The notes beneath the pieces are model-generated. The model saw nothing but the letters and a program-made list of their open reading frames with translations, made no database searches and was not told the origin of the DNA. A stretch of DNA of 64,000 nucleotides from Bacteroidota bacterium (lineage in GTDB: Bacteria > Bacteroidota > Bacteroidia > UKL13-3). Shown here in pieces: positions 1 through 64,000 of this stretch (positions within the stretch are counted from its first letter, which is position 1; each line of letters starts with the position of its first letter). The stretch spans positions 33,744 to 97,743 of the forward strand of contig JANYDU010000027.1 of assembly GCA_025359805.1 (NCBI GenBank), in the 5' to 3' direction. A program made the translations under genes and the position numbers.

Positions 1-3000
1 GTAGTGCTGGAGTTACAGAGTGGATATGCATCATCAGCCGAACCATCAACAGGGATTTATTTTGATACCATTGCAAATTCAAACTTATCAAGAAGGGTTA
101 TATTAAGGCCAGGAACAGGATATACTGCATCGGTTTCGGGTTCAGTAGCGGGGGCAGGTTTAATTAATTTAAGAGCAACCAATTACTTAATTATTGATGG
201 TCGTCAAGGCGGAAGTGGTGCAATTGGCTTAACCATTAGCAATACCAATAACACAACTACTGATTCAACATCTACTATACGTTTTGTTAATGATGCGGCC
301 AATAATATTATACGTTATTGTGTATTACAAGGCGCAAGTAAAAGTCCAAATTACGGTGGGGTTTTATTTTTCTCTAAAGGTAATGTGAGTGGAACGGGAA
401 CAGGTAATAGTAATAACACAATTGATGCATGTAGTATTGATGGAACATCAAATGCCAACTCGTTAATTTGTTCAAATGGAACAGTCACATCGCCAACAAA
501 CGAAAACCAAAATGATACGATTAGAAATTGCAAACTGTATGATAACTTTAATGCAGGGGTTGCAAATAATTCAGCTATGTATTTGCTTAATGGATCATCG
601 GGATGGGTTATAACAGGTAATAGTATTTATCAAACATCTTCAAGAACTTTTACAGTACAATCTCCTCATTTTGGAATTTATTGTGGAGTAAACTGGACGA
701 GTGATTATCATGTTATCACTAATAATTATATTGGAGGAAGTTCGCCTAATGCAGTTGGTTCTATGCAAATATCTGCGGGTGCTGTTGTTACGGGTTATCA
801 AGCTATATCAACAAATTTTGGTGGAGCAGGAACAACCATATCAGGCAACACAGTGAGAAATATTTATGTAACTTATGGTTCTTCTGCTGGTTCATATTCC
901 AATGCTGGAATTATTTCTTATATGGGATTTAATGGCGCATCAGGAAGTTTTAGAGGTAATACAGTAGATTCATCAAGCTTTACTAATACTGCTGGTTCTA
1001 TTACTTCAAATGGTGTTTATGTGTTTACACGTATTACTACAAGTTCAAGCACATTTGCACAAACCATATCTGTAAATGCCAATACGGTAAGAAATATTCT
1101 TATATCTACACAAGGTAGTACATTAGCTTTAGCCACAGCTCAATTTCATGGAATAAGAATTGAATCTACATCAGCAGCTTCTATTACAGGAGGCGCAAAT
1201 ACGTTAACCGTTTCATCATTAGATTCAAATACTGTTAGTAATATAACTACTGATGGAAATGGAAGTTCTACATTGAATAGAGGAATGTATGTTACAACTG
1301 TTCAAGGTTCGGGTAGCACAGCCACTCTTAGATCAGTTCCAACTACTGTAAACAACAATCTTGTTGAGTATATTTATTCTAATGCTCGCTTACATAATAA
1401 CTTTAGTAATCCTTGTGCAGTTGGTATTCAAATGAACCCAGTTGCTGCAACTACAATTAACGTAATGCGTAATACAATACGTTACATTCGTTCAACTAAT
1501 ACTGCAGATACTACTTCATTTGTTGCCGGTTTTTGGGGAACTAATGGAATTTATAATATCAATGCAAACAGAATTTATGATTTAACAACAGCTTCGTCAG
1601 GAACAACATCAACACCTAGTATTTTTGGTATTAATATTCGTGGATTAAATGCCGCAAGTACAATTAGTAATAACCACATTTCCTTGGGTAAAAATCAAAC
1701 ATCCAATGCACAAGTGTTCGGTATTGTAAATAATTTTAGTAATGCTGTTCCATTAACCTTGCTTAATAATACAGTAATGATAACCGGAAGTAGTTTGTTT
1801 TTACCGAGTGGTGCATTTTTAAGAGGAACAGAGGTAATGGCGGCAGTTACTAGTCCAATTATACTTAATAATAATCTGTTTATAAATACCCGCTCAATTG
1901 CTGCTGCTACTCCTTGGGCTATGGCTTTGGTTGGAAGTACAACTGTTACCGGAGGAAATAACGTTTATGTAGCTGCCGATTCAACATTGATGTTTTATTA
2001 TAATACAGGTTCGAGATTGTATAAAAACTATGTGGATACCAATGCCACTGAAGCGACTTCATATACTGCAAAATATGGTGCAACAACTAACTTCAGTTTA
2101 AATACTTCAACCGTAAACTTGGCTAATTTATTTACTCCAAATGGATACGATTCATTAGCAAATTTTATAGTAAACACTGGAAATGTGGAGTCATGGTTAT
2201 TGTGTGGAAAAGGGGTTACAAATACTGCTTTAACTACAGATTATTATGGCAATACAAGATCAACTCTTGTAAGCAAAACGATTTCGATTGGAGCTCATGA
2301 GTTTTCAACAGCAACTACACCTCCAAACTGTTACGTAACAAGAAGTATTGCTTTTAATGATTCGCTTGGATTTGTTTTTGCAAGCAGAACAGTTGCGCAA
2401 CTGTATTGGAATGGAACAGGAACATTACCTACAAGTGTTGCTTGTAAATATTATTCAGGTGCTTTACACCCATCTTATCCTTCAGGTAATGCTGGTGCTA
2501 GCTACTGGAACATTACAGGAACAGGTGGAGCAGGTTATGTTTATAATGCTAAAATATTATATGGTGGATTTGAAAAAGGTACAATCACAAATTCAAATAC
2601 AACTACCAAACTTGCATTTTACAATGGTACGTTTTGGAATTACAGATCAGCATCAACTGCTGATACAACTGTATTTCCAAACAATGCGAGTTTAGCTACA
2701 ATTACAACATTGCTTTCATCAACATCTGCATTTGCACTTACTGATAATGTGAGTTCATTACCTGTAAAATTATTAAGTCTTAATGCTACAAAATCAGGAA
2801 AGGATATTACTATTGATTGGTCGACTGCAAGTGAAATAAACAATGCTTATTTTACTGTTGAGCGTTCATTTGATAATAAATTATTTTTCCCTGTTGGCGA
2901 TGTAAAAGGAGCTGTAAACAGTAATGAAACAAGAAATTATTTATTAGTAGATCACGGTGCGCAATCATTCAATCAATCTGTTATTTACTATCGTTTAAAA

Positions 3001-3327
3001 CAAGTTGATGTAAATGGTCAATTTACTTATAGTGATGTGGTTTATGTTAATTATAATTCAAAAACGGAACGTAATATTTCAATTGCTCCAAACCCATTTG
3101 AAAACAACTTAAGTGTATCATTTCAATCAGAAAATATTGCTCTTGCTCAAGTAAAAGTATATGATATGAGCGGTAAATTAGTGGTTGAAATATCAATCAA
3201 TACCATCATCGGTACTAACACGTATCCATTGGATGAATTAGCAAATTTAAATATGGGCATTTACCATATTAACTTTGTGTTTAACAATGAAGTATTAACA
3301 TATAAAGTAATCAAATTGAAAAATTAA
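1..3327 (+). CDS. Secreted repeat-rich surface protein (parallel beta-helix-like repeats) with T9SS C-terminal sorting domain. The 5' end is cut by the window edge.
   Basis: The frame is open to position 1. Repetitive N/T/S/G-rich segments are present (ISGNTVRNI, NANTVRNI, NNHISLG). The C-terminal ~80 aa (ISIAPNPFENNLSVSF...GIYHINFVFNNEVLTYKVIKL) look like a Bacteroidota T9SS CTD. Confidence 0.75.
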   Translation, partial: VVLELQSGYASSAEPSTGIYFDTIANSNLSRRVILRPGTGYTASVSGSVAGAGLINLRATNYLIIDGRQGGSGAIGLTISNTNNTTTDSTSTIRFVNDAANNIIRYCVLQGASKSPNYGGVLFFSKGNVSGTGTGNSNNTIDACSIDGTSNANSLICSNGTVTSPTNENQNDTIRNCKLYDNFNAGVANNSAMYLLNGSSGWVITGNSIYQTSSRTFTVQSPHFGIYCGVNWTSDYHVITNNYIGGSSPNAVGSMQISAGAVVTGYQAISTNFGGAGTTISGNTVRNIYVTYGSSAGSYSNAGIISYMGFNGASGSFRGNTVDSSSFTNTAGSITSNGVYVFTRITTSSSTFAQTISVNANTVRNILISTQGSTLALATAQFHGIRIESTSAASITGGANTLTVSSLDSNTVSNITTDGNGSSTLNRGMYVTTVQGSGSTATLRSVPTTVNNNLVEYIYSNARLHNNFSNPCAVGIQMNPVAATTINVMRNTIRYIRSTNTADTTSFVAGFWGTNGIYNINANRIYDLTTASSGTTSTPSIFGINIRGLNAASTISNNHISLGKNQTSNAQVFGIVNNFSNAVPLTLLNNTVMITGSSLFLPSGAFLRGTEVMAAVTSPIILNNNLFINTRSIAAATPWAMALVGSTTVTGGNNVYVAADSTLMFYYNTGSRLYKNYVDTNATEATSYTAKYGATTNFSLNTSTVNLANLFTPNGYDSLANFIVNTGNVESWLLCGKGVTNTALTTDYYGNTRSTLVSKTISIGAHEFSTATTPPNCYVTRSIAFNDSLGFVFASRTVAQLYWNGTGTLPTSVACKYYSGALHPSYPSGNAGASYWNITGTGGAGYVYNAKILYGGFEKGTITNSNTTTKLAFYNGTFWNYRSASTADTTVFPNNASLATITTLLSSTSAFALTDNVSSLPVKLLSLNATKSGKDITIDWSTASEINNAYFTVERSFDNKLFFPVGDVKGAVNSNETRNYLLVDHGAQSFNQSVIYYRLKQVDVNGQFTYSDVVYVNYNSKTERNISIAPNPFENNLSVSFQSENIALAQVKVYDMSGKLVVEISINTIIGTNTYPLDELANLNMGIYHINFVFNNEVLTYKVIKLKN

Positions 3328-3347
3328 AAATCAACTAATCCCTATTA

Positions 3348-3376
3348 AAAGGAGGCTTTCGAGTCTCCTTTTTTTA
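3348..3376 (+). terminator. Rho-independent terminator after the surface-protein gene
   Basis: Stem AAAGGAGGC / GTCTCCTTT (one G.U), 6-nt loop TTTCGA, followed by a T-run. Confidence 0.7.
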
Positions 3377-3465
3377 TGTTAAAACTCTTTGTAAATAAAT
3401 TTGTATTTTATTTAGACTAATTACATATAAGTTTAAAACTTGAGTTACATTCGCAACCTAAATTT

Positions 3466-4911
3466 ATGGCAGAAGAATTAGATATCATTGATCAGGTAAC
3501 GCAACAAGAATACAAATATGGCTTTACCACCAATATTGAAATGGATACAGCCCCAAAAGGGTTGAGTGAAGATATTGTGAGATTTATTTCCGCTAAAAAA
3601 AATGAACCGGAATGGATGTTGGAATGGCGTTTAAAGGCTTATAAACATTGGCTTACAATGGATGAACCCGAGTGGCAAAATTTTAAGTACCCTAAAATTA
3701 ATTATCAAGATATTATTTTTTATGCTGCTCCCAAAGAAAAAATAAAGCTTAATAGTTTAAATGAGGTTGATCCCGAATTACTAAAAACATTTGAAAAATT
3801 AGGCATTTCATTAACTGAACAAAAGCGTTTAACTGGAGTTGCAGTAGATGCAGTTTTTGATTCTGTTTCAATAGCCACCACATTTAAAGATCAACTAAAA
3901 GAAAAGGGAGTAATTTTTTGCAGCATTAGTGAAGCCATGCACGAGCACCCCGAATTGGTTAAAAAATATATGGGTTCAGTTGTACCCACAACAGATAATT
4001 ATTTTGCAGCATTAAACTCTGCTGTATTTAGTGATGGCTCATTTGTATATATTCCAAAAGGAGTGAGGTGTCCAATGGAACTTTCTACTTACTTCCGCAT
4101 CAATGCCGAAAATACAGGTCAGTTTGAACGCACATTAATTATTGCCGATGATGATTCTTATGTTTCTTATCTCGAAGGGTGTACTGCACCTATGAGAGAT
4201 GAACATCAACTGCATGCAGCTATTGTTGAGTTAATTGCTCATGATAATGCCGAAATAAAATATTCAACGGTTCAAAATTGGTATCCTGGAGATAAAGAAG
4301 GAAAAGGTGGGATTTATAATTTTGTAACCAAACGAGGAATGTGTGCTGGAGTAAAATCAAAAATTAGTTGGACACAAGTGGAAACGGGTTCAGCCATTAC
4401 ATGGAAATATCCAAGTTGCATTTTAAAGGGAGATTATTCCGTTGGTGAATTTTTTTCAGTGGCTGTTACCAATAATCGTCAGGTGGCCGATACAGGAACA
4501 AAAATGATTCATATTGGAAAAAACACCCGCAGCCGAATTGTATCAAAAGGAATTTCAGCAGGCAAATCTCACAACACCTATAGAGGTTTGGTGAAGGTAA
4601 ATAAGAAAGCCGAAAAAGCACGTAATCACACACAATGCGATAGCATGTTAATTGGTGATAGAAGTGGAGCACACACGTTTCCGTACATCGAAATCAATAA
4701 TCATACAGCCCAAGTTGAACACGAAGCCAGCACATCAAAAATTGGCGAAGACCAGATTTTTTATTGTAATCAACGTGGCATTGGAACCGAAGAAGCCATC
4801 GGATTAATTGTAAATGGATTTTGTCGTGAAGTATTAAATCAATTACCTATGGAATTTGCTGTTGAAGCTCAAAAATTATTGGCAGTGAGTTTGGAAGGAA
4901 GTGTAGGATAG
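3466..4911 (+). CDS. sufB: Fe-S cluster assembly scaffold SufB
   Basis: 481 aa with SufB/D-family C-terminal region ([42 protein letters not shown]). First gene of the suf cluster. Confidence 0.97.
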
Positions 4912-4917
4912 AAACCC

Positions 4918-5005
4918 TTTGGCTGTTGGCTTTTTGCCTTTGGCCATTTTTAAATAAATATATTATTAATTGCCAATAGTTAACAGCTAATGGCTAATAG
5001 CTAAA
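4918..5005 (+). repeat. Intercistronic element of tandem heptamers that forms an imperfect + strand-specific stem-loop
   Basis: 4921-4948 reads GGCTGTT GGCTTTT TGCCTTT GGCCATT. 4971-5005 reads TGCCAAT AGTTAAC AGCTAAT GGCTAAT AGCTAAA. The arms pair in register at 26 of 31 positions by my count, 6 of them G.U. Confidence 0.6.
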
Positions 5006-5007
5006 AA

Positions 5008-5766
5008 ATGTTATCAATAAAAAATTTAAAAGCAAAAATTGGAGATAAGGAAATTCTGAAAGGAATAAACCTTGAAGTAAAAGCAGGAGAAATTCACGCC
5101 ATCATGGGACCAAATGGTGCGGGTAAAAGTACACTTTCGGCAGTGCTTGCCGGGCGACCAGATTATGAAATAACAGAAGGTACTGTTACACTTGATGGGA
5201 AAAATTTATTGGAAATGTCGCCCGAAGACAGAGCACGTGAAGGAGTGTTTTTAGCGTTCCAATATCCGGTTGAAATTCCTGGAGTGAGCACAACTAATTT
5301 TTTGAAAACTGCAGTAAACGAAAAACGTAAATACCTTGGTTTAGAACCTATGGAAGCTACTGATTTTTTGAAAATGATGCGCGAAAAAATGGAGCAAGTG
5401 GAGATGGATAAAAGTTTAACATCACGCAGTTTAAATGAAGGATTTAGTGGTGGCGAAAAAAAACGAAATGAGGTTTTTCAAATGGCAATGCTTCAACCCA
5501 AATTATCTATTTTAGATGAAACAGATTCAGGTTTAGATATTGATGCTTTGCGTTTGGTTTCAAATGGAGTGAACAAATTGCGTAGCAAAGACAATGCTTT
5601 TGTTGTAATTACACATTACCAACGTTTGTTAGATTATATCGTTCCTGATTTTGTACATGTATTGTATAAAGGGCGTATTGTAAAAAGTGGCGATAAAGAA
5701 TTAGCAAAAGAATTGGAAGCCAAAGGTTATGATTGGATTAAACAAGAAGTAGAAGCAGCAAATTAA
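5008..5766 (+). CDS. sufC: Fe-S cluster assembly ATPase SufC
   Basis: Walker A GPNGAGKST, ABC signature FSGGEKKR, Walker B LSILDETDSGLD, H-loop ITHY. Confidence 0.97.
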   Translation: MLSIKNLKAKIGDKEILKGINLEVKAGEIHAIMGPNGAGKSTLSAVLAGRPDYEITEGTVTLDGKNLLEMSPEDRAREGVFLAFQYPVEIPGVSTTNFLKTAVNEKRKYLGLEPMEATDFLKMMREKMEQVEMDKSLTSRSLNEGFSGGEKKRNEVFQMAMLQPKLSILDETDSGLDIDALRLVSNGVNKLRSKDNAFVVITHYQRLLDYIVPDFVHVLYKGRIVKSGDKELAKELEAKGYDWIKQEVEAAN

Positions 5767-7055
5767 TGAGTTTACTAGAAAATATTAAACAAGATTTTAA
5801 TCAGTATAAAGAACAAGCAGAACATGATGCGTTTTTTGAAACACGTAAACATGCTTTTGATGCGTTTGAAAAATTAGGATTTCCAACCATTAAAAATGAA
5901 GAATGGAAATACACGAATTTGAAACCTCTTTCAGATATTTTATTTCATAATACCTGTGTGAAATCTATTAATACAGAAGCACTTTTAAGTGGAAGTGTAT
6001 TAAACACAATAACAGCAAATCGTTTAGTATTTGTAAATGGAAGTTTTAATGAATCACTTTCAAACATTATTGAAAAGGATAAAAGCATTATTATTACAAA
6101 TATTGCATCAGCCAGAAAAAAACATCAAGTTATTTTTGAAAAACATTTTGGTAAATATGCAAAAACAGAAACCGAAGGGTTAAATGCGTTGAATACAGCT
6201 TTAATGAGTGATGGCGCATTTATTCATGTGCCTTCAAACAAAATTGTTGAGCATCCAATTGTGATTATGAATGTGATTGATGCTTCTGAAATGAATGTAT
6301 TATGTCAGCCACGTAACTTAATTATTATTGAAAAACAAGCTTCTGCAAAAGTAATTGAGTCCTATATTTCAAATGGAAATAATGCATCGTTTACCAATGT
6401 GGTAAATGAAATTTTTGTAGATGAACACGCACAGTTACATCATTATAAACTACAACGTCAAACAGGAGAAAGTTATCAAAATAATTACACACAATTATAT
6501 CAAGAAGCCAATACAACTATTAATCAAGTAACCTTAACCCTAGATGGAACAATGGTTCGCAACAATCTTCATTTTTATATGAATGGAGAAAATTGCAATA
6601 GTTTATTGTATGGTTTATATATTACTTCACAAAAAAATCATGTCGATAATCATACCCGTGTGGATCATGCAAAACCAAATTGTTTTAGCAATGAACTTTA
6701 CAAAGGTATAATGAAGGATAAATCAACGGCTGTGTTTAATGGTAAAATTATGGTGCATTTAGATGCACAAAAAACCAATGCATATCAACGCAATCAAAAT
6801 ATTTTATTAAGTGATGAAGCCAGCATCAATACAAAACCACAATTAGAAATTTTTGCTGATGATGTAAAGTGTACACATGGAGCCACAATTGGTCAGCTTA
6901 ATGATGAGCAATTATTTTATTTACGTTCACGAGGTATTCCTGAGCACGAAGCACGCACCATGTTGTTAAATGCTTTTGCAGATGAAATTGCCGAGATGAT
7001 AAAAATTCCTGAATTGGTAGCGTTATTGGAAGATGAAATTTCAAATAAATTATAA
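5766..7055 (+). CDS. sufD: Fe-S cluster assembly protein SufD
   Basis: SufB/D-family C-terminus (VKCTHGATIGQLNDEQLFYLRSRGI). The ATG overlaps the sufC stop (TAATG at 5764-5768). Confidence 0.92.
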   Translation: MSLLENIKQDFNQYKEQAEHDAFFETRKHAFDAFEKLGFPTIKNEEWKYTNLKPLSDILFHNTCVKSINTEALLSGSVLNTITANRLVFVNGSFNESLSNIIEKDKSIIITNIASARKKHQVIFEKHFGKYAKTETEGLNALNTALMSDGAFIHVPSNKIVEHPIVIMNVIDASEMNVLCQPRNLIIIEKQASAKVIESYISNGNNASFTNVVNEIFVDEHAQLHHYKLQRQTGESYQNNYTQLYQEANTTINQVTLTLDGTMVRNNLHFYMNGENCNSLLYGLYITSQKNHVDNHTRVDHAKPNCFSNELYKGIMKDKSTAVFNGKIMVHLDAQKTNAYQRNQNILLSDEASINTKPQLEIFADDVKCTHGATIGQLNDEQLFYLRSRGIPEHEARTMLLNAFADEIAEMIKIPELVALLEDEISNKL

Positions 7056-7082
7056 AAATAATATCTGAAATCTGTGGCGAAA

Positions 7083-8333
7083 ATGAATGTAGAATCCATC
7101 AGAAAACAATTTCCAATACTTCATCAAGAAGTAAACGGAAAGCATTTAATTTATTTTGATAATGCGGCTACAACTCAAAAACCATTAGTTGTTATCAATG
7201 CCATCAAACAATATTATGAAACCGATAATGCCAATATTCATAGAGGAATACACACCTTAGCCGAAAGAGCAACCGCAGCATTTGAAGCCACTCGATATGC
7301 AGTTCAAAAATTTATTAATGCCAAAGAACATGCTGAAATTATTTTTACAAAAGGCACAACAGATGGAATTAATTTAGTGGCTCAAAGTTTTAGTAAAGCA
7401 TTTATAAAAGCTGGTGATGAAATTATTATTAGCGGAATGGAACACCACAGTAATATTGTTCCTTGGCAAATGGTGTGTGAAGAAAAAGGCGCTATTTTAA
7501 AAGTGATACCTGTTACTGATGAAGGCGAATTGGATATTGTTGCGTATGATAAATTACTTTCTTCAAAAACAAAATTAGTTGCCTGTGTATATGTTTCAAA
7601 TTCATTAGGAACAATCAATCCTATCAAACAAATTATTGAACAGGCACATATAGTTGGAGCAAAAGTTTTGGTTGATGGCGCACAAGCAGCATCGCATTTA
7701 GATATTGATGTACAAGAATTGGATGCTGATTTTTTTGTGTTTAGTGCTCATAAAGTTTATGGCCCAACGGGTGTTGGCGTTTTGTACGGCAAGCGTGATT
7801 TATTAGATGCTATGCCTCCTTACCAATGTGGAGGAGAAATGATAAAAGAAGTAACTTTTGAGAAGACCACCTATAACGAATTACCCTATAAATTTGAAGC
7901 AGGAACACCCAATATTGCAGATGTAATTGCATTTAAATATGCCATTGATTTTGTAAACGAAATTGGTAAAGAAGAAATTCGTGATTACGAAAATGAGTTA
8001 TTGAATTATTTCGTTGTCGGGGCAAATTGCATTCGCCCGATGGTGGAAAAAGGTTTAACTCTAAATGGTGAATTCAATTCGCCAATACGATTATACGGAA
8101 CAGCTAAAGAAAAAGTTGCCGTGCAAAGTTTTGTAATAAATGGAATGCACCATTTTGATGCAGGTATGATGTTGGATGCGAAAGGAATTGCCGTTAGAAC
8201 AGGACATCATTGTACACAACCTTTGATGAAACGTTTTGGTATTGAAGGAACTATTAGAGCATCGTTTGCCATATATAATACCAAACAAGAAATCGATGTA
8301 TTTGTGGAAGCGATTAATCGATTAGTAAATTGA
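7083..8333 (+). CDS. sufS: Cysteine desulfurase SufS (class V aminotransferase)
   Basis: PLP-lysine motif SAHKVYGPTG and catalytic Cys loop RTGHHCTQPLM. ATG 7083 (MNVESIRKQFPIL) is preferred over the upstream in-frame GTG at 7074. Confidence 0.95.
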   Translation: MNVESIRKQFPILHQEVNGKHLIYFDNAATTQKPLVVINAIKQYYETDNANIHRGIHTLAERATAAFEATRYAVQKFINAKEHAEIIFTKGTTDGINLVAQSFSKAFIKAGDEIIISGMEHHSNIVPWQMVCEEKGAILKVIPVTDEGELDIVAYDKLLSSKTKLVACVYVSNSLGTINPIKQIIEQAHIVGAKVLVDGAQAASHLDIDVQELDADFFVFSAHKVYGPTGVGVLYGKRDLLDAMPPYQCGGEMIKEVTFEKTTYNELPYKFEAGTPNIADVIAFKYAIDFVNEIGKEEIRDYENELLNYFVVGANCIRPMVEKGLTLNGEFNSPIRLYGTAKEKVAVQSFVINGMHHFDAGMMLDAKGIAVRTGHHCTQPLMKRFGIEGTIRASFAIYNTKQEIDVFVEAINRLVN

Positions 8334-8385
8334 AAAAGTATATAACAACGTAATTTTTTTTTTAAAACTAAGCACTAACAACTAA

Positions 8386-8808
8386 TTGAATACATCAACA
8401 GATATACAAAACGAAATCATTGAAAATTTTTCATTGTTTGAAGATGATATGGAAAGCCGTTTATTATATTTAATGGACTTAGGTAAGAAGTTGCCGCCAA
8501 TGAATGAAGCATTGAAAACAGAAGATAATATGGTAAAAGGTTGCCAAAGTAAAGTTTGGTTAAATGCACGTTTTGAAAATGGAAAAGTTTTTTTTGAAGC
8601 GGATAGCAATACAGAAATTACAAAAGGATTAATCAGTTTATTGGTGAGCGTTTGGAATGGACAATCACCAGATGAGATATTAAATACCGAATTGTTTTTT
8701 ATTGATAAAATAGGAATGAGTAGAATGATTGGAAGCCAAAGAAGCAATGGTTTTGCAAGCATGATAAAACAAATGAAAATTTATGCAATAGCATTTAAAG
8801 CAAATTAG
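8386..8808 (+). CDS. sufE: Sulfur acceptor SufE
   Basis: SufE-family sequence with the conserved Cys in MVKGCQSKVWL. The TTG start at 8386 is needed to keep the conserved N-terminus. Confidence 0.9.
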   Translation: MNTSTDIQNEIIENFSLFEDDMESRLLYLMDLGKKLPPMNEALKTEDNMVKGCQSKVWLNARFENGKVFFEADSNTEITKGLISLLVSVWNGQSPDEILNTELFFIDKIGMSRMIGSQRSNGFASMIKQMKIYAIAFKAN

Positions 8809-8812
8809 AAAG

Positions 8813-8847
8813 TGGCTAATGGCTAATTGCCAAAAGTTAAAAGCTAA
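8813..8847 (+). repeat. Tandem heptamer spacer (TGGCTAA TGGCTAA TTGCCAA AAGTTAA AAGCTAA), paralogous to the sufB-sufC spacer arm
   Basis: Five consecutive heptamers. 8827-8847 matches 4970-4990 at 19 of 21 positions. Confidence 0.7.
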
Positions 8848-8849
8848 AT

Positions 8850-9191
8850 ATGGAAGACATAAAAAATACCCAACCGATAAGAACATTTGTAGATGTGCAA
8901 AATGAAGCCATTCAGGTTTTGCAATCTGTGTTTGACCCTGAAATTCCTGTTAATATTTATGAGTTAGGATTAATTTATGAAGTAAATGTTTCAAACGATT
9001 TGAATATAGAAATCATCATGTCGCTTACCTCACCATTTTGCCCAGCTGCGCAAAGTATGCCTGCCGAAATAAAAGAAAAAATAAGCGCAATGGAAGGGGT
9101 AAAAGAAGTGGAAGTAAAAGTGGTTTTTGATCCACCTTGGAGCCAAGATTTGATGAGCGAAGCAGCAAAATTACAATTAGGTTTTATGTAG
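8850..9191 (+). CDS. DUF59/MIP18-family Fe-S assembly protein (SufT-like)
   Basis: DPEIPVNIYELGLIY and LTSPFCPAA motifs. Last gene of the suf cluster. Confidence 0.85.
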   Translation: MEDIKNTQPIRTFVDVQNEAIQVLQSVFDPEIPVNIYELGLIYEVNVSNDLNIEIIMSLTSPFCPAAQSMPAEIKEKISAMEGVKEVEVKVVFDPPWSQDLMSEAAKLQLGFM

Positions 9192-9233
9192 TTAGATTAC
9201 TTTATAAGGAGTTAACCCAACCAATTTTTCATT

Positions 9234-11150
9234 TTAATTTCGTCTAAAATTACTCGGTGCACTTTGCATAGCAGGAGGACTTTGCCTCGATGGTGCTTGC
9301 ATTTGTGGAGCACTTTGCTGCATTGGAACCTGATAGTTTGGTCTCATAGGAGCAGCTTGTTGATAGCTTGGTTGCGAATATGATGGTTGACGTGGTTGAG
9401 ATTGTTGCCAAGTATTATTATGGTTTTCCTGCGCATTATGATATTGCTGAGGATAATCATAACTCGGTTGCGCATTATAATTTTGGTTATAATTTGAAGG
9501 AGAGCTCTGATTTAAATTTTGTGAATTGGTGTGCGGATTGCCATTTTGAATAGGATTTGCTGTTTCTTGAGAGTTATTATAATGACGATAATCAACAGAG
9601 GAATTTTGGTCTATGCTTTGTGAATTTATTTTTAGATTCACCTGTTGTTGAGAATTATCAAATTGTTGAGGTTGAATAGCATGATGTTGTTCTTGCGATT
9701 GTGGATTATTGTATACAGGTTGAACAGCATTTGTTGGTTGGCTAATATTTTTAAAATCTTTAGATGTAGAATTATTTTCCAAAGCAGGTTGAATAGTATT
9801 TGACATGGCGGGTTGAGTTTCTTGTACAGTTTTAATACCAGGACTATTTGCAATACTGGCATTCATCGCTGGGTATTTATCTTGATTTGAATTTAAAAAC
9901 TCTTTATTATTTAATGTAGCTTGAGGGTTTGCCACATTATAACTTTCTCTATTCATTTCCATTTGTCCGTATTCTTTAAATAAAGCAGGTCTATTTGCAT
10001 TATTTTTATCCCAATCTTTAGTAATAATTGTTGAATTATGAATACGCCAATCATATACATTTTTGCACACAGGATTATATCCATATGCTCCATTGTGCAT
10101 GTTGTAATATTGATAACAATGATTTGAAAATGCTGAATAGTGATAATGATTTGAAGAATGAAACCAATACCAATTTAAAAAACGTCCTGAAGGCATTCCA
10201 TAATAAACCATTCGATTGTTGTAGCCATAATAATAGCCAAAGTCGTACCAATAAGGATATGGGCGCCAGTATGAATACGTGTACCATGATGGATAACCAA
10301 ACCACCAGTTATATGGATACGAATTATAATTTGTTGGAGCATTAGTTAAAGGAGTAGAATAACTTTGAGTAGCATAACCATTTTCTTTAGCGTAATCTTT
10401 TGTAGCTTGTTGATATTGTTGTTTGGCTAAAGTGTCTTTATCTAAAGTTTGTTGCCAATCTGCTGCATCTTGTTTACTTTTTTGTGATAATACAAGATTT
10501 AATGAATCGGCATTATGAATGACCAATGCAGGATTTTTTTTGTAAACATCACCCACTACCACCGTCATGTGCATATTGGTGGCAAGAACATCCAAAATAT
10601 CAGGCTGATTTAAAAGTGTTTTAAAAGCAGTAATAGTACTTGTTGGATAACCCAACATCAGTTGTTCAAATTCGGAATTATAGGTTTTGTTGCTTTGATT
10701 TATCTTCACAAAAAGGTCGTAATTTTTTGTCCCTTCATCTATTGCAGTTTGACGAATTTCTGAAGGATAAGATGCTAAAACCGTATTAATATCTGCACCA
10801 CTTTTTCTATTGTATTCTGTAATTTTGGTAATCAAACCAGGATAGCGAGTTAAGTTCCAAATTTTTTCTTGTTCCTCTTTTGAATAGGGAGATAAAAGTG
10901 AAGTAAAATCTGCGTTGGTTTTTTTTTGCATCGCACTTAATCGAGCAATAATTTCAGGATTCATGCACGCAATAAAAATAGTTGTACGTACCTCTTTAGG
11001 ATACATAGCCACTGCATCTATTGCTGTTTGGTCGTCTTGATTTACGCGTTGCAATAATGATTGATCATTGGTATTTGTTTGTGCTTGAATTTTTACAGTT
11101 ACTAAAATGATTAAGCAAGCTATAATAGCTGATTTTAATAGCGTTTTCAT
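9234..11150 (-). CDS. Secreted DUF3300-like protein with an aromatic-rich core and a Q/N/P/S-rich low-complexity tail
   Basis: Signal peptide (..VKIQAQ) and helical repeats with YP-x-E/S motifs (AMYPKEVR, ASYPSEIR, LGYPTSTI). These are followed by a Y/W/N-rich block and then a Gln/Pro-rich tail. Confidence 0.75.
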   Translation of the reverse strand: MKTLLKSAIIACLIILVTVKIQAQTNTNDQSLLQRVNQDDQTAIDAVAMYPKEVRTTIFIACMNPEIIARLSAMQKKTNADFTSLLSPYSKEEQEKIWNLTRYPGLITKITEYNRKSGADINTVLASYPSEIRQTAIDEGTKNYDLFVKINQSNKTYNSEFEQLMLGYPTSTITAFKTLLNQPDILDVLATNMHMTVVVGDVYKKNPALVIHNADSLNLVLSQKSKQDAADWQQTLDKDTLAKQQYQQATKDYAKENGYATQSYSTPLTNAPTNYNSYPYNWWFGYPSWYTYSYWRPYPYWYDFGYYYGYNNRMVYYGMPSGRFLNWYWFHSSNHYHYSAFSNHCYQYYNMHNGAYGYNPVCKNVYDWRIHNSTIITKDWDKNNANRPALFKEYGQMEMNRESYNVANPQATLNNKEFLNSNQDKYPAMNASIANSPGIKTVQETQPAMSNTIQPALENNSTSKDFKNISQPTNAVQPVYNNPQSQEQHHAIQPQQFDNSQQQVNLKINSQSIDQNSSVDYRHYNNSQETANPIQNGNPHTNSQNLNQSSPSNYNQNYNAQPSYDYPQQYHNAQENHNNTWQQSQPRQPSYSQPSYQQAAPMRPNYQVPMQQSAPQMQAPSRQSPPAMQSAPSNFRRN

Positions 11151-11359
11151 AAATAGGTTGGTTTAATTAGCAATATCATTTGAAAAACATTTTCGTTTTT
11201 AATTGTAGGTAAACTTACTTCCAAATGTTATACCGTTTTACACCATACTTAAAACTTAATCAACTGTTAATACCATTTTAATTTTTTGCACATTTTTTAG
11301 TATAAAGATGTGAAAACCTTTCTTGCAATACTCATTCCTTCTTTGCAAATTCGCTCACG

Positions 11360-12415
11360 ATGGTGAAACGTTCATCTAAAAGTAATTTTAAAAAATATTT
11401 ATACATTACGCTCTTTATTTTGGGTGTGCTTTTGTTATCTGCTGGCATTAAAATTTATGAAGATGTATTAAGCCCGAATGTGAATGTTGAAAATGGTGAA
11501 ACAGCGTATTTGTATGTTCACACCAATCAAAATTTTGAAAATCTTGCAGGAGAAATTGAGGGCAAAAAAATTTTAAGAAATACATTTGCACTCCGAAGAT
11601 TAGTTTTTTTATTGGGTTATCAAAATCGTATAAAACCTGGTAGATACAAGCTAACTCATGATATGGGCAATATGCAAATTATTCGTTTATTGGTGTCGGG
11701 TAGGCAAGAGCCATTTGATATTACTTTTAAATATGCCGAACGTAAAAATGACCTTGCTTCATTTTGGGCAAAAAATTTAGAAGCAGATAGTTTAAAAATT
11801 TTAGAGCGATTAAACGACTCCTGTTTTGCATCACAATTTGGACTAAATACTGAAAATATTCTTACTTTATTTATTCCAAACACAATCAACTTTTATTGGA
11901 ATACAAGTGCCGATAAATTATTAAACAAAATAGGAGTATCCTATCAAAATTTTTGGGACTCAACACGTGTTAAAAAAGCCGAGCTATTAAAATTATCAAA
12001 AGCACAAGTGAGTATTTTGGCGAGCATTGTTCAAAAAGAAACAAATAAAATTGATGATATGCCAATTGTGGCTGGTGTGTATTACAACCGATTTAAAAAA
12101 GGCATGTTATTTCAAGCCGATCCAACTATTATTTATGCCATGAATGATAGAACAATTAAACGGGTAGGTGGAGAAATGTTGAATATAAAATCGCCTTATA
12201 ACACCTATAAAAACAAAGGTTTACCACCAGGTCCAATTTGTGTTCCATCGGTTCAGGCTATTGATGCAGTGCTTAATTTAACTCATCATAAGTATATTTA
12301 TTTTTGTGCCAAGGATGATTTATCAGGCTATCATTGTTTTGCCGAAACTTTTTCTCAACATCAAGTAAATGCACGTAATTATCAGCGTATGTTGAATAGG
12401 AGAGGAATTCATTAG
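11360..12415 (+). CDS. mltG: Endolytic murein transglycosylase MltG (YceG family)
   Basis: N-terminal TM anchor with SILASIVQKE, QADPTIIYA and YNTYKNKGLPPGPICVPS motifs. Confidence 0.92.
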   Translation: MVKRSSKSNFKKYLYITLFILGVLLLSAGIKIYEDVLSPNVNVENGETAYLYVHTNQNFENLAGEIEGKKILRNTFALRRLVFLLGYQNRIKPGRYKLTHDMGNMQIIRLLVSGRQEPFDITFKYAERKNDLASFWAKNLEADSLKILERLNDSCFASQFGLNTENILTLFIPNTINFYWNTSADKLLNKIGVSYQNFWDSTRVKKAELLKLSKAQVSILASIVQKETNKIDDMPIVAGVYYNRFKKGMLFQADPTIIYAMNDRTIKRVGGEMLNIKSPYNTYKNKGLPPGPICVPSVQAIDAVLNLTHHKYIYFCAKDDLSGYHCFAETFSQHQVNARNYQRMLNRRGIH

Positions 12416-12480
12416 GTAGTTTTTTAGTTCTTAGTTTTTATAATTCATAACCCATAACTTATCATTCATAATTTACAGCA

Positions 12481-13719
12481 TTGACCTCTTCTACACAAAA
12501 ATATCATCTCCTTCAAAACAAAGAATTTAAGTACTTTTTATCTACTCGTTTTTTCTTAACTATTGGATTACAAATTCAAGCAGTAATTATTGGTTGGGAA
12601 GTTTTTAAACTTACAAAAGATCCATTATCATTAGGTTTGATAGGATTAGCAGAAGCCATTCCTGCTATATCTGTTGCGTTATATGCGGGGCATATTGCAG
12701 ATGTGAGCAGTAAACGAAAAATAATTTCGTGGAGTATTTCATCCATGTTGCTTTGTTCATTTGGTTTGTTGGCTTTTACTTCTGCATATTCTCAAACACA
12801 TTTTTCTCAATCAACTATTGTTTATGCTATTTATGGTTTCATATTTTTAAGTGGCATTGCACGAGGTTTTAATGCACCAACAGGCTTTGCCTTTTTATCA
12901 CAAATTGTAGAAAAAGAAACGCTCACTACGGCTTCAACATGGAATAGTTCAAGCTGGCAAATAGCTGCTATTATTGGTCCTGCACTTGGTGGAGTTTTAT
13001 ATGCTGCATTTGGAATCACCATAGCTTTTTTATTTGTTGTTGTTTTAGTTTCATTGGCATTAACAGCAGTTATGCTCATCAAGCCCAAACCTGTTTTTGC
13101 TAAAATGGGTGATGAAAATATTACTCAACGTTTGTTGGAAGGTGTTCGTTTTGTGTTTAATAATAAGGTGATGTTAAGTGCAATTTCTTTGGATTTATTT
13201 TCGGTTTTATTTGGAGGTGCTGTGGCATTACTTCCAGTTTTTGCGGATGAAATATTACAAGTAGGAGCGGAGGGCTTAGGATTACTAAGAGCTGCTCCAT
13301 CATTAGGTGCAAGTATAACCATGATTTGGATTTCGATGCGTAAACCTGTTTCAAAACCAGGAGTTTTATTATTGTATTGTGTGGGCGGATTTGGTTTATG
13401 TATGATTGGATTTGGATTATCAACCAATATTTATCTTTCCCTTTTTATATTATTTTTAAGTGGTGCTTTTGATAGTGTAAGTGTGGTGATAAGGGGAAAT
13501 ATTTTACAATTGCAAACACCCGATCATATGCGTGGAAGAGTATCTGCTGTAAACACTATTTTTATTGGTTCATCAAATGAAATTGGCGCATTTGAATCGG
13601 GAGTGGCAGCTCGTTTATTAGGAGCCGTTCCATCTGTTGTTTTTGGTGGAGGGATGACTTTATTGATTGTAGGTTATACAAGTATTAAAGCAAAAGCACT
13701 GAAGGTGTTTAAGTATTAA
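12481..13719 (+). CDS. MFS transporter
   Basis: 412 aa, multi-pass hydrophobic profile typical of a 12-TM MFS protein. TTG start. Confidence 0.85.
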   Translation: MTSSTQKYHLLQNKEFKYFLSTRFFLTIGLQIQAVIIGWEVFKLTKDPLSLGLIGLAEAIPAISVALYAGHIADVSSKRKIISWSISSMLLCSFGLLAFTSAYSQTHFSQSTIVYAIYGFIFLSGIARGFNAPTGFAFLSQIVEKETLTTASTWNSSSWQIAAIIGPALGGVLYAAFGITIAFLFVVVLVSLALTAVMLIKPKPVFAKMGDENITQRLLEGVRFVFNNKVMLSAISLDLFSVLFGGAVALLPVFADEILQVGAEGLGLLRAAPSLGASITMIWISMRKPVSKPGVLLLYCVGGFGLCMIGFGLSTNIYLSLFILFLSGAFDSVSVVIRGNILQLQTPDHMRGRVSAVNTIFIGSSNEIGAFESGVAARLLGAVPSVVFGGGMTLLIVGYTSIKAKALKVFKY

Positions 13720-14589
13720 TCAATCCATTTTAAAGTCTTTCAAAATTCCATCTTGTTTTTCCCATTTCCCTTTTTTAAAAATCAAAAAATCATAAGAGCC
13801 ATCGGGTAAATAAGTTTCGGGATGCCCATAATCTTGCATACGTGGTGGAGAAACATTTTCATACACCAATATCTTTTTTTTCTCCTCATATCGTAACAAT
13901 ACGGTTGCCGAATTATTAAATTCAAAGATCAATCGTTTAAATATTTTTTTACGTTTAATATCAAAAATAGAGGCTCCAAAAAGTGGTTTATTTTGTTCGA
14001 AGTAAAGCACATCAACAATTTTTTTATTACTCATTATTGTGTTTCCATTCCACCCTAGAAGGGTATAATATTTTTTTTTCTTATCGGTATTTAGAATAAT
14101 TTTATAATACGTGGCGCCATACCAAAAGTTACTACCAACTGTGGTGTCTAAAGGATTTTTTATTTTTTCAGAACGATCAATTAAAGGATAAAAAGTGCGC
14201 AGGTTTGAAGTGTCTTTTATATTTTTTAGTGCTTCTGGATTCATTTGTATCACACCATAATAATGAAATTTTTCATCCTTGGTTACTAAGTTCCAAGTAA
14301 TAATTCTAAATGCATTATCGGGAGCGTAAATAATGGCTGCTGATTTTAAGGAATCGAATTTATAGTAATATGAGTTTCGTGTTTTAAGTGTTCTGCTCAT
14401 CGTTCTTAAAAAATAATAAGCACTGGTAAATCTATCCTCTTCTTTGCTTGCATTAATCATTTCTTGTCCTAATCCACTAAGTTTTAATTCTGCATCATGC
14501 AAAGTATCCAATGCCAACGAATCAATTTGTTGTGCTTGAATTTTTACTAAAGTAGTTAGCAATGTAAAAAGGAATATTATTTTTTTCAT
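13720..14589 (-). CDS. Secreted hypothetical protein
   Basis: 289-aa ORF with a signal peptide (..LVKIQAQ). I recognise no domain. Confidence 0.7.
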   Translation of the reverse strand: MKKIIFLFTLLTTLVKIQAQQIDSLALDTLHDAELKLSGLGQEMINASKEEDRFTSAYYFLRTMSRTLKTRNSYYYKFDSLKSAAIIYAPDNAFRIITWNLVTKDEKFHYYGVIQMNPEALKNIKDTSNLRTFYPLIDRSEKIKNPLDTTVGSNFWYGATYYKIILNTDKKKKYYTLLGWNGNTIMSNKKIVDVLYFEQNKPLFGASIFDIKRKKIFKRLIFEFNNSATVLLRYEEKKKILVYENVSPPRMQDYGHPETYLPDGSYDFLIFKKGKWEKQDGILKDFKMD

Positions 14590-14620
14590 GATGATTATTT
14601 AACGAATTTGTTATCTCAAT

Positions 14621-14662
14621 AAAACAAAAAACCGACCAAACAAAAATAGTCTGATCGGTTTT
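14621..14662 (-). terminator. Rho-independent terminator downstream of the thiolase gene
   Basis: On the minus strand: AACCGAUCAGA / UUUGGUCGGUU stem (11 bp, 2 G.U), 9-nt loop, then a U-run. Confidence 0.7.
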
Positions 14663-14704
14663 AAAAGGATATAAATTAATTACACAGTTGTGTATAATTT
14701 TAGG

Positions 14705-15883
14705 CTATACTTTTTTAATTACTATTGATGAAGCACCTCCGCCACCATTACAAATTGCAGTAACTCCAATGTTTCCACCTTCGTTATGCAAAACGGATGT
14801 AAGGGTTTCAACAATACGGCAACCGCTACTTCCAAGTGCATGTCCAAGTGCAATTGCTCCACCATACACGTTTACTTTTTTAGGGTCAACGCCTAATAAT
14901 TTTGTGTTTACAATTCCAACTACTGCAAAGGCTTCATTAAACTCAAAAAAGTCGACATCTTTGATATCAATTCCAGCCATTTTTAATGCTTTAGGAACAA
15001 CAATTGCTGGAGCTGTAGTAAACCATTCTGGTGCTTGAGCAGCATCTGCAAATCCAATAATTTGTGCCAATGGTTTTAGTCCTAACTCTTTCACTTTTTC
15101 TCCACTCATCAATACAATTGCTGATGCTCCATCACTCAATGGTGATGCGTTTGCAGCGGTTATCGAACCTTCTTTATCAAATACTGGTTTTAGCGTTTTT
15201 AACTTGTCTAAATTTACTTTTGTGTATTGCTCATCCTTATCCATCACAATGGAATCTTTTCCTCGTTGTGGAATTTCGATAGGAATAATTTCGTTGCTAA
15301 ATTTATTATTCTCAAAAGCAGTTTTAGCTCGACTGTATGATTCAATAGCAAAATCATCTTGCTCTTCACGAGAAATATTTTTTTCGCGCGCACACAATTC
15401 TCCAGCATTTCCCATGTGAAAATCATTGTACACATCCCACAAACCATCTTTTACTAAACCATCAATTATTTGACCGTGCCCCAAACGATAACCATTGCGA
15501 GCCTTATCTAAATAATAAGGAATATTGCTCATGCTTTCCATTCCGCCTGCCACAACTACATCGTTTGTGCCCAACAAAATACTTTGTGCGCCCAACATAA
15601 TTGCTTTTGAACCTGATGCGCATACTTTATTAATAGTTGTTGATGGAACAGTATTTGGTATACCTGCTGCAATCATAGCTTGTGTTGCAGGAGCTTGGCC
15701 GAGGTTTGCCGACATTACATTTCCCATAAAAACTTCATTCACTATTTCAGGATTTATGTTAGCCTTTTGTAATGCACCTTTAATGGCGTGCGCTCCAAGT
15801 TGTGTTGCTGTAAATCCTGCTAATGCTCCACCAAATGATCCAACGGGTGTACGAGCTACAGAAACAATAAAAACTTCTTTCAT
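14705..15883 (-). CDS. Acetyl-CoA C-acetyltransferase (thiolase II)
   Basis: Active-site Cys in NKVCASGSKAI, plus the C-terminal GHALGSSGCR and CNGGGGASS motifs. Confidence 0.96.
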   Translation of the reverse strand: MKEVFIVSVARTPVGSFGGALAGFTATQLGAHAIKGALQKANINPEIVNEVFMGNVMSANLGQAPATQAMIAAGIPNTVPSTTINKVCASGSKAIMLGAQSILLGTNDVVVAGGMESMSNIPYYLDKARNGYRLGHGQIIDGLVKDGLWDVYNDFHMGNAGELCAREKNISREEQDDFAIESYSRAKTAFENNKFSNEIIPIEIPQRGKDSIVMDKDEQYTKVNLDKLKTLKPVFDKEGSITAANASPLSDGASAIVLMSGEKVKELGLKPLAQIIGFADAAQAPEWFTTAPAIVVPKALKMAGIDIKDVDFFEFNEAFAVVGIVNTKLLGVDPKKVNVYGGAIALGHALGSSGCRIVETLTSVLHNEGGNIGVTAICNGGGGASSIVIKKV

Positions 15884-16091
15884 TAGTTGTATATTTTTTT
15901 TAAAATGACGGGCAAATGTAATGATTTACGTATATGCTTGTATAAAATTTTACAAACCATATTTTTGCTCGATACCTCCTACAATTGGGAAGCATATTTT
16001 ATAAACATTTTGTATAGTTTAAAAGTTTCAAATGAATGTAGTTTTATGAAGTACTATTTTAATTTAACCTTAATGTTTAGCGTAAAATAAT

Positions 16092-17537
16092 ATGCTTTTT
16101 AACTCTATTAGTTTTGCGTTTTTTTTACCAATCGTATTTATTTTGTATTGGTTTTTTACTAATGGAAATTTAACGGCACAAAATATTTTATTGCTCCTTG
16201 CAAGCTATTTTTTTTACGGTTTTTGGGATTATCGGTTTTTGTTTGTTTTGCTATTCTCCACATTGTTGGATTTTATTGTTGGAATAAAAATGGGTGAAGC
16301 AAAAAATCTAACTACCAAAAAATATTGGTTTTGGTTGAGCATCATTATTAATTTAGGTATTTTATGTTTCTTTAAGTACTGTAATTTTTTTATAGATTCA
16401 TTTGCACAAGTACTTTCATCAATAGGATTTCACCCAAATATTTGGTCATTAAAACTAATACTACCTGTAGGCATTTCATTTTATACTTTTCATGGTTTAT
16501 CATATGTTATTGATGTGTATAAAGGTAATGCAAAACCGACAAAAGATATTGTTGGGTATGCCGTTTTTGTGAGTTTTTTTCCTTTGCTTGTTGCTGGTCC
16601 AATTGAAAGAGCAGGGCACTTATTACCTCAAATTCAAAGCAAAAGATATTTTAATTATGACAATGCGGTTAATGGGTTAAAACAAATTTTATGGGGGCTG
16701 TTTAAAAAATTAGTAATTGCTGATACCTGTGCCGAATATTCAAATACTATTTTTAATCATCAATCATCTTATTCAGGAAGTACATTAGTAATTGGGGCGT
16801 TGTTTTTTGCTTTCCAAATTTATTGCGATTTTTCTGGGTACTCAGATATTGCAATTGGAACGGCAAGACTTTTTGGAATTGATTTACTTCGCAATTTTGC
16901 CTTTCCATATTTTTCGAGAGACATTGCTGAATTTTGGAGACGTTGGCACATCTCACTTTCATCTTGGTTTAAGGATTATTTGTATATCCCTTTAGGTGGC
17001 AGTAACGGCAGTATATTTACAAAGATTAGAAACGTGTTTATTATTTTTTTAGTAAGCGGATTTTGGCATGGAGCAAATTGGACATTTATTATTTGGGGAG
17101 CAATAAATGCGTGTTATTTTCTTCCATTGCTTCTATTGAATAAAAACAGAGCGCATATAAAAATTGTGGCATCAGGGAAATATTTACCTTCTTTTAAAGA
17201 TGCTTTCAACATGCTATGTACTTTTTTACTTACGGTTTTTGCATGGATTTTTTTTAGATCAGAAAGTATACAAAGTGCTATTTCTTTTATATCAACTATA
17301 TTTTCATCAACACTCTTTCAATTGCCCGAAGTATCTAAAAAAGTGATTACGTTAATTGGTTTGATAATATTTTTTATTTGTATAGAATGGCTTGGCAGAG
17401 AAAGAGAGTTTGCCATTTCTCATATTGGGCTGAGGTGGCCTGTATTGTTAAGATGGACGTTTATGTCGTTCATTATTTTTTTAATAGGAATGTATATGCA
17501 AACTACAGAAACACCTTTTATTTATTTTCAATTTTAA
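16092..17537 (+). CDS. MBOAT-family membrane O-acyltransferase (AlgI/DltB-like)
   Basis: Multi-pass membrane protein with FWRRWHISLSSWFKDYLYIPLGG and the conserved His in SGFWHGANW. Confidence 0.93.
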   Translation: MLFNSISFAFFLPIVFILYWFFTNGNLTAQNILLLLASYFFYGFWDYRFLFVLLFSTLLDFIVGIKMGEAKNLTTKKYWFWLSIIINLGILCFFKYCNFFIDSFAQVLSSIGFHPNIWSLKLILPVGISFYTFHGLSYVIDVYKGNAKPTKDIVGYAVFVSFFPLLVAGPIERAGHLLPQIQSKRYFNYDNAVNGLKQILWGLFKKLVIADTCAEYSNTIFNHQSSYSGSTLVIGALFFAFQIYCDFSGYSDIAIGTARLFGIDLLRNFAFPYFSRDIAEFWRRWHISLSSWFKDYLYIPLGGSNGSIFTKIRNVFIIFLVSGFWHGANWTFIIWGAINACYFLPLLLLNKNRAHIKIVASGKYLPSFKDAFNMLCTFLLTVFAWIFFRSESIQSAISFISTIFSSTLFQLPEVSKKVITLIGLIIFFICIEWLGREREFAISHIGLRWPVLLRWTFMSFIIFLIGMYMQTTETPFIYFQF

Positions 17538-17547
17538 TGAGGCTTGA

Positions 17548-18468
17548 GTGAATAAATTTATAAAAGACGGTTTCTTATTTCTACTTTTTTCTTTGCTATT
17601 TTACTTAGCAAGCATAATTATATTTGGACTTTTATTTCCATCAGGGGTGAGTAAAAACATGAATTATCCTTTGGGTGGAAATGGTTATATGAATAGCCGT
17701 ATAAAAGATATTCACTTAAACCAAAATTGTGATGTACTTATTTTAGGCTCATCACATGCTTATAGAAGTTTTGATCCCAGAATTTTTGGTAGGCATCATA
17801 TTAAGTGTTTTAATTTAGGTTCCAGTTCTCAAACACCTATTGAAACAGAATTATTAGTGAATAAATATATTGATTTACTAAACCCTAAAACAGTTATTTA
17901 CGAAGTGTATCCGGTTACTTTCACAGAAGATGGTGTGGAGTCGGCTTTGGATTTATTGGCAAATGATGCTTTAGATGTTAATACCTTAAAAATGGTTTTT
18001 AAACTCAACCAAATTAAAGTGTACAATACTTTTTTATATGCGTATTTCAGGCAAGTTTTCGCATTAAATAATTCATTTATTGAGCAAGTTAAAAAAGGTA
18101 ATGATACTTATATTAACAATGGTTTTGTAGAAACAAAAAAAAGCTATTACCGTCAAAGTAATCCTCCTAAAATGAGTAAACTTATTTTCAACCAAAATCA
18201 ATTAATGGCATTTGAAAATACAGTAGTTAAAATGCAAAAAAAAGGAATTAAAGTAATTTTGGTGCAAGCTCCAATTACCTATCAATTGTATCATTCATTT
18301 TTAAATAGAAATGAAATTGATAATTATTTCCATTCTAAAAATGCTGATTATTACAACTATAATAGTTTAAACTTATCTGACGAATATTTTTATGATGCAG
18401 ATCATCTTAATCAAAAAGGTGTGGAGGTATTTAATACAAAATTGATTGAACATTTAAAACTTAAATAA
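17548..18468 (+). CDS. Membrane-anchored accessory protein of the MBOAT enzyme (possible SGNH/DltD/AlgJ-like). Function uncertain.
   Basis: GTG start 11 nt after the MBOAT stop and an N-terminal TM helix. ILGSSHAYRSFDP and DADHLNQKG are reminiscent of SGNH-type partners. Confidence 0.6.
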   Translation: MNKFIKDGFLFLLFSLLFYLASIIIFGLLFPSGVSKNMNYPLGGNGYMNSRIKDIHLNQNCDVLILGSSHAYRSFDPRIFGRHHIKCFNLGSSSQTPIETELLVNKYIDLLNPKTVIYEVYPVTFTEDGVESALDLLANDALDVNTLKMVFKLNQIKVYNTFLYAYFRQVFALNNSFIEQVKKGNDTYINNGFVETKKSYYRQSNPPKMSKLIFNQNQLMAFENTVVKMQKKGIKVILVQAPITYQLYHSFLNRNEIDNYFHSKNADYYNYNSLNLSDEYFYDADHLNQKGVEVFNTKLIEHLKLK

Positions 18469-18469
18469 G

Positions 18470-19225
18470 ATGATGGAACGCGCTTTTTTGTATGGTGATT
18501 TATTGTTTGAAACAATACGTGTTTATGATGAGAAAATATGTTTTATAGATAAACATTACCAACGTTTAAAAAGAAGCGCTGAGCTACTTCAATTTGATTT
18601 GAAAGCATTTTCACAACAAATTTTTGAACAAGAAATTCAATCATCTTTAGGTGGTATAAAAAATGCCAGAGTACGATTTGTGATGTATAGAAATTCGAAA
18701 GGATACTATACTCCTAATACCAATGATGTGAAATGGGAGGTCGAAATTTTACCTCTTGATGTGAACGAAAAAGTGTGCAAAAATCTTGGTGTTTTTAATG
18801 AGTATAAAAAACCATGTAATCAACTTTCTAACATCAAATCGGGAAATGCCTTGGTTTATGTGATGGCAGGTTTGTATGCAAAAAATAACAAATTTGATGA
18901 TTGTATCATTTTAAATGAACACGGAAGAATTGCCGAAGTTATTAGTTCAAATTTATTTTTAGTGAAAGGGAACAAGCTGATAACACCACCGTTAACTGAA
19001 GGTTGCGTGGATGGTGTGATGAGGAAAGTGTTAATTGAAAGTGCAACTGAAAAAGGAATTTATGTTGAGGAGCTTCCATTAACGACCAACGAATTATTGC
19101 AAGCCCACGAAGTTTTTTTAACCAATTCGATTCATGGAATTATTCCTGTTAAATCATTTAATTTAATAGATTATGCTACTTCATTTTCTTCAACATTAAA
19201 AACATTTATTACTACAAATAGCTAA
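18470..19225 (+). CDS. Class IV aminotransferase-fold protein (aminodeoxychorismate lyase / D-amino-acid aminotransferase-like)
   Basis: ERAFLYGDLLFETIRV, Lys in SNIKSGNAL, EVISSNLFLVKGNKLITPP and LTNSIHGIIPV. Starts 1 nt after the previous stop. Confidence 0.85.
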   Translation: MMERAFLYGDLLFETIRVYDEKICFIDKHYQRLKRSAELLQFDLKAFSQQIFEQEIQSSLGGIKNARVRFVMYRNSKGYYTPNTNDVKWEVEILPLDVNEKVCKNLGVFNEYKKPCNQLSNIKSGNALVYVMAGLYAKNNKFDDCIILNEHGRIAEVISSNLFLVKGNKLITPPLTEGCVDGVMRKVLIESATEKGIYVEELPLTTNELLQAHEVFLTNSIHGIIPVKSFNLIDYATSFSSTLKTFITTNS

Positions 19226-19276
19226 TCAAATCTCTTTTCGTTTTCTTGTTTATATTTGGCATCTTTAAATTTAATT

Positions 19277-21445
19277 ATGAAAAAATATATTCTCGCTTGT
19301 TGCTTATCACTTGTTGCAATTATTTTAACATCACATACCAATCGTAAAAATGATGAAGGGATGTTTCCTTTATCAGAGTTAAAAAATATTGATTTACAAA
19401 AAGCAGGATTAAAAATTTCTCCGGAAGAATTATACAATACAAATGGAACAAGTTTGATTGATGCCATTGTTAGGGTAGGAGGGTGCACAGGTTCATTTTT
19501 ATCAAACGAAGGGCTAATTGTAACCAATCATCATTGTGCTTTTGGATTTGTGCAAGCCATCAGCACCACAAAAAATAATTATATAAAAGAAGGGTTTTTA
19601 GCCAAAAACAAATCAGAAGAATTACAAGCAAAAGGTTTGGTATGCAAAATCACAGCAAGCTATGCCGATGTTTCTGAAAAGGTTTTAAAAGGAACTCAAA
19701 ATACAACTGACCCCATTGAGCGATTAAAAATTATTGCTGATAATGTAAAGTCGATTACCAATGAGGAGAACAAAAATAATGCAGGCTTGCAATGTGAAAT
19801 TTCTGAAATGTTTACTGGAAGAACCTATGTTTTATTCAGGTATAAATTATTAAAAGATGTTCGTTTGGTATATGTGCCTGCACGCTCTATTGGCGAGTAT
19901 GGGGGAGAATTAGATAATTGGGTTTGGCCTCGCCACTCTGGTGATTTTTCTTTTTTACGAGCATACGTTGCACCCGATGGAAGTGCTGCAGATTATAGTC
20001 CAAACAATATTCCTTATAAGCCTGCCAAATTTTTAAAGGTAAATCCAAAAGGCGTTAACGAAAATGATTTTGTATTTATACTTGGTTATCCGGGTCGTAC
20101 TTTCCGTCATCAACCAGCAGCATTTTATAAATACCATGAGCAATACATGTTAAAATATATTAGCAATATATACGATTGGCAAATTGAAAAAATGGAAGAA
20201 ATGGGAAAAGGAAACGACAGCTTGCAAATAAAATATTCAGCAAAAATTAAAAGCTTAGCAAATGTTACTAAAAATTATAAAGGCAAGCTGCAAGGCTTTC
20301 GCAGAGCGGGTTTAACTCAGCAAAAATATTCGGATGAAAAAATGTTAAGCGATTTTATTAATGCGGATGTAAAATTAAAAGAGCAATATGGAAATGTAAT
20401 TCCTCGCATTAATTTTTTGTATGATGATATCATCAAATTTGCTCCACGTAATTTATGGATGGATCAAATTTATGCCATCGCTCCAATTTTTCAAACGGCA
20501 GGTATGATTGATAATTACAAAAACTCTTATAACCAATTGAAAACAGATGTAGAGAAAAAAGCATTTAAAGAAAAACAACAACCACGTATCAAAAATTCTT
20601 TTTATGCGCTTATTGCTAAATACGATTTAACCTTTGAAAAAGCGGCATTCAAAAAAATGATATTGGATGCACAACAATTTAGTAAAGATAATGAAGTGAA
20701 ATTTGTAACGGCTTTTATGAAAGGTGTAAAAGATGAAAATGCACTCACTAAAAAAATTGACGACCTATATAAAAAATCAACAATTAAAAACATATCCGAA
20801 ATTGGAAAATTGATGGAGGGTGATTTGGATAAGCTATTTAAATTAAAAGATCCCTTAATTATAGCATCGAATGAATTGAATACTGAGCTCAATTATTTTG
20901 ATGAAGAAGATCGTAAACGCGAGGGCGAATTAAGTTCGTTGATGTCGAAATATGTAGATGCAAAATCGGTGTGGAAGAGCCGCCAGTTTGTGCCAGATGC
21001 AAATGGGACATTACGTTTTACTTATGGCTCAGTAAAAGGATATTCGCCAAATGATGGTGATTATAATAAACCATTTACTACCCTCAAAGGAGTATTAGAA
21101 AAAGAAGATGGAAAAGATTATGAATTATTGGAAGTGATAAAAGAATTATATGCAGCCAGAGATTTTGGAGATTATATGCACCCGTCTTTAAATGATTTAC
21201 CAGTAAATATTTTGTATGATTTAGATACCACAGGAGGTAATAGTGGAAGCCCGGTTATGAATGCTTATGGCGAATTAATTGGAGTAAATTTTGATAGGGC
21301 ATTTACGGCTACCATAAATGATTATGCTTGGAATGAAAGTTATAGCCGATCAGTTGCCGTTGATATTAGATATGTGCTTTGGGTAACTCAAAAAGTGGCA
21401 AAGGCACAGTATATTGTTGATGAAATGACAATGGTTAGGCGGTAA
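19277..21445 (+). CDS. S46-family dipeptidyl-peptidase (DPP7/DPP11-like)
   Basis: Signal peptide from ATG 19277 (MKKYILACCL). Catalytic His in VTNHHCAF and Ser in TTGGNSGSPV. Confidence 0.92.
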   Translation: MKKYILACCLSLVAIILTSHTNRKNDEGMFPLSELKNIDLQKAGLKISPEELYNTNGTSLIDAIVRVGGCTGSFLSNEGLIVTNHHCAFGFVQAISTTKNNYIKEGFLAKNKSEELQAKGLVCKITASYADVSEKVLKGTQNTTDPIERLKIIADNVKSITNEENKNNAGLQCEISEMFTGRTYVLFRYKLLKDVRLVYVPARSIGEYGGELDNWVWPRHSGDFSFLRAYVAPDGSAADYSPNNIPYKPAKFLKVNPKGVNENDFVFILGYPGRTFRHQPAAFYKYHEQYMLKYISNIYDWQIEKMEEMGKGNDSLQIKYSAKIKSLANVTKNYKGKLQGFRRAGLTQQKYSDEKMLSDFINADVKLKEQYGNVIPRINFLYDDIIKFAPRNLWMDQIYAIAPIFQTAGMIDNYKNSYNQLKTDVEKKAFKEKQQPRIKNSFYALIAKYDLTFEKAAFKKMILDAQQFSKDNEVKFVTAFMKGVKDENALTKKIDDLYKKSTIKNISEIGKLMEGDLDKLFKLKDPLIIASNELNTELNYFDEEDRKREGELSSLMSKYVDAKSVWKSRQFVPDANGTLRFTYGSVKGYSPNDGDYNKPFTTLKGVLEKEDGKDYELLEVIKELYAARDFGDYMHPSLNDLPVNILYDLDTTGGNSGSPVMNAYGELIGVNFDRAFTATINDYAWNESYSRSVAVDIRYVLWVTQKVAKAQYIVDEMTMVRR

Positions 21446-21456
21446 ATATTGATTTG

Positions 21457-22179
21457 TTAAAATAAAAATCCAACAGTCATTCCAGCCCTTGCTCCATATC
21501 CACGTATATTTACATTATTCATGCTATGTGATATGTTTATTTCGGTGCTGGTGCCACTTAATAAAATATTATATACTGGTCCTCCAAAAACCTCTAAACT
21601 AATTTTATTTTTAAAGATAAACTGTTTTCCAATAGTAATTCCAATTCCCAAACTATTGTATGAGTTTGAAGTATTAGAATAAGTAGTTTGAGTGGTATAA
21701 TTTCCTTGATTATAAATTTCTGTTACATTTTTTTGCGTTTCATCATATTGCATAAATGTGTACTTTAAAAATGGGGCAATAAAAATTCCATCCATATATT
21801 CACCATCAAATAAATAACGATATTCGGGTGTAAAAAAGAATCCTCGTGATCGTTCACTAGTAACTGATGTATTAGTGTTTCCATTATAATAGGTATTCGT
21901 GTTCGAGCCAAATCCATAAAAATCCATGTACCCCATTCCTATTTGAAATGAACTTTCTTCATTTATATTTCTTTGATAAAATAACATGATTGTACTTACT
22001 ATGGGACTTAATAAATTAATTTTAATAATATTTTGTTTGGGAGGTTCTTTCCTAATTTTTTTTTCAGGTTTTACTACTTCATTTTGAGAAGTAGAATTTG
22101 TTGTTTTGGGTTTATACTCTACTTGAGCAAATGCCGATATTGACAAAATTAAAAATGTAAATAGAATAATTTTTTTCAT
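21457..22179 (-). CDS. Putative small outer-membrane beta-barrel protein (paralog A)
   Basis: Signal peptide. Shares IIKINLLSP and FTPEYRY with the neighbouring gene and ends in an aromatic residue (..GFLF). Confidence 0.7.
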   Translation of the reverse strand: MKKIILFTFLILSISAFAQVEYKPKTTNSTSQNEVVKPEKKIRKEPPKQNIIKINLLSPIVSTIMLFYQRNINEESSFQIGMGYMDFYGFGSNTNTYYNGNTNTSVTSERSRGFFFTPEYRYLFDGEYMDGIFIAPFLKYTFMQYDETQKNVTEIYNQGNYTTQTTYSNTSNSYNSLGIGITIGKQFIFKNKISLEVFGGPVYNILLSGTSTEINISHSMNNVNIRGYGARAGMTVGFLF

Positions 22180-22191
22180 AGTAATTTGAGT

Positions 22192-22755
22192 TTAAAAATA
22201 ATAGCCAAATGTAATTCCACTTCTAAACCAATACCCATTAAATGGACCGTAAAGATCTTTTGTTAAAATGGAGGGGGTGTCAAAAAAAGCTTTTGTATAT
22301 AAAGGTCCTGCATACATATCAAACGTAAATTTATCAGCCCAAATCCATTGTTTCCCAAATACAATTCCAGCAGCAATAGCGGTAAAACTTGAACCCGCTT
22401 TTTTATTAAAATTTTGATCTTCCCAATATCTTCCAAATCTCATATAGGGTTGAATATATAAGCCTCTTGGAGCTTCTTCAACCAAATAAAAACGGTACTC
22501 TGGTGTAAAACAAACTGCACCAACAGGAATTGGGTGTCCAAATATTATCCCCGAAAAATAATAAAATCCTAACTGAATGGATGATTCGCTATTTATTATT
22601 CTTTCATTTTGGATAGATAGCGTTCCCAAAAAAGGGCTTAATAAATTTATTTTTAAAATATTCTTCCTATCAATCTCTTTGTACTTATTTTGAGCATGCG
22701 AGGCAAAAAATATTGATATAAAACCGAGTAAGAGCAAAAATGATTTCAGATTCAT
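22192..22755 (-). CDS. Putative small outer-membrane beta-barrel protein (paralog B)
   Basis: The signal peptide starts at MNLKSFLLLLGF (ATG 22755). Contains ILKINLLSP and FTPEYRF and ends ..FGYYF. Confidence 0.7.
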   Translation of the reverse strand: MNLKSFLLLLGFISIFFASHAQNKYKEIDRKNILKINLLSPFLGTLSIQNERIINSESSIQLGFYYFSGIIFGHPIPVGAVCFTPEYRFYLVEEAPRGLYIQPYMRFGRYWEDQNFNKKAGSSFTAIAAGIVFGKQWIWADKFTFDMYAGPLYTKAFFDTPSILTKDLYGPFNGYWFRSGITFGYYF

Positions 22756-23073
22756 ATATAGCATACTAAACGTTGGGGAAGGTAATTTTAAAATCAAACT
22801 TAATCTTTTGAAGTTTACAAAAACAATAACTTTCCTGATGGTAAAACTAAGTTTATTTTTTCAAATTTTTTCAAAAACCAGATTTTTCAAAATTCAATTA
22901 ATGTATTTAATAGGTATACAAAAAACTTGCAGCACAAAAAAATATTTGCATTTTTTAAATTCATACTATACTTTTACATCATCAATAAAATTTAAAACTC
23001 CTAAACCAAACATAAACTTATAGACCAAACTCTACACTTTTTTTTCTAAGTTCAACTTAAACCATTTACAATT

Positions 23074-23652
23074 ATGAACCTGCAGAAAACGAGTGATCAA
23101 GAATTGATTCGTCTGTACATCAAGGGCAATGAAGCCAGTTTGGAAACCCTCATTAAACGCCATCAAAGGAACATTTACACCGCTATTTATTTAATGGTTC
23201 GTGATCGTTCATTGGCTGAGGATATTTTTCAAGAAACATTTATTAAAATTATTAACACCCTTCGTAGTGGCAGATACAACGAAGAAGGGAAATTTGGTCC
23301 TTGGGCTGCGCGTATTGGTAGAAATTTATCCATTGATTATCTCCGTAAGATGAAGCGCGATGTTACCGTTACAGATAGCCAAGGCAATGATATTTTTTCT
23401 TATTTGATTATTGCTGAAGAATCTGTTGAAGATAAAATTATGCGCAATCAATCAGAGCATCATGTTAAAGAACTAGTAAAACGTTTGCCAGAAGAACAAC
23501 GCCAAGTTTTAATTATGCGTCATTGGGGTGATATGAGTTTTAAAGAAATTGCCGACACTACGGGAGTGAGTATTAATACCGCTTTGGGAAGAATGCGATA
23601 TGCTTTAAATAATATCAGAAAGATGATGGAGCAACAACAGGTTAAATTTTAA
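23074..23652 (+). CDS. ECF-type RNA polymerase sigma-70 family factor
   Basis: Region 2 (DIFQETFIKI) and region 4 HTH (QRQVLIMRHWGDMSFKEIADTTGVSINTALGRMRYA). Confidence 0.93.
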   Translation: MNLQKTSDQELIRLYIKGNEASLETLIKRHQRNIYTAIYLMVRDRSLAEDIFQETFIKIINTLRSGRYNEEGKFGPWAARIGRNLSIDYLRKMKRDVTVTDSQGNDIFSYLIIAEESVEDKIMRNQSEHHVKELVKRLPEEQRQVLIMRHWGDMSFKEIADTTGVSINTALGRMRYALNNIRKMMEQQQVKF

Positions 23653-23712
23653 ACCCCTCATTTTCATTTAGTAGCTTTTATTTTTAGGTTGATTACAATA
23701 AGTGGTATAACA

Positions 23713-23749
23713 AGGCGTTTTTAGAGATATAAATTCTTTAAAAACGCCT
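23713..23749 (+). promoter_or_regulatory. Perfect 11-bp stem hairpin that ends on the nucleotide before the next start codon
   Basis: AGGCGTTTTTA (23713-23723) pairs with TAAAAACGCCT (23739-23749) across a 15-nt loop. The ATG is at 23750 and no U-run follows. Confidence 0.6.
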
Positions 23750-23983
23750 ATGCGCAAAATATACACTAACGATCTTATTAGATTTATTTACAACGAAACC
23801 ACAATTGAAGAAAGCAATCCCATTCGTCTTTCACTTCAATTGAATCCAATGCTTAAAGCCGAATATGAATTGCTGAAAGAATCTATCAATCAGCTTGATT
23901 CTATTTCTTTGTTACCACATCCATCTTCTATTAAAATTATTATGGAAGAGTCGTTTAAACAATCGGCTGAAATGGCTCATTAG
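23750..23983 (+). CDS. Small conserved-looking hypothetical protein downstream of the ECF sigma factor
   Basis: 77-aa ORF (MRKIYTNDLIRFIYNETT..) in the same orientation as the sigma gene. Confidence 0.6.
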   Translation: MRKIYTNDLIRFIYNETTIEESNPIRLSLQLNPMLKAEYELLKESINQLDSISLLPHPSSIKIIMEESFKQSAEMAH

Positions 23984-24114
23984 TTTTTGTGGTTTGAATA
24001 ATAATATCAAACATCAAATGATGAATAATGAGGTGTGCCTATGAGTTTGATATTCGACATTCTCATTGAAATATTTTTTTGAAAACAATACTTTTGAATT
24101 AGTATTGTTAACAA

Positions 24115-25305
24115 ATGATAGCATCCAAAAAAATTAAAGAAATAGCCAAGGCAATTCAACCAAATGTTATTGCCAACCGTAGGCATATTCATCAACACCC
24201 CGAACTTTCTTTTAACGAATTTGAAACGCAAAAATTTGTTGAAGAGCAACTCAAAACTATTGGAATTACTAATATAGTAAGGATGGCAAATACTGGAGTT
24301 GTTGCACTTATCAAAGGAAAAAATCCTGATAAAAAAACGATTGGTTTAAGAGGCGATATGGATGCGTTGCCAATTGATGAAAAAAATAAAACAGATTATA
24401 TTTCAAAAAATATTGGGGTGATGCACGCATGCGGACATGATGTACACACAAGTTCTTTGCTTGGAGCGGCAGCAATTTTGTTTCAATTAAAAGATGAATT
24501 TGAAGGAACAATAAAACTCATCTTTCAGCCTGGTGAAGAAAAATTACCTGGTGGTGCATCATTGTTAATTAAAGATGGAGTGCTCAAAAATCCTGAAGTA
24601 AAAAATATGATTGGTCAACATGTAATGCCTTTATTACCTGTTGGAAAAGTGGGCTTTAGAGAAGGTTTATATATGGCTTCAACAGATGAGTTGTATGTGA
24701 AGGTAATTGGCAAAGGTGGGCATGGAGCTATGCCTCAATTAAATATTGATCCGGTTTTGATTGCAGCACATATCATTACTTCACTGCAACAAATTGTGAG
24801 CAGAAATGCAAGCCCGATTATTCCTTCGGTTTTATCATTTGGAAAAGTAATTGCCAATGGAGCAACAAATGTAATTCCGAATGAAGTGTATATGGAAGGA
24901 ACTTTCAGAACTTTGGATGAAACATGGAGGAGTGAGGCACATATAAAAATGAAACGCATGGCCGAAATGATTGCTGAAAGTATGGGAGGAAAATGTGAGT
25001 TTGAAATACGAAAAGGTTATCCGTTTTTAAAAAATGATATTGAATTAACTAAACGTGCGAAAAAATATGCTATTGAATATTTAGGGGATGAAAATGTTGT
25101 TGATTTAGATATTTGGATGGCTGCCGAAGATTTTTCTTATTACTCGCAAGAATTGCCGGCTTGTTTTTACAGATTAGGAACAAGGAACGAAGAATGTGGA
25201 ATTACTTCATCAGTTCATACTCCAACTTTTGATATTGATGAAAATGCCTTAGAAATTGGAACGGGGTTAATGGCTTGGATTGCAATTAACGAATTGGCAT
25301 CATAA
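24115..25305 (+). CDS. M20-family amidohydrolase (N-acyl-amino-acid amidohydrolase-like)
   Basis: HQHPELSFNEFET, MHACGHDVH and FQPGEE motifs. Confidence 0.92.
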   Translation: MIASKKIKEIAKAIQPNVIANRRHIHQHPELSFNEFETQKFVEEQLKTIGITNIVRMANTGVVALIKGKNPDKKTIGLRGDMDALPIDEKNKTDYISKNIGVMHACGHDVHTSSLLGAAAILFQLKDEFEGTIKLIFQPGEEKLPGGASLLIKDGVLKNPEVKNMIGQHVMPLLPVGKVGFREGLYMASTDELYVKVIGKGGHGAMPQLNIDPVLIAAHIITSLQQIVSRNASPIIPSVLSFGKVIANGATNVIPNEVYMEGTFRTLDETWRSEAHIKMKRMAEMIAESMGGKCEFEIRKGYPFLKNDIELTKRAKKYAIEYLGDENVVDLDIWMAAEDFSYYSQELPACFYRLGTRNEECGITSSVHTPTFDIDENALEIGTGLMAWIAINELAS

Positions 25306-25359
25306 CATTTCATACAACTAAAATTCATTTCGCATTGACTAATACAAAAACTCAATGCT

Positions 25360-28017
25360 ATGAAAACTCAACTATTTTACATCGTTATTTTATCATTTTT
25401 TTCTTTTCAAATAAAAGCGCAATCAGCTTTATCCTCTTATACACTTCCATCAGGTACAAATTATTATGACAGAAGTCTAAAAGGTGATATGAAAGTAGAT
25501 TCATCTGGAAATTTATGGATTGCATTTACAGGTAGAAAAATTGGGAACAATCTTCATGTTTCTTCTATTGGACTTGCTCAATTCAATGGTTCAATATGGA
25601 CAACATACAATACAACAAATTCTGTAATGCCAACAAATTATCTCACATCATTAGAGTTTAATGGTAATGATTTATGGATAGGAACTAAAAATGGATTAGT
25701 AAAAAAAAATAATTCATCATGGAATATTTATAACAAATCAAATTCAGGAATTATTAGTGATTCAATAAATGATGTGAAAGTGAAAAATGGAATAGTTTGG
25801 ATTGCAACTGATAATGGAATTTCGAAATTTGATGGCACAACCTGGACAAATTACAATAAAAGTAATTCTACTATTTTTAATGATATAGTAACGTCAATTG
25901 ATGCGGATAATAATGGAAATATCTGGTGCGGAACTTCTATAGGCTTATCAAAACTAAATGGAGGAGTTTTTACCAATTATTTATCTGCAAACTCGAAGTT
26001 AAAGAAAGATTATATCAATACAGTTTTTGTTGATGCTAAAAATAGTGTTTGGATTGCAACAGATTCATCGGCACTAGGAAATGGTTATGTAGGAATTTAT
26101 AAAATAGTGAATGGAGTTATAACACCAATACAAGATATGGTTAATTATTGTTCTCAAATTAATTTACCCCAAACAAGTTATTCATTTTCATCTGATGCAA
26201 ATGGAAAAGTATATGTTCAAGGATTGGATAATACTAATATTTCAAATACATTTATGACAATTTCTGATATTAGCAAACAACCTATAAACTCTTATTCGTT
26301 AAAACAGTTTAATATACTGTATCAATCAAAGGGTGCATTTATTCAAACAGATAAAAATGGAATTATTTGGTTTGTGGGAAGGGAAGGATTTTATAGTGGA
26401 AAAGATAGCCTTTATAGGTTTAACCCAAGTTTATTTAAGGATGAAAAACCAAATACAGAATTACAATATTTAGATGTAAACAAGGTAAGCACACCAATGT
26501 TATCAAGAGGGGATATGTTTTGGGATTTAAATGCAGCTGGTTATGAAGTTCCAAAAGGCACATGTAAAAAAGCAATATTCGCCTCTGCGTTGTGGATAGG
26601 AGGAATTGTTAATGGCAACTTAAAATTAGCAGCACAAACGTATCGTCAAAATGGAAATGATTTTTGGCCTGGTCCGCTTTCAGTTAATAATGCATCAATT
26701 GATTCAACTACATCATCGAATTATAGTAAAAAATGGAAAATTAATCGTTGGCAAATTGATGATTTCAAATCGCACTATTCAAATCCAAACTACCAAATAT
26801 TAAATGATATTTTAACATGGCCTGCTCATGGAGATACTACTAAAGGTGAGGCTTGGAATCTAGCTCCATTTGTAAATATTGGAGGTTTACCAAACAAATA
26901 TGAGCCACAATTTGGAGATTATCCTCTTATTAAAGGAGATCAAATGTTGTATTGGATATTTAATGATCAAATGATACATGGCGAAACTAGAAGTTTACCT
27001 TTAGGCATTGAAGTTCACGCATCTGCTTATGCGTTTAAGTGTGATGATATAAATGACAATGATTCAAACACAGCAATTAATTACACCACGTTTTATCACT
27101 ACGACATTTTTAACAGAACCAATGTGGCAATTGATAGTTTAAAAATAGGGATGTGGACGGATGTTGATCTTGGAAATTATTCTGATGATTTTATTGGATG
27201 CAATCCAAAAGAAGGTTACGGATATGTTTATAATGGTGATTCAATTGATGAAGGATGGCAAGGCTATGGAGCAAATCCGCCAGCACTTGCTGTAGTTCAA
27301 TTACGGGGAACATCTTTATCGGGGATCAACCAAGGAATGAAAAATTTTATGTATTACGAAAATGATTTTACCCAACAAGGTAACCCTCAAAAACCAGAGG
27401 ATTATTGGGGATACTTAAACAGTAGATGGAAAGATGCTTCTCCAGTAACATATGGAGGCAATGGATATAGAGGAACTGATACTACAAGTTTTATGTATCC
27501 CGATATAAATGATTTATCAGGAAGAACAGAGTGGACTGAAAAATCAGCGGGAAATATTCCAGGAGATAGAAGGTTTATAATGGCAACAGGACCTGTTACA
27601 CTTTTATCAGGAGCAAAACAATCGGTTGATTATGCAATTGTATTTTCAAGAACTGGTTCATCTTCAATTCCAGTTTTACCAAAGTTAGACAGTGATGTAA
27701 AACGAGTTAAAAATTGGTTTAATACAAACGTATTTCCATCGTGTTTAAGTTTAAACGGATTAAATGAAGTGCATATAAATACCATTCAAAAACTTTCTGT
27801 TTATCCCAACCCTGCAAGCAATTTACTTACTCTACAATTTATTGCTAAAACAAAAAGTGTAAGCTACGAAGTATATGATTTAACTGGAAGAATAGTGTTG
27901 AAAGGAAATATTGATGAATCAAATATGATTTCTATTCAATCAATAAGTGAAGGATTATATATTATTAAATTAGTTGATGGAGCTCAAACATTTTTATCAA
28001 AATTTATGAAGCAATAA
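25360..28017 (+). CDS. Secreted protein with N-terminal two-component-regulator-type beta-propeller repeats and a T9SS C-terminal sorting domain
   Basis: Signal peptide and repeated blades (LWIGTKNGLVKKNNSSWNIY, VWIATDNGISKFDGTTWTNY, IWCGTSIGLSKLNGGVFTNY). CTD reads LSVYPNPASNLLTLQF..GLYIIKLV. Confidence 0.85.
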   Translation: MKTQLFYIVILSFFSFQIKAQSALSSYTLPSGTNYYDRSLKGDMKVDSSGNLWIAFTGRKIGNNLHVSSIGLAQFNGSIWTTYNTTNSVMPTNYLTSLEFNGNDLWIGTKNGLVKKNNSSWNIYNKSNSGIISDSINDVKVKNGIVWIATDNGISKFDGTTWTNYNKSNSTIFNDIVTSIDADNNGNIWCGTSIGLSKLNGGVFTNYLSANSKLKKDYINTVFVDAKNSVWIATDSSALGNGYVGIYKIVNGVITPIQDMVNYCSQINLPQTSYSFSSDANGKVYVQGLDNTNISNTFMTISDISKQPINSYSLKQFNILYQSKGAFIQTDKNGIIWFVGREGFYSGKDSLYRFNPSLFKDEKPNTELQYLDVNKVSTPMLSRGDMFWDLNAAGYEVPKGTCKKAIFASALWIGGIVNGNLKLAAQTYRQNGNDFWPGPLSVNNASIDSTTSSNYSKKWKINRWQIDDFKSHYSNPNYQILNDILTWPAHGDTTKGEAWNLAPFVNIGGLPNKYEPQFGDYPLIKGDQMLYWIFNDQMIHGETRSLPLGIEVHASAYAFKCDDINDNDSNTAINYTTFYHYDIFNRTNVAIDSLKIGMWTDVDLGNYSDDFIGCNPKEGYGYVYNGDSIDEGWQGYGANPPALAVVQLRGTSLSGINQGMKNFMYYENDFTQQGNPQKPEDYWGYLNSRWKDASPVTYGGNGYRGTDTTSFMYPDINDLSGRTEWTEKSAGNIPGDRRFIMATGPVTLLSGAKQSVDYAIVFSRTGSSSIPVLPKLDSDVKRVKNWFNTNVFPSCLSLNGLNEVHINTIQKLSVYPNPASNLLTLQFIAKTKSVSYEVYDLTGRIVLKGNIDESNMISIQSISEGLYIIKLVDGAQTFLSKFMKQ

Positions 28018-28021
28018 GTTA

Positions 28022-29554
28022 TTAATTATTCAAAATTTTAAACTCTACTCTTCTATTTAATTGTCGTCCTTCATCTGTATCGTTGCTGCCAATTGGTTTA
28101 GATTTTCCTACGCCTGTGCTCACTACACGAGTAGTTTTTATGCTTTGTGATTGTAAATAATTTTCAACGGAGAGTGCACGTTCAATAGATAATTTAAGGT
28201 TTATTTCTTCATCACCAACATCATCTGAATGGCCCGCAATTTGAATATTCATAGATGGATTTTCTTTCATGATTTTTACTAACCTATCTAACTCAGGAAA
28301 CGATTCTGTTTTTAAAGTAGATTTGCCCGAATCGAAAAAAATATTATTGAGTCTAACTATTTGCCCTGCTTCAATAGGAACTAGTAAAAGTGGTCTTCTA
28401 ATTTCTTTGTATTCTTCTTCTTTAGTTAAATCTACGTTTATGGAAATAGGAATAAATCCTTTTGCCTTTGCAGATATTCCATAATTTTTTCCGTAGGGAA
28501 GAATAATTTTATAATCACCATTTTTTGTTAAATAGTTTGATGTTCCCGCTTCTTTTCCACTTGGTAAAACTTCATAACTTATTTCTGCTTCAATCAATTC
28601 TTGTGTGTTTGCATTCATCACTTTTCCTGAAAGTAACACAACGGGTTTAGGTTTATTAATCTCTTTTGTTTTGATACGCACAATATCTGTTTTGCCAAAA
28701 GTATTTTGATTAGATATCATATAAGCCACATTTCCAGATGCAGGAATGGTATAATAACCTTCGGCACGTTCTGTATTTATTGGCTGTCCTAAATTAATAG
28801 GCGTACTCCATTTTTGCCAAGTATCATCCAAACGTTTACACATATAAATATCTTTTAATCCAAATCCTCCCGGTCTATCACTTGCAAAATAAAGTGTAAT
28901 TCCATCTGATGCCATAAAAGGTGTTGTTTCATCATACTCTGTGTTTATTGATGAAATAGCTGTTGGCTTACTCCATTTTTCATTCACCTCACGAAAGCTC
29001 ACATACAAATTATTTATTTTACTGTCTTCGTTTTCTGAAAAACTAAGCACAAGAATTTTGTTATTTGATAACAAGCATGCTGATGAATATTCTCCTCTAC
29101 AGAGTTTATCAAATTGTTTGATATTGATATATTTTGGATCGCTCCATTTATCACCATTACGTTCAATAAAAGAAAATCCAACTCCCCAATTTACCCCTTC
29201 GGAATAAGCACCACCAATCATCATTCTATTTCCATCGGTACTCACATTAAATAACGTGTTGTATTGAGAGCGATTTAAATCCGAACCTGCATGTATGGCT
29301 TCATTCCAAGTTCCATCATCACTTAGCTGCGCATACCAAATATCTTGAGTTAGTGTATCGCCTTTAAAATTTTGTGGATGATTGGAGCGAATAAAATATA
29401 CTGTTTTTCCATCTGCAGAAATAATAGGAGAAAGTTCAGCATATTTTGAATTAACCTTATCTCCAAGATTTTCAATTTCCAATTGTTGTGCATTTACAAA
29501 AAAGCAAAAGCACAAAAAAATGAACACAAAAAAATTATCTTTCATCATAAACAA
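28022..29554 (-). CDS. PD40 (TolB-like) propeller, CarboxypepD_reg-like and OmpA-C peptidoglycan-binding protein (paralog 2)
   Basis: Signal peptide, SPIISADGKTVYF-type PD40 repeats, and an OmpA C-terminal domain (NNIFFDSGKSTL..QIAGHSDDVGD..NRRVEFKI). Confidence 0.9.
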   Translation of the reverse strand: MFMMKDNFFVFIFLCFCFFVNAQQLEIENLGDKVNSKYAELSPIISADGKTVYFIRSNHPQNFKGDTLTQDIWYAQLSDDGTWNEAIHAGSDLNRSQYNTLFNVSTDGNRMMIGGAYSEGVNWGVGFSFIERNGDKWSDPKYINIKQFDKLCRGEYSSACLLSNNKILVLSFSENEDSKINNLYVSFREVNEKWSKPTAISSINTEYDETTPFMASDGITLYFASDRPGGFGLKDIYMCKRLDDTWQKWSTPINLGQPINTERAEGYYTIPASGNVAYMISNQNTFGKTDIVRIKTKEINKPKPVVLLSGKVMNANTQELIEAEISYEVLPSGKEAGTSNYLTKNGDYKIILPYGKNYGISAKAKGFIPISINVDLTKEEEYKEIRRPLLLVPIEAGQIVRLNNIFFDSGKSTLKTESFPELDRLVKIMKENPSMNIQIAGHSDDVGDEEINLKLSIERALSVENYLQSQSIKTTRVVSTGVGKSKPIGSNDTDEGRQLNRRVEFKILNN

Positions 29555-29636
29555 TGATACAAATTTTATTAAGGTTCAAATATTTTGAAAGCAAATAGTA
29601 CTCAACAACAAATTGTGAATGGAAATATTTTGACTA

Positions 29637-31178
29637 TTATTTTGTAATGATTTTAAACTCTACTCTACGGTTTAATTGTCGGTTTTCTTCGGTATCATTT
29701 TTTACGATGGATTTGTATTCTCCATAACCTCTGCAATTTATTCGTCCTTCTGCTATCCCTTTAAAAACAATATATTCTTTTACAGCCGCTGAACGGTTTC
29801 CGGATAGAATTAAATTATCGTCATTACTGCCCACATCATCTGTATGTCCGGCAATTTCAATTTCTACATCAGTATTATCTTTTAATAGTTGAATGAGTCT
29901 TTCAATTTCTGGATAGGATTCTTTTTTGAGTGTTGCTTTTCCCGAATCAAAGAATAGATTATTTAAGCGAATCACAGAACCTTTTTCAAAAGGAACCAGC
30001 ATCAAATCCTTTTTAATTTCTTTGTATTTATTTTCAATGGTCAAATCATAATTAAGCGAAATGGGCACATAGCCAATTGCCTTAGCTGTTATTCCATAAT
30101 TTTTTCCGTAAGGAAGCACCAACACATAATCGCCATTTTTGCTAATAAAATCAGCCACTCCAACTTTCTCTCCGCTGGGTAATAGTTCATAACTAATTTC
30201 TGCCTCAACTGGTAAATTGGTTTTTGAATTGAGTACTTTACCTTTTATTAAAATAACGGGTTTGGGCTTGGTTGTACTTTTTGTTTTTACTCTAACAATA
30301 TCTCCTTTCCCTAATGAGTTTTGGTACGAAACCAAATAGGCTAAATCACCCGATGCGGGAATGGTATAATAGGCATCCCAATCTTTAGTATTTATGGGTG
30401 CTCCTAAATTAATGGGCTTGCTCCATTTTCTCCAAGTATTATCTAATCGTTTACTCAAATAAATATCATTTGAACCTAATCCACCTTTTCTATTGCTCGA
30501 AAAATAAAGAGAAATCCCATCGGCAGCTAAAAATGGAGTAGTCTCGTCATCTTTAGTATTCACAGTATCTCCAAGGGATGTCGGTTCACTCCATCTTCCA
30601 TTAGGTTGTAAAAAACTTACATATAAATCGTTAACAGGACTTTCTTCTTTTTCGGAAAAACTGATAATCAAAGTTTTATTATCAAATGCCATGCAAGCTG
30701 ATGAATACAACCCTTTAAATCGCGACTCCCATTTTTTTATATGTAAAAATTTGGGGTCATTCCAAACATTACCATTTCGAGTAAGAAAAGAATAACCAAT
30801 TCTCGAATTAATTCCATCAGAATATGGGCCGCTAATCAACATTTTATTTCCATCAGAACTCACATTAAAAAGGGTATTGTATTCTTGTCGGTTTAAGTTT
30901 TCATCGGCATGTTTAGCAGGTTGCCAAACTCCTTCAGTATCTTTTATTGCGTACCAAATATCTTGAGAAGCAGAATCGCCATTTATATTTTCGGGATGAT
31001 TAGAGCGAATAAAGTAAAGTGTTTTTCCATCTGCAGAAATAATTGGATTAAGTTCCGAATATTTTGAGTTGATATTTGCCCCTAAATTTTCAATTTCCAA
31101 TTGTTGAGCATGTAAAAAAAATACGTTGCATACAAAAAAAAGAATTGCTAAAAAGTTGTTGATGCTAATTTTTATCAT
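29637..31178 (-). CDS. PD40 (TolB-like) propeller, CarboxypepD_reg-like and OmpA-C peptidoglycan-binding protein (paralog 1)
   Basis: Collinear with the neighbouring paralog, with long identical runs (AQQLEIENLG, SPIISADGKT, YFIRSNHP, RQLNRRVEFKI). Confidence 0.9.
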   Translation of the reverse strand: MIKISINNFLAILFFVCNVFFLHAQQLEIENLGANINSKYSELNPIISADGKTLYFIRSNHPENINGDSASQDIWYAIKDTEGVWQPAKHADENLNRQEYNTLFNVSSDGNKMLISGPYSDGINSRIGYSFLTRNGNVWNDPKFLHIKKWESRFKGLYSSACMAFDNKTLIISFSEKEESPVNDLYVSFLQPNGRWSEPTSLGDTVNTKDDETTPFLAADGISLYFSSNRKGGLGSNDIYLSKRLDNTWRKWSKPINLGAPINTKDWDAYYTIPASGDLAYLVSYQNSLGKGDIVRVKTKSTTKPKPVILIKGKVLNSKTNLPVEAEISYELLPSGEKVGVADFISKNGDYVLVLPYGKNYGITAKAIGYVPISLNYDLTIENKYKEIKKDLMLVPFEKGSVIRLNNLFFDSGKATLKKESYPEIERLIQLLKDNTDVEIEIAGHTDDVGSNDDNLILSGNRSAAVKEYIVFKGIAEGRINCRGYGEYKSIVKNDTEENRQLNRRVEFKIITK

Positions 31179-31199
31179 GGCATCAATAATACAAAAAAA

Positions 31200-32291
31200 T
31201 TAAAAAGCTTCGGTAACTTGTAAATATAAACCCCCTTCACCATTTAGCCCTTTGGCATAATCAATACGCAAATTGGTACGTTGAGATTTATTTAGCATAA
31301 TGCGAGCGCCCAATCCTGTTGATGGATTTATATATTGAAAACTTCCATCAGGTTCGCTTACTGTTTGTACTCCTGCAAATACAACACATCCAATGGCTTT
31401 CCAAATATGTGCTCTGTATTCGGCTTCAACACTCATAAAAGTTTTTCCTCTGTAGCGCCCTTGTACATATCCACGTGTAGTGAAATAGCGACCAAACATG
31501 GGCATAATCATATAAGGTACATTACCAAATGCTTGCTCATATAGGGTACGTAATGCAAGTACTTTTGAGTTTTTTTCATTGTTGTTTAGCAGAAAATAAG
31601 TTCTTAAATCAACCCTTAAATTGGTCCATGTTTGTGTGCTTCCCAATTCTTTAAAGTTTGGATTTAGAGCAATCTCTGCATAGTTTCCTTTAAAAGCATT
31701 TTGCACATTATCTCTGCTATCGTTAATAAAATGTAACCCAATTGATGAGGAGGTGAATTGTTGTGTACCGATTGCATGTTGAGCAAAAAAACTTGTTGAA
31801 TCTGGTTTATCACTTGCTAAATTCCAACAGTTATACAAACGATATTGAAGCCCTATAAAATTTTTTTTGCCAATACGTTTCATTATACGTTCTTCAAACT
31901 CAAGTGCTTTATAGCTTATTTTTTCAATATCATTTTCTCTTGAGCTTCTTGCTCCAAGTGCAAATGTATTTTCGGGCCAATCCAAGTATTGTAATTTTCC
32001 TTGAATCATCCAATCTTCATTATTGGTAAATAAAGTGTGATTGCCTTGTATAGCAAATTGTCCGTGTGTGGTTTTAATCAGATACAATTGTGCATTTGAA
32101 AAACGGGTTGTTTTTTTATCGCCCAACATAAAATTTGCATTGGCTAACACGCCATAACCAAAACCAATAAAAGGATCAGAAACTATTATTGGAAGGGGAG
32201 TTACAGAAAATTTTTTGGTTGATGAATCTACTTGCGCCAATGTTTTTTGGCTGATGATGATGAATAAAAAATAGTTGATAAACCTTTTCAT
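31200..32291 (-). CDS. Omp85/surface-antigen (D15) family beta-barrel protein lacking POTRA domains
   Basis: 363 aa with a signal peptide. Barrel-like C-terminus ending ..GLYLQVTEAF. Too short to carry POTRA repeats. Confidence 0.75.
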   Translation of the reverse strand: MKRFINYFLFIIISQKTLAQVDSSTKKFSVTPLPIIVSDPFIGFGYGVLANANFMLGDKKTTRFSNAQLYLIKTTHGQFAIQGNHTLFTNNEDWMIQGKLQYLDWPENTFALGARSSRENDIEKISYKALEFEERIMKRIGKKNFIGLQYRLYNCWNLASDKPDSTSFFAQHAIGTQQFTSSSIGLHFINDSRDNVQNAFKGNYAEIALNPNFKELGSTQTWTNLRVDLRTYFLLNNNEKNSKVLALRTLYEQAFGNVPYMIMPMFGRYFTTRGYVQGRYRGKTFMSVEAEYRAHIWKAIGCVVFAGVQTVSEPDGSFQYINPSTGLGARIMLNKSQRTNLRIDYAKGLNGEGGLYLQVTEAF

Positions 32292-32452
32292 ATCGTTTTA
32301 ATTTGATAGGACAAGATTCGAGGATATTGGGATGAAGACCTTGTCGGTTTTCAATTACGGAGTCAAAAAATAATTGCAATTTATCAGTTATATATCATGG
32401 TGTTTGCAAAATATGCAAATCAATAATTTATGAGTTTAAAATATAGAGAACG

Positions 32453-32644
32453 TTATTTGTTTTTAAGTTTTTCATTCACTCTTTTCTGCTCTTGCTTTAA
32501 TGAGTTTACAACATGGCTGTATGAAAATAGTATCGCAACAATTCCAACAATCAACAACCAATTGGCATATTCATGATTGGTTATTTTAAAGTATACACCA
32601 ATGATGATGAATATAAAGCCAAGAATAAAAATTATATTTTTCAT
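32453..32644 (-). CDS. Small two-helix membrane protein
   Basis: 63 aa with two hydrophobic segments and a basic tail. Starts 8 nt after the rsmG stop. Confidence 0.55.
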   Translation of the reverse strand: MKNIIFILGFIFIIIGVYFKITNHEYANWLLIVGIVAILFSYSHVVNSLKQEQKRVNEKLKNK

Positions 32645-32652
32645 GATATGAA

Positions 32653-33285
32653 TTAGTAAATAAACACCAGTTTTTTAGTTTCAAAAAATGCTTCATCAAA
32701 CCATTTTGTGATTGGTATTTCTTCGATGTATAGTTTTCTGTTGAGTTGTTTTAATGCTTTTAATTCTTCTTTTAAATCACCGCCTTTTAAAAATATATAC
32801 CCGTTTGTTTTTGTATTGAAAGCATCTGTGTTAATATAACTTTGAGTCCAACGGTATAATTGTTCTGTTGGTGCTACGGCTCTACTTAAAATAAAATTAA
32901 ACTTCTCTCTCAATTGCTCCACACGTCCTACAACAAAATCAGTATTTCTAAGCCCAATGGTTTCAGAAATATTTTCGGCAACATTTATTTTTTTAGCAAT
33001 AGAATCACATAAAGTGAATACTGCATCAGGAAACATAATAGCCAATGGAATACCTGGAAAACCACCCCCTGTGCCAATATCTAACACTTTAGTTCCATTT
33101 TTAAACTGAATAAATTTGGCAATGGATAGAGAGTGAAGAATATGTTTTTCATACAACGACTCAATATCTTTTCTCGAAACCACATTTATTTTTTCATTCC
33201 AATCGGCATACAATTCATACAACATATCAAATTGCATTTTTTGTTTTTCGGTAATGTCGGGGAAGTATTTTAGAATGATATCCAT
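32653..33285 (-). CDS. rsmG: 16S rRNA (guanine527-N7)-methyltransferase RsmG
   Basis: SAM-binding motif LDIGTGGGFPGIPLAI and overall GidB-like sequence. Confidence 0.93.
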   Translation of the reverse strand: MDIILKYFPDITEKQKMQFDMLYELYADWNEKINVVSRKDIESLYEKHILHSLSIAKFIQFKNGTKVLDIGTGGGFPGIPLAIMFPDAVFTLCDSIAKKINVAENISETIGLRNTDFVVGRVEQLREKFNFILSRAVAPTEQLYRWTQSYINTDAFNTKTNGYIFLKGGDLKEELKALKQLNRKLYIEEIPITKWFDEAFFETKKLVFIY

Positions 33286-33359
33286 GATAAGTTATTAAGG
33301 AATTAGGTTATTAGTTATTTGGTTAATAAGTTATCAGGTAATTAGAACGTAGCTTAACT

Positions 33360-34490
33360 TTACCACTCTCTTTTATTTTTTGCAAACAATCCTTTAGCCC
33401 CAAACACCAACAAATAAAATACATAAAGCAAATCTAATATTGGCAATGCAACTAATATGCTGGTGCATTTTAATTTTTTAGCAGCTAAATAAAATACTAT
33501 TTCTTGAGAAATTAATCTTAGTAAATAAATACCCAACACAATTGGCCAAGTTTGGATATTTAGAATTAATGTAGCTGTTAATGCGCCATAAAATAACATC
33601 AAACTCATGTAATATATTCCTAAAGTTTGTTTGTGTTTTGATTTATAAAACTTACCAGTAGTCATGTGTCGGCTTTTTTGACGACTCCATGCTGCATAAT
33701 CCTTTTTAGGTGCTGTACCCACAAAACTTTCTTCATTAATTTCAATCGCAACATTATTGGATGTGGCAGCTTCATTCACAAATAAATCATCATCACCGCT
33801 TAAAATATGTTGATGATTTGCAAATCCTTTATGACGAAAAAATAAATCTTTTCTGTAAGCTAAATTTCTTCCCACACCCATAAAAGGATTTTTCATTAAA
33901 GCCATGCTCATGTATAATAAGGCTGTCATAAAAGTTTCAAATCGAATATATAAATTCAAAAAACCACTTTCCTTATGGTATGGCGAATAGCCCAAAACAA
34001 TTTCTTTACTTTCTTCAAATTTGCTTTGAATATGACGTAGCCACTGATTATTTTTTGGAATGCAATCGGCATCAGTAAAAACCAATAAGTCATTTTTTGC
34101 TGATTTAATTCCGATGGTTACAGCAAATTTTTTTCCTGTAGGATATTTTTCTTGCTCAAATAATTGCGAAACATGAAGATGTTTATATTCATGTTGAAGT
34201 TCCTCTAAAACCTTTTGGCTATCGTCCCAAGAACAATCATTTACAACAACAACTTCAAAGTTTGGATAATCTTGTTCTAATATGGAACGTAAATTATTTT
34301 GCAAATTTTTACTCTCATTACGTGCAGCAATAATTACTGATAGCGGTTCAAATATATTTTTATTAGCAGGTATAGGTTTGTAAAAAGACAACTTGCCAAA
34401 CACCCCAAACAGATAATATAATTGCACCAAAAGCACTAAGGATAAAACGCTCAATAAAATAAATACTACAGGTTCAATAGTCTCCAACAT
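33360..34490 (-). CDS. Family 2 glycosyltransferase, membrane-embedded
   Basis: SVIIAARNE, VVVVNDCSWD, FTDADC and SGDDD motifs, with TM helices at both ends. Confidence 0.88.
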   Translation of the reverse strand: MLETIEPVVFILLSVLSLVLLVQLYYLFGVFGKLSFYKPIPANKNIFEPLSVIIAARNESKNLQNNLRSILEQDYPNFEVVVVNDCSWDDSQKVLEELQHEYKHLHVSQLFEQEKYPTGKKFAVTIGIKSAKNDLLVFTDADCIPKNNQWLRHIQSKFEESKEIVLGYSPYHKESGFLNLYIRFETFMTALLYMSMALMKNPFMGVGRNLAYRKDLFFRHKGFANHQHILSGDDDLFVNEAATSNNVAIEINEESFVGTAPKKDYAAWSRQKSRHMTTGKFYKSKHKQTLGIYYMSLMLFYGALTATLILNIQTWPIVLGIYLLRLISQEIVFYLAAKKLKCTSILVALPILDLLYVFYLLVFGAKGLFAKNKREW

Positions 34491-34598
34491 AATAGGGCGA
34501 AAATAGGAGTGAAGAGTTAGGGATTAAAATGTTGATTTCAACAGCATGTGAAGAACGTCCTTATTACGCTACATTTTTTATTTGTAATTTTAATTGTT

Positions 34599-35822
34599 AT
34601 GAAAAATTTAATCAAGTCCATAAAAGAATTTAATTCAGGGCGAAATCCTCAATTATTAAACATAAAATATAAGTTGATGCGAGATGATATTTTTCATTTT
34701 TACAGAGCCACTTGTCATTTGTTTGCGGAGGATAATTATGCGCAAATAATAATTAATGATGCTCCTTTAACATGGATTTGTGGCGATTTGCATTTGGAGA
34801 ATTTTGGTTCATACAAAGGAAATGATAGAGTAGTTTATTTTGATATGAATGATTTTGATGAAGCCATTCTTGCTCCCTTTTTGTGGGATGTTTCAAGGTT
34901 TTTGTGCAGTATAATTGTGGCACATAAAAGTTTATTTATTAAAAAAGAAGAAGCCATGATTTTGGCAGATTTAGTTTTAAAAAGATATATCAAAACAATT
35001 TCTATTGCACATATTGGAATGGTTGAAGCAGAAACTTCAACGGGGTTAATACATGATATGTTAGATGAATTAAAATCACGCAAACGAAAAGAATTTATTG
35101 ATAAGCGAACTGAAAGAGTATCGGGAAAGTTGAAGTTAAAAATTGATGGTATAAAAACACTTTTGATAAATGAGGATGAAAAAATGCTATTAAAAAATGT
35201 GATTAATACTTGGGGGCAAAGTAAAAGTGATAAAGATTTTTATGAAGTAAAAGATATCGCTATTAGGATTGCAGGAACAAGTTCGCTTGGTGTGGAACGG
35301 TATGTTATTTTGGTAGAAGGCAAGGGTAAAGACAATCATTATTTATTGGATATGAAATTGGCTATGCCTTCTTCATTATTAAAATTTACTAAAGCAAAAC
35401 AACCGCAATGGAGCAATGATGCGGAGCGTGTAATTGAAATTCAAAAACGCATGCAAGCTGTTTCACCGGCTTTACTTGATACTATAAAATGGAATGAAAA
35501 ATATTTTGTATTAAAAGAATTACAGCCAACAGAAGATAAACTCGACCTTTCATTGATGAAGGGTAAAGTAGAAAAACTTCAGGCTTCGTTAAAAAGTTTT
35601 GCTGATATAATTGCATGGAATCAATTGCGAAGTGCAAATCAACAAGGTTCTGCAGGTATTAATGAATTGACTGATTTTGTGAATAAACCAGATTGGCAAC
35701 AACCGCTTTTATCTTTTTGTTCAAACTATGCCGATGTGGTAAAAGAAGATTATAAATTTTTTTGTAACGCTTTTGATAAAGGAGAATTTAATGATGATGA
35801 AAATGCGGAATTGATTTCGTAA
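34599..35822 (+). CDS. DUF2252-family protein
   Basis: WICGDLHLENFG motif and overall resemblance, from memory. ATG 34599 is preferred over the hydrophobic GTG extension at 34548. Confidence 0.7.
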   Translation: MKNLIKSIKEFNSGRNPQLLNIKYKLMRDDIFHFYRATCHLFAEDNYAQIIINDAPLTWICGDLHLENFGSYKGNDRVVYFDMNDFDEAILAPFLWDVSRFLCSIIVAHKSLFIKKEEAMILADLVLKRYIKTISIAHIGMVEAETSTGLIHDMLDELKSRKRKEFIDKRTERVSGKLKLKIDGIKTLLINEDEKMLLKNVINTWGQSKSDKDFYEVKDIAIRIAGTSSLGVERYVILVEGKGKDNHYLLDMKLAMPSSLLKFTKAKQPQWSNDAERVIEIQKRMQAVSPALLDTIKWNEKYFVLKELQPTEDKLDLSLMKGKVEKLQASLKSFADIIAWNQLRSANQQGSAGINELTDFVNKPDWQQPLLSFCSNYADVVKEDYKFFCNAFDKGEFNDDENAELIS

Positions 35823-35823
35823 A

Positions 35824-35952
35824 TGTCATGCTGAGGCACGAAGCATCTCCTTTGGCGATAGACAATTAATGATGGTGACGAATTCTAAGTTCAATTTTTT
35901 TTAGCCATTTTAGGCTTGCATAAAGGCAGATACTTCGTGCCTCAGCATGACA
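35824..35952. repeat. Inverted-repeat element (25-bp arms with 1 mismatch, ~79-nt loop) that fills the gap between two convergent stop codons
   Basis: TGTCATGCTGAGGCACGAAGCATCT (35824-35848) pairs with AGATACTTCGTGCCTCAGCATGACA (35928-35952). The arms are GC-rich relative to their surroundings. Confidence 0.85.
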
Positions 35953-35955
35953 AAT

Positions 35956-37098
35956 TTATATAGTTGCGAAGTAAATTTTCCACAATTGTTTCATTAAATT
36001 TTCGGTATCAAATTTCTTTGCTTGCACTATTTCTTTTTCAATCATTGCATTTCTTTTTTCGTTATCATTAAGAACCATGTGCATTTGATTTGCAAGTTCA
36101 TGAGCATCATCAAATTTAAAATATAATGCGGCATCTCCGCCTACTTCGGGTAATGATGAAGTATTTGCCGCAAGTATAGGAACACGGCTTCTTAAGCCTT
36201 CTAAAACTGGAATTCCGAAACCTTCAAACTCTGATGCGTAAACAAATAAGGAAGAAAGTTGATAGATAACTGGAAGATGATTTTGTTTTATATCTTTAAG
36301 AAAAAACACACGATCGTTTAATAAATTATCGTTGATATAATCATGCAAATATTTTGCATACATGGTTTCCTTTCCAATAAAAACCAATTTTATATTTTCA
36401 TCATTCAACTCATGAAATGCTTTGAGCACTGTAAATTGATTTTTACGCTCTTCAATGGTTCCTACACATAAAATAAATTGAGTTGGAAGTTGGTATAAAG
36501 TTGCTACTTCATCTTTTATTTTCTCATCAACTTTCGCCTCAAAACATTCATCACAATTTTGATAAGCAACTATTATTTTTTCTTCACTGATATGAAAATG
36601 ATTGATAATATCTTGTTTGGTTTGTAGGCTTGTAGCTAGCACCACATCTGCATATTGGCAAGCATGTTTAAATTTTTTGGTGTAAATATATCTATCAATA
36701 TTATTGTAGTAATTTGGATAACGCAAAAAAATCAAATCGTGAATGGTGACTACCTTTTTTACTGCTAATTTTTCGATTCCATTTGGAAGTTCGTTGCTCA
36801 ATCCATGAAACACATCAAGATGAAATTCTTTTATTAAATCGGTAATGGCAAAACTTCTCCAAACAGAATGAAATGTTTTATTCCAAGCACTTTCTGGAGT
36901 AATAATATGGATATTGGGAAGCGAAGGAATAAAATTTTGGAACTCAGATTTTATAGAAGGAGTAAATAAAAAATATTCGTTATCAGGAAAAAATTTCAAC
37001 AATGCTTTAATTACAAATCGAGCATAGTTTCCTAAACCTGTGCCATTGTTAAACGCTCTTTTTGCATCAAAACCTATTCTCATTTTCATAATTTCCAA
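35956..37098 (-). CDS. GT-B fold glycosyltransferase (family 1/4)
   Basis: MRIGFDAKR N-terminus and the EGFGIPVLEGL motif. Confidence 0.9.
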   Translation of the reverse strand: MEIMKMRIGFDAKRAFNNGTGLGNYARFVIKALLKFFPDNEYFLFTPSIKSEFQNFIPSLPNIHIITPESAWNKTFHSVWRSFAITDLIKEFHLDVFHGLSNELPNGIEKLAVKKVVTIHDLIFLRYPNYYNNIDRYIYTKKFKHACQYADVVLATSLQTKQDIINHFHISEEKIIVAYQNCDECFEAKVDEKIKDEVATLYQLPTQFILCVGTIEERKNQFTVLKAFHELNDENIKLVFIGKETMYAKYLHDYINDNLLNDRVFFLKDIKQNHLPVIYQLSSLFVYASEFEGFGIPVLEGLRSRVPILAANTSSLPEVGGDAALYFKFDDAHELANQMHMVLNDNEKRNAMIEKEIVQAKKFDTENLMKQLWKIYFATI

Positions 37099-37124
37099 TT
37101 ACGTAATCATGTACGTTTTATAAT

Positions 37125-37943
37125 TTAAACAGCCACATTATACTCTCTCAGAGCATCATTTAAAGAAGTTTTTGTATCTGTTGATTCTTTTCTGGTTCCA
37201 ATAATTAATGCACATGGAACTTGATAATTACCCGCAGCAAATTTTTTGGTATAACTTCCAGGAATTACCACCGAGCGTGATGGAACAATTCCTTTATATT
37301 CTTTAGGTTCGTTTCCTGTAACATCAATAATTTTTGTGCTCATAGTAATAGTAACCCCTGCACCAAGTACGGCTTCTTTTTCAACTCTTACACCTTCCAC
37401 AACTATACAACGTGAGCCAATAAAACAATTGTCTTCAATAATTACTGGAGCTGCTTGGATGGGTTCTAAAACTCCTCCAATTCCAACACCTCCGCTTAAA
37501 TGCACATGTTTTCCAATTTGCGCACAACTGCCAACCGTTGCCCACGTATCCACCATTGTACCTTCATCTACATACGCACCAATATTTACATAACTTGGCA
37601 TTAATATGACACCTTTTTGTAAAAATGCACCGTATCGAGCAACCGCATGTGGCACAACTCTAACACCCAATTCTTCATAGTTATTTTTCAATTTCATTTT
37701 ATCATAAAACTCCATCGGACCAGCATAAAGTGTTTCCATTTTTTGAATAGGGAAATATAATATCACTGCTTTTTTTACCCACTCATTTACTTGCCAATTT
37801 CCAGTTTCGGCAATGGGCTCAGCCACTCTAAGTTTACCTTTATCCAATAACTCTATTACATCACGAATAAGTTGTTGCGATGATTCTTCTTTTAACAATT
37901 CTCTATTGTTCCAAATATTTTCAATTGCCTGTTGTGCACTCAT
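37125..37943 (-). CDS. dapD: 2,3,4,5-tetrahydropyridine-2,6-dicarboxylate N-succinyltransferase
   Basis: Hexapeptide-repeat region (GAYVDEGTMVDTWATVGSCAQIGK, GGVGIGGVLEP) and length typical of DapD. Confidence 0.9.
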   Translation of the reverse strand: MSAQQAIENIWNNRELLKEESSQQLIRDVIELLDKGKLRVAEPIAETGNWQVNEWVKKAVILYFPIQKMETLYAGPMEFYDKMKLKNNYEELGVRVVPHAVARYGAFLQKGVILMPSYVNIGAYVDEGTMVDTWATVGSCAQIGKHVHLSGGVGIGGVLEPIQAAPVIIEDNCFIGSRCIVVEGVRVEKEAVLGAGVTITMSTKIIDVTGNEPKEYKGIVPSRSVVIPGSYTKKFAAGNYQVPCALIIGTRKESTDTKTSLNDALREYNVAV

Positions 37944-38012
37944 CTTATAAAATTTGCTGCTAAACTAAACATTAAGCATTCAACATTCAAAATTTAACAT
38001 TTATTTTGCAAC

Positions 38013-39545
38013 ATGAAAACACGTTCATCACGCAAACCAAAACTTATAGAACGATCAGCTGAACGCAGCGATTTTGACGAAATTATAGAGCTCTCAAAAA
38101 TATGTTTTCCCGATACCGAACCTTGGAGTTACGAAATGTTGGAGAGCCAATACAAAATTTTTAGTGATGGCATGCAGGTTATTGAATACGAAGGAAAAAT
38201 TGTGGGCTCGGCAACCAGTTTAATTGTGAGTTGGGATGAATATGATGACGATCATACTTGGAAAGAAATTAGCGATAATGGCTATATAACTAATCATGAT
38301 GATGAAGGTGATACCTTGTATGGAATTGAAGTAATGGTTCATCCAGATTATCAAGGATTGAAAATTGGAAGGCGTTTATATGAAATGCGAAGAACAGTTT
38401 GTGTGGAAAAAAATTTAATGCGTATTTTAATCGGTGGACGTTTGCCCAATTACCATGCCTACTCCGAAAAGTTTGGAATTAGAGCCTATGTAAAACGTGT
38501 TATCGAAAAAAAAATTAAAGATCCTGTTCTTACTTTTCAACTTTCTCAAGGGTTTACCATTCAACGCCTCATCAAAGATTATTTGCCTGATGATACAGAA
38601 AGCGAAGGATACGCAACACTTTTAGAGTGGATTAATTTAGATTATATTCCTGAAACCCGTGAGCGAAGTGTGTTGATGAAAAAGGTTCGGATTTGTTGTA
38701 TTCAATATGAGTTAAGAAAAATAAAATCGTTTAAAGAATTTGCTCAACAATGTGAATATTTTACCGATGTGGCTTCTAATTACAAATCAGATTTTGCTTT
38801 GTTTCCTGAACTTTTCACCACTCAATTGTTATCATTACATGAGTATAAAAGCATGAGCCCCGAAGATAGTATTCGTAAGTTGGATGAATATACTGATGAT
38901 TATATTACCCTGTTTTCACGACTTTCGTTAGAGTATAATATCAACATTATTGCTGGTACGCATTTGCAAGTTGAAAACGATAACCTATATAATATTTCGT
39001 ACTTATTTAAGCGAGACGGAACTTTTGAAAAGCAATATAAAATTCATATCACATCCAATGAAGCAAAGTGGTGGGGAGTTAGGCCGGGTAACGAAATAAA
39101 AGTGTTTAATACCGATTGCGGAAAAATTGCTATTAATGTTTGTTATGATGTGGAGTTTCCGGAAATGGCTCGTGTGGCTTGTGCTAAAGGAGCTAAAATT
39201 TTATTTGTTCCTTTTTCAACAGATGAAAAACACGGGCATCTTAGGGTAAAAATTTGTGCTCAATCTCGTGCTGTTGAAAATCAAATTTTTGTAGCCACTG
39301 CTGGAACCATTGGAAATATTCCTTCGGTTGAAAACATGGATATTAATTATGCCCAATCTGGAATTTATACGCCAAGTGATTTTGCTTTTCCGCCTGATGC
39401 AATTGCTGGTGAGTGTAATACCAATATTGAAACTGTTGTTATTGCAGATCTCGATTTGGCAGCTCTTGAGCGTGCCCGTAATACAGGAACAGTTTTAAAT
39501 TGGAAAGACCGAAGGTTGGATATGTATGAAGTGATGGAGAAGTAA
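38013..39545 (+). CDS. Bifunctional GNAT N-acetyltransferase / carbon-nitrogen hydrolase (nitrilase superfamily) fusion
   Basis: N-terminal GNAT motif (VMVHPDYQGLKIGRRLY). C-terminal CN-hydrolase triad context: LFPELF (Glu), KQYKIHIT (Lys), INVCYDVEFPE (Cys). Confidence 0.88.
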   Translation: MKTRSSRKPKLIERSAERSDFDEIIELSKICFPDTEPWSYEMLESQYKIFSDGMQVIEYEGKIVGSATSLIVSWDEYDDDHTWKEISDNGYITNHDDEGDTLYGIEVMVHPDYQGLKIGRRLYEMRRTVCVEKNLMRILIGGRLPNYHAYSEKFGIRAYVKRVIEKKIKDPVLTFQLSQGFTIQRLIKDYLPDDTESEGYATLLEWINLDYIPETRERSVLMKKVRICCIQYELRKIKSFKEFAQQCEYFTDVASNYKSDFALFPELFTTQLLSLHEYKSMSPEDSIRKLDEYTDDYITLFSRLSLEYNINIIAGTHLQVENDNLYNISYLFKRDGTFEKQYKIHITSNEAKWWGVRPGNEIKVFNTDCGKIAINVCYDVEFPEMARVACAKGAKILFVPFSTDEKHGHLRVKICAQSRAVENQIFVATAGTIGNIPSVENMDINYAQSGIYTPSDFAFPPDAIAGECNTNIETVVIADLDLAALERARNTGTVLNWKDRRLDMYEVMEK

Positions 39546-39561
39546 TTATAATTTTAAAGAT

Positions 39562-40092
39562 ATGTTTTCATCATCCTTACAAGGTTATTTAGAAATTATT
39601 TTACGGGCATCAGCAGTATATTTTTTTATGCTGTTTGCTATTCGCATTTTTGGCAAAAAGGAATTATCTCAATTATCCACTTCCGATTTGGTTTTAATTT
39701 TACTCATTAGTAATGCGGTGCAAAATGCTATGGTTGGTCCTGATAATTCGCTTGGTGGTGGATTGATTGCCGCATTGGTTTTATTTTGTATTAACTATGG
39801 ATTTAAGTTGGTAATGTTTAAAAATAAAAAAGCAACTGAACTGATTGAAGGCAATACTGCCATATTGATTTATAAAGGTGTAGTGAATGAAGAAATAATC
39901 AAAAAAGAAAAAATTACACCCGATGAATTAGAAGCTGTGGTGCGCGAACATGGTGTATTAAGTTCGGCAGATGTTGAGATTGCAGTAATGGAAAGGGATG
40001 GAAATATTAGCGTGGTATCTCAAGAATTAAGCGGTCAAACCTTTCACATGCGAGGAAGAAAACTGCATCCCAAACATCAAAAAGCAAATTGA
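39562..40092 (+). CDS. DUF421 (YetF-like) membrane protein
   Basis: Three N-terminal hydrophobic segments, the LSTSDLVLILLISNAVQNA motif and a soluble C-terminal domain. Confidence 0.8.
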   Translation: MFSSSLQGYLEIILRASAVYFFMLFAIRIFGKKELSQLSTSDLVLILLISNAVQNAMVGPDNSLGGGLIAALVLFCINYGFKLVMFKNKKATELIEGNTAILIYKGVVNEEIIKKEKITPDELEAVVREHGVLSSADVEIAVMERDGNISVVSQELSGQTFHMRGRKLHPKHQKAN

Positions 40093-40118
40093 TTTAAATA
40101 CTCATTTGCGATAAAATT

Positions 40119-41492
40119 TTACATTCTAAAAAGTATCGCCATAATAATTCTGGTTTCTGCCCTCACTAAATCAGGTTTCCAATTTGGGTCTAAAAGTACA
40201 TTTGTATATCCTGTTTGAGATGTTACTCCACCAGCTCCTGCAAAGTATGGAACGCTTGATTCTCTGTGAACCAATTCAACCCTAAATGTAATACTTTGAT
40301 TAGGCATCCAATCAAAATTGGTTGAGCAATCCCAACCTTTAAATTGATCACCAGGATTTGCACTAAAAGGAAAAGCGCCTTCTGGTTGAGTAGGATTACT
40401 ATGATTAGGTAATGGGCTTGCTTGCCCTGTTGGATACAATACTAAATACCTTCCAGGATTGGTCATCACACCACCTCCAATTGTCCATGCTAATTTATTT
40501 TTCGCAAACCACACTCTGTTATAAAACATAGCACTGGCAAAATATTGTGCTGGTCCTTGTGAAGCATTTCCATCACTAAAACCATTTACGCCTCCACCTT
40601 TTTCAAAACCAAAATCGCCCGTTAATGAAAATGCCATTTTACTAATTCCTTTCGATTCGGGTTTGTTTAAATAACGTAGCAATACGCTATTGTCTGAATG
40701 AAATCGAACTCTATCGGGCAAACTATCATTATCAGTTCCATAATAATCATTGGTGAGAATTTTAAAATTACTATTTGGCATCCATGTAATATTAGCGCCA
40801 AACCCAGGCATACTATTAAACTTGCCATAACTTTGCCATCCATTAATAATCCACGGTTCAATTTTTAAATGTTTAGTTGGAAAAATTTGAATTCTTATTC
40901 CATTAAAAAACCAAGGTGTATTATCAGATGTAAAGGAAGCTTGATACTCCCAATTCTCTGGTTGGTAATAAGAATTTAAACCGATGTACGACATAAACAT
41001 ACCTGCATCAATATTAATTCCATACCATTTATTAAAATGATAACCGGCATACGCTTCACTTAAATAACGATACACGTTTGCCAATTCATATTGCCCACGA
41101 TAGGGACTTAAATCGTTGCGAGGAACAACAATAGATCGGGTTCCAAACTGTGTCATCACTCTTGCTCTTGCACCATTATAATTAAAATCTCCACCAAAAT
41201 GCAAAGCAGAAAGTTGTACCTCATTGTTACGTGCTAAAGCCGTTGAACCAACCACCGTATTATCATTTGGATTATTACCCGAGTAGGTATAATTTACATC
41301 CAATAAAATACTGGGAGTAAAGTAGGGCATATTTTTAAATACTGACGAATCTCTACGGTCTGAACCATTTTGCCAAGTTACATCAATGCCTTCAAAAGGT
41401 TCGCCTTTTTGTTGTGCAGATGCCACACTCATCATCAATAATTGACAACTAATAATTGATAATACGAGTATTGATTTTGTAAATATTTTCAT
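40119..41492 (-). CDS. Outer-membrane beta-barrel porin of the kind that accompanies kdp loci in Bacteroidota
   Basis: Signal peptide (..SVASAQQ) and a 457-aa sequence rich in alternating aromatic/polar residues typical of barrels. The family call is from memory only. Confidence 0.65.
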   Translation of the reverse strand: MKIFTKSILVLSIISCQLLMMSVASAQQKGEPFEGIDVTWQNGSDRRDSSVFKNMPYFTPSILLDVNYTYSGNNPNDNTVVGSTALARNNEVQLSALHFGGDFNYNGARARVMTQFGTRSIVVPRNDLSPYRGQYELANVYRYLSEAYAGYHFNKWYGINIDAGMFMSYIGLNSYYQPENWEYQASFTSDNTPWFFNGIRIQIFPTKHLKIEPWIINGWQSYGKFNSMPGFGANITWMPNSNFKILTNDYYGTDNDSLPDRVRFHSDNSVLLRYLNKPESKGISKMAFSLTGDFGFEKGGGVNGFSDGNASQGPAQYFASAMFYNRVWFAKNKLAWTIGGGVMTNPGRYLVLYPTGQASPLPNHSNPTQPEGAFPFSANPGDQFKGWDCSTNFDWMPNQSITFRVELVHRESSVPYFAGAGGVTSQTGYTNVLLDPNWKPDLVRAETRIIMAILFRM

Positions 41493-41621
41493 GATGTTTT
41501 AAGATAATTACACGCTAACATTTTTTATTACGCCTAACAATAAATTATTTTTTTTATTGATGAATAATATTTTGCAAATATGGGTATTCATTTATTAATA
41601 AAATATAAAGAGAGTATTGAT

Positions 41622-41640
41622 GGTATAAAGATTTTATAAA
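41622..41640 (-). promoter_or_regulatory. Candidate KdpE box upstream of the porin gene: TTTATA-AAATC-TTTATA-CC
   Basis: Read on the minus strand this is a 6-5-6 direct repeat. It lies 39 nt upstream of CATATTTG, a near -7 box, and 130 nt upstream of the porin ATG. Confidence 0.6.
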
Positions 41641-41669
41641 AAAGAACTGTAAATTTAAATAATACTTAA

Positions 41670-42347
41670 TTAAGAGAAACGATAGCCAACGCCACTTTCG
41701 GTAATGATATGAGTAGGTTGATTGGGATTGTCTTCAATTTTTTTACGAAGTTGAGCTACAAATACTCTTAAATATTGTGTTTCGGATTGATAACTTACTC
41801 CCCAAATTTCTTTTAAAATAAATTGATGAGTTAGCGCTCTACCTTCATTTTTTACAAACAAGCACATCAAATTATATTCGGTTGAAGTGAGTTTAACCAT
41901 TTCATTATTTCGCTTAACGGATCTTGCTGTAAAATCAACTTGAATATTGCCACAAGTAATGATACTGCTTTGTTCATTGTTGTCATTTCTTCTTATAGAT
42001 GAGCGGATGCGAGCGAGCAATTCTGCTGTGCGAAACGGTTTTGTTAAATAATCGGTGGCGCCATTATCTAATGCCAATACAATATCAGTTTCACTGTTTA
42101 TAACAGATAGTATGATGATAGCTTTGTGATACCAAGTGCGCAGCTCTTTTAAAATTTCATGTCCACTTTTATCAGGCAAACCAATATCTAATAAGATTAA
42201 TTCGGGTGGATGATTTGCAGCCATTATCACACCTTCCTTTCCGGTTGATGCTTGCCAAACTTTATAGTCGTTACTTTCTAAAGTTATTTCAAGTAGCTTA
42301 CGAATTTGTGGTTCGTCATCTATAACTAATATTTCTGCTTTAATCAT
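41670..42347 (-). CDS. kdpE: OmpR-family response regulator, KdpE-like
   Basis: Receiver domain (VIDDEP..LLDIGLPD..TKPF). The winged-helix C-terminus YLRVFVAQLRKKIEDNPNQPTHIITESGVGYRF closely parallels E. coli KdpE (YLRIYMGHLRQKLEQDPARPRHFITETGIGYRF, from memory). Confidence 0.88.
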   Translation of the reverse strand: MIKAEILVIDDEPQIRKLLEITLESNDYKVWQASTGKEGVIMAANHPPELILLDIGLPDKSGHEILKELRTWYHKAIIILSVINSETDIVLALDNGATDYLTKPFRTAELLARIRSSIRRNDNNEQSSIITCGNIQVDFTARSVKRNNEMVKLTSTEYNLMCLFVKNEGRALTHQFILKEIWGVSYQSETQYLRVFVAQLRKKIEDNPNQPTHIITESGVGYRFS

Positions 42348-43422
42348 TTTTTAGGTTGTTTAAAAATGATGTTTCAGAAGGAATTGTAATAGTAAATTTC
42401 GCACCGCCTTCGTTATTGTTTTCCAGTTTTATATTTCCATGATGAGCTTCCACAAAACCTTTTACAATGGATAGTCCCAAGCCCGTTCCACCAGTTTTGG
42501 AATGAGGTAAACGATAAAATTTATCAAATGCAAATTGAATTTCGGAAAGCGGAAAACCCTGTCCATTATCAGAAATAATGATTACGCAATGATTGGATTG
42601 AAATGAAGTTTGAATAGTAATAATTGAATCTTCGAGAGTATATTGAATGGCATTATGAATGATATTATGCAATACTTGTTCCATCAAACCAGCATCCAAA
42701 TTAAATAGAGGAAGACTTTCATTTGCATCAAAAATAATTTTATGATGAGTGTTTTCTGAAGTAAGTTTTTGAATAACAGAAAAGATGAGCTCATTTATAT
42801 CGCACCAATCTAAATGCAATTTTAACATGCTAGTTTCAAGCCTACTCATGTTTAAAAGATTTTCAACTTGTCTGTTCAATCTTATACTTGCCTTGTCAAT
42901 TTCGATTAGTAATTCGGTTTGATTATTTGCCGAAAGTTTTTCTTTATTTTCTTTCAATGTATCTACAGCTCCAATGATTGTTGAAATAGGTGTTCTCAAC
43001 TCGTGCGAAAGAGAATTGAGCAACGTATTATAAAGTTTGATTGTGCTTTCCTTTTCTTCTTTATCTCTCGCTTTTTTTTCGGCTTCACGAATTTTAAAAG
43101 TAAGTACAACATTTACCAATGCAATAATAAAATACATAAAAAACATGAGTAAATCTTCGGTATTATCAATTTGAAAAGTATAAATAGGAGGGATGAAAAA
43201 AAAATTCCAAATTAATGCGCTTAGTACTGCCACAAATAATACAGGCAACATGTCAAATAACATGGCCACTAGTGAAACTGCTACCAAAAGTAGAAGTGCT
43301 ATAATTTTATACCCGATTAAATGAACCGAGAAGAAACAAGCAATTGCAACGGCAATAATCAAAATTATGCTTGTAATAAATTGAGTGATTAAACTATATT
43401 TTCTTGTATTAAAAAGAACCAA
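42340..43422 (-). CDS. Sensor histidine kinase corresponding to the C-terminal half of KdpD (DUF4118 membrane domain, HisKA, HATPase). The N-terminal Kdp sensor/Usp domains are absent.
   Basis: Four hydrophobic helices, an H-box SHELRTPISTIIG and a G-box TGGTGLGLSIV. Overlaps the RR gene by 8 nt. The start is putative (TTG). Confidence 0.85.
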   Translation of the reverse strand: MVLFNTRKYSLITQFITSIILIIAVAIACFFSVHLIGYKIIALLLLVAVSLVAMLFDMLPVLFVAVLSALIWNFFFIPPIYTFQIDNTEDLLMFFMYFIIALVNVVLTFKIREAEKKARDKEEKESTIKLYNTLLNSLSHELRTPISTIIGAVDTLKENKEKLSANNQTELLIEIDKASIRLNRQVENLLNMSRLETSMLKLHLDWCDINELIFSVIQKLTSENTHHKIIFDANESLPLFNLDAGLMEQVLHNIIHNAIQYTLEDSIITIQTSFQSNHCVIIISDNGQGFPLSEIQFAFDKFYRLPHSKTGGTGLGLSIVKGFVEAHHGNIKLENNNEGGAKFTITIPSETSFLNNLKND

Positions 43423-43445
43423 TTTTACTTATTAATTTATGATAA

Positions 43446-43453
43446 CAAATGTA
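43446..43453 (-). promoter_or_regulatory. -7 promoter box TACATTTG (Bacteroidota TAnnTTTG consensus) for the kinase-regulator operon
   Basis: Exact consensus match 24 nt upstream of the TTG start. Confidence 0.55.
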
Positions 43454-43461
43454 TGTTTTAA

Positions 43462-43480
43462 GGTATAAAAATTTTATAAA
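43462..43480 (-). promoter_or_regulatory. Candidate KdpE box upstream of the kinase/regulator operon: TTTATA-AAATT-TTTATA-CC
   Basis: Matches the box at 41622-41640 at 18 of 19 positions. It ends 8 nt upstream of the TACATTTG -7 box. Confidence 0.6.
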
Positions 43481-43550
43481 TAATTAGTTTCATAAAACTT
43501 AATATTGAGCTCTATTTAAAATAATTATTTTCGCCAAAAATTAAACAACA

Positions 43551-44426
43551 TTGAAAAAGAAAATAACCTTTATCATTAATCCCATTTCGGGCGGAATAAG
43601 AAAAGAAACCTTCCCATCTCTCATTGGTAAAAATATTGATAGCAATAAGTTTGATGTGGAAATAAGTTTTACCCGTTCGGCAGCACATAATTTAGAGTTG
43701 GCACAACAAGCTGTTGAGCAAAGAAAAGATATTATTGTTGCCGTAGGTGGTGATGGAACTATTAATAACGTTGCAAAATATGTTACAGGAAGTGAGTCTG
43801 TATTTGGTATGATACCAATGGGATCCGGAAATGGATTGGCAAGGCATTTAAATATTCCACTCAATAATCAAAAAGCACTTCAACTTATTAATCGTCAAAA
43901 AAGTATAAAAATTGATACAGGAAAAGCCAATGACGACTTTTTTATAAATGTAGCGGGTGCGGGTTTTGATGCGCATGTAAGTTGGATGTTTGCCAATGCA
44001 CCGAGTCGTGGTTTTTGGTCGTATGCAAAAATCACTTTAAATGAATTTGCTCAATATAAGTCTCGAGAATATGAATTAATTATTGATGGCAAAAGTATCA
44101 CTGAAAAAGCGTTTTTAATTTGTGTAGCCAATGGCTCTCAATATGGAAACAATGCATTTATAGCCCCAACAGCTGATTTAAAAGATGGTATTTTTGAAGT
44201 GAGTTTACTAAAGCCTTTTAAAAAAAGAAACATGCCTTTTATTGGCTTAGAAATGTTTACCAAAAAGTTTAATAATTCAAAATATGTTACAACATTCAGA
44301 GGAAAACACATTATTATAAAAAGACCCGATGCCGAGGTCGTAAATATTGATGGAGAACCTGTGATGATGGAAAAACTATTAGATATAAAAATAGTACCTG
44401 CTTCTCTTCAAGTTCTCGTTCCATAA
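43551..44426 (+). CDS. Diacylglycerol-kinase-family lipid kinase (YegS-like)
   Basis: FIINPISGG and the VAVGGDGTINNV motif. TTG start. Confidence 0.88.
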   Translation: MKKKITFIINPISGGIRKETFPSLIGKNIDSNKFDVEISFTRSAAHNLELAQQAVEQRKDIIVAVGGDGTINNVAKYVTGSESVFGMIPMGSGNGLARHLNIPLNNQKALQLINRQKSIKIDTGKANDDFFINVAGAGFDAHVSWMFANAPSRGFWSYAKITLNEFAQYKSREYELIIDGKSITEKAFLICVANGSQYGNNAFIAPTADLKDGIFEVSLLKPFKKRNMPFIGLEMFTKKFNNSKYVTTFRGKHIIIKRPDAEVVNIDGEPVMMEKLLDIKIVPASLQVLVP

Positions 44427-44479
44427 TTTGATTTAACAGTTAACCATTTATATTAGTAACCCTTAGTTTGAATTGACTC

Positions 44480-44821
44480 ATGAGCAATAAAAATAAAAAC
44501 AGAGATGGAATTGTTTTTTCAACTGAAAGTAGTTTTGAATACGAATCATTTCAAAACGATGATGCCGAAACTTTGTCCATTCAACAACAAGATCTAAAGG
44601 TGTTTTTGGATAGAAAAGGTGGAGGCAAAATGGTATCAAGAGTAACTGGTTTTATTGGTAAATTTGATGATTTGGAAGAACTTGCAAAATCACTTAAAAA
44701 ACATTGTGGTGTTGGAGGAAGTGTTAAAGATGGAGAAATATTAATACAAGGAGATCATCGAGAAAAGATTATTTTATTTTTAACGAAACAAGGTTATAAA
44801 AGTAAAAAAGCTGGAGGGTAG
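44480..44821 (+). CDS. SUI1/eIF1-family translation initiation factor (YciH-like)
   Basis: GGGKMVSRVTGF and KKHCGVGGSVKDGEILIQGDHREKI. Confidence 0.88.
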   Translation: MSNKNKNRDGIVFSTESSFEYESFQNDDAETLSIQQQDLKVFLDRKGGGKMVSRVTGFIGKFDDLEELAKSLKKHCGVGGSVKDGEILIQGDHREKIILFLTKQGYKSKKAGG

Positions 44822-44876
44822 AATCATTTTTTATTTTTTATTTCTTCATCCATTTAAAGTGCTTTCATCAATAAGT

Positions 44877-44904
44877 ATTAACCACTTATTAAAATGCTAT
44901 TAAA
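44877..44904 (+). promoter_or_regulatory. Three 11-bp-phased direct repeats ATTAAC-cactt-ATTAAA-atgct-ATTAAA upstream of dabA (candidate OmpR-family operator)
   Basis: The phasing is exact. The last 17 nt are identical to 49452-49468. The array ends 38 nt before the TACATTTG -7 box. Confidence 0.65.
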
Positions 44905-44942
44905 AACTCTGACTGCATTAGGTTTGCAGAAATTTTAGAAGA

Positions 44943-44950
44943 TACATTTG
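44943..44950 (+). promoter_or_regulatory. -7 promoter box TACATTTG for dabAB, with a TTTG -33-like element at 44923-44926
   Basis: Exact TAnnTTTG match 28 nt upstream of the dabA ATG (44978). Confidence 0.6.
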
Positions 44951-44977
44951 TGCTCGTTTTTTGATAAAAATAAATTA

Positions 44978-47473
44978 ATGAAAGCACATCCATCTTCTTT
45001 CGATGAACATGAAGTAATTCATGATTTAAAACACTACTTACCCGCACAAGCTCCACTAAAAGATTTTATCCATCACAATACTTTACACGCTTTTCAAAAT
45101 CAAAAATTTTATGAAGGAACCAGAAACGCCTCTGAAATATTTGGCTATAAAGTTTCTCTTTCTCTTTTTGAATACAGAGAATTATTTCATCAACATAAAA
45201 TCAGAAAAGATATTCTTGAAAAAATAATTACGGATAGAAAAGGCATTGAAAACAGCAAAGTTTGGCACGATAAATTATTAGTTAATGATTATCATCATCC
45301 TGATTTACCAAGAATAGGAGCGCTTCGGGCAAATTGGAAAAAACAATATAAAATTGATTTGGATTCACTTGTTCATCCCATACTTTTTAGGTTGTTGTGC
45401 AGCTATCTTGATCAAGGAATTGCTATTTGGAATTTTCCTGTTTCACACAAAGGCTTTATTACTTCTTTAAGAGAAATGGAAAGCAATAGTTTTACCAGTT
45501 TTTTTAGAACAAAAAGAGCTAAGGATTTATTGCTAAACCACGATACAAAAATTGAACACTTGTTAAAATTTTTAGTGGGTGACGAATCTCTTTATAAACA
45601 ATATCTTTTTGATCAACAGTTTGCGCACCAAGGTTGGTCGGGTATGGTATCGGCTGTTGAGGATCAACCACAAACATTATTAGACCATAAAAAAATCACA
45701 CTTCATGAACTCATCTTTTTTGAAACTTTATTAGAAATTGATTCACTCGATTTTCAGTTTGGAGAAATTTGGGCGCCATTAAGTGCTAAGCTTTCTGAAA
45801 GACCTGTTGGGCTTTTTGCACCAACTACAGAAACCGAATTAATTGAAGTGCTTGAAATTTGGCAAGATGCTTTTGAGTGGAGTTTTTATGATGAAGTACT
45901 TGCGGGAATTGAATTAGAAAAAATCACTACAAAAAGAAATACCGAATCCAGTTTTCAATCGCTATTTTGTATTGATGATAGAGAATGTTCGTTCAGGAGG
46001 TATTTAGAAGAATTTGATCCATCATGTGAAACTTTTGGAACCCCAGGATTTTTTGGTGTGGAGTTTTTTTATCAACCAGAATTTGGGAAATTTTACACAA
46101 AAGTTTGTCCTGCTCCAGTTACTCCCAAATATTTAATTAAAGAAATTGGAACTACTGAAAAAAGAGAAACGGATGTGTATTTTTCAAAACATTCCCACTC
46201 TTTTCATAGCGGTTGGATTATTTCACAAACACTTGGTTTTTGGTCTGCTTTCCGATTATTCCTAAACATTTTCAGACCCTCAACAAGTCCTGCAACTGCA
46301 TCATCATTTAAACACATGGATAGGTTTTCAAAACTTACTATTGAAAACAAAAATATTGCTGATGTAGAAAATGATTTACAAATTGGTTTTACCATTGATG
46401 AAATGGTAACTCGTGTAGAAGGCGTTTTAAAAAGCATTGGGTTGATTGAAAATTTTGCGTCAATCATTTATGTAGTTGGGCATGGTTCAAGTAGTGTAAA
46501 TAATCCACACTATGCTGCGTATGATTGTGGTGCTTGTTCGGGCAGGGCAGGTTCCGTTAATTCAAGAGTGTTTTCAAATATGGCTAATCATCTAAAAGTG
46601 AGAGAAGTATTAGCAACAAAAGGAATTCATATTCCTGATGAAACACAATTTGTGGGAGCACTTCACGATACAACAAGAGATGAAATTGCATTTTATGATG
46701 AGCACTCTTTATCGCCCAAAAATGTATTGGCTCATAAAAAAAATATAGCTACATTTTACACAGTTTTGAATCATAATTCAAAAGAAAGGTCAAGAAGATT
46801 TGAATCCATCAACACCAAACTTAGTGCTGAAAAAATTCATGAAAAAATTCTTCGCAGATCGGTTTCATTATTTGAACCACGCCCAGAGTTAAATCATGCG
46901 ACAAACGCATTATGTATTGTAGGGAGAAGAAATCTTACTAAGCATTTATTTTTAGATAGACGTGCCTTTTTAAATTCATATGATTACGAAATTGATCCTG
47001 AAGGAAAGATTCTTTTAAATATTATGAAGCCACTAGGACCCGTTTGTGGAGGGATTAACTTAGAGTATTATTTTTCAAGAGTGGATAATCAAAAATTGGG
47101 AGCGGGTACAAAACTTCCACATAATGTGATGGGGCTATTTGGCGTTGCCAATGGAATTGATGGTGATTTACGTCCTGGTCTTCCGAGCCAAATGATTGAA
47201 GTGCATGACCCAATTCGTTTGATGATTATTGTTGAACATTTTCCCGAAGTGGTTTTAAAAACTATAAAAACTTTACCCGAAGTGTATGAATGGTATATTA
47301 ATGAATGGATTCATTTGATTGCTGTAAATCCTGAAACAAAAAAACTTTTTGAGTTTAAAAATGGAGATTTTGTTTCATACATTCCAATTAAAAAACAGAT
47401 TGATACCACATCAAATGTTGAAACTTTAACAGAATCATCTCCAGAAAATATTTCGGTTCACTTAATTAAATAA
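44978..47473 (+). CDS. dabA: DabA (DUF2309), the beta-carbonic-anhydrase-like subunit of the DAB inorganic-carbon pump
   Basis: Contains a C-x-D motif (FCIDDRECSF). Also contains His and Cys 15 residues apart (VVGHGSSSVNNPHYAAYDCGACSG). This matches the Zn-ligand pattern C351/D353/H524/C539 reported for H. neapolitanus DabA (from memory). Confidence 0.9.
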   Translation: MKAHPSSFDEHEVIHDLKHYLPAQAPLKDFIHHNTLHAFQNQKFYEGTRNASEIFGYKVSLSLFEYRELFHQHKIRKDILEKIITDRKGIENSKVWHDKLLVNDYHHPDLPRIGALRANWKKQYKIDLDSLVHPILFRLLCSYLDQGIAIWNFPVSHKGFITSLREMESNSFTSFFRTKRAKDLLLNHDTKIEHLLKFLVGDESLYKQYLFDQQFAHQGWSGMVSAVEDQPQTLLDHKKITLHELIFFETLLEIDSLDFQFGEIWAPLSAKLSERPVGLFAPTTETELIEVLEIWQDAFEWSFYDEVLAGIELEKITTKRNTESSFQSLFCIDDRECSFRRYLEEFDPSCETFGTPGFFGVEFFYQPEFGKFYTKVCPAPVTPKYLIKEIGTTEKRETDVYFSKHSHSFHSGWIISQTLGFWSAFRLFLNIFRPSTSPATASSFKHMDRFSKLTIENKNIADVENDLQIGFTIDEMVTRVEGVLKSIGLIENFASIIYVVGHGSSSVNNPHYAAYDCGACSGRAGSVNSRVFSNMANHLKVREVLATKGIHIPDETQFVGALHDTTRDEIAFYDEHSLSPKNVLAHKKNIATFYTVLNHNSKERSRRFESINTKLSAEKIHEKILRRSVSLFEPRPELNHATNALCIVGRRNLTKHLFLDRRAFLNSYDYEIDPEGKILLNIMKPLGPVCGGINLEYYFSRVDNQKLGAGTKLPHNVMGLFGVANGIDGDLRPGLPSQMIEVHDPIRLMIIVEHFPEVVLKTIKTLPEVYEWYINEWIHLIAVNPETKKLFEFKNGDFVSYIPIKKQIDTTSNVETLTESSPENISVHLIK

Positions 47474-47478
47474 ACAGC

Positions 47479-49347
47479 ATGATATCGTTAATCCCACTTT
47501 TTATATTTATTCCACTTTTAGGATTTATTATTAGTTTACTTATTCCCGGTAAAAAAGAAAATTTGCTGTCTATGGCAGCATTTGTTAGTGTTGGGGCGCA
47601 TTTTATTTTATTTATTATTTTTCTGTTTTATTGGTTTTTAAATGGGAGAGTGGCACTCAACTTAAAAGAAATAGTCATTTATCAAACATCCAATTATGAA
47701 TTTTATCTCGACTTTTATTTTGATAAAATAACTGCCGTTTATCTTTTTGTGGGTTCATTTCTCACATTTTTAGTAACCATTTATAGCCGTGCTTATCTTC
47801 ATCGCGAAAAGGGATACAAACGTTTTTTTAATACTATTCTATTCTTTTATTTGGGATATACCATCACCATTATATCAGGAAATTTTGAAACGCTTTTTAT
47901 CGGTTGGGAGATTTTGGGTATCTCTTCTTTTTTATTAATCGCTTTTTATCGAGACAGATATTTACCTGTAAAAAATGCAGTAAAAGTTTTTTCAATTTAT
48001 AGAATTAGTGATATAGGTTTAATACTTGCCATGTGGGCAACACATCATTTATGGCACGAAAATATTACGTTTTTAAAACTTAGTAATTATGAATTAGCTC
48101 ACGAGCATCTTCAAAATCATACTTGGATTGGCATCTTTATTTCTCTGATGATTTTACTAACAGCTGCCGCTAAATCGGCACAACTTCCATTCTCATCATG
48201 GTTACCTAGAGCGATGGAAGGACCAACTCCATCAAGCGCCATTTTTTACGGTTCACTTTCTGTACATCTTGGCGTTTTTTTGTTGCTCAGAACTTTTCCT
48301 TTTTGGGAATATCAATTATCGGTTCGGATTTTTATTTCACTTTTAGGTTTATTTACAGCCATTGTTGCAAGTGGAATTGCAAGAGTTCAATCTTCCGTTA
48401 AAAGTCAGATTGCTTATGCTTCCATTGCTCAAATCGGACTTATATTTATTGAAGTGGCGGCTGGTTTTGAAAACCTTGCCCTATTTCATTTTGCCGGAAA
48501 CGCTTTCTTAAGAACTTATCAATTATTAGTTTCTCCTTCGGTTGTGAGTTATTTAATTAGAGAACAATTTTATAACTTTTCGCCACGTGCGCACACTATT
48601 GAAGATTCGTTTCCAAAAAGATTAGAATACTCGTTTTATATTTTGTGCCTAAAGGAATTTAACCTGGATTCATTTATGTATCGTTTCTTTTGGAATCCTT
48701 TTAAACGAGCCGGAAAAAGGTTAGATTTTTTAACGGTGAAACGTGCATTTATTTTCTTTGTTCCTGCATATTTGGTAGGCTTAGTGTTTGTTTTTAATGA
48801 AGCCTATATTCCAGAAAATCTTCATGAATATTTACCTGTATTTTTTGCTTTAATTGGTTTGGTGATGGTGCTCAAATCATTTACGGAAAGAAAAAATGTG
48901 CAGATGAGTTGGTTGCTACTTATTATGAATCATTTTTGGATTGCATTAGCTATTTCGTTTAATGAGCATTTTAATTATAGCCAAAATGTACTTTATTTAA
49001 GTGGAATTGTTGTGTGTGGAATGCTTGGTTATTTATGTCTTCGCAGGTTAAAAATTTTTGAAACCAATATTGATTTGGATCAGTTTCATGGGCACTCACA
49101 CAAACACCCCAAAATTGCATTTGTATTTTTACTATCGTGTTTGGGATTAACTGGTTTTCCTATTACTCCAACGTTTTTGGGAGAAGATTTAATTTTTAGT
49201 CATATTCATGAAAATCAATCTATGCTTGCCCTTTTTGTATCGTTAAGTTTTATCATTGATGGTATTTCTGTAATCAGAATTTATGCCCGAGTTTTTTTGG
49301 GGCCGCATGTAAAATCAGTTTATGATATGGCTTATCGTTCATCATAA
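47479..49347 (+). CDS. dabB: DabB, NuoL/MrpA-like proton-conducting membrane subunit of the DAB pump
   Basis: Multi-pass Proton_antipo_M-type sequence (GWEILGISSFLLIAF, AAAKSAQLPFSSWLPRAMEGPTPSSA). Starts 5 nt after dabA. Confidence 0.88.
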   Translation: MISLIPLFIFIPLLGFIISLLIPGKKENLLSMAAFVSVGAHFILFIIFLFYWFLNGRVALNLKEIVIYQTSNYEFYLDFYFDKITAVYLFVGSFLTFLVTIYSRAYLHREKGYKRFFNTILFFYLGYTITIISGNFETLFIGWEILGISSFLLIAFYRDRYLPVKNAVKVFSIYRISDIGLILAMWATHHLWHENITFLKLSNYELAHEHLQNHTWIGIFISLMILLTAAAKSAQLPFSSWLPRAMEGPTPSSAIFYGSLSVHLGVFLLLRTFPFWEYQLSVRIFISLLGLFTAIVASGIARVQSSVKSQIAYASIAQIGLIFIEVAAGFENLALFHFAGNAFLRTYQLLVSPSVVSYLIREQFYNFSPRAHTIEDSFPKRLEYSFYILCLKEFNLDSFMYRFFWNPFKRAGKRLDFLTVKRAFIFFVPAYLVGLVFVFNEAYIPENLHEYLPVFFALIGLVMVLKSFTERKNVQMSWLLLIMNHFWIALAISFNEHFNYSQNVLYLSGIVVCGMLGYLCLRRLKIFETNIDLDQFHGHSHKHPKIAFVFLLSCLGLTGFPITPTFLGEDLIFSHIHENQSMLALFVSLSFIIDGISVIRIYARVFLGPHVKSVYDMAYRSS

Positions 49348-49440
49348 ACCATTCAAAATATTCTCACACTAATTTCGCTATTTTTTATCAAACTTAATCT
49401 GTGAAATCTGTGGGTAAGTAATATTCGTTTTATATCAACA

Positions 49441-49468
49441 ATTAAACAAAAATTAAAATGCTATTAAA
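49441..49468 (+). promoter_or_regulatory. Three 11-bp-phased direct repeats ATTAAA-caaaa-ATTAAA-atgct-ATTAAA upstream of the SulP gene
   Basis: Same architecture as 44877-44904. The array ends 37 nt before the TACATTTG -7 box. Confidence 0.65.
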
Positions 49469-49505
49469 TAAGTAATGATGATAGCACAGAACTTTATTAA
49501 GGCAA

Positions 49506-49513
49506 TACATTTG
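49506..49513 (+). promoter_or_regulatory. -7 promoter box TACATTTG for the SulP gene
   Basis: Exact TAnnTTTG match 45 nt upstream of the ATG at 49558. Confidence 0.6.
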
Positions 49514-49557
49514 TTCTTCGAAAAAATAAAAATCATTATAAAATAATATAAAAAATT

Positions 49558-51210
49558 ATGACACAAAATAAAGTAAAACTAGAAATTCCTAAAGATTATA
49601 TCCCAGGTTTAAAACAAAACTGGAAGAATGATTTGCTATCAGGTTTTATTATTTCGCTTATCGCATTGCCACTTTGTTTGGGAATTGCAATGGCTTCAGG
49701 CGTTCCACCAATGGCAGGTATTATAGCAGGTATTATTGGCGGTATTGTATTGTCGCTCACAAGTGGTTCATACGTTACCATAAATGGTCCTGCAGCAGGT
49801 TTAGCCATCATTGTTTTAATGTCGATGGAAGGATTTAAAAAAATGGCACCAGCAGGATTATCTCCTGAACAAGTTGATATGTTTGCCTACCAATGTACAC
49901 TTGCAGTTGGTGTTGGTTGTGGTGTTCTTCAATTATTATTTGGATTGGTTAAAGCTGGAGTTTTAAGCAATTTTTTTCCATCTTCTGTAGTGCATGGAAT
50001 GTTAGCAGCTATTGGAATCATGATTTTTTCAAAACAAATTCATACTGCTTTAGGAGTAAAACCTCAAGGCAAAGAAATGTTAGAAATTATTGGTGAAATT
50101 CCACACAGCATTCTAAACATGAACCCTGATGTAGTAATTATTTCATTAGTGAGTTTGGCTATATTAATTGGATTGCCAATGATAAAAAATAAATATGTAA
50201 AAATGCTTCCAGCTCCACTCATTGTTGTTTTAATTGCTATTCCACTTGGTCATTATTTTGATTTAGAGCATGAACATACTTATTTGTTTTTAGATACTCA
50301 CCAATATACACTTGGTCCAAAATTTTTGGTAAGTCTTCCTGCAAATGTTTTAGATGGAATTATTTTCCCGCGCTTTGATATGTTGTTTACGGGTTTCGGA
50401 ATTCAAATGGTTATTACTTATGCTTTAGTTGCCAGTTTAGAATCATTACTTACTGCCGCAGCAATTGATAAATTAGACCCTTACAAACGTGAATCTAATT
50501 TTAACCGCGAATTATTTGCAAAAGGTTCGGGTAATATTTTATCGAGTATGATTGGTGGATTGCCAATGATTGCCGAAGTGGTTCGTAGTTCTGCCAATTT
50601 AAATAATGGCGCAAAAACACGTTGGAGTAACTTCTTCCATGGAATGTTTTTGTTAATTTTTGTTGTGTTTTTAGGAACAATGATTCATCAAATACCCTTG
50701 GCTGCACTTGCCGCTATGCTTATGGTTACAGGTTATAGATTAGCTTCACCTAAAGAATTTTTAAAAACATACCATATTGGAAAAGAGCAATTGTTTATTT
50801 TTGTTTCTACCATTATTGTAACTATTGCTACCGATTTGTTATACGGAATTGCTGCTGGTATTTTAATTAAATTTATTATCCATACCATTAACGGAGTACC
50901 TCTTAAAAGTTTATTTAAACCTTTTTTAACTATTAATGAAATTGATGATACACATTATGAAATTGATGTAAATCATTCAGCTATTTTTAGTAACTATATT
51001 GGCTTAAGAAAGCAAATAGATGCGTTACCAAAAGGTAAAAATATTGTTGTTGATTTTACTAATGCAAAATTAGTAGATCATACTGTAATGGAAAATATGC
51101 ACGAGATGGCTCATAAGTATGAAGACAATGGCGGGTCGTTTAAATTAATTGGATTTGAATCACATAAACCTTTATCAGCGCATCCTCACGCATCACGTAA
51201 AAAAGTGTGA
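49558..51210 (+). CDS. SulP-family anion transporter with C-terminal STAS domain (BicA-type bicarbonate transporter candidate)
   Basis: 550 aa with a multi-pass SulP core (SGFIISLIALPLCLGIAMASGVPP) and a STAS-like tail (IVVDFTNAKLVDHTVMENM). Confidence 0.88.
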   Translation: MTQNKVKLEIPKDYIPGLKQNWKNDLLSGFIISLIALPLCLGIAMASGVPPMAGIIAGIIGGIVLSLTSGSYVTINGPAAGLAIIVLMSMEGFKKMAPAGLSPEQVDMFAYQCTLAVGVGCGVLQLLFGLVKAGVLSNFFPSSVVHGMLAAIGIMIFSKQIHTALGVKPQGKEMLEIIGEIPHSILNMNPDVVIISLVSLAILIGLPMIKNKYVKMLPAPLIVVLIAIPLGHYFDLEHEHTYLFLDTHQYTLGPKFLVSLPANVLDGIIFPRFDMLFTGFGIQMVITYALVASLESLLTAAAIDKLDPYKRESNFNRELFAKGSGNILSSMIGGLPMIAEVVRSSANLNNGAKTRWSNFFHGMFLLIFVVFLGTMIHQIPLAALAAMLMVTGYRLASPKEFLKTYHIGKEQLFIFVSTIIVTIATDLLYGIAAGILIKFIIHTINGVPLKSLFKPFLTINEIDDTHYEIDVNHSAIFSNYIGLRKQIDALPKGKNIVVDFTNAKLVDHTVMENMHEMAHKYEDNGGSFKLIGFESHKPLSAHPHASRKKV

Positions 51211-51266
51211 TCGGCAATTAATTACTTATAATCACAGATAGTTTTTATCTCTTTATAAATATAAAA

Positions 51267-51944
51267 ATGAAAATATTAGTTATTGAAGACGAACCTAAAG
51301 TAGCTTCTTTTATTAAACAAGGATTAGAAGAACAATCCAATGATGTAACAGTTGCATTTGATGGGTTTTTTGGAAAAAAATTAGCCACTGAAAATCATTA
51401 TGATGTGATTATTATGGATTTGATGATTCCATATATTAATGGTTTAGAGCTATGCAAAACACTTAGAGCCGAAGGAATAAAAACTCCAGTATTAATGCTT
51501 ACGGCACTTGGAACAACAGATGATAAAGTAACAGGGCTTGATGCAGGGGCTGATGATTATTTAGTAAAACCTTTTGAGTTTAAAGAATTGCTGGCTCGTT
51601 TGCGTGCACTCACAAAAAGATATACCGATAATGTACATGAAATAAAAGTACTTGGCATTGCAGATTTGGAAATGAATTTAGATGAAAAAAGTGTACGCAG
51701 ATCGGGGAAACAAATTGAACTTACCGCAAAAGAATTTGGCTTGCTTGAATATTTTTTGAAGAACAAAAATCGTGTTGTTTCCAGAACTGAAATTGCTGAA
51801 AAAGTTTGGGATATACATTTTGATACTGGTACTAACGTTATTGACGTGTATATTAATTTTCTTCGCAAAAAAATTGATAAAGAGTTTACACCAAAACTTA
51901 TTCATACTATGGTGGGCATGGGTTATGTAATGAAAGTAGAGTAG
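51267..51944 (+). CDS. OmpR/PhoB-family response regulator with no adjacent histidine kinase
   Basis: Receiver domain (VIEDEP..IMDLMIP..VKPF) and winged helix (LTAKEFGLLEYFL..IHTMVGMGYV). The next gene is convergent (coaE). Confidence 0.9.
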   Translation: MKILVIEDEPKVASFIKQGLEEQSNDVTVAFDGFFGKKLATENHYDVIIMDLMIPYINGLELCKTLRAEGIKTPVLMLTALGTTDDKVTGLDAGADDYLVKPFEFKELLARLRALTKRYTDNVHEIKVLGIADLEMNLDEKSVRRSGKQIELTAKEFGLLEYFLKNKNRVVSRTEIAEKVWDIHFDTGTNVIDVYINFLRKKIDKEFTPKLIHTMVGMGYVMKVE

Positions 51945-51976
51945 TAAATATTTTTTTTGATTTAAAACATACTGCA

Positions 51977-52570
51977 TTAAACAGCACCAAATTGTTTATG
52001 CAATTTCAATACTTGAGGAATTAATAACTCAATCTCATTATTTATAATTTCAAATTGTCCAAGGGATAATTTTTCTTCTTCGCTCATTTGATTTTTCATG
52101 CGTGATAAAACAGCATCACGAGAAATGCCATCTCGTTTCATAGCACGTTCAATTCGCAACTCTTGAGGAGCTGTTACCACAATTATTTTATCTAATTGCT
52201 TATAACTTTCACTTTCAAACATTAATGCGGCTTCTTTAATGAGGTATGTTGAAGAAGTTTGTGCTGAACACCAATTATCAAAATCTTTATATACAGCAGG
52301 GTGAACGACTCCATTTAGTTGCTCCAATAAGTGTTTGTTTTGAAACGCCTGAGATGAAATAAAAGCACGATGGAGCACTCCATTTTGATAAGATTCTTCT
52401 CCAAATATTTGTTTAATTTTTTGGATGAGTAAAACATCTTCAACCATTAATATCTTAGCTCGAGAATCGGCATCATAAACAGAAATACCAAGCTGCATAA
52501 ATATTTTACTAACGGTACTTTTGCCGCTCCCAATGCAACCAGTTATTCCTATTTTTAGTTTTGGGTTCAC
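51977..52570 (-). CDS. coaE: Dephospho-CoA kinase
   Basis: P-loop GITGCIGSGKST. GTG start at 52570. Confidence 0.9.
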   Translation of the reverse strand: MNPKLKIGITGCIGSGKSTVSKIFMQLGISVYDADSRAKILMVEDVLLIQKIKQIFGEESYQNGVLHRAFISSQAFQNKHLLEQLNGVVHPAVYKDFDNWCSAQTSSTYLIKEAALMFESESYKQLDKIIVVTAPQELRIERAMKRDGISRDAVLSRMKNQMSEEEKLSLGQFEIINNEIELLIPQVLKLHKQFGAV

Positions 52571-52584
52571 AGTTGTCAGTTATC

Positions 52585-52631
52585 AGTTCACAGTTTTTAG
52601 TTGATAAACAAAGCACTAAAAACTGTGAACT
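52585..52631 (-). promoter_or_regulatory. Perfect 17-bp stem hairpin between yajC and coaE, embedded in CAGTT heptamer repeats
   Basis: AGTTCACAGTTTTTAGT (52585-52601) pairs with ACTAAAAACTGTGAACT (52615-52631). A third copy of GTTCACAGTT at 52565-52574 contains the coaE GTG start. Confidence 0.7.
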
Positions 52632-52636
52632 AACAA

Positions 52637-52969
52637 TTATTTTTTCTCTTCTTTTTTAGGAGCATTTAATAGCTGAGAAGCTTCCATAGAAATAGAAGTC
52701 TTATCAACTTTTAATTTTGTTCCTTCACTTTCGATAATAAAATAAGTATCGCCCACATCAGTAATTTTCCCATGAATACCACCGATGGTAACTATCTTAA
52801 GTCCTTTATCTAAAGTTTCACGAAATTTCTTTTGTGCTTTGGTTTTCTTCATTTGTGGGTATATCATGAAGAAATAAAATACCACCATAATTAAAATTAA
52901 TGGAAGGAATGATGAAATTGGATTGCTGCCTTGTGCTGGCGACATCAAAAAAATGTTTAGCATTGTCAT
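52637..52969 (-). CDS. yajC: Preprotein translocase subunit YajC
   Basis: 110 aa with a single TM segment followed by FYFFMIYPQMKKTKAQKKF and IVTIGGIHGKI. Confidence 0.9.
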   Translation of the reverse strand: MTMLNIFLMSPAQGSNPISSFLPLILIMVVFYFFMIYPQMKKTKAQKKFRETLDKGLKIVTIGGIHGKITDVGDTYFIIESEGTKLKVDKTSISMEASQLLNAPKKEEKK

Positions 52970-52994
52970 ATTTAGTTATTTGTTATTAGTTTAA

Positions 52995-53474
52995 TCAATG
53001 TGAATTTGGTAAGGTTGTTTGAGGTTTTGCTTTTATAATTCCACCAATAGTAAGCGTGGTGGTTAATGGATTTGTATTGGCAGTAACCATTACTTCTTTT
53101 CTAAATGCATCAATGCGCATTTCGCTATTAAATTTTACTTTTATTTTCCCTTCACCACCCGGACTAATAGGTTCTTTAGGATAATCAGGAACGGTACATC
53201 CGCAGCTTGCCGTTGCACTCGAAATTAATAAATCAGTACCTCCTGTATTTTTAAACTTAAATTCATATTCTACAATTTCGCCTTGTGTAATAGTGCCAAA
53301 ATCGTGTTCGGTTTTTTCAAAAATAATTGTTGCTCCATCTTCAGAGTTAGTTTGTGTTTTTGAACTATCAGCCGTTGCCGCAATATTCACTAAATCAGTT
53401 GATGCCTTTTGTGTTTTTTTTTCACCACAAGAAAAAATAAAAACAGTTGCAGTTAATAAAATTACTGTTCGCAT
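52995..53474 (-). CDS. DUF1573 domain lipoprotein
   Basis: Lipobox ..VFIFSCG from ATG 53474 and the characteristic ATASCGCT motif. Confidence 0.85.
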   Translation of the reverse strand: MRTVILLTATVFIFSCGEKKTQKASTDLVNIAATADSSKTQTNSEDGATIIFEKTEHDFGTITQGEIVEYEFKFKNTGGTDLLISSATASCGCTVPDYPKEPISPGGEGKIKVKFNSEMRIDAFRKEVMVTANTNPLTTTLTIGGIIKAKPQTTLPNSH

Positions 53475-53515
53475 GGTATACAATTTATAACTCATCATTT
53501 ATAACTTTAAATTTA

Positions 53516-54460
53516 TTACTCCACCAAACCTCTTCCTAATTTCTCTATTTGATTATTCTTTTTTAGGTCGAGATGAATTTTATCTAATACTCCGTTAATA
53601 AATCCATGGCTATTTGGAGTGCTATATAGTTTTGCCAACTCAAGATACTCGTTGATGCTAACTTTTACTGGTATGTGCGGAAATTTTAAAATTTCACACA
53701 ACGCCATTTTCATCATTAGCATATCAACCATTGCTATTCTATCTGCCTCCCAATTTTTGGTTTTATCGGCAATGAGTTTTAATAATTCATCATCATTTTC
53801 AATGGTTAGATGATACAAATCTTTCATAAATTTTTGATCCTCATCATCGCCCGAATTTAACTTGTCAATAAAATCGCTCAAGTTATTTTCCTTTAAACCT
53901 TGTATGGTTTTAAGTAGCGTAATGGTAATGGTTACTTGATCATCCTCCCAATTTAAAAATTGCTCTTCTGTAAACTGATTAAAATATTCTGAGTCGCCAA
54001 TAAGCAATTCAAAAATTTCGCCCAATATTTTTTTATCATCAGCAAATGAGTGTTCTGTTTGAGAAATATAATTTACCATGGTTTCGCTTTCACGAATTTC
54101 CGCAAAAATATTTTTGTACAATTCCTCAGTATTGCTCCATTTACTTCTTATATTTTTTAAGCGTTGAGTTAAAAATTCATTTTGTTCAAGCAATGCAATT
54201 GCCTTATTATTCATCAATGCTTGAAGTGGGGCAATGGTATTTTGAACAGGGAAATGTTTGGACGTTTGAATATCTAATTCTTTGCTAATATAAAATTTAA
54301 ACTCGGTAGGAAATGCTAATAGGAAAAGAAATAAATCATAAGATTTATCAAGACTTTTAAGCAGAGTTTTTTCGTGTGTGTATCTACTGCCTTCGTCATC
54401 CTGATAGAATGCGTACAAAGCCTGAAACACTTTTATCCTCAAAAATCTTCTGTTGAACAT
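53516..54460 (-). CDS. nusB: Transcription antitermination factor NusB (long Bacteroidota form)
   Basis: N-terminus MFNRRFLRIKVFQALYAF and a C-terminal NusB fold region (ADRIAMVDMLMMKMALCEIL, INEYLELAKLYSTPNSHGFINGVLDKI). Confidence 0.88.
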   Translation of the reverse strand: MFNRRFLRIKVFQALYAFYQDDEGSRYTHEKTLLKSLDKSYDLFLFLLAFPTEFKFYISKELDIQTSKHFPVQNTIAPLQALMNNKAIALLEQNEFLTQRLKNIRSKWSNTEELYKNIFAEIRESETMVNYISQTEHSFADDKKILGEIFELLIGDSEYFNQFTEEQFLNWEDDQVTITITLLKTIQGLKENNLSDFIDKLNSGDDEDQKFMKDLYHLTIENDDELLKLIADKTKNWEADRIAMVDMLMMKMALCEILKFPHIPVKVSINEYLELAKLYSTPNSHGFINGVLDKIHLDLKKNNQIEKLGRGLVE

Positions 54461-54488
54461 GTAAAGAACCTAAATTATAAATGGTATT

Positions 54489-54526
54489 GAAAATAAAATG
54501 TCGAATGAGTTATTCATCCGACATTT
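54489..54526 (-). terminator. Rho-independent terminator after the Leu/Val dehydrogenase gene
   Basis: 13-bp stem with 1 mismatch (54496-54508 / 54514-54526), loop GTTAT, and a U-rich tract downstream on the minus strand. Confidence 0.7.
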
Positions 54527-54533
54527 AAAAATA

Positions 54534-55634
54534 TTAATAAGTAGCTCTAACGTGTTTAATATCGTTAATGCGTTTTTCTGCTAAATTCATCGCTGCTTGT
54601 TGTGTATGTGTTTTTGATAACTCGGCAGCTTTATAAATTTGTAATGTTACATCATAAATATGTTCTGTACTTCGCATGGCTGTTTCGCGATTGTAACCAA
54701 TATGCTCTTGGTAAACATTGATTAGACCTCCTGCATTAATTAAAAAATCAGGAGCATAAGCAATTCCTTTTTCAACCAACATTGGGCCATGAATGTTTTC
54801 ATCTGCAAGCTGATTATTTGCTGCTCCAGCAATAATTTTACATTTTAATTTATTGATATTATCAGTATTTAAAATAGCTCCCATTGCGCATGGTGCAAAC
54901 ACATCTACATCTAATGCAAATATTTCGTCACCTTTAACAACAGTAGCTCCAAATTCTTTTACATATTTTGCTAAAGCCTCTTCATTAATATCGCTGATAA
55001 ATAATTTTGCACCTTCTTTATGTAAATGCTCTAATAAATGTCCTCCCACTTTTCCAATTCCTTGAACCGCAATTTTTTTTCCTCTTAAGCTATCATTTCC
55101 CCAAACATGTTGTGCAGAAGCTTTCATTCCCATATATGCTCCATAAGCCGTAACAGGAGATGGATCTCCACCACCACCCATTGATTCGGGTAAACCAACC
55201 ACGTGAGATGTTTCCATGTTCACATATTCCATATCTTTAGTTGTGGTGTTCACATCTTCAGCAGTTATATATTTACCATGAAGATTTTCAACAAAACGAC
55301 CAAATTTACGCATTAATGCTTCTGTTTTAATTGTTTTTGCATCGCCAATAATTACCGCTTTTGCTCCTCCTAAATTTAATCCAGATATTGCAGCTTTATA
55401 AGTCATACCACGTGATAAACGAAGTACATCATTTACCGCATCAGCTTCGTTGGTGTAATTCCAGATACGCGTGCCACCTAACCCAGGACCCAAAACGGTA
55501 TTGTGAATAGCGATAATCGCTTTTAATCCTGTGTGTTTATCTTGGCAAAAAACCAACTCTTCGTGATCGTGTGTAAACAATTGACCGAAGATCTCGCCAG
55601 AAGTTGTTTGAGCTGCTCCTTGTGTAGTTGACAT
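54534..55634 (-). CDS. Leu/Phe/Val dehydrogenase (Glu/Leu/Phe/Val dehydrogenase family)
   Basis: Catalytic Lys region LNLGGAKAVIIGD, Rossmann motif VQGIGKVGGHL and a length of 366 aa. Confidence 0.9.
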   Translation of the reverse strand: MSTTQGAAQTTSGEIFGQLFTHDHEELVFCQDKHTGLKAIIAIHNTVLGPGLGGTRIWNYTNEADAVNDVLRLSRGMTYKAAISGLNLGGAKAVIIGDAKTIKTEALMRKFGRFVENLHGKYITAEDVNTTTKDMEYVNMETSHVVGLPESMGGGGDPSPVTAYGAYMGMKASAQHVWGNDSLRGKKIAVQGIGKVGGHLLEHLHKEGAKLFISDINEEALAKYVKEFGATVVKGDEIFALDVDVFAPCAMGAILNTDNINKLKCKIIAGAANNQLADENIHGPMLVEKGIAYAPDFLINAGGLINVYQEHIGYNRETAMRSTEHIYDVTLQIYKAAELSKTHTQQAAMNLAEKRINDIKHVRATY

Positions 55635-55715
55635 AGTATTTTATTTATTGAGTTTTTTAATTGAAGTTTGCAAAAGTAAATCAAAATTTGGTTTTTCATA
55701 ATCGACATTGATAAG

Positions 55716-57506
55716 TTGAAAGCACTCAAACATCTTAATAAATATTTTTATAAATACAGGCTACGTTTTATACTTGGACTCATATTCGTTACGGCTTCAA
55801 ATTTATTTGCCGTTTTTCCTGCACAGTCTGTTCGTATTGCCATTGATTTAATTCAAGAAAACTTAAACCTCTATCAGTTATATAATGGCACTTCCATGCA
55901 AGCAAATGTGGAGCATCAGGTAGGATGGGTATTATTATATTTTTCAGGATTGGTTTTACTTTTTGCTTTGATAAAAGGTGTGTTTATGTATTTGATGAGG
56001 CAGACTTTAATTGTGATGTCGCGCTTTGTTGAATATGATTTAAAGAACGAAATTTTCAATCATTATCAGCAACTTTCATTATCCTTTTATAGAAAAAATA
56101 ATACTGGTGATTTGATGGCGAGAATTTCTGAAGATGTTGGAAGAGTTCGCATGTATATTGGTCCTGCGGTAATGTACCTAATGAACCTAGCTGTTACTAT
56201 TATTGTGGTAGTGTGGGCTATGTTTTCGGTAAACATAAAGCTGAGTATTTATGTTTTAATACCATTGCCAATTTTATCATACGCCATTTTTTATGTCAAT
56301 AATATTATTCATCAAAGGAGTGATGCTATTCAATCACAATTATCAAAAGTAACTTCATTTGTGCAAGAAGCATTTTCAGGAATGCGTGTTATTAAAACAT
56401 TTGCAGTTGAGGATTATTCTCGAGAAGATTTTGAAACCTATGCCGATGAATATAGAAACCGTTCTATGGATTTGGCAAAAGTGGACGCTACATTTTTTCC
56501 GTTGATGGTTTTTTTAACAGGTATGAGCACGCTTATTACCATTTTTGTAGGAGGGATGTTGGTTATTAGTGGCGACATTAGTATTGGTAATATTGCAGAG
56601 TTTGTAATTTATGTAAACATGTTGGTATGGCCCGTGGCTTCATTAGGTTTTACAACTTCTTTAATTCAACGTGCAGCGGCTTCTCAACAGCGTATCAATG
56701 AGTTTTTAAATACCAAACCCGAAATCATTTCTGATAACGATGAACCTTTTATTTTTGAAAAAAGTATTGCATTTAAAAATGTAAGTTTTTGTTATCCAAA
56801 CAAAACAGAGTATGCGCTAAAAAATGTTTCCTTTAAAGTAAATAGGGGAGATACACTTGCTATTTTAGGAACAACAGGTTCGGGTAAATCAACCATTGTG
56901 CAATTATTATTACGTATGATGGATGTGAATGAAGGCGATATTTTATATGATGAAAAAGATATAAAAACCATCAATACAAAAGAGTTGAAAAAACAAATTG
57001 GTTACGCTCCTCAAGATGTATTTTTATTTTCGGATACCATTGCCAATAATATTTCATTTGGATTAACAAGTGATGCACAACATATTGACGAGTTGATTAA
57101 AGAAGCTTCAAACAATGCAGCACTCACATCAAACATAAACGATATGCCAAATGGTTTTGCAACTATTGTTGGCGAGCGTGGAATCACTTTATCAGGCGGG
57201 CAAAAACAACGCGTTTCCATTGCCAGAGCGTTAATCAAAAATCCAGAAATATTAATTTTTGATGATTGTCTTTCGGCAGTTGATAATAAAACTGAATCGG
57301 AAATTTTAGAAAATTTACAACGAATTATGAAAGGTAAAACTGCTTTTATAATTAGCCATAGGGTTTCGAGTGTAAAAGATGCCAGCCATATTTTAGTATT
57401 GGATAAAGGAGAAATTGTTGAAGCCGGAAACCATATTGATTTATTGATGAAGAACGCACGCTATGCAGAGCTTTACCAAAGTCAGTTACAGGAAGAAGTG
57501 GCTTAA
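55716..57506 (+). CDS. ABC exporter with fused permease and ATPase (MsbA-like)
   Basis: Six-TM N-terminal domain, Walker A GTTGSGKST, signature LSGGQKQR and Walker B ILIFDD. TTG start. Confidence 0.92.
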   Translation: MKALKHLNKYFYKYRLRFILGLIFVTASNLFAVFPAQSVRIAIDLIQENLNLYQLYNGTSMQANVEHQVGWVLLYFSGLVLLFALIKGVFMYLMRQTLIVMSRFVEYDLKNEIFNHYQQLSLSFYRKNNTGDLMARISEDVGRVRMYIGPAVMYLMNLAVTIIVVVWAMFSVNIKLSIYVLIPLPILSYAIFYVNNIIHQRSDAIQSQLSKVTSFVQEAFSGMRVIKTFAVEDYSREDFETYADEYRNRSMDLAKVDATFFPLMVFLTGMSTLITIFVGGMLVISGDISIGNIAEFVIYVNMLVWPVASLGFTTSLIQRAAASQQRINEFLNTKPEIISDNDEPFIFEKSIAFKNVSFCYPNKTEYALKNVSFKVNRGDTLAILGTTGSGKSTIVQLLLRMMDVNEGDILYDEKDIKTINTKELKKQIGYAPQDVFLFSDTIANNISFGLTSDAQHIDELIKEASNNAALTSNINDMPNGFATIVGERGITLSGGQKQRVSIARALIKNPEILIFDDCLSAVDNKTESEILENLQRIMKGKTAFIISHRVSSVKDASHILVLDKGEIVEAGNHIDLLMKNARYAELYQSQLQEEVA

Positions 57507-57645
57507 TTATTAGCATCATTTGGCGTTAAGCAATTGTTGCAACAAATTAAATAATAGAAATGCCTCACAAATTATTTTGAAAAGTGAAAAGCAACCTATA
57601 TTTTGCTCGAAATTTAATTAAACAAAAAAACAATTTTAGAAAACA

Positions 57646-57984
57646 ATGGAGGATTACAATCAAGGCGACAGGCAAGAGATTTTTTCTAAAAAGATCAGGG
57701 CCGGAAAAAGAACTTATTTCTTTGATGTGAAAACAACTAAAGGTAACGATTATTTTATAACCATTACCGAAAGTAAAAAACGATTTGAAGATGGAAGTTT
57801 TGTGAAGCACAAAATTTTTCTTTACAAAGAAGATTTTAACAAATTTATGGAAGCATTAGGCGATACTATTAGTCATGTAAAAACAGAGTTGATGCCAGAG
57901 TTTAACTTCGATGAATTTTCTCGTGAAAATTATCATCACGAAACAAACAATACTGATAATGCTGAAGAAAGTGAAATGGCATAG
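57646..57984 (+). CDS. PUR-alpha-like nucleic-acid-binding protein (DUF3276)
   Basis: KIRAGKRTYFFDVKTTKGNDYFITITESKKR and KHKIFLYKEDFNKFMEAL. Confidence 0.85.
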   Translation: MEDYNQGDRQEIFSKKIRAGKRTYFFDVKTTKGNDYFITITESKKRFEDGSFVKHKIFLYKEDFNKFMEALGDTISHVKTELMPEFNFDEFSRENYHHETNNTDNAEESEMA

Positions 57985-58033
57985 TGCTAATTAAAAACAA
58001 AATAAATTTAACAAACAATAATTATTAACAATC

Positions 58034-58987
58034 ATGAAAAAAATATTTAGAACAATCATGGTGCTTTCAGTAGCATCATTAGGGGTTTTATCTTCTTGTA
58101 AAAAAGATTCAACCACTTCAATTGCAGATCCAGTTACCGGAGTTATTTCTGTAACAGCTAAAAATACTACTTCGGGTATTCAAAGAACACTTGCAAGCGG
58201 AGGTTTAGTATATGCCGATGATTCGGTAGTTATCACAGTTACTTGTACAGGTAATAGTAGTAATGAGTTAAAAACAGTTACTTTAAAAAGTGATAACCCT
58301 GCTGCTACGCTCTTAAATGCTGTTGCAATTTCAGGAACTTCTGCTTCAAAATCTGCTGCTTGGATAGTAAACGGCTCTGGTAATGTAACTTTTACTTCAA
58401 CAGTAACTGGAGCAACAGGCGATCCTTCAACAAGTACATTTGTTGTAAAGATTACTTTAATCAGTTCATCAAATGCAACTTTAGGTAATCAGGCAAATAT
58501 TAACCCTAAGTTTTGGGCATCTTCAACTGGATTAACCTATTTTCTTAAAAATGTTTCTGATAGCCCTGCTCTTGCATCAAAAATGGATTTTGCTTATTGC
58601 TCACGTACAGCAGGTAATAAAATAATTAGTCCATCTTCTCAAGATGCGACAGACATTTATGCTACTCAATGGTCTGCTACTGCTGAAAAAATCACAACTT
58701 GGAATCATAGAAATGTTACTGTATTTAAATTGGTTACCAACATCACTCAAACAGATGTTCAAAATGCAAATGGAAATCCTGCACTTATTTCTGATTTAAT
58801 TGCTAAAGCATTAACAGGTGGAGAACCAACTGCTGATAATGTTTCAGTTCTTATAAGCCAAATATATGTATTTAAAACAGAAGCCGGTAAATACGGAATT
58901 ATAAGTATTAATAATGCTAGTGGTGGTGTAAATGGAGGAACTGCTACTGATGGATATGCAGATTTAGTTGTGATGTATCAAAAATAA
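58034..58987 (+). CDS. Lipoprotein of unknown function
   Basis: Lipobox ..GVLSSCKKD. The protein is S/T/A-rich and I recognise no domain. Confidence 0.75.
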   Translation: MKKIFRTIMVLSVASLGVLSSCKKDSTTSIADPVTGVISVTAKNTTSGIQRTLASGGLVYADDSVVITVTCTGNSSNELKTVTLKSDNPAATLLNAVAISGTSASKSAAWIVNGSGNVTFTSTVTGATGDPSTSTFVVKITLISSSNATLGNQANINPKFWASSTGLTYFLKNVSDSPALASKMDFAYCSRTAGNKIISPSSQDATDIYATQWSATAEKITTWNHRNVTVFKLVTNITQTDVQNANGNPALISDLIAKALTGGEPTADNVSVLISQIYVFKTEAGKYGIISINNASGGVNGGTATDGYADLVVMYQK

Positions 58988-59012
58988 TTAATTGTAAAAT
59001 TTAAAATAGTGA

Positions 59013-59046
59013 AAGTCCTCTGAAGAAATTTAGAGGACTTTTTTTT
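59013..59046 (+). terminator. Rho-independent terminator
   Basis: AAGTCCTCT / AGAGGACTT stem, 10-nt loop, then a T-run. Confidence 0.85.
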
Positions 59047-59111
59047 GTGCAAAAAATTAATATTTATTTAAAGTGCTATGAAAAATTATACCCAAATTAA
59101 ACTGACGCAAC

Positions 59112-59387
59112 ATGATTCAATTTGAAACAAATAGCTCACCTTTTTTTATTGCAAATAAAAACTATTGTGAAAAAATTGAGGCCAATCTTAATGCAATAAA
59201 TTTAAACTGTTCGGGTTTTTGCAATAGTTACGGTTACGAAATTGAAACCACTTTTGTTAGACAAAATATCACTTACAATTTTATAAACCATCAAACTACA
59301 CAAAATGTAATTGTAATTCCCATGAATGCAAATGAGTCGTTTATTACAATACTCATCATAAAGGGGATGAATAAAAAGCATTGGTAA
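59112..59387 (+). CDS. Hypothetical protein. Coding status is uncertain.
   Basis: 91-aa ORF in an AT-rich region. It competes with an antisense 134-aa ORF, and I recognise no motif. Confidence 0.3.
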   Translation: MIQFETNSSPFFIANKNYCEKIEANLNAINLNCSGFCNSYGYEIETTFVRQNITYNFINHQTTQNVIVIPMNANESFITILIIKGMNKKHW

Positions 59388-59421
59388 ATCCAAAATTAAA
59401 AGATTCTTTAATTCAAGATAC

Positions 59422-59634
59422 ATGAAATCTAAAATTGCAAAACCGTATTTTATCACTTTCAACCATTTACCTAAACACAACTTTTTAGATAATTTATTTA
59501 AAGTTATTGATGAGTATAAAATAGTGAAATATAAATTAAATAAAGGAACACTTGTTTGCAAAATGAATGCAGCAATATTAAATTCGATGGAATTAATTTC
59601 AAGCATCGAAAAGATATTAGTAGATTGGAAATAA
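59422..59634 (+). CDS. Hypothetical protein. Coding status is uncertain.
   Basis: 70-aa ORF 34 nt after the previous + ORF. Its composition looks more protein-like than the antisense ORF. Confidence 0.35.
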   Translation: MKSKIAKPYFITFNHLPKHNFLDNLFKVIDEYKIVKYKLNKGTLVCKMNAAILNSMELISSIEKILVDWK

Positions 59635-59720
59635 ATTGTATTGTGTATGGGCTATTAATTAATATAATTTTCAAAAAACTCGACTAATATTGCAAATCAA
59701 AAAAGTAAATTACATTAATA

Positions 59721-60170
59721 ATGAAAACATTATACGACAACTCATCACTTCAAGAAATGAAGAACCGAATTGAAAAACTTACTCCTGAAATGACACCCAC
59801 TTGGGGCAAAATGAATCCTGCTCAAATGATGGAACATTGCTCACGTGCTCTTGATTTTTCGACAGGTAAGGATAACCCTCCACGGTTATTTATTGGGTAT
59901 ATATTGGGACCTATTTTTAAATCTCAATATTATAATGATAAACCTTGGTCAAAAAATTCGCCAACGGCTCCAAACTATATAGTTACAGATCAACAAGATT
60001 TTGATAAAACAAAAAATAGACTGCTTGGATTGATTAAAGAATTTAGTGATGGGGGAGAGTCAAAATGCACAACACACCCAAGTCCTTTTTTTGGAAAGTT
60101 AACTCCCCAACAACATGGTTTAGGGCAATACAAACATTTAGATCATCACTTGCAACAATTTGGTGTTTAA
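59721..60170 (+). CDS. DUF1569 / DinB-superfamily protein
   Basis: 149 aa with His-containing motifs ([22 protein letters not shown]) typical of the DinB-like four-helix fold. Confidence 0.75.
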
Positions 60171-60172
60171 TT

Positions 60173-61072
60173 ATGCAATTACTAAACGGTAACGAAGTAG
60201 CGAAAACTCTTAAGGCAAACATAAAACTTGAGGTTGAACAATTAAAAATTGCAGGCAAAAAAGTGCCACACTTAGCAGCAATACTTGTTGGTGTTGATGG
60301 TGCTAGTATGACTTATGTAAATGCAAAAGAAAAAGATTGTAGGGAAGTTGGTTTTGACTCAACTATATTGCGTTTTGATATGTCCATTACAGAGGAAGAA
60401 TTATTAAAAGAAGTAGAGAAAATAAATAACGATACCAATATTGATGGATTAATTGTACAGTTACCATTGCCTAAACATATTTCAGAGAAAAAGGTTACTG
60501 AAACTATTAGCTATAAAAAAGATGTGGATGGATTTCATCCTATGAATGTGGGATTGATGTTTAAAGGATTGCCTTGTTTTTTACCCGCAACACCATTTGG
60601 AATTATAAAATTATTAGAACATTATAATATCGAAACTTCAGGTAAAAACTGTGTGGTTATTGGTAGAAGTGATATAGTTGGAAAACCAATGGGGGCATTA
60701 ATGCTTCAAAAAAATTGTACGGTTACGGTTTGTCACAGCAAAACTAAAGACCTCAATTCATTTACACAAAAAGCGGATATTGTTATTGCAGCATTAGGTA
60801 TTCCTGAATTTTTAAAAGCCGATATGATTAAAGAAGGAGCTGTTGTAATTGATGTTGGAATTACTCGTGTTGATGATACAACAAGTGTAAAAGGATATGT
60901 TTTAAAGGGAGATGTAAAATTTGATGAAGTTTCACAAAAAGCAAGTTGGATAACACCTGTACCTGGTGGAGTTGGCCCAATGACAAGAATTGGTTTGATG
61001 CTCAATACACTTGAGGCCGTTAAAATGAAAACCATACTCAACCCAATGGTCGATAGGTCCATAGTTAAATAA
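60173..61072 (+). CDS. folD: Bifunctional methylenetetrahydrofolate dehydrogenase/cyclohydrolase FolD
   Basis: From ATG 60173 ([13 protein letters not shown]). Contains [38 protein letters not shown] and [10 protein letters not shown]. Confidence 0.93.
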
Positions 61073-61152
61073 AATATATACCAACATATAATCACTAAGT
61101 ATCAAAATTGAATAACTCACCAATTCACCAACTCACTGTCTCGCTTCCCGTA

Positions 61153-61734
61153 ATGGAACATTTTAATACCATTCAAGGTGAAGGATATTATCAAGGTAAT
61201 GCTGCATATTTTATAAGGCTTGGAGGATGTGATGTTGGTTGTGTTTGGTGTGATGTAAAAGATAGTTGGGATGCATCAAAACATCCGCAATTGAGTATTG
61301 ATGAAATTGTAAAATATGTTACCGATGCAAAAGCTAATTTGGCGGTGATAACAGGTGGCGAACCATTAATGCACAATTTAAACGAATTAACAAATGCATT
61401 GCATCAAAAAAATATTCAAACGAATATCGAAACATCTGGTGCATATTCATTAAGCGGAGAGTTAGATTGGATTTGTGTATCGCCAAAAAAATTTAGAGCT
61501 CCGTTACCAGAAGTTCTTCAAAAAGCAAACGAGTTAAAGGTTGTAATTTTTAATTATTCAGATTTTAAATGGGCCGAGCAACACGCTGAACAAGTTGCTG
61601 CCGATTGCAAATTATACCTACAACCCGAGTGGGATAAATCTTCAGAAATGCTTCCGTTAATTATTGATTTTGTGAAGCAGAATCCCAAGTGGCGAATATC
61701 ATTGCAGGTTCATAAGTACATGAATATTCCATAG
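61153..61734 (+). CDS. queE: 7-carboxy-7-deazaguanine synthase QueE (radical SAM)
   Basis: MEHFNTIQGEG start and a CxxxCxxC cluster motif (GGCDVGCVWCD). Also ITGGEPL. Confidence 0.85.
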   Translation: MEHFNTIQGEGYYQGNAAYFIRLGGCDVGCVWCDVKDSWDASKHPQLSIDEIVKYVTDAKANLAVITGGEPLMHNLNELTNALHQKNIQTNIETSGAYSLSGELDWICVSPKKFRAPLPEVLQKANELKVVIFNYSDFKWAEQHAEQVAADCKLYLQPEWDKSSEMLPLIIDFVKQNPKWRISLQVHKYMNIP

Positions 61735-61897
61735 GAAGCACAAACATTCTCTCTATTAAATTATTAAATTTATATTCCTATAATTAATATTATGTTAAGT
61801 TTATTGGTAATTACATACTTGACAGACCCAAAGAAAAGTAACTTAGTTTAAGATTTACCAGTATTAATACTACCTTAGTATCTTAATTCATAACCAA

Positions 61898-62065
61898 ATG
61901 ACAAAAGTAGCAGCATTTCACAGCACTCGTGTAGGTGAAAAGGTACACCACAACAATAATAAGTGTACCGAAGGCAACAACATTGAGAAAAAATATTGGA
62001 AAGAAGGAACTGGCGGACTTCCATTATGTTCTCATTGCTCTAAACTAAACTCGGAAGGAAAATAG
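61898..62065 (+). CDS. Unannotated 55-aa Cys/His-rich small protein (below the ORF-track cutoff)
   Basis: My translation is MTKVAAFHSTRVGEKVHHNNNKCTEGNNIEKKYWKEGTGGLPLCSHCSKLNSEGK. The HH..C and C-x2-C spacing suggests a zinc knuckle. Confidence 0.5.
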   Translation: MTKVAAFHSTRVGEKVHHNNNKCTEGNNIEKKYWKEGTGGLPLCSHCSKLNSEGK

Positions 62066-62387
62066 TTCCTGTCTGTGAGTTTATAGAAAACACTATTTCG
62101 TTAAAAGGTTTATCCCAATATACTTTATTCCGTAATAGTGTTTTTTTATTTGTTGTATCTATATCTACTTTCCTGAAAACACGCTTGGTTTCATATACAC
62201 ACAACCCATGAGCCTGTAATAATTCAAAAGCCCTTATACAATCAAATTCACTTCCAAAAAACCGAATTGTAGGTTCGCTGAAACAATGACCCTCTCCACC
62301 TTGACAGGATTCAAACGTTTCAAAGCCATGCTTATTTAAAATTTGGACAGGGATTCTTATACGTTCATCTACAAATTGATAATCCAT
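62040..62387 (-). CDS. Hypothetical protein
   Basis: ORF from ATG 62387 (MDYQFVDERIRIP..), with a possible GTG start at 62414. Contains ESCQGGEGHC. I recognise no family. Confidence 0.5.
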   Translation of the reverse strand: MDYQFVDERIRIPVQILNKHGFETFESCQGGEGHCFSEPTIRFFGSEFDCIRAFELLQAHGLCVYETKRVFRKVDIDTTNKKTLLRNKVYWDKPFNEIVFSINSQTGTIFLPSLV

Positions 62388-62520
62388 TTTTTTTTGAAAT
62401 GTTAAAGGTGTCACGCAGAATTTTTAGTTGTTTTTAATATTTCAAAGTTAGTTTAAAAAATATTTTTTGTAACTTTCTGATATTCAATATCAATTTCTTT
62501 TAAAAAATGACAAAAGAAAT

Positions 62521-62552
62521 TTTGTTTATGTGTTTGCAATGTCATACATTTG
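62521..62552 (+). promoter_or_regulatory. Bacteroidota-type promoter (TTTG, 20-nt spacer, TACATTTG) driving the RHH-transposase pair
   Basis: TTTG at 62521-62524 and TACATTTG at 62545-62552. The ATG at 62582 lies 30 nt downstream. Confidence 0.55.
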
Positions 62553-62581
62553 TGCAACAAATAAATACATTGTAAACTTTT

Positions 62582-62746
62582 ATGGAAAAATCAGTAGTAA
62601 AAAACGACCTTATTTCAATCAGGATTGATTCAAAAACAAAGCAAACTTTAACCAAAATTGCAAAGGGTCAAGGCAGAAGTTTAAGCAATTTCATGCAACA
62701 AGTAGCACTTAACATTGCTAACAATAAAATTAAACTTCCTTTTTAG
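62582..62746 (+). CDS. Ribbon-helix-helix (CopG/Arc-type) DNA-binding protein, 54 aa (below the ORF-track cutoff)
   Basis: My translation is MEKSVVKNDLISIRIDSKTKQTLTKIAKGQGRSLSNFMQQVALNIANNKIKLPF. It reads as beta-strand ISIRID, helix, G-x-S turn, helix. The stop lies 2 nt before the transposase ATG. Confidence 0.65.
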   Translation: MEKSVVKNDLISIRIDSKTKQTLTKIAKGQGRSLSNFMQQVALNIANNKIKLPF

Positions 62747-62748
62747 TT

Positions 62749-63678
62749 ATGAAACCAATAGAAGATTTCGACACATTAATTGACCTACTTCTTACTTACA
62801 ACACAGAAGAAAAATGCAGTCAATACATTGCATTTAAGCGTTGGGGCGAAAAGCCTGTTTGTCCTCATTGCGATAAAGATGAAAAGGTGTATAGATTTAG
62901 TGATAACATTTATTTCAAATGCGGAGTTTGCAGAAAGAAGTTTACAGTACGTGTAGGAACTATCTTTCAGGATAGTAAAATTCCACTTACTAAATGGTTT
63001 GCTGCTATTTATCTATTTGCTTGTCGCTCTAAAGGTGTAAGTTCAAATCAACTTGCCAAAGACATTAAAATAACTCAAAAAAGTGCATGGCACATGCTGC
63101 ACCGTTTACGTTTCAGTATGGCTCACCCTAAATATGATGAACCTCTTTCAGGCATTGTCGAAGTTGACGAAACTTATGTTGGTGGCTTGGATAAAAATAA
63201 ACACCAACAAAACAAAACTGGCAAGCAAGGTAGAGGAACAGTCAAATCTCCTGTGTTGGCAATGGTTCAACGTGGTGGAAAAGTTAAAACTGTTCAATTA
63301 GACAATGTGAAAGCTCATGCTCTTACGACAGTTGTATTTAATGGAGTTATGGCTAATTCTCGTGTAATTACAGATAGTTTTAACGCATATTGGATGTTGA
63401 GAGCTAAATTTAAACATGAAACCGTGAACCATAGCAAAAATGAATTTGTCCGTGGCGATGTACATACAAATAGTGTGGAAGGCTATTTTTCTATTTTGAA
63501 GAGAAACATATACGGTATTTACCATTTTGCAAGTAAGAAACATTTAACGCCATATCTCGAAGAGGTGGCATATCGTTTTAATAACCGACAATTGACAAAA
63601 TCTGAACGTTTCAATATGCTTATAAATCAATCAGATGCTGGTATACTGACCTATTCTGAACTCACAGGTGTAAAATAA
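62749..63678 (+). CDS. IS1595-family (ISXO2-like) DDE transposase with N-terminal zinc ribbon
   Basis: Zinc ribbon CPHC..CGVC and catalytic region motifs VEVDETYVGG, VITDSFNAYW and HTNSVEGYFSILKR. Confidence 0.88.
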   Translation: MKPIEDFDTLIDLLLTYNTEEKCSQYIAFKRWGEKPVCPHCDKDEKVYRFSDNIYFKCGVCRKKFTVRVGTIFQDSKIPLTKWFAAIYLFACRSKGVSSNQLAKDIKITQKSAWHMLHRLRFSMAHPKYDEPLSGIVEVDETYVGGLDKNKHQQNKTGKQGRGTVKSPVLAMVQRGGKVKTVQLDNVKAHALTTVVFNGVMANSRVITDSFNAYWMLRAKFKHETVNHSKNEFVRGDVHTNSVEGYFSILKRNIYGIYHFASKKHLTPYLEEVAYRFNNRQLTKSERFNMLINQSDAGILTYSELTGVK

Positions 63679-63718
63679 ATTATCTTAATAATACTGACGT
63701 AACCTTTCAGGCGTTAAA

Positions 63719-63814
63719 TTTGCATATGCAAAAAAAAATAGTCAAATGTAGTTGACTATTGAAAAACGTTTTGCATATTGCAAAAGGATTTGCATCATCT
63801 TCTCCTTTTGCAAA
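63719..63814 (+). promoter_or_regulatory. Cluster of TTTGCA-based palindromes and half-sites upstream of the last ORF
   Basis: TTTGCATATGCAAA (63719-63732), TTTTGCA-tat-TGCAAAA (63769-63785), and further TTTGCA copies at 63789 and 63807. A TAGTCAA/TTGACTA hairpin lies at 63739-63758. Confidence 0.5.
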
Positions 63815-63848
63815 CTCTTTTTGACCATAAATTGTTTGTTACTTACAC

Positions 63849-64000
63849 ATGGATGAACTAACCAATATTGCTTCGATTGAACTTACACGCACTGCTGAAA
63901 AATCAGTGCTAAATGTTCTTATGCCCGTTTGGACTACCATAGAGGATGATTGTTCTATTCGGGTGGATATGCCTATGTTTGAAATGAGTATATTCGTTTC
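63849..64000 (+). CDS. Partial ORF running off the window (hypothetical)
   Basis: ATG at 63849 and open for 50 codons (MDELTNIASIELTRTAEKSVLNVLMPVWTT..). I recognise no family. Confidence 0.3.
   Translation, partial: MDELTNIASIELTRTAEKSVLNVLMPVWTTIEDDCSIRVDMPMFEMSIFV

Follow-up and report, generated by a model that had tools for sequence, protein, structure and literature searches.

Two near-identical KdpE-type direct repeats ahead of a BBP2 porin gene and a kinase/regulator operon in a Bacteroidota genome are probable operators of the adjacent two-component system

In E. coli the OmpR-family activator PhoB controls the Pho regulon through tandem 11-bp direct repeats, the pho boxes, which replace the upstream promoter element, normally lie over the -35 region with a short and constant spacing to the downstream element and often occur two or more in phase, and the phoBR operon is positively autoregulated. 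Control of outer-membrane porins is exerted by OmpR, which acts at ompF and ompC via several adjacent direct-repeat sites of graded affinity. It has been shown that the operator of E. coli kdpFABC is made of TTTATA (S1), five AT-rich bp and TTTACA (S2) and gives a KdpE footprint at -72 to -50, and that residues R193, R200 and T215 of KdpE are needed for DNA binding, R193 being specific to the KdpE family (PMC3264566; PDB 4KNY, 4KFC). In Bacteroidota the sigma-A promoter has a -7 box, TAnnTTTG, at -12 to -5 from the transcription start (PMC9723704). The literature that we searched holds no description of a KdpE-type regulon with kup or a PF07642 porin in Bacteroidota, and in the available part of the Caulobacter KdpE study kup is not reported as a KdpE target. 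Here we describe two boxes in a 64-kb stretch of Bacteroidota DNA, the whole of which was analysed and is called the window; its sequence was met in rock and sediment metagenome DNA runs only.

The genes for a sensor kinase, a response regulator and a porin follow one another in this window (Table 1). The kinase has the DUF4118 four-helix membrane domain (PF13493, residues 19-120) directly ahead of its HisKA (133-197) and HATPase_c (245-350) core, as KdpD has, and its best NCBIfam match is to residues 648-884 of the 895 of KdpD at 172 bits, which is below the cut-off of 1123; only the C-terminal part of KdpD has a counterpart in it. It is minimal compared to E. coli KdpD of about 895 aa, and by Pfam it is without the KdpD N-terminal and Usp domains of a full KdpD; since these are missing, the signal could differ from potassium limitation. 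The kinase and regulator genes overlap by 8 nt, which suggests that they form one operon. The best PDB match of the regulator is E. coli KdpE (4KNY, E = 4e-55) and its best NCBIfam match, top of 96 families, is KdpE (NF007820) at 216.5 bits, but because this misses the equivalog cut-off of 325 we call it KdpE-like and not KdpE. Its motifs YLR, QLR and ITES align with R193, R200 and T215 of E. coli KdpE and all three residues are kept. The porin scores 144.9 bits against PF07642, the gathering score being 26.2, and no solved structure was detectable for it by sequence. No potassium transporter gene was found in the 64-kb window, and therefore the link between this porin and potassium rests on synteny in other genomes.

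Table 1. Features of the locus, and one further open reading frame, with their positions in the window
Feature	Position	Strand	Remarks
Outer-membrane beta-barrel porin, BBP2 (PF07642), 457 aa, signal peptide	40119..41492	-	Pfam E = 4.8e-42
Sub-consensus -7 box CATATTTG	41575..41582	-	porin promoter
Proximal weaker operator (predicted) CTTTATA-TTTT-ATTAATA	41593..41610	-	about -40 to -23; fits conserved consensus
Distal operator (predicted) tTTTATA-AAAT-CTTTATA	41624..41641	-	about -71 to -54 from predicted start
KdpE-like OmpR-family response regulator, 225 aa	41670..42347	-	Response_reg + Trans_reg_C (Pfam)
Sensor histidine kinase, 360 aa	42340..43422	-	DUF4118 membrane domain + HisKA + HATPase_c (Pfam)
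Bacteroidota sigma-A -7 box TACATTTG, kinase/regulator operon	43446..43453	-	exact consensus
Kinase-operon operator (predicted) aTTTATA-AAAT-TTTTATA	43464..43481	-	about -40 to -23 from predicted start
638-aa ORF	9234-11150		no Pfam match

When the minus strand is read from 41640 to 41622 it gives TTTATAAAATCTTTATACC and from 43480 to 43462 it gives TTTATAAAATTTTTATACC, and the two are identical at 18 of 19 positions, position 11 being C in the former and T in the latter, with spacers AAATC on the porin side and AAATT on the kinase side. Each copy of TTTATA-N5-TTTATA (41640..41624 and 43480..43464, minus strand) consists of two direct 6-bp TTTATA half-sites with a 5-bp AT-rich spacer and a centre-to-centre distance of 11 bp. 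An earlier note on this DNA had described the pair as near-identical 6-5-6 direct repeats of the KdpE type and had given the E. coli operator as TTTATA-N5-TTTACA, and both points are borne out, the latter by PMC3264566, as are the distances that it gave, 39 nt from 41622 to CATATTTG and 8 nt from 43462 to TACATTTG. The 6-bp half-site, the 5-bp AT-rich spacer, the 11-bp period and the direct-repeat orientation are all common to the E. coli KdpE operator, and the position of the distal porin site matches that of the E. coli footprint. The differences are that the targets here are an outer-membrane porin gene and the regulator's own operon and not kdpFABC, that there is an extra proximal site over the -33 region of a Bacteroidota sigma-A promoter (-7 TAnnTTTG), and that the half-site preferred here extends to 7 bp, CTTTATA. 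The likeness to the pho boxes is one of working mode and not of membership, as their half-site is CTGTCAT and not CTTTATA and their regulator is of another subfamily, with another signal and another sigma-factor architecture.

The proximal site of the porin promoter, which the earlier note overlooked, is degenerate and its last half-site stops 10 nt before the -7 octamer. Among the transporter and porin promoters compared, 88 of 109 contain the consensus of this site, cTTTAtA-tttT-NcNNATA, with a gap of 10 nt to the -7 box, and the layout with two sites is the usual one at kup, ktr, kdp and porin promoters. The distance between the distal box and the TTTG of the -7 element is 63 or 64 nt in 88 of 109 transporter promoters. 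CATATTTG agrees with TAnnTTTG at 7 of 8 pattern positions and 5 of 6 specified bases, and a T at the first octamer position, and with it the full consensus, is found in just 19 of 88 transporter and porin promoters. Transcription of the porin gene probably starts near 41570, which would give a leader of 78 nt. A known RNA such as a riboswitch in this leader was considered and dropped, because there was no Rfam match at E <= 1 in 39900-43700, the leader included. No terminator was found between the regulator and porin genes, the sole terminator-like hairpin being inside the porin gene, and thus transcription of the kinase/regulator operon may run on into the porin gene. In the promoter of that operon, for which we predict a start near 43441, the half-site TTTTATA is followed by 10 nt and then by TACATTTG; this arrangement of box, 10 nt and TAnnTTTG was seen in 26 of the 49 kinase promoters collected, and the full TAnnTTTG in 39 of 44. 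A sub-consensus -7 box at transporter and porin promoters, compared to a consensus one at kinase promoters, fits activator dependence of the former. The different geometry of the two boxes had been taken earlier as a sign that regulation differs in sign or class; the figures behind this claim stand but the inference is not supported, because both promoters share a site at about -40 to -23. What really differs between the two promoters is the strength of the sites, the extra distal site of the porin promoter and the quality of the -7 box.

When 80 related loci of Flavobacteriales, Chitinophagales, Saprospiraceae, Bacteroidales and Cytophagales (1.25 Mb in all) were searched, the pattern was found 90 times and 82 of these copies were at one of two homologous positions, either immediately behind the regulator gene (67) or immediately ahead of the kinase gene (15). 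A perfect box just after the regulator gene is present in 64 of the 80 loci, its start often 3-10 nt from the regulator stop codon, and AAAT(C) is the commonest spacer. Ahead of the kinase gene a relaxed box, TTTAYA-N5-TTTAYA, was found in 31 of the 80 loci. The gene after the box is kup in 65 of the 80 loci and ktrB/ktrA in four, and in many of them a BBP2 porin gene lies behind the transporter gene, with porin orthologues that are 65-83% identical and follow kup in many relatives. Loci of the type kinase-regulator-kup-porin or kinase-regulator-ktrBA-porin in Flavobacterium, Epilithonimonas, Hanamia, Arenibacter and Mesonia (L012, L021, L040, L064, L068, L075, L078) have an orthologous kinase, regulator and porin, 58-83% identical, and the same box, proximal site and -7 spacing as here, but in them a potassium transporter gene stands between promoter and porin. 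Among cultured relatives, Flavobacterium palustre and F. frigoris have the order regulator-box-kup, Epilithonimonas pallida has the kinase box as well as kup-porin, and Arenibacter latericius has ktrBA-porin. In the window and in three other loci (L055, L168, L185) the transporter gene is missing at that position, the porin gene is directly behind the box and the porin is the sole local target. The expectation that in Bacteroidota a BBP2 porin gene would as a rule lie behind kdpC held in just 3 of 68 sampled kdp loci; it is with kup and ktr loci that the porin gene is associated instead. In canonical Bacteroidales kdpFABC-kdpD-kdpE loci a relaxed box lies within 500 nt upstream of kdpA in only 23 of 76, which counts against the KdpE-type reading.

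In public genomes, among the matches listed, 82 of 118 exact 18-mer sites precede potassium-uptake or permease, kinase, porin or regulator genes, the downstream gene being that of a DUF4118 kinase in 31, kdpA in 17, ktrB/trkH in 15, kup in 10, an APC permease in 3, a regulator in 3, a porin in 2 and ktrA in 1. Among these listed matches the 18-mer is thus found ahead of kdpA, kup, ktrB and the same kinase type in unrelated genomes. The other 36 of the 118 listed sites have no recognised target adjoining and many of them are in AT-rich Firmicutes genomes.

It is very probable, as far as the sequence can tell, that the two boxes are operators of the adjacent two-component system, that is, of the minimal KdpD-type kinase and the KdpE-like regulator. 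The reasons for reading them as of the KdpE type are the KdpE-like regulator itself, the conservation of the box at two positions, the targets of the 18-mer and the fixed distance to the -7 box. On this reading the locus has a variant of a known switch in an unusual setting, in which a KdpE-type operator is combined with a minimal kinase and the local target is a porin. The mechanism that we infer is that when potassium is scarce the kinase would, by homology, phosphorylate the regulator, dimers of which would bind head-to-tail on (C/T)TTTATA direct repeats with an 11-bp period. One dimer would sit on the consensus distal site of the porin promoter and a second one on its weaker proximal site, which lies over the -33 region 10 nt before the sub-consensus -7 box, and both dimers together would recruit sigma-A RNA polymerase and turn on the porin gene. 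The kinase/regulator operon, with a single strong site in the proximal position and a consensus -7 box, would have basal expression and, most likely, positive feedback in addition. In most relatives the same promoter would drive kup-porin or ktrBA-porin. Tentatively, and with rather less than even confidence in the whole, we propose that these loci form a phylum-wide potassium-starvation regulon of Bacteroidota, run by a minimal KdpD without the N-terminal sensor domain and a KdpE-like regulator, in which the operators replace the -33 element at a fixed 10 nt from the -7 box and the BBP2 porin is a dedicated channel induced by potassium limitation and possibly cation-selective.

Both the sign and the signal could be other than proposed. 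Where a strong site covers the -33 region of a consensus promoter, it could serve repression instead of activation, and the regulator bound at about -40 to -23 would then block RNA polymerase at the kinase promoter while it activates the porin promoter; the perfect -7 box should work there without an activator, and many Flavobacterium loci are without the kinase box, which would make the feedback dispensable. However, potassium-uptake promoters, which are expected to be induced, have a site at exactly this distance of 10 nt from the -7 octamer in the 88 of 109 cases given above, and therefore occupancy there is compatible with activation, and the complete activator layout, with a distal and a proximal site, is used by 18 of 49 kinase promoters. 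Binding over the -35 region is also normal for activators of the OmpR/PhoB family such as PhoB, and since the -33 position corresponds to that of the pho box of an activator it gives no reason to expect repression, so that negative autoregulation appears unlikely to us. As for the signal, it may be osmotic, ionic or envelope stress, with the porin a general diffusion channel in the style of OmpR and OmpF/OmpC. OmpR-family control of porins through tandem sites is the classic precedent for this, the likeness being in the OmpR-family regulator, the porin target and the adjacent direct-repeat sites, and the kinase is without the N-terminal, Usp and GAF parts of KdpD while the local target is a porin with no transporter in the window. 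It is nevertheless an improbable explanation, because all other recurrent targets of the box are potassium importers (kdpFABC, kup, ktrBA, trkH) and the best match of the kinase is still KdpD. Compared to the OmpR sites at ompF and ompC, the porin is of the BBP2 and not of the OmpF type, the motif differs, the signal is probably potassium and not osmolarity, and we found nothing at this locus that points to reciprocal control of two porins.

Whether the boxes belong to the adjacent regulator at all was weighed as well. Direct repeats that are AT-rich and spaced by 11 bp are common to many OmpR-family sites, and the adjacent regulator scores under the curated KdpE cut-off, so the KdpE likeness might be superficial and the boxes might be bound by another factor, for example the sole other OmpR-type regulator of the window (51267-51944) or one encoded elsewhere. 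This is very hard to reconcile with the fact that box and regulator gene stay together in 64 of 80 loci, the box often starting within 3-10 nt of the stop codon, with a KdpE-like recognition helix in the adjacent regulator that is invariant in 79 relatives, and with a half-site and spacing that are those of the E. coli KdpE operator, whereas the regulator at 51267-51944 has Asp in place of the KdpE-specific Arg193; we hold it to be a very slight possibility. Least credible of all is that the boxes are without a specific regulator, whether as AT-rich repeats that arose by chance or as promoter elements of a generic kind (-33 or UP-like). It is true that the window has 32.5% GC and its intergenic DNA 26%, that TTTA resembles the TTTG of the Bacteroidota -33 element, and that the 18-mer occurs, among the matches listed, also at unrelated places in Clostridia and Lysinibacillus. 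The earlier note had itself raised the objection that two copies might be expected by chance in AT-rich intergenic DNA, but this objection fails. There are exactly two matches to TTTATANNNNNTTTATA on both strands of the 64-kb window; in whole-window dinucleotide shuffles the chance mean was 0.12 and two copies were reached in 0 of 100, and even at intergenic composition (first-order Markov model from about 5 kb of DNA outside long ORFs) the mean was 0.039 and P(>=2) was 0.0015. The clustering of the copies in relatives (82 of 90) at homologous positions and the genes that follow 82 of the 118 listed 18-mers also go against chance, and the other promoters in the window are without the 6-5-6 pattern. 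When up to 3 mismatches were allowed just three further weak matches appeared in the window, at 9747, 11386 and 16000, and these were set aside as chance since they lie inside or adjoin the 638-aa ORF, a YceG gene and a thiolase gene.

Since the -33/-7 promoter used by sigma-A of Bacteroidota is unusual, the activation of transcription in these bacteria is still poorly mapped. The layout described here is sharply defined and widely conserved, with two dimer sites in helical phase and a gap of 10 nt between the proximal site and the -7 box, and with an identified regulator and a predictable signal the model can be tested in cultured relatives. It predicts two things that are absent from the literature that we searched, namely that kup and ktrBA, and not only kdpFABC, would be under KdpE-type control in Bacteroidota, and that a BBP2 porin would be part of the potassium-uptake response. 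When Bacteroidota genomes and MAGs are annotated, the 18-mer may serve as a practical marker of promoters that belong to the potassium regulon. If the phylum-wide regulon proposed above is real, then the entry of potassium through the outer membrane would itself be under regulation, and the system would have no other local output in this genome.

The two TTTATA-N5-TTTATA boxes that the earlier note had described upstream of the porin gene and of the kinase/regulator operon were found again, identical to each other at 18 of 19 positions, and the distances that it gave to the -7-like boxes proved correct on remeasuring. The E. coli KdpE operator was also given there correctly, and the boxes do match it: its half-sites are S1 (TTTATA) and S2 (TTTACA) with 5 AT-rich bp between them (PMC3264566). 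No third copy of TTTATA-N5-TTTATA was found on either strand of the 64 kb. In whole-window dinucleotide shuffles the mean was 0.12 copies and two or more were reached in 0 of 100 shuffles. Since the intergenic DNA is much richer in AT than the window overall (26% GC compared to 32.5% for the whole), the estimate was redone with a first-order Markov model of the approximately 5 kb outside long ORFs, which gave a mean of 0.039 copies and P(≥2) = 0.0015. Base composition as the source of the pair is ruled out by both estimates, and with it the caution that two copies might be expected by chance in AT-rich intergenic DNA.

Coordinates of the genes, boxes and predicted sites in the window
Feature	Coordinates	Strand	Description
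Histidine kinase, 360 aa	43422..42340	minus	DUF4118 membrane domain, HisKA and HATPase_c
OmpR-family regulator	42347..41670	minus	8-nt overlap with kinase gene; best matches are KdpE
BBP2/OmpL-like beta-barrel porin, 457 aa	41492..40119	minus	
Kinase-side box	43480..43462	minus	TTTATAAAATTTTTATACC
-7-like box, kinase promoter	43453..43446	minus	TACATTTG, 8 nt from kinase-side box
Porin-side box	41640..41622	minus	TTTATAAAATCTTTATACC
Porin distal site (predicted)	41641..41624	minus	tTTTATA-AAAT-CTTTATA; 13 nt to proximal site
Porin proximal site (predicted)	41610..41593	minus	CTTTATA-TTTT-ATTAATA
-7-like box, porin promoter	41582..41575	minus	CATATTTG, 39 nt from porin-side box

The top curated match of the kinase covers residues 648-884 of the 895 of KdpD, its C-terminal quarter. 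The N-terminal and Usp domains of KdpD are missing from the kinase, which scores far under the KdpD cut-off and is not a canonical KdpD. The regulator scores 216.5 bits against the NCBIfam KdpE model, under the equivalog cut-off of 325, and its closest PDB entry is E. coli KdpE 4KNY (E = 4e-55). Because the kinase is non-canonical and the regulator falls under this cut-off, the signal is inferred. DNA binding by KdpE needs R193 and R200 from the recognition helix as well as wing residue T215, and KdpE-family proteins typically have R193 whereas PhoB and OmpR have Asp there (PMC3264566). The window regulator has equivalents of all three residues (in YLR, QLR and ITES), and its recognition helix, TQYLRVF..LRKKIE, shows no variation across 79 orthologues. 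The window has just one other OmpR-type regulator (51267-51944, plus strand), with Asp at the R193 position; it ends a stretch beginning at 44948 that encodes DabA (PF10070) and a NuoL/Mrp-like DabB partner, a pair that suggests an inorganic-carbon pump, and then a SulP-family permease. No gene for Kup, KtrB/TrkH, KtrA or KdpA is present in the window, and no solved structure related to the porin was found. Rock and sediment metagenome DNA was the only material in which the window sequence occurred; two metagenomes from one study, the first of rock and the second of sediment, contain nearly all of 40100-43600 (97% of sampled words) and others contain parts of it, and the highest regulator identity among the species-representative genomes searched was 83%.

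The comparison covered 80 related loci of Flavobacteriales, Chitinophagales, Saprospiraceae, Bacteroidales, Cytophagales and Sphingobacteriales, with regulators 75-83% identical to that of the window. A perfect box lies directly 3' of the regulator stop codon in 64 of the 80, usually as CTTTATAAAATCTTTATA, and the kinase gene is directly preceded by a perfect box in 15 loci and by the relaxed TTTAYA form in 31. Altogether 82 of the 90 perfect boxes in 1.25 Mb of related loci are at one of these two positions; among the other eight, one is upstream of kdpA on the opposite strand (L004), another is upstream of a kinase gene that is displaced (L010), and three overlap the same site on the reverse strand. 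In 65 loci the box is followed by kup and in four by ktrB-ktrA, and in many of these a BBP2 porin follows the transporter gene, those after kup being 50-83% identical to the window porin. Three loci (L055, L168 and L185) share the window order of regulator gene, box and porin, one directly after the other.

Two Flavobacterium MAGs (L017, 10192-10220; L044, 10682-10710) have three tandem CTTTATAAAAT units instead of two after the regulator stop, the third being an additional half-site in phase. In L068 (~10334, minus) and L075 (~11333, minus) the interval from a small ORF to ktrB contains an opposite-orientation box, TTTATAAATGTTTTATA, in addition to the forward box 3' of the regulator gene. 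Several boxed promoters are possible in one genome: in Marinifilum (L172/L234) box-kdpA is divergent from box-kinase-regulator-kup, and Saprospiraceae locus L004 has regulator-box-kup and, about 7 kb off, the boxed kdpA. In L030 and L057, also Saprospiraceae, the kinase-promoter box is replaced by long tandem repeats of TCGTTTT/GATTTT units.

When 109 distinct transporter and porin promoters were aligned on the box, 88 of them had the TTTG of the -7 box at a distance of 63 or 64 nt downstream, with the consensus CTTTATAAAATCTTTATA, 13-14 nt, cTTTAtA-tttT-NcNNATA, 10 nt (from the end of the proximal site to the -7 octamer), nAnnTTTG. The four half-sites, at offsets 0, 11, 31/32 and 42/43, thus form two predicted dimer sites two helical turns apart. 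The window porin promoter fits this layout exactly, its proximal site being followed by 10 nt, AATGAATACC, and CATATTTG. Kinase promoters fall mainly into two classes: 26 of 49 have a box, 10 nt and TAnnTTTG, the class to which the window kinase promoter belongs (TTTTATA, then CCTTAAAACA, then TACATTTG), and 18 of 49 have the complete two-site layout. The full TAnnTTTG is present in 19 of the 88 transporter/porin promoters compared to 39 of 44 kinase promoters, a rule that the window follows with CATATTTG at the porin and the full element at the kinase. As the flavobacterial -7 box is at -12 to -5 (PMC9723704), transcription would start at about 41570 for the porin, giving a 78-nt leader, and at about 43441 for the kinase. 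From these starts the porin distal site would be at -71 to -54, and the porin proximal and kinase sites both at -40 to -23; the distal position is E. coli-like, the KdpE footprint at kdpFABC, which contains both half-sites, being -72 to -50 (PMC3264566). No terminator-like hairpin was found between the regulator and porin genes, so porin expression may be increased by read-through, and no known RNA element was found in the kinase-regulator-porin region.

Scanning public genomes, one per species, for the exact 18-mer CTTTATAAAATCTTTATA gave at least 118 sites, the target being the same-strand gene that follows within 450 nt. Among the 118 sites listed, the targets were a DUF4118 kinase (at least 31), kdpA (at least 17), ktrB/trkH (at least 15), kup (at least 10), ktrA (at least 1), a 680-aa APC-family permease (at least 3), a porin (at least 2) and a regulator (at least 3); several of the 36 other sites still adjoin a regulator gene and the remainder are mostly in AT-rich Firmicutes genomes. 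The box thus marks potassium-uptake promoters in genomes far outside the relatives of the window, which is the behaviour expected of a KdpE-type operator. The permease ORFs (~680 aa, APC superfamily, AA_permease_2) follow the 18-mer in Bacteroidota loci L091, L102 and L146 and are possible KimA-like potassium importers controlled by the same regulator. In three Acidobacteriaceae MAGs (L096, 2354; L105, 7618; L139, 7582) the 18-mer is 25-45 nt before a small ORF whose start resembles that of a secreted protein; these genomes are GC-rich, and an 18-mer this rich in AT would be expected only rarely in them.

The reading of the cis-element as a predicted KdpE-type operator, an element of known kind, is solid as a sequence-based assignment, and a mechanism built on it is plausible. 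The promoter of the kinase/regulator operon is good and basal expression of the operon is probable, and the signal, by homology, is most likely potassium limitation. At the porin promoter, which has no good -7 box, the phosphorylated regulator would then occupy the strong distal site and afterwards the weak proximal one, and from the latter it would recruit RNA polymerase. The pho box of PhoB takes the same promoter position as the proximal site. The earlier note, which missed this proximal site, had suggested that the kinase operon is under autoregulation of a different sign or class, for which, apart from repression being possible in general, we found no support. Once the proximal site is counted, the difference between the two promoters ceases to be one of kind: both have a site over the -33 region and the porin promoter has an extra upstream site. 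That the kinase promoter has its site at the same proximal position argues for positive feedback, which we consider clearly the more probable sign, although negative autoregulation keeps an appreciable share.

The Bacteroidales kdp loci examined (L200-L278) are canonical, with kdpFABC, a full-length kdpD and then kdpE, and the tblastn scores of their regulators against the window regulator are far under those of the orthologues in the 80 related loci. A relaxed box is within 500 nt upstream of kdpA in 23 of 76 of these canonical loci and a BBP2 porin is 3' of kdpC in 3 of 68; the combination of box and porin is therefore mainly a feature of the minimal-kinase kup/ktr loci. It is synteny that points to a role of the porin in potassium uptake. 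What is new compared to the literature that we found is a predicted KdpE-type operator that, with a minimal kinase, would across Bacteroidota drive the expression of kup, ktrBA and a BBP2 porin, the conserved arrangement of two sites at a fixed distance from the -7 box, and the porin as the sole local target in the window genome.

Follow-up and report, generated by a model that had tools for sequence, protein, structure and literature searches.

The window, by which we mean the whole 64,000-nt stretch of Bacteroidota DNA that was analysed, carries the genes dabA, dabB and sulP followed by the gene of a response regulator, RR2 (Table 1). The dabA start at ATG-44978 is backed by homologues, which align from residue 1 of its product. 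dabB lies 5 nt downstream of dabA; the dabA-dabB order is found in nearly all related loci, and the two genes are probably in one transcript. The PF10070 gene adjoins the gene of a NuoL/Mrp-like DabB, as in DAB CO2 pumps. sulP adjoins dabAB in most of 80 loci. Its product scores 115.8 bits against the BicA model NF050096 (cutoff 880) and is classified as a SulP-family member only, with bicarbonate as a putative substrate, proposed from the linkage to dabAB only. No relatives of DabA above 72% identity are present in the protein database, and dabAB appears to have been acquired in the lineage of the window. GC and GC3 of dabAB-sulP show no anomaly, therefore any acquisition of dabAB-sulP would be old or from a donor of similar composition. 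An Rfam scan of positions 43000-53000 gave nothing credible.

Table 1. Genes, arrays and -7 boxes discussed in the text (positions in the window).
Feature	Position	Strand	Details
AACATTTG, -7-like box	11222..11229	-	7/8 matches; 36 nt past 17-mer core of array 3
638-aa secreted protein gene	9234..11150	-	signal peptide, Tyr/Trp-rich middle, Q/N/P-rich tail; DUF3300-like
Array 3	11254..11282	-	7-mers ATTAAAA, ATTAACA, ATTAAGT; 11-bp period
Array 1 (dabA promoter)	44877..44905	+	7-mers ATTAACC, ATTAAAA, ATTAAAA; 11-bp period; ATTAAC 44877-82, cactt, ATTAAA 44888-93, atgct, ATTAAA 44899-904
TACATTTG, likely sigma-A -7 box, dabAB promoter	44943..44950	+	38 nt past array 1
dabA (DUF2309/DabA), carbonic-anhydrase-like subunit of DAB CO2 pump	44978..47473	+	Pfam PF10070, 718.5 bits
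dabB, NuoL/Mrp-like membrane subunit	47479..49347	+	Pfam Proton_antipo_M, Proton_antipo_N
Array 2 (sulP promoter)	49441..49469	+	7-mers ATTAAAC, ATTAAAA, ATTAAAT; 11-bp period; ATTAAA 49441-46, caaaa, ATTAAA 49452-57, atgct, ATTAAA 49463-68
TACATTTG, likely -7 box, sulP(-RR2) promoter	49506..49513	+	37 nt past array 2
sulP, SulP-family anion transporter	49558..51210	+	Pfam Sulfate_transp (PF00916), 210 bits
RR2, OmpR/PhoB-family response regulator, candidate array binder	51267..51944	+	PF00072 + PF00486 (Trans_reg_C)

The dabA and sulP promoters each carry a three-box array. The initial annotation had placed these at 44877-44904 and 49441-49468, and all of its coordinates and sequences were reproduced. 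The 17-mer ATTAAAATGCTATTAAA is identical in arrays 1 and 2, and both arrays are followed by an identical TACATTTG, again as described before; the gaps between array and box are 38 and 37 nt. With the -7 box set at -12 to -5 (PMC9723704), array 1 would lie at about -78 to -50 relative to the dabA transcription start and array 2 at about -77 to -49 relative to that of sulP, in agreement with the earlier estimate of roughly -50 to -80. The identical TACATTTG is weak evidence alone: the window has 107 TAnnTTTG sites, and 12 of them have this sequence. A second TAnnTTTG upstream of dabA, TAGGTTTG at 44919-44926, may be the source of a -33-like TTTG, 16 nt upstream of TACATTTG. In a pairwise alignment, the dabA and sulP promoters are alike only in the array, in the -7 box and at a few bases scattered elsewhere, and are thus neither a long duplicated segment nor the end of a mobile element. 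Transposon ends were rejected too, as the arrays around dabAB are in direct and not in inverted orientation.

The initial annotation had found no such array in the other intergenic regions that were read, but there is a third one, array 3, which reads ATTAAA-atggt-ATTAAC-agttg-ATTAAG and lies between yceG (+) and the ORF of a 638-aa secreted protein (-). This protein has no Pfam match of its own, and two of its homologues (P0248 and P0323) bear PF11737. Array 3 is kept in the orthologous intergenic region of a related locus (L099), and the 638-aa protein gene is the probable third target. Array 3 could instead be an element of the divergent yceG, for which it does not fit the rule of 10 nt to nAnnTTTG described below. 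Array 3 brings the promoters with an array to three, and the regulon would accordingly extend beyond carbon uptake.

The conserved unit of the arrays, as the consensus of 24 units, is the 7-mer ATTAAAA plus 4 nt, in which TTAA is the invariant part. What is conserved in position is a core of two boxes, the 17-mer ATTAAAATGSTATTAAM, with the extra box upstream of the core at dabA and sulP and downstream of it at the array-3 promoter. In a genome of 32.5% GC, where ATTAAA is common (103 copies on one strand and 109 on the other), a chance likeness or a functionless duplicated promoter fragment has to be weighed. With at most one mismatch, the three-box pattern matches twice in the window (dabA and sulP), while 0.06 matches are expected from shuffles. 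Both strands together hold seven copies of ATTAA-N6-ATTAA, six of which are inside the three arrays. Three TTAA in a row are found three times in the window at the exact 11-bp period, once at a period of 17 and never at the other periods from 6 to 16 or at 18; in the window and 98 loci taken together (about 1.8 Mb) there are 19 at period 11 and between 0 and 4 at each of the others. The shuffles and the period control thus speak against a chance motif in AT-rich DNA, an objection which the initial annotation had raised against itself. Together with the exact promoter geometry and an array kept in a 54% GC genome (both below), they effectively refute chance or a functionless fragment, to which we give a negligible probability. 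The match to the 17-mer at 11134-50 (up to three mismatches) is a coding start, where ATGAAAACGCTATTAAA encodes MKTLLK, and was rejected as chance; other such matches are isolated. A two-box site at 16059-16074 (-) and a weak three-box match at 59056 (+), both without the conserved geometry, were also treated as chance.

RR2 combines a canonical receiver with a Trans_reg_C domain and has full-length matches to the structures of DrrD, PrrA and PhoP; the region of its recognition helix is kept across the orthologues. Since the 56-nt gap between sulP and RR2 contains no predicted terminator, the two genes probably share a transcript, and RR2 would therefore probably be autoregulated. No cognate kinase of RR2 was found in the window. 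The best-scoring curated family for RR2 is TIGR01387 (CusR/CopR/CzcR), with 248.8 bits and thus below the cutoff of 279.2; the CusR equivalog gives 227.9 bits (cutoff 420), and the kinase which follows RR2 in relatives is best matched by the CusS type, likewise below cutoff (212 bits versus 292.55). Unlike in CusR-type systems, there are no metal-efflux genes nearby, and the CusR box is an inverted repeat, whereas these arrays are direct repeats. In relatives the gene order is DAGK-SUI1-RR2-HK, and in the window dabAB-sulP lies between SUI1 and RR2, so the adjacency of RR2 and sulP could partly come from rearrangement. RR2 orthologues are mostly found in loci without dab or sulP; the locus data therefore do not establish CO2 or bicarbonate as the signal.

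RR2 orthologues, or sulP followed by the orthologue, are preceded by arrays in five distinct genomic contexts. These are L081-83 (four boxes, in a Crp|RR2 context), L084/85 (four boxes), L086/87 together with L090/91 (two boxes), L096-98 (three boxes) and the window with L093 and L094. At L084/85 the gene before RR2 runs in the same direction, which leaves the RR2 promoter as the only one there. L093 and L094/95 have three boxes before sulP-RR2, and the L093 array is identical to array 2. All strict arrays in 283 kb of RR2-orthologue loci are located upstream of RR2 or sulP-RR2, which looks like autoregulation. L094 is uniformly 54% GC, and its SulP and RR2 are 56% and 88% identical to those of the window. 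Its sulP array reads ATTAAC-ggtct-ATTAAA-atgcc-ATTAAA, then TACATTTG after 36 nt; upstream of sulP it shares with the window only ATTAAC-N5-ATTAAAATGCCATTAAA-N36-TACATTTG, and the flanks are unrelated. The RR2 orthologues of L092 (74% identity) and L101 (72%) have no clear array upstream. Genes of 246-249 aa near RR2 or sulP in relatives are homologous between L081 and L084 and unrelated in L094, and have no match in the window.

At dab loci, three Cytophagales genomes (L010, L018 and L043) have arrays upstream of dabA; L018 also has an array between dabB and sulP, and L043 a weaker one. There are only five strict arrays in 1.44 Mb, four of which are at dabA or sulP promoters. The majority of the 80 dabA loci lack an array, and neither the closest DabA locus (L001) nor the closest SulP loci (L015 and L054) have a convincing one. 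Of 56 two-box matches in the 80 loci, 11 lie near dabA and sulP, in 2.3% of the sequence; this enrichment is only suggestive because the upstream regions are AT-rich, and arrays of at least three boxes were relied on. The earlier proposal of one regulator for both inorganic-carbon uptake units is thus strengthened by the Cytophagales arrays, but such control would not be confined to carbon uptake. Separately, in L056 and L074 (65% GC) a response regulator 50% identical to RR2 is encoded divergently from sulP, and phased but degenerate boxes, counted by eye, stop 10-11 nt short of GAnGTTTG; as these two genomes are closely related to each other, this is a hint only.

Two geometries relative to the core promoter were found. 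In the direct one, TTTTAAT units on the coding strand end exactly 10 nt before nAnnTTTG (background frequency 0.0021 per position) in all six independent arrays; the two-box sites of L086 and L090 do not follow this N10 rule. In the inverted one, the core lies 36-38 nt before [T/A]ACATTTG in four promoters of the window lineage, namely window dabA, window sulP, L094 sulP and the array-3 promoter. Patterns based on these geometries have almost no other match in about 1.8 Mb. Several features of OmpR/PhoB operators are present: position and orientation are fixed relative to the core promoter, tandem 6-7 bp half-sites are about 10-11 bp apart between centres (three arrays of three boxes), and there is an associated regulator with receiver and Trans_reg_C domains that has arrays upstream of its own gene or of sulP-RR2. 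The arrays are real, non-random and conserved, keep fixed distances to the -7 box and co-occur with RR2 orthologues.

Helically phased A-tracts, placed once per turn, bend DNA. The AT-rich units with their 11-bp period could on this basis be phased TTAAAA tracts which cause intrinsic curvature, or sites of nucleoid-associated proteins, boosting promoters without a dedicated regulator. We regard this as very improbable: the invariant part is TTAA and not an A-tract, the arrays are limited to dabA, sulP, RR2 and the 638-aa protein gene across genomes of 32-56% GC, and the base-exact -7 spacing in six of six arrays is tighter than curvature elements require.

The explanation which we favour, and consider likely, is that the arrays are operators of RR2, most probably activating dabAB, sulP-RR2 and the 638-aa protein gene. 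RR2 as the binder and activation as the effect are both predicted. The recurring arrays, the fixed -7 distances and the match of half-site and spacing to SaeR and PmrA boxes support the earlier reading as OmpR/PhoB direct-repeat sites. Its choice of the adjacent regulator as the candidate gains weight from the receiver and winged-helix domains and from the arrays upstream of orthologues in the five contexts. One winged-helix domain would contact each 11-bp unit (ATTAAAA + 4 nt), phosphorylated RR2 dimers would bind head-to-tail to the two-box 17-mer core, and extra boxes would admit a further protomer or dimer. In this genome the boxes lie at about -50 to -78 relative to canonical TAnnTTTG promoters and point the other way from the boxes which relatives have at the promoter of RR2 itself. 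RR2 would most likely activate from upstream in a class-I-like manner, comparable to PhoP architecture V, and the activated units would be dabAB, sulP-RR2 (positive autoregulation) and the 638-aa secreted protein. The reversed upstream sites could instead modulate or repress.

From an array upstream of RR2 it follows that RR2 is regulated, but not which protein regulates it, and AT-rich half-sites at an 11-bp period are used by many OmpR-family regulators. The arrays might thus be operators of another tandem-repeat-binding regulator, for example the KdpE-like RR1 (41670-42347), with RR2 as a co-regulated target. That the arrays in L010, L018 and L043 have no RR2 orthologue within 10 kb, and that the RR2 orthologues of L092 and L101 have no clear array, would fit such a regulator. 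We nevertheless judge it unlikely, since the arrays track RR2 orthologues across five unrelated neighbourhoods, a pattern which is usually read as autoregulation, as for phoP. Against RR1 in particular, no array lies near RR1/HK1, and its DNA-binding domain is only 29% identical to that of RR2.

LysR-type regulators such as CbbR, CcmR and CmpR control targets of the same class, namely genes for inorganic-carbon uptake, but belong to a different protein family and bind dyad-symmetric sites. A LysR-type regulator might recognise a TTA-N9-TAA dyad within the 17-mer: TTAAAATGCTATTAA holds an imperfect T-N11-A-type dyad, and Nitrotoga-type dabA loci (L033, L036 and L046) have an intergenic dyad and a divergent upstream gene that is LysR-like by a reading of the raw sequence. 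This is extremely improbable, as there is no LysR-family gene among the ten neighbouring ORFs tested, the repeats are direct with three to four and sometimes five units, and arrays also occur upstream of RR2 in loci without a called LysR-type-domain gene.

Among known regulators, SaeR of Staphylococcus aureus binds GTTAAN6GTTAA, in which TTAA is essential; many natural sites read ATTAA-N6-GTTAA, and the sae P1 promoter is a target (PMC5083920). The arrays share with this OmpR-family system the direct (G/A)TTAA repeat, the 6-nt gap and the 11-bp period. SaeR differs as a Firmicute virulence regulator, while the arrays have three to five boxes, the 7-mer ATTAAAA and Bacteroidota sigma-A promoters (-7 TAnnTTTG). 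PmrA/BasR of Enterobacteria binds CTTAAT-N5-xTTAAT head-to-tail as a phosphorylated dimer (PMC3973317), and the complement of the arrays, TTTAAT-N5-TTTAAT, has the same xTTAAT half-sites and 5-bp spacer and fits the definition of the PmrA box. According to PMC10570014, the PmrA box stands in for the -35 element. The TTTTAAT-N10-nAnnTTTG promoters of the direct geometry resemble this arrangement. Unlike in PmrA, the window promoters use the inverted orientation, farther upstream, and RR2 is no PmrA orthologue (159.3 bits against NCBIfam NF007928, cutoff 330). In the Salmonella PhoP regulon (PMC3335776), phoP and ancestral genes have direct boxes about 12 nt, or roughly one helical turn, upstream of the -10 element, whereas horizontally acquired genes have reverse boxes, at 30-58 nt upstream. 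Comparably, RR2 genes have direct boxes that precede the -7 box by 10 nt, and dabAB and sulP have reverse ones at 36-38 nt; the half-site, sigma factor and phylum differ, and the architectures here are predicted from sequence alone.

The arrays would thus be a real operator of a known kind with a new regulon and a conventional mechanism. Inorganic-carbon limitation as the signal is only a guess from the targets. More speculatively, and with considerable doubt, RR2 and an unlinked or lost kinase may form an undescribed two-component system by which heterotrophic Bacteroidota sense the supply of CO2 or bicarbonate and turn on a DAB CO2 pump, a SulP bicarbonate transporter and a secreted DUF3300-like protein. 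Two orientation-specific architectures would be used, of which the reverse, upstream one would have evolved on horizontally acquired uptake genes. DAB pumps and linked SulP transporters are widespread in heterotrophs. Our literature search found no paper on the regulation of DAB or linked SulP outside autotrophs, and none in Bacteroidota. The locus offers a concrete, testable circuit with an ATTAAAA-N4 operator at 11 bp, a named candidate regulator and three promoters in one genome, and the same operator is found at dabA and sulP in Cytophagales. In a phylum whose sigma-A promoters are unusual, it may also be a sequence-only example of the Salmonella PhoP rule, by which direct boxes are near the promoter and reverse ones far upstream.

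The arrays upstream of dabA and sulP (arrays 1 and 2) were found, on re-reading of the sequence, exactly as the initial annotation had given them, in both sequence and position. They have the 17-mer ATTAAAATGCTATTAAA in common, and each is followed by the same -7-type box, TACATTTG (the -7 box is the Bacteroidota sigma-A promoter element, consensus TAnnTTTG). The reported fixed and near-equal gap to this box stands, although the measured values are 38 and 37 nt and not 38-39 nt. A third array was found on the minus strand upstream of the gene for a 638-aa secreted protein, divergent from yceG, so the earlier statement that no such array occurs in the other intergenic regions read does not hold. 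The first two boxes of array 3 (ATTAAAATGGTATTAAC) end 36 nt ahead of the -7-type box AACATTTG, and the spacing between the two-box 17-mer and the -7-type box is thus constant (36-38 nt) in all three promoters. L099 (L-numbers denote loci from other genomes) keeps array 3, as ATTAAAAaaaaGTTAACAggttATTAAGT, between its orthologues of yceG and of the 638-aa ORF.

Arrays, promoter elements and genes in the window
Feature	Position	Strand	Description
Array 1	44877-44904	+	ATTAAC-cactt-ATTAAA-atgct-ATTAAA, upstream of dabA
Array 2	49441-49468	+	ATTAAA-caaaa-ATTAAA-atgct-ATTAAA, upstream of sulP
Array 3	11282..11255	-	ATTAAA-atggt-ATTAAC-agttg-ATTAAG
-7-type box	44943-44950		38 nt past array 1
-7-type box	49506-49513		37 nt past array 2
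TAnnTTTG match	44919-44926		TAGGTTTG, 14 nt beyond array 1
Two-box site	16059-16074	-	ATTAAG-gttaa-ATTAAA
Thiolase gene	14705-15883	-	
MBOAT gene	16092-17537	+	
Array-like sequence	59056-59088	+	ATTAAT-attta-TTTAAA-gtgct-ATGAAA
91-aa ORF	59112-59387		
638-aa protein	9234-11150	-	signal peptide; DUF3300-like
Porin	40119-41492		BBP2/OmpL-like
RR1	41670-42347		KdpE-like regulator
Kinase	42340-43422		DUF4118, HisKA, HATPase; partner of RR1
dabA	44978-47473	+	DabA, Pfam PF10070, 718 bits
dabB	47479-49347	+	NuoL-like DabB, Pfam
sulP	49558-51210	+	SulP-family transporter, Pfam
RR2	51267-51944	+	OmpR-family response regulator, Pfam receiver and Trans_reg_C

In the 638-aa protein 'YP' motifs recur in one region, one segment is very rich in Tyr and Trp (e.g. 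YPYNWWFGYPSWYTYSYWRPYPYWYDFGYYYGY), and the long tail is Q/N/S/P-rich. Its homologues are found in Bacteroidota only, two of them (P0248 and P0323) with DUF3300. The dabA promoter has a further perfect TAnnTTTG match, TAGGTTTG. It may serve as an alternative -7 box or, across a 16-nt spacer, contribute the -33 TTTG to the -7 box TACATTTG.

The arrays are more than a motif common in AT-rich DNA. The three-box pattern with at most one mismatch occurs only twice, as arrays 1 and 2, against 0.06 expected sites, and six of the seven occurrences of ATTAA-N6-ATTAA in 64 kb (both strands) lie inside the three arrays. The cleanest control for chance is the comparison of periods: the window has three TTAA triplets at the exact 11-bp period, one at period 17 and none at 18 or at any other period from 6 to 16. 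In the window and 98 further loci (~1.8 Mb) there are 19 triplets at period 11 versus 0-4 at any other period. The arrays exceed chance expectation.

Two weaker sites were also seen in the window. The array-like sequence that ends 24 nt before a 91-aa ORF resembles the 17-mer; it is not in the conserved geometry, and the resemblance probably arose by chance. For the two-box site between the thiolase and MBOAT genes, the distance to any -7 box fits neither of the two promoter architectures described below.

We compared 80 dabA loci from reference genomes (1.44 Mb in total; best DabA identity 71%). Only five strict arrays were found, four of them at expected positions: upstream of dabA in L010, L018 and L043 (Cytophagales) and between dabB and sulP in L018. 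In L043, sulP is preceded by a weaker array. Pooling 24 boxes gives ATTAAAA plus 4 nt as the unit, with TTAA invariant. The direct repeats and 11-bp phase described earlier are retained; the unit, described there as a hexamer, is a 7-mer, and two boxes form the core. In L010, L018 and L043 the unit faces the other way with respect to the gene, and the coding strand carries TTTTAAT.

In two 65% GC Flavobacteriales MAGs (L056 3090-3125 and L074 2395-2430), sulP and the gene of a regulator that shares 50% identity with RR2 point away from each other, and a kinase gene comes after the regulator. The region between sulP and the regulator contains ATTAAAATGCA and has phased degenerate boxes on the sulP strand (CTCTCAT, TyTTAAT, sACTTAG and CGCTCAT) ending 10-11 nt ahead of GAnGTTTG; dabA has a TTTAAT-N5-TCTAAT pair ~150 nt ahead of it. 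As far as the raw sequence ahead of dabA shows, TTAA arrays seem to be missing from the Nitrotoga-type dabA loci L033, L036 and L046 (~9850-10000); in their place these loci seem to carry a LysR-like gene in divergent orientation and a dyad resembling ATCGGATATATCGAT. If this reading is correct, the same uptake module has a different regulatory solution in proteobacteria.

RR2 has many orthologues (72-97% identity) in differing neighbourhoods: DAGK-SUI1-RR2-HK (L086/87, L090/91, L092, L101), Crp|RR2 (L081-83), epimerase-RR2 (L084/85), 425aa-RR2-HK (L096-98) and sulP-RR2 (the window, L093, L094/95). Across 283 kb of these loci, each strict array is positioned directly upstream of RR2 or sulP-RR2, with four boxes in L081-83 and L084/85 and three in L096-98, L093 and L094/95. 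Two-box sites precede RR2 in L086/87 and L090/91, and no array was found upstream of the orthologue in L092 and L101. An operator upstream of the regulator's own gene is the usual signature of an autoregulated two-component system. The window has 56 nt between the end of sulP and the start of RR2, with no terminator predicted there by the terminator scan, so autoregulation would pass through the sulP promoter.

L094 is uniformly ~54% GC over the whole locus and the window is 32.5% GC; their SulP proteins are 56% and their RR2 proteins 88% identical. Ahead of sulP the two loci have nothing in common except ATTAAC-ggtct-ATTAAA-atgcc-ATTAAA and, 36 nt further on, TACATTTG. An RR2 identity of 88% despite the large GC shift is unusually high conservation.

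In Flavobacterium psychrophilum, transcriptome mapping has shown that the TAnnTTTG box of sigma-A promoters spans -12 to -5 (PMC9723704). Assuming this position, the boxes of the window fall between about -50 and -78. In the window lineage (dabA, sulP, L094 sulP and the 638-aa gene) a canonical or near-canonical -7 box follows the inverted core after 36-38 nt. In all six independent coding-strand TTTTAAT arrays, the 8-mer starting exactly 10 nt past the last box is nAnnTTTG (background frequency 0.0021 per position): CACCTTTG (L010 dabA), GACTTTTG (L018 dabA), CAATTTTG (L018 sulP), CAAATTTG (L043 dabA), GAGATTTG (L081 RR2) and AAACTTTG (L084 RR2). This puts the TTTTAAT boxes over the -33 region, in promoters where the -7 box is without the T that opens the consensus; a class-II activator, PhoB or PmrA for example, would be expected to act in this arrangement. 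Patterns of both geometries have essentially no further matches in ~1.8 Mb, with one stray each, one of which is upstream of adenylate kinase. The Salmonella PhoP regulon has a comparable dichotomy: at phoP itself and at ancestral genes direct boxes precede the -10 by ~12 nt, and at genes acquired horizontally reverse boxes are found 30-58 nt upstream (PMC3335776).

Half-site and spacing of the window arrays match two OmpR-family boxes that have been defined by experiment, those of SaeR, which binds GTTAAN6GTTAA with TTAA essential (PMC5083920), and of PmrA, which binds CTTAAT-N5-xTTAAT head-to-tail (PMC3973317). This likeness, together with the strict arrays tracking RR2 and sulP-RR2 across loci, supports the proposed OmpR/PhoB-type regulator with the adjacent RR2 as candidate. 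RR2 itself is not a PmrA orthologue (159 bits, cutoff 330), and with 248.8 bits it stays below the cutoff of 279.2 for its best curated family, the heavy-metal regulators. The kinase following RR2 in relatives is CusS-like below threshold, and no such kinase was found in the window.

The window has a second two-component pair, RR1 and its kinase on the minus strand, upstream of the dabAB-sulP-RR2 cluster and followed by the porin gene on the same strand; no ATTAAAA arrays were found near any of the three. There was no LysR-family gene among ten neighbouring genes tested, and no Rfam family matches the region. SulP is below the BicA cutoff and might be a bicarbonate transporter solely by its frequent linkage to dabAB.

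DabA has no match above 72% identity among 5.8 billion proteins, whereas RR2 orthologues reach 88-97%. In the relatives L086, L090, L092 and L101, SUI1 directly precedes RR2; in the window (43551-51944) dabA-dabB-sulP lies between them, the kinase is absent and coaE is next on the other strand. Both observations suggest that dabAB was acquired and the locus rearranged. The composition of dabAB-sulP showed no anomaly.

In the mechanism we propose, phosphorylated RR2 dimers would bind the 17-mer core head-to-tail, with extra protomers on flanking boxes, and from about -50 to -78 would activate transcription by sigma-A RNA polymerase from three promoters, those of dabAB, of sulP-RR2 and of the gene for the secreted DUF3300-like protein. 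RR2 as the binder, activation, the sulP-RR2 co-transcript and the signal are the steps that we infer. Inorganic-carbon limitation is a plausible signal from two of the three targets, and the signal may be broader since most RR2 orthologues have no dab or sulP linkage.

The observation in the initial annotation is confirmed and its interpretation, co-control by one regulator, is supported with three amendments, namely the third array, the 7-mer with its two-box core and the two architectures. Judged by their conservation in sequence, the arrays qualify as a genuine operator of a well-known kind. They define a new small regulon with a credible assignment of RR2 to its targets.

What the first reader, a model, noticed from the sequence alone, without database searches (positions are those of the whole stretch)
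44978..51210. Inorganic-carbon uptake island: dabA-dabB (DAB pump) directly followed by a SulP/STAS (BicA-type) transporter
DabA shows the beta-carbonic-anhydrase-like ligand pattern (CIDDRE; GHG..15 residues..C in DCGAC). DabB is the NuoL-like proton-conducting partner. The genes are 5 nt apart. A SulP transporter with a STAS domain, the family containing the cyanobacterial bicarbonate transporter BicA, follows under its own promoter. No carbonic anhydrase, RuBisCO or carboxysome gene is present in the window. DAB systems are described (Desmarais et al. 2019; MpsAB in S. aureus). A paired DAB plus SulP module with a shared operator in a T9SS-bearing Bacteroidota genome has, to my knowledge, not been characterised. 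It would imply regulated bicarbonate supply for anaplerotic or biosynthetic carboxylations.
Basis: partly seen in the sequence, partly recalled or inferred. Interest (0 to 1): 0.6.

Follow-up and report, generated by a model that had tools for sequence, protein, structure and literature searches.

The report
Divergent CO2 pump, SulP transporter, shared switch
A non-photosynthetic Bacteroidota bacterium carries an unstudied variant of the DabAB CO2-trapping pump next to a SulP anion transporter. Both genes sit behind the same repeated DNA box, which probably binds the regulator encoded next door, so this looks like a regulated bicarbonate-handling unit whose chemistry is untested.

Summary
dabA (44978-47473), dabB (47479-49347, 5-nt gap) and a SulP/SLC26 gene (49558-51210) are all present, and DabA keeps the zinc ligands (C331, D333, R335, H502, C517).

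- The DabAB pair belongs to a large untested "His-type" branch. DabA has His640 where characterised DAB1/DAB2 have a conserved Leu. DabB has Tyr, Asn and Arg where H260, H343 and K347 of H. neapolitanus DabB2 are needed for activity.
- The SulP protein is not BicA-like by sequence. It belongs to a Bacteroidota clade that flanks dabAB in 42 of 56 surveyed loci and is fused to DabA in some. Its sister clade is fused or adjacent to beta-carbonic anhydrase.
- The "shared operator" is real. Three hexamers at 11-bp phase lie 65-66 nt before identical TACATTTG boxes of both dabA and sulP.
- The same phased TTAA arrays occur before dabA and sulP in Runella limosa. They also occur next to relatives of the adjacent OmpR-type regulator (51267-51944), which therefore probably controls both units.
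- The genome has two beta-CAs and an SbtA-like permease elsewhere, and no RuBisCO.

No function has been tested. I class it as a new variant of a known kind, of moderate interest.

The parts
44877..44904 (+). Operator-like array before dabA: ATTAAC-N5-ATTAAA-N5-ATTAAA, three hexamers (TTAA cores) at exact 11-bp phase
   Evidence: one of only two sites in the genome with at most 1 mismatch; the same phased arrays lie before dabA and sulP in Runella limosa (L055).
44943..44950 (+). TACATTTG, a match to the Bacteroidota -7 promoter consensus TAnnTTTG. A second match, TAGGTTTG, lies at 44919-44926.
   Evidence: Read from the sequence and by position scan. The consensus is from my own knowledge of Bacteroidetes sigma-A promoters. 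The transcription start was not measured.
44978..47473 (+). dabA, 831 aa, His-type DabA. Zinc site C331/D333/R335/H502/C517. His640 replaces Leu658 of H. neapolitanus DabA2.
47479..49347 (+). dabB, 622 aa, NuoL-like membrane subunit. It keeps E144, R175, D178, K232, K308 and H337. It has Y257, N341 and R345 where NuoL has H254, H338 and K342 (DabB2 H260, H343, K347).
49441..49468 (+). Second copy of the operator-like array, before sulP: ATTAAA-N5-ATTAAA-N5-ATTAAA
   Evidence: It is identical in a strain whose SulP is 98% identical (L040), while the sequence on either side differs.
49506..49513 (+). TACATTTG -7-type box of sulP, 65 nt after the start of the array
49558..51210 (+). SulP/SLC26 anion transporter with a short, divergent STAS domain (clade I of the DAB-linked Bacteroidota SulPs)
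51267..51944 (+). Orphan OmpR-family response regulator, the candidate binder of the arrays. Its likely partner kinase is an orphan gene on another contig (C11:33279-34649).

Best explanation
This is a regulated inorganic-carbon (CO2/bicarbonate) handling module of a heterotrophic Bacteroidota bacterium, made of two transcription units under one regulator.

Unit 1 is dabA-dabB. It encodes a membrane-energised carbonic-anhydrase-like complex that hydrates CO2 diffusing into the cell and releases bicarbonate in the cytoplasm. It belongs to a large His-type branch whose coupling chemistry probably differs from the characterised DAB1/DAB2.

Unit 2 is a SulP/SLC26 transporter that moves bicarbonate across the inner membrane, most likely as import. 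It probably works in physical contact with DabA.

Both units carry, 65-66 nt before a TACATTTG promoter box, three hexamers at 11-bp phase. The OmpR-family response regulator encoded just after sulP probably binds these as a head-to-tail multimer and activates both promoters when phosphorylated by an unlinked HAMP-type kinase.

Shown here: gene identities, intact zinc site, clade-wide substitutions, conserved DAB-SulP linkage and fusion, uniqueness and co-occurrence of the arrays.

Inferred: CO2 hydration activity, bicarbonate as the SulP substrate and its direction of transport, regulator-box binding, the signal sensed, and the metabolic sink. Biotin carboxylases, carbamoyl-phosphate synthetase and PurK are the generic sinks.
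For: Family and catalytic site:
- PF10070 is matched full-length at E 1.5e-215.
- DabA aligns to the solved DabA2 9rd0_A with the C/D/R/H/C site conserved.
- DabB has PF00361/PF00662 and a NuoL-like core.

Linkage of DabAB and SulP:
- SulP is adjacent in 14 of 17 DabAB loci of relatives.
- SulP is adjacent in 42 of 56 named Bacteroidota loci with room on both sides. 16 of those 56 also have a beta-CA.
- A single 1391-aa SulP-DabA fusion ORF occurs in L118. A 1390-aa fusion cluster is seen on several contigs from NCBI, JGI and ENA.

SulP family relations:
- Two SulP clades are linked to DAB. The sister clade of the window's SulP contains the genome's own SulP-beta-CA fusion.
- Those two are the only SulP paralogues found in the genome.

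Regulation:
- The array plus -7 box architecture is duplicated and unique in the genome.
- It is kept identical in a strain whose SulP is 98% identical.
- Exact 3x or longer phased TTAA arrays lie before dabA and sulP in Runella limosa L055, where a regulator 67% identical and a kinase sit directly before dabA.
- Fisher p is 1e-5 for arrays against regulator adjacency, and 0.003 with the window left out.
- Among 80 metagenomic relatives of the regulator, arrays lie just after the kinase gene in 9 of 48 loci, against 0.8% of random windows. One of these is a regulator-kinase-array-SulP locus (L171).

Physiology:
- No RuBisCO was found.
- CA-free E. coli needs a CA or an inorganic-carbon importer in air (PMC13684180, PMC6689103).
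Against: - Nothing here is experimental, and no RNA data exist for this organism.
- H260A, H343A and K347A cripple DAB2 (PMC13144422). The equivalent residues here are Tyr, Asn and Arg in 86-88 of 88 clade members. The clade also keeps the NuoL-type Glu144, and reintroducing that Glu into DAB2 halved growth yield. Energy coupling, or even the direction of the reaction, may therefore differ.
- The SulP scores slightly better against dicarboxylate-type DauA than against BicA, and its best solved match is the fumarate transporter SLC26Dg. One close SulP relative (81% identical, L041) has no dabAB beside it.
- The regulator family is not specific to DAB. Of its 80 closest metagenomic relatives, none lies next to dabA and 2 lie next to SulP.
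- In this AT-rich genome the bare TTAA x3 core occurs as often as in shuffled sequence, 6 against 6.05. The case for the window's own boxes therefore rests on the longer match, the position and the cross-genome recurrence.
- The genome already has two beta-CAs, a SulP-CA fusion and an SbtA-like permease, so the need for this module is unclear.
- PEP carboxylase and pyruvate carboxylase/OadA domains were not detected.
Confidence: 0.6

Rival explanations
1. The module is an acid-base (pH/ion) homeostasis device rather than a carbon supply. DabAB hydrates CO2 in the cytoplasm, giving H+ and HCO3-. The SulP then exports the bicarbonate, driven by membrane potential or anion exchange. The net result acidifies the cytoplasm under alkaline or ionic stress, as CA-SLC26/SLC4 pairs do in animal epithelia.
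For: - In relatives, the regulator family's phased arrays sit before Na+/H+ exchanger genes (PF00999), tandem universal stress proteins, an outer-membrane efflux protein (OEP) and an OmpA-family gene. This points to a stress or ion regulon.
- DabA keeps His at the position where beta-CAs have the Gln/His that bonds bicarbonate.
- DabB has an altered ion path.
- Many loci add a cytoplasmic-type beta-CA, which would short-circuit a pure bicarbonate-accumulating pump.
- No PEPC or pyruvate carboxylase/OadA domain was found.
Against: - The direction of SulP transport is unknown.
- Characterised DAB/MpsAB systems all act as carbon supply: they rescue CA-free E. coli (PMC6689103, PMC13684180).
- A published survey of autotroph genomes found DAB complexes absent at pH optima above 8.3 (PMC10880623).
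- The target genes of the arrays in other genomes are heterogeneous.
Confidence: 0.2
2. The SulP carries an anion unrelated to inorganic carbon, such as sulfate or a C4-dicarboxylate as in DauA and SLC26Dg. Its position beside dabAB then reflects shared regulation or chance synteny, and only dabAB deals with CO2.
For: - HMM scores: generic sulP 176 bits, DauA 167, BicA 116, all below their cut-offs.
- The best solved match is the fumarate transporter SLC26Dg.
- At BicA Asp258 the protein has Glu (LESLLT), as SLC26Dg does.
- A homologue 81% identical lies without dabAB.
Against: - 75% adjacency across several orders, in several gene orders.
- SulP-DabA fusion proteins exist.
- The sister SulP clade is fused or adjacent to beta-CA.
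- The operator is duplicated before both units.
Confidence: 0.1
3. The His-type DabAB is no longer an energy-coupled pump. With three proton-path residues replaced and a canonical His in the active site, it may act as a membrane-anchored ordinary (reversible) carbonic anhydrase that feeds or drains the neighbouring SulP.
For: - Y257, N341 and R345 stand in place of residues whose alanine mutants cripple DAB2 (PMC13144422).
- His640 stands in place of Leu658.
- Uncoupled DabA mutants behave as plain CAs and still rescue CA-free E. coli (PMC13684180).
Against: - DabB is strictly retained next to DabA in every locus. Its K232, K308, H337, E144, R175 and D178 are invariant in 88 of 88 members, which argues for a working ion path.
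- Tyr, Asn and Arg are still polar or charged.
- L658Q in DAB2 did not give CA activity in vitro (PMC13144422).
Confidence: 0.1

Closest known systems
DAB2 (DabA2/DabB2) of Halothiobacillus neapolitanus, PDB 9rd0 (Desmarais et al. 2019; PMC13144422)
   Same: - Two adjacent genes: a DabA with a beta-CA-like zinc site (C, H, C plus an Asp-Arg dyad) and a NuoL-like PF00361 DabB.
- No DabC.
- The NNP...DCGAC loop and the GFFG lid motif are present.
- DabB keeps K235, D185, R182, K310 and H339 equivalents.
   Different: - About 30% identity to DabA2.
- His640 instead of the Leu658 reported as strictly conserved in 150 DabA2 homologues.
- SLFEPRPELNH instead of DWSQVRPEWGL, so the Trp wedge is lost.
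- DabB H260 is Tyr, H343 is Asn and K347 is Arg.
- Glu is kept where DabB2 has Ile151.
- DabB is 622 aa rather than 551 aa.
- The host is a heterotroph, there is no carboxysome context, and the pair is linked to SulP.
DAB1 (DabA/DabB/DabC) of Thermocrinis albus (PMC13684180)
   Same: Same DabA fold family and the same zinc ligands. Motifs corresponding to GI(A/G)GFFG, NNPYESALDCGACGG and DW(XXX)RPEWGL can be recognised.
   Different: No dabC gene is evident. The motifs read GTPGFFG, NNPHYAAYDCGACSG and SLFEPRPELNH. The Leu825 equivalent is His.
MpsAB of Staphylococcus aureus (PMC6689103)
   Same: A DabAB homologue in a non-autotroph, proposed to supply bicarbonate for growth in air. NCBI names a fusion protein of this clade 'Na-translocating system protein MpsB'.
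   Different: I could not obtain the MpsB sequence, so I do not know whether MpsAB is His-type or Leu-type. MpsAB tends to replace CA in genomes, whereas this genome has both. No SulP partner has been described for MpsAB.
BicA, the SulP-type Na+-dependent bicarbonate transporter of cyanobacteria (Price et al. 2004; PDB 6ki1)
   Same: Same SLC26/SulP fold. The model's membrane domain superposes on 6ki1 with TM-score 0.86 normalised to the target.
   Different: - 21% identity.
- The NCBIfam BicA model scores 116 bits against a cut-off of 880.
- Glu instead of BicA Asp258.
- INGPAAG instead of ISEPTGP in TM3.
- A separate, distant clade in the tree.
SulP-carbonic anhydrase fusions (Felce and Saier 2004, cited in PMC10219603)
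   Same: The same logic of tying a SulP transporter to a CO2/bicarbonate-converting enzyme. The genome's other SulP paralogue is such a fusion, and it belongs to the sister clade.
   Different: Here the partner is the DabAB complex rather than a soluble beta-CA. It is usually a neighbour, and in some Saprospiraceae it is fused as SulP-DabA.
OmpR/PhoB-family operators (for example the Pho box, direct repeats with an 11-bp period)
   Same: A winged-helix response regulator next to direct repeats spaced one helical turn apart, upstream of the core promoter.
   Different: The repeat unit is (A/T)TTAA(A/T) in arrays of three to five. The regulator is most similar to the CusR/CopR group (248.8 bits, cut-off 279.2). 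Binding has not been shown.

Membership tests
DAB / DAC / MpsAB family (DabA + DabB) | DabA domain PF10070 over its full length | tested here: met
   E 1.5e-215, profile positions 1-747 of 747
DAB / DAC / MpsAB family (DabA + DabB) | Beta-CA-type zinc site: two Cys, one His, plus an Asp-Arg dyad | tested here: met
   C331, D333, R335, H502 and C517 align to C351/D353/H524/C539 of 9rd0_A. They are invariant in alignment A1.
DAB / DAC / MpsAB family (DabA + DabB) | An adjacent PF00361 (NuoL-like) membrane subunit | tested here: met
   dabB lies 5 nt downstream. PF00361 E 1.2e-39, and 9rd0_B E 1.2e-28.
DAB / DAC / MpsAB family (DabA + DabB) | Rescue of carbonic-anhydrase-free E. coli in air, and uncoupler-sensitive inorganic-carbon accumulation | not testable with these tools
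   Requires experiments.
DAB1/DAB2 subtype as structurally characterised | Hydrophobic Leu (Leu658 in DabA2, Leu825 in DabA1) in place of the beta-CA Gln/His | tested here: not met
   His640 by ungapped alignment. RPE..H occurs in 75 of 82 DabA hits in the 80 named loci and in at least 108 of the best 150 family representatives.
DAB1/DAB2 subtype as structurally characterised | DabB proton-path residues H260, H343 and K347 (NuoL H254, H338, K342) | tested here: not met
   Y257, N341 and R345. Tyr in 88 of 88, Asn in 86 of 88 and Arg in 88 of 88 clade members. A canonical DabB (L022) has H, H, K.
DAB1/DAB2 subtype as structurally characterised | Loss of the NuoL Glu144 (Ile151 in DabB2) | tested here: not met
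   Glu144 is kept in 88 of 88.
SulP / SLC26 transporters | PF00916 membrane domain and the 7+7 inverted-repeat fold | tested here: met
   PF00916 E 5e-62. The AF2 model matches SLC26Dg, prestin, SLC26A11 and BicA at Foldseek probability 1.00.
SulP / SLC26 transporters | C-terminal STAS domain | tested here: met
   The fold is present in the model (strands and helices at 456-549). The full-length alignment to 5da0 covers it. The Pfam STAS profile alone is below its cut-off.
BicA (bicarbonate transporter equivalog) | Score over the NCBIfam NF050096 cut-off; clustering with BicA | tested here: not met
   115.8 bits against a cut-off of 880. It sits on a long separate branch in the tree.
BicA (bicarbonate transporter equivalog) | Bicarbonate transport activity | not testable with these tools
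   Context evidence only.
OmpR-family two-component response regulators | Receiver domain plus winged-helix Trans_reg_C domain | tested here: met
   PF00072 E 5e-28 and PF00486 E 1.3e-25
OmpR-family two-component response regulators | Cognate histidine kinase | tested here: inconclusive
   None is adjacent. One orphan HAMP-type kinase on contig C11 is 42% identical over its full length to the kinases paired with this regulator's relatives beside dabAB.

The most novel reading that the evidence does not exclude
His-type DabAB together with SulP is a third, mechanistically distinct kind of DAB machine. In this reading a SulP-DabA-DabB supercomplex (sometimes a single fused polypeptide) has a conventional, bicarbonate-binding CA site that hands bicarbonate directly to or from the SLC26 transporter. 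A re-wired DabB ion path (Tyr/Asn/Arg, with the NuoL Glu retained) supplies the energy. The whole is switched by a dedicated two-component system through phased TTAA arrays, as part of an ion or pH stress regulon. It would then be a bacterial 'bicarbonate transport metabolon'.
Probability: 0.25. Interest if true: 0.75.

Novelty: new variant of a known kind. Interest (0 to 1): 0.5.

Why it matters
DAB complexes are being studied as minimal CO2-uptake modules for engineering. The 2026 structures built their coupling models on residues said to be strictly conserved.

This locus belongs to a large natural branch: at least 108 of the 150 closest family representatives, spread across Bacteroidota. 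That branch replaces exactly those residues, keeps a canonical CA-type His, and travels with, or is fused to, an SLC26 transporter.

Testing it would show one of two things. Either the published mechanism generalises, or a second coupling solution exists. It would also give the first functional handle on a very common SulP clade of unknown substrate.

The duplicated operator and the neighbouring regulator offer a simple way to find the signal that controls inorganic-carbon handling in abundant environmental heterotrophs. That signal could be CO2, bicarbonate, pH or ions.

Tried and rejected
- The longest ORF start for dabA (TTG at 44948) was rejected, because that TTG is the end of the TACATTTG box. 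The ATG at 44978 aligns with relatives.
- Searching distant relatives for the ATTAAA box before dabA or sulP found nothing conserved. The signal appeared only when exact TTAA phasing was scored and loci with the regulator were examined.
- The bare TTAA x3 core is not enriched in this AT-rich genome, 6 sites against 6.05 in shuffles. It cannot stand alone as evidence here.
- No further regulon members were found in the genome with the 17-mer or the 28-nt pattern.
- The sigma-70 and terminator scan was uninformative for a Bacteroidota promoter type.
- No RNA sequencing runs hold the locus, so transcription starts and co-expression could not be checked.
- I tried to reach Bacillota MpsB-type sequences through the genome behind L101, which is labelled Bacillota. 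That genome's phylum sample consisted of genomes of about 0.7-2 Mb, and only 2 of 121 had DabA. The attempt therefore gave no MpsB comparison.
- NCBIfam has no model that hits DabA.
- Glu444 of DabA2 (finger motif) could not be mapped reliably, because the region is 11 residues shorter here and even a canonical relative has Ser there.
- The idea that the regulator family is specific to DAB was rejected: none of 80 relatives lie next to dabA.

Full report
**What is there.**

The region holds four co-directional genes on the + strand.

- dabA, 44978-47473, 831 aa. PF10070 is matched over the whole profile at E 1.5e-215.
- dabB, 47479-49347, 622 aa. It has PF00662 and PF00361 and starts 5 nt after the dabA stop.
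- A SulP/SLC26 gene, 49558-51210, 550 aa, PF00916 E 5e-62. It follows a 210-nt spacer.
- An OmpR-family response regulator, 51267-51944, which faces a convergent coaE gene.

The longer TTG start listed for dabA (44948) lies inside a TACATTTG promoter-type box, so I use the ATG at 44978. Upstream are yegS-like and SUI1/yciH-like genes that are unrelated to this module. Single contigs span the dabB-sulP junction in two metagenome runs. These runs may be the source samples.

**DabA and DabB: family membership, but a divergent branch.**

DabA aligns to the solved H. neapolitanus DabA2 (9rd0_A, E 1e-58). The zinc site is conserved: FCIDDRE (C331, D333, R335) and GHGSSSVNNPHYAAYDCGAC (H502, C517).

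Two 2026 structure papers define further hallmarks.

- A Leu replaces the Gln/His that stabilises bicarbonate or the transition state in beta-CAs. [quoted passage not shown] It is Leu825 in DabA1, within the DW(XXX)RPEWGL motif (PMC13684180).
- In DabB2, H260, H343 and K347 (NuoL H254, H338, K342) are needed for activity.
- In DabB2, Ile151 replaces NuoL Glu144.

In the window these hallmarks read differently.

- The DabA motif is SLFEPRPELNH. His640 aligns, without gaps, to Leu658, and the Trp wedge is Leu.
- DabB has Y257, N341 and R345, and it keeps E144.

These are not private changes.

- All 16 Bacteroidota-type DabAs from relatives' genomes carry the His.
- Among 82 DabA hits in the 80 named loci, 75 read RPE..H.
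- Among 88 DabBs of the clade, Tyr occurs in 88, Asn in 86, Arg in 88 and Glu144 in 88.
- A canonical DabAB in one relative (L022) has RPEWGL and H/H/K.

A search of 1.84 billion representatives found 3566 family members, 1638 of them at E 1e-30 or better. At least 108 of the 150 closest have His at this position, including forms of 900-1060 aa of unknown origin. The pair is therefore a member of the DAB family at large but not of the characterised DAB1/DAB2 type. I could not establish whether S. aureus MpsAB, the tested heterotroph system, is His-type.

**SulP: not BicA by sequence, but tied to DabAB and to carbonic anhydrase by context.**

- NCBIfam scores are generic sulP 176 bits, DauA 167 and BicA 116, all far below their cut-offs.
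- The best solved matches are the fumarate transporter SLC26Dg and then BicA, at about 21-22% identity.
- The STAS domain is below Pfam's threshold. It is present in a confident AlphaFold2 model (pLDDT 85), which aligns full-length to SLC26 structures.

The functional lead is genomic.

- SulP is adjacent to dabAB in 14 of 17 loci from relatives.
- Among 56 named Bacteroidota loci with room on both sides, 42 (75%) have SulP adjacent. It lies downstream as here in 18 and upstream in 25, one locus having both. 16 of the 56 also carry a beta-CA.
- One locus (L118) encodes a single 1391-aa SulP-DabA protein. A 1390-aa fusion cluster from Saprospiraceae is present on several independent contigs.

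A maximum-likelihood tree separates two Bacteroidota SulP clades linked to DAB. Clade I contains the window's protein. Clade II is mostly arranged sulP-betaCA-dabAB and contains this genome's own SulP-beta-CA fusion. Both clades are far from E. coli DauA and Synechocystis BicA.

The genome has only these two SulP paralogues. A counter-example exists: a SulP 81% identical without dabAB beside it (L041).

**The rest of the genome.**

The 2.47-Mb, 84.5%-complete genome has no RuBisCO. It has two beta-CAs. One is fused to SulP on contig C40. The other has a lipoprotein-like signal and lies next to a PF05982 SbtA-type permease on C14. PEP carboxylase and the pyruvate carboxylase/OadA domain were not found.

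DabA occurs in 18 of 41 genomes searched (this genome and 40 relatives). It occurs in none of three same-genus genomes, which are 69-93% complete.

**The shared operator and its probable regulator.**

Before dabA (44877-44904) and before sulP (49441-49468) lie three hexamers of the ATTAAA type at exact 11-bp phase, with an identical 17-mer ATTAAAATGCTATTAAA. Each array starts 66 or 65 nt before a TACATTTG box, a match to the Bacteroidota -7 consensus. The 28-nt pattern with at most one mismatch, and the 17-mer, are found nowhere else in the genome.

A metagenomic strain whose SulP is 98% identical keeps the stretch from box to -7 identical, while the sequence on both sides differs. Most relatives have only 15-80 nt between dabB and sulP, which suggests one operon. 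This lineage has therefore split the unit and supplied sulP with its own copy of the control region.

The bare TTAA x3 core is no more frequent than chance in this AT-rich genome, 6 sites against 6.05 in shuffles. I therefore looked for independent support, and found four lines.

- The adjacent orphan regulator is 67%, 61% and 48% identical to regulators that sit, together with a HAMP-HisKA kinase, directly beside dabAB in Runella limosa DSM 17973 (L055), L087 and L073. The window's genome has the matching kinase as an orphan on contig C11.
- In L055, arrays of four phased TTAA boxes precede both dabA and sulP. Across 141 dabA and sulP upstream regions, arrays occur in 4 of 7 regions from regulator-adjacent loci and in 1 of 134 others. 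Fisher p is 1e-5, or 0.003 with the window excluded.
- Among 80 metagenomic relatives of the regulator (49-70% identical, mean GC 44%), arrays of three to five boxes lie just after the kinase gene in 9 of 48 loci. Only 0.8% of random windows have one. Arrays also lie before the regulator gene in 3 of 73 loci. One of these loci is regulator-kinase-array-SulP (L171).
- Other genes behind such arrays encode Na+/H+ exchangers, tandem universal stress proteins, an outer-membrane efflux protein (OEP), and OmpA, DUF389 and DUF2231 proteins.

The box is therefore very probably this regulator family's recognition site. However, the family is not dedicated to DAB, since none of the 80 relatives lies next to dabA.

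**Interpretation.**

The best-supported reading (0.6) is a regulated inorganic-carbon handling module. A His-type DabAB hydrates CO2 to cytoplasmic bicarbonate using membrane energy. A partner SulP moves bicarbonate. A two-component regulator activates both from arrays centred roughly 40-65 nt upstream of the -7 box.

Gene identities, residues, linkage, fusion and box statistics are shown. Activity, substrate, direction, binding and signal are inferred.

The main rival (0.2) is an acid-base device in which SulP exports the bicarbonate made by DabAB. The ion and stress genes in the regulator family's apparent regulon, and the CA-like His, point that way. Lesser rivals are a SulP unrelated to carbon (0.1) and a DabAB that has become an uncoupled, membrane-anchored CA (0.1).

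**Novelty.**

DAB/MpsAB homologues in Bacteroidetes were noted in a phylogeny (PMC6689103), and SulP-CA fusions are known. I found no paper describing the DAB-SulP module, the His-type substitutions or the regulator arrays.

Earlier notes of this scan describe the same His-type, SulP-linked branch in at least 15 other genomes. I reached the residue and linkage results before reading them, and I checked the fusion claim myself. What this window adds is the split operon with a duplicated operator and the link to a response-regulator family.

Noticed in passing
G000 contig C40, locus L001:1-2025 (outside the window): The genome's only other SulP paralogue is a SulP-STAS-beta-carbonic-anhydrase fusion: PF00916 plus PF00484 within an open frame of 769 aa. 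It belongs to the SulP clade that usually sits as sulP-betaCA-dabAB in other Bacteroidota.
   Followed up: partly
G000 contig C14, locus L002:479-2253 (outside the window): A beta-carbonic anhydrase with a lipoprotein-like signal (…INGCYSS…) is followed, 41 nt later, by a PF05982 SbtA-type 'Na+-dependent bicarbonate transporter' permease. This is a third candidate inorganic-carbon unit in the genome.
   Followed up: partly
Loci L026, L049, L050, L065, L095; protein P0103: Some clade I SulP proteins next to dabAB are 695-766 aa long. P0103 (743 aa, 60% identical to the window's SulP) carries a C-terminal extension of about 200 aa that matches no Pfam family.
   Followed up: partly
L118:246-4413; protein cluster P0123: Natural SulP-DabA fusion proteins of about 1390 aa occur in Saprospiraceae. 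NCBI names them 'Na-translocating system protein MpsB'.
   Followed up: yes
L164, L157, L148, L144, L135, L188, L195 (metagenome loci with relatives of the regulator): Arrays of three to five TTAA boxes at 11-bp phase mark promoters of Na+/H+ exchanger, tandem Usp, outer-membrane efflux (OEP), OmpA, DUF389 and DUF2231 genes next to regulator-kinase pairs. This looks like a family-wide operator of a CusR/CopR-like Bacteroidota regulator group.
   Followed up: partly
L041:8001-17653: A SulP 81% identical to the window's lies without dabAB. It is followed by a 434-aa protein with no family match, a regulator-kinase pair (regulator 50% identical to the window's) and an RND efflux system.
   Followed up: no
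L065 (Chryseolinea sp.) and L054: Two DabAB pairs lie in one locus. In L065 there are two His-type pairs, convergent, each with its own SulP. In L054 a second, more distant pair (32% identical, RPEYGH) lies divergent to the first.
   Followed up: no
G041 and G051 (genomes of 1.4 and 0.9 Mb reached through L101): His-type DabA (E about 1e-209) occurs in 2 of 121 very small genomes of one phylum, although the public record of L101 is labelled Bacillota. This could be mis-binning or horizontal transfer.
   Followed up: no
window 40119-43422, minus strand: A shortened KdpD-like kinase (DUF4118-HisKA-HATPase), a KdpE-like regulator and a BBP2 porin lie just upstream of the module, with no kdpFABC genes. 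Earlier notes of the scan already cover this.
   Followed up: no
window about 11255-11282: A weaker copy of the box (ATTAAAATGGTATTAAC on the minus strand, with a TTAA x3 phased core) lies between divergent genes for a 638-aa secreted protein and a 351-aa protein. No -7 box was found at the matching distance.
   Followed up: no
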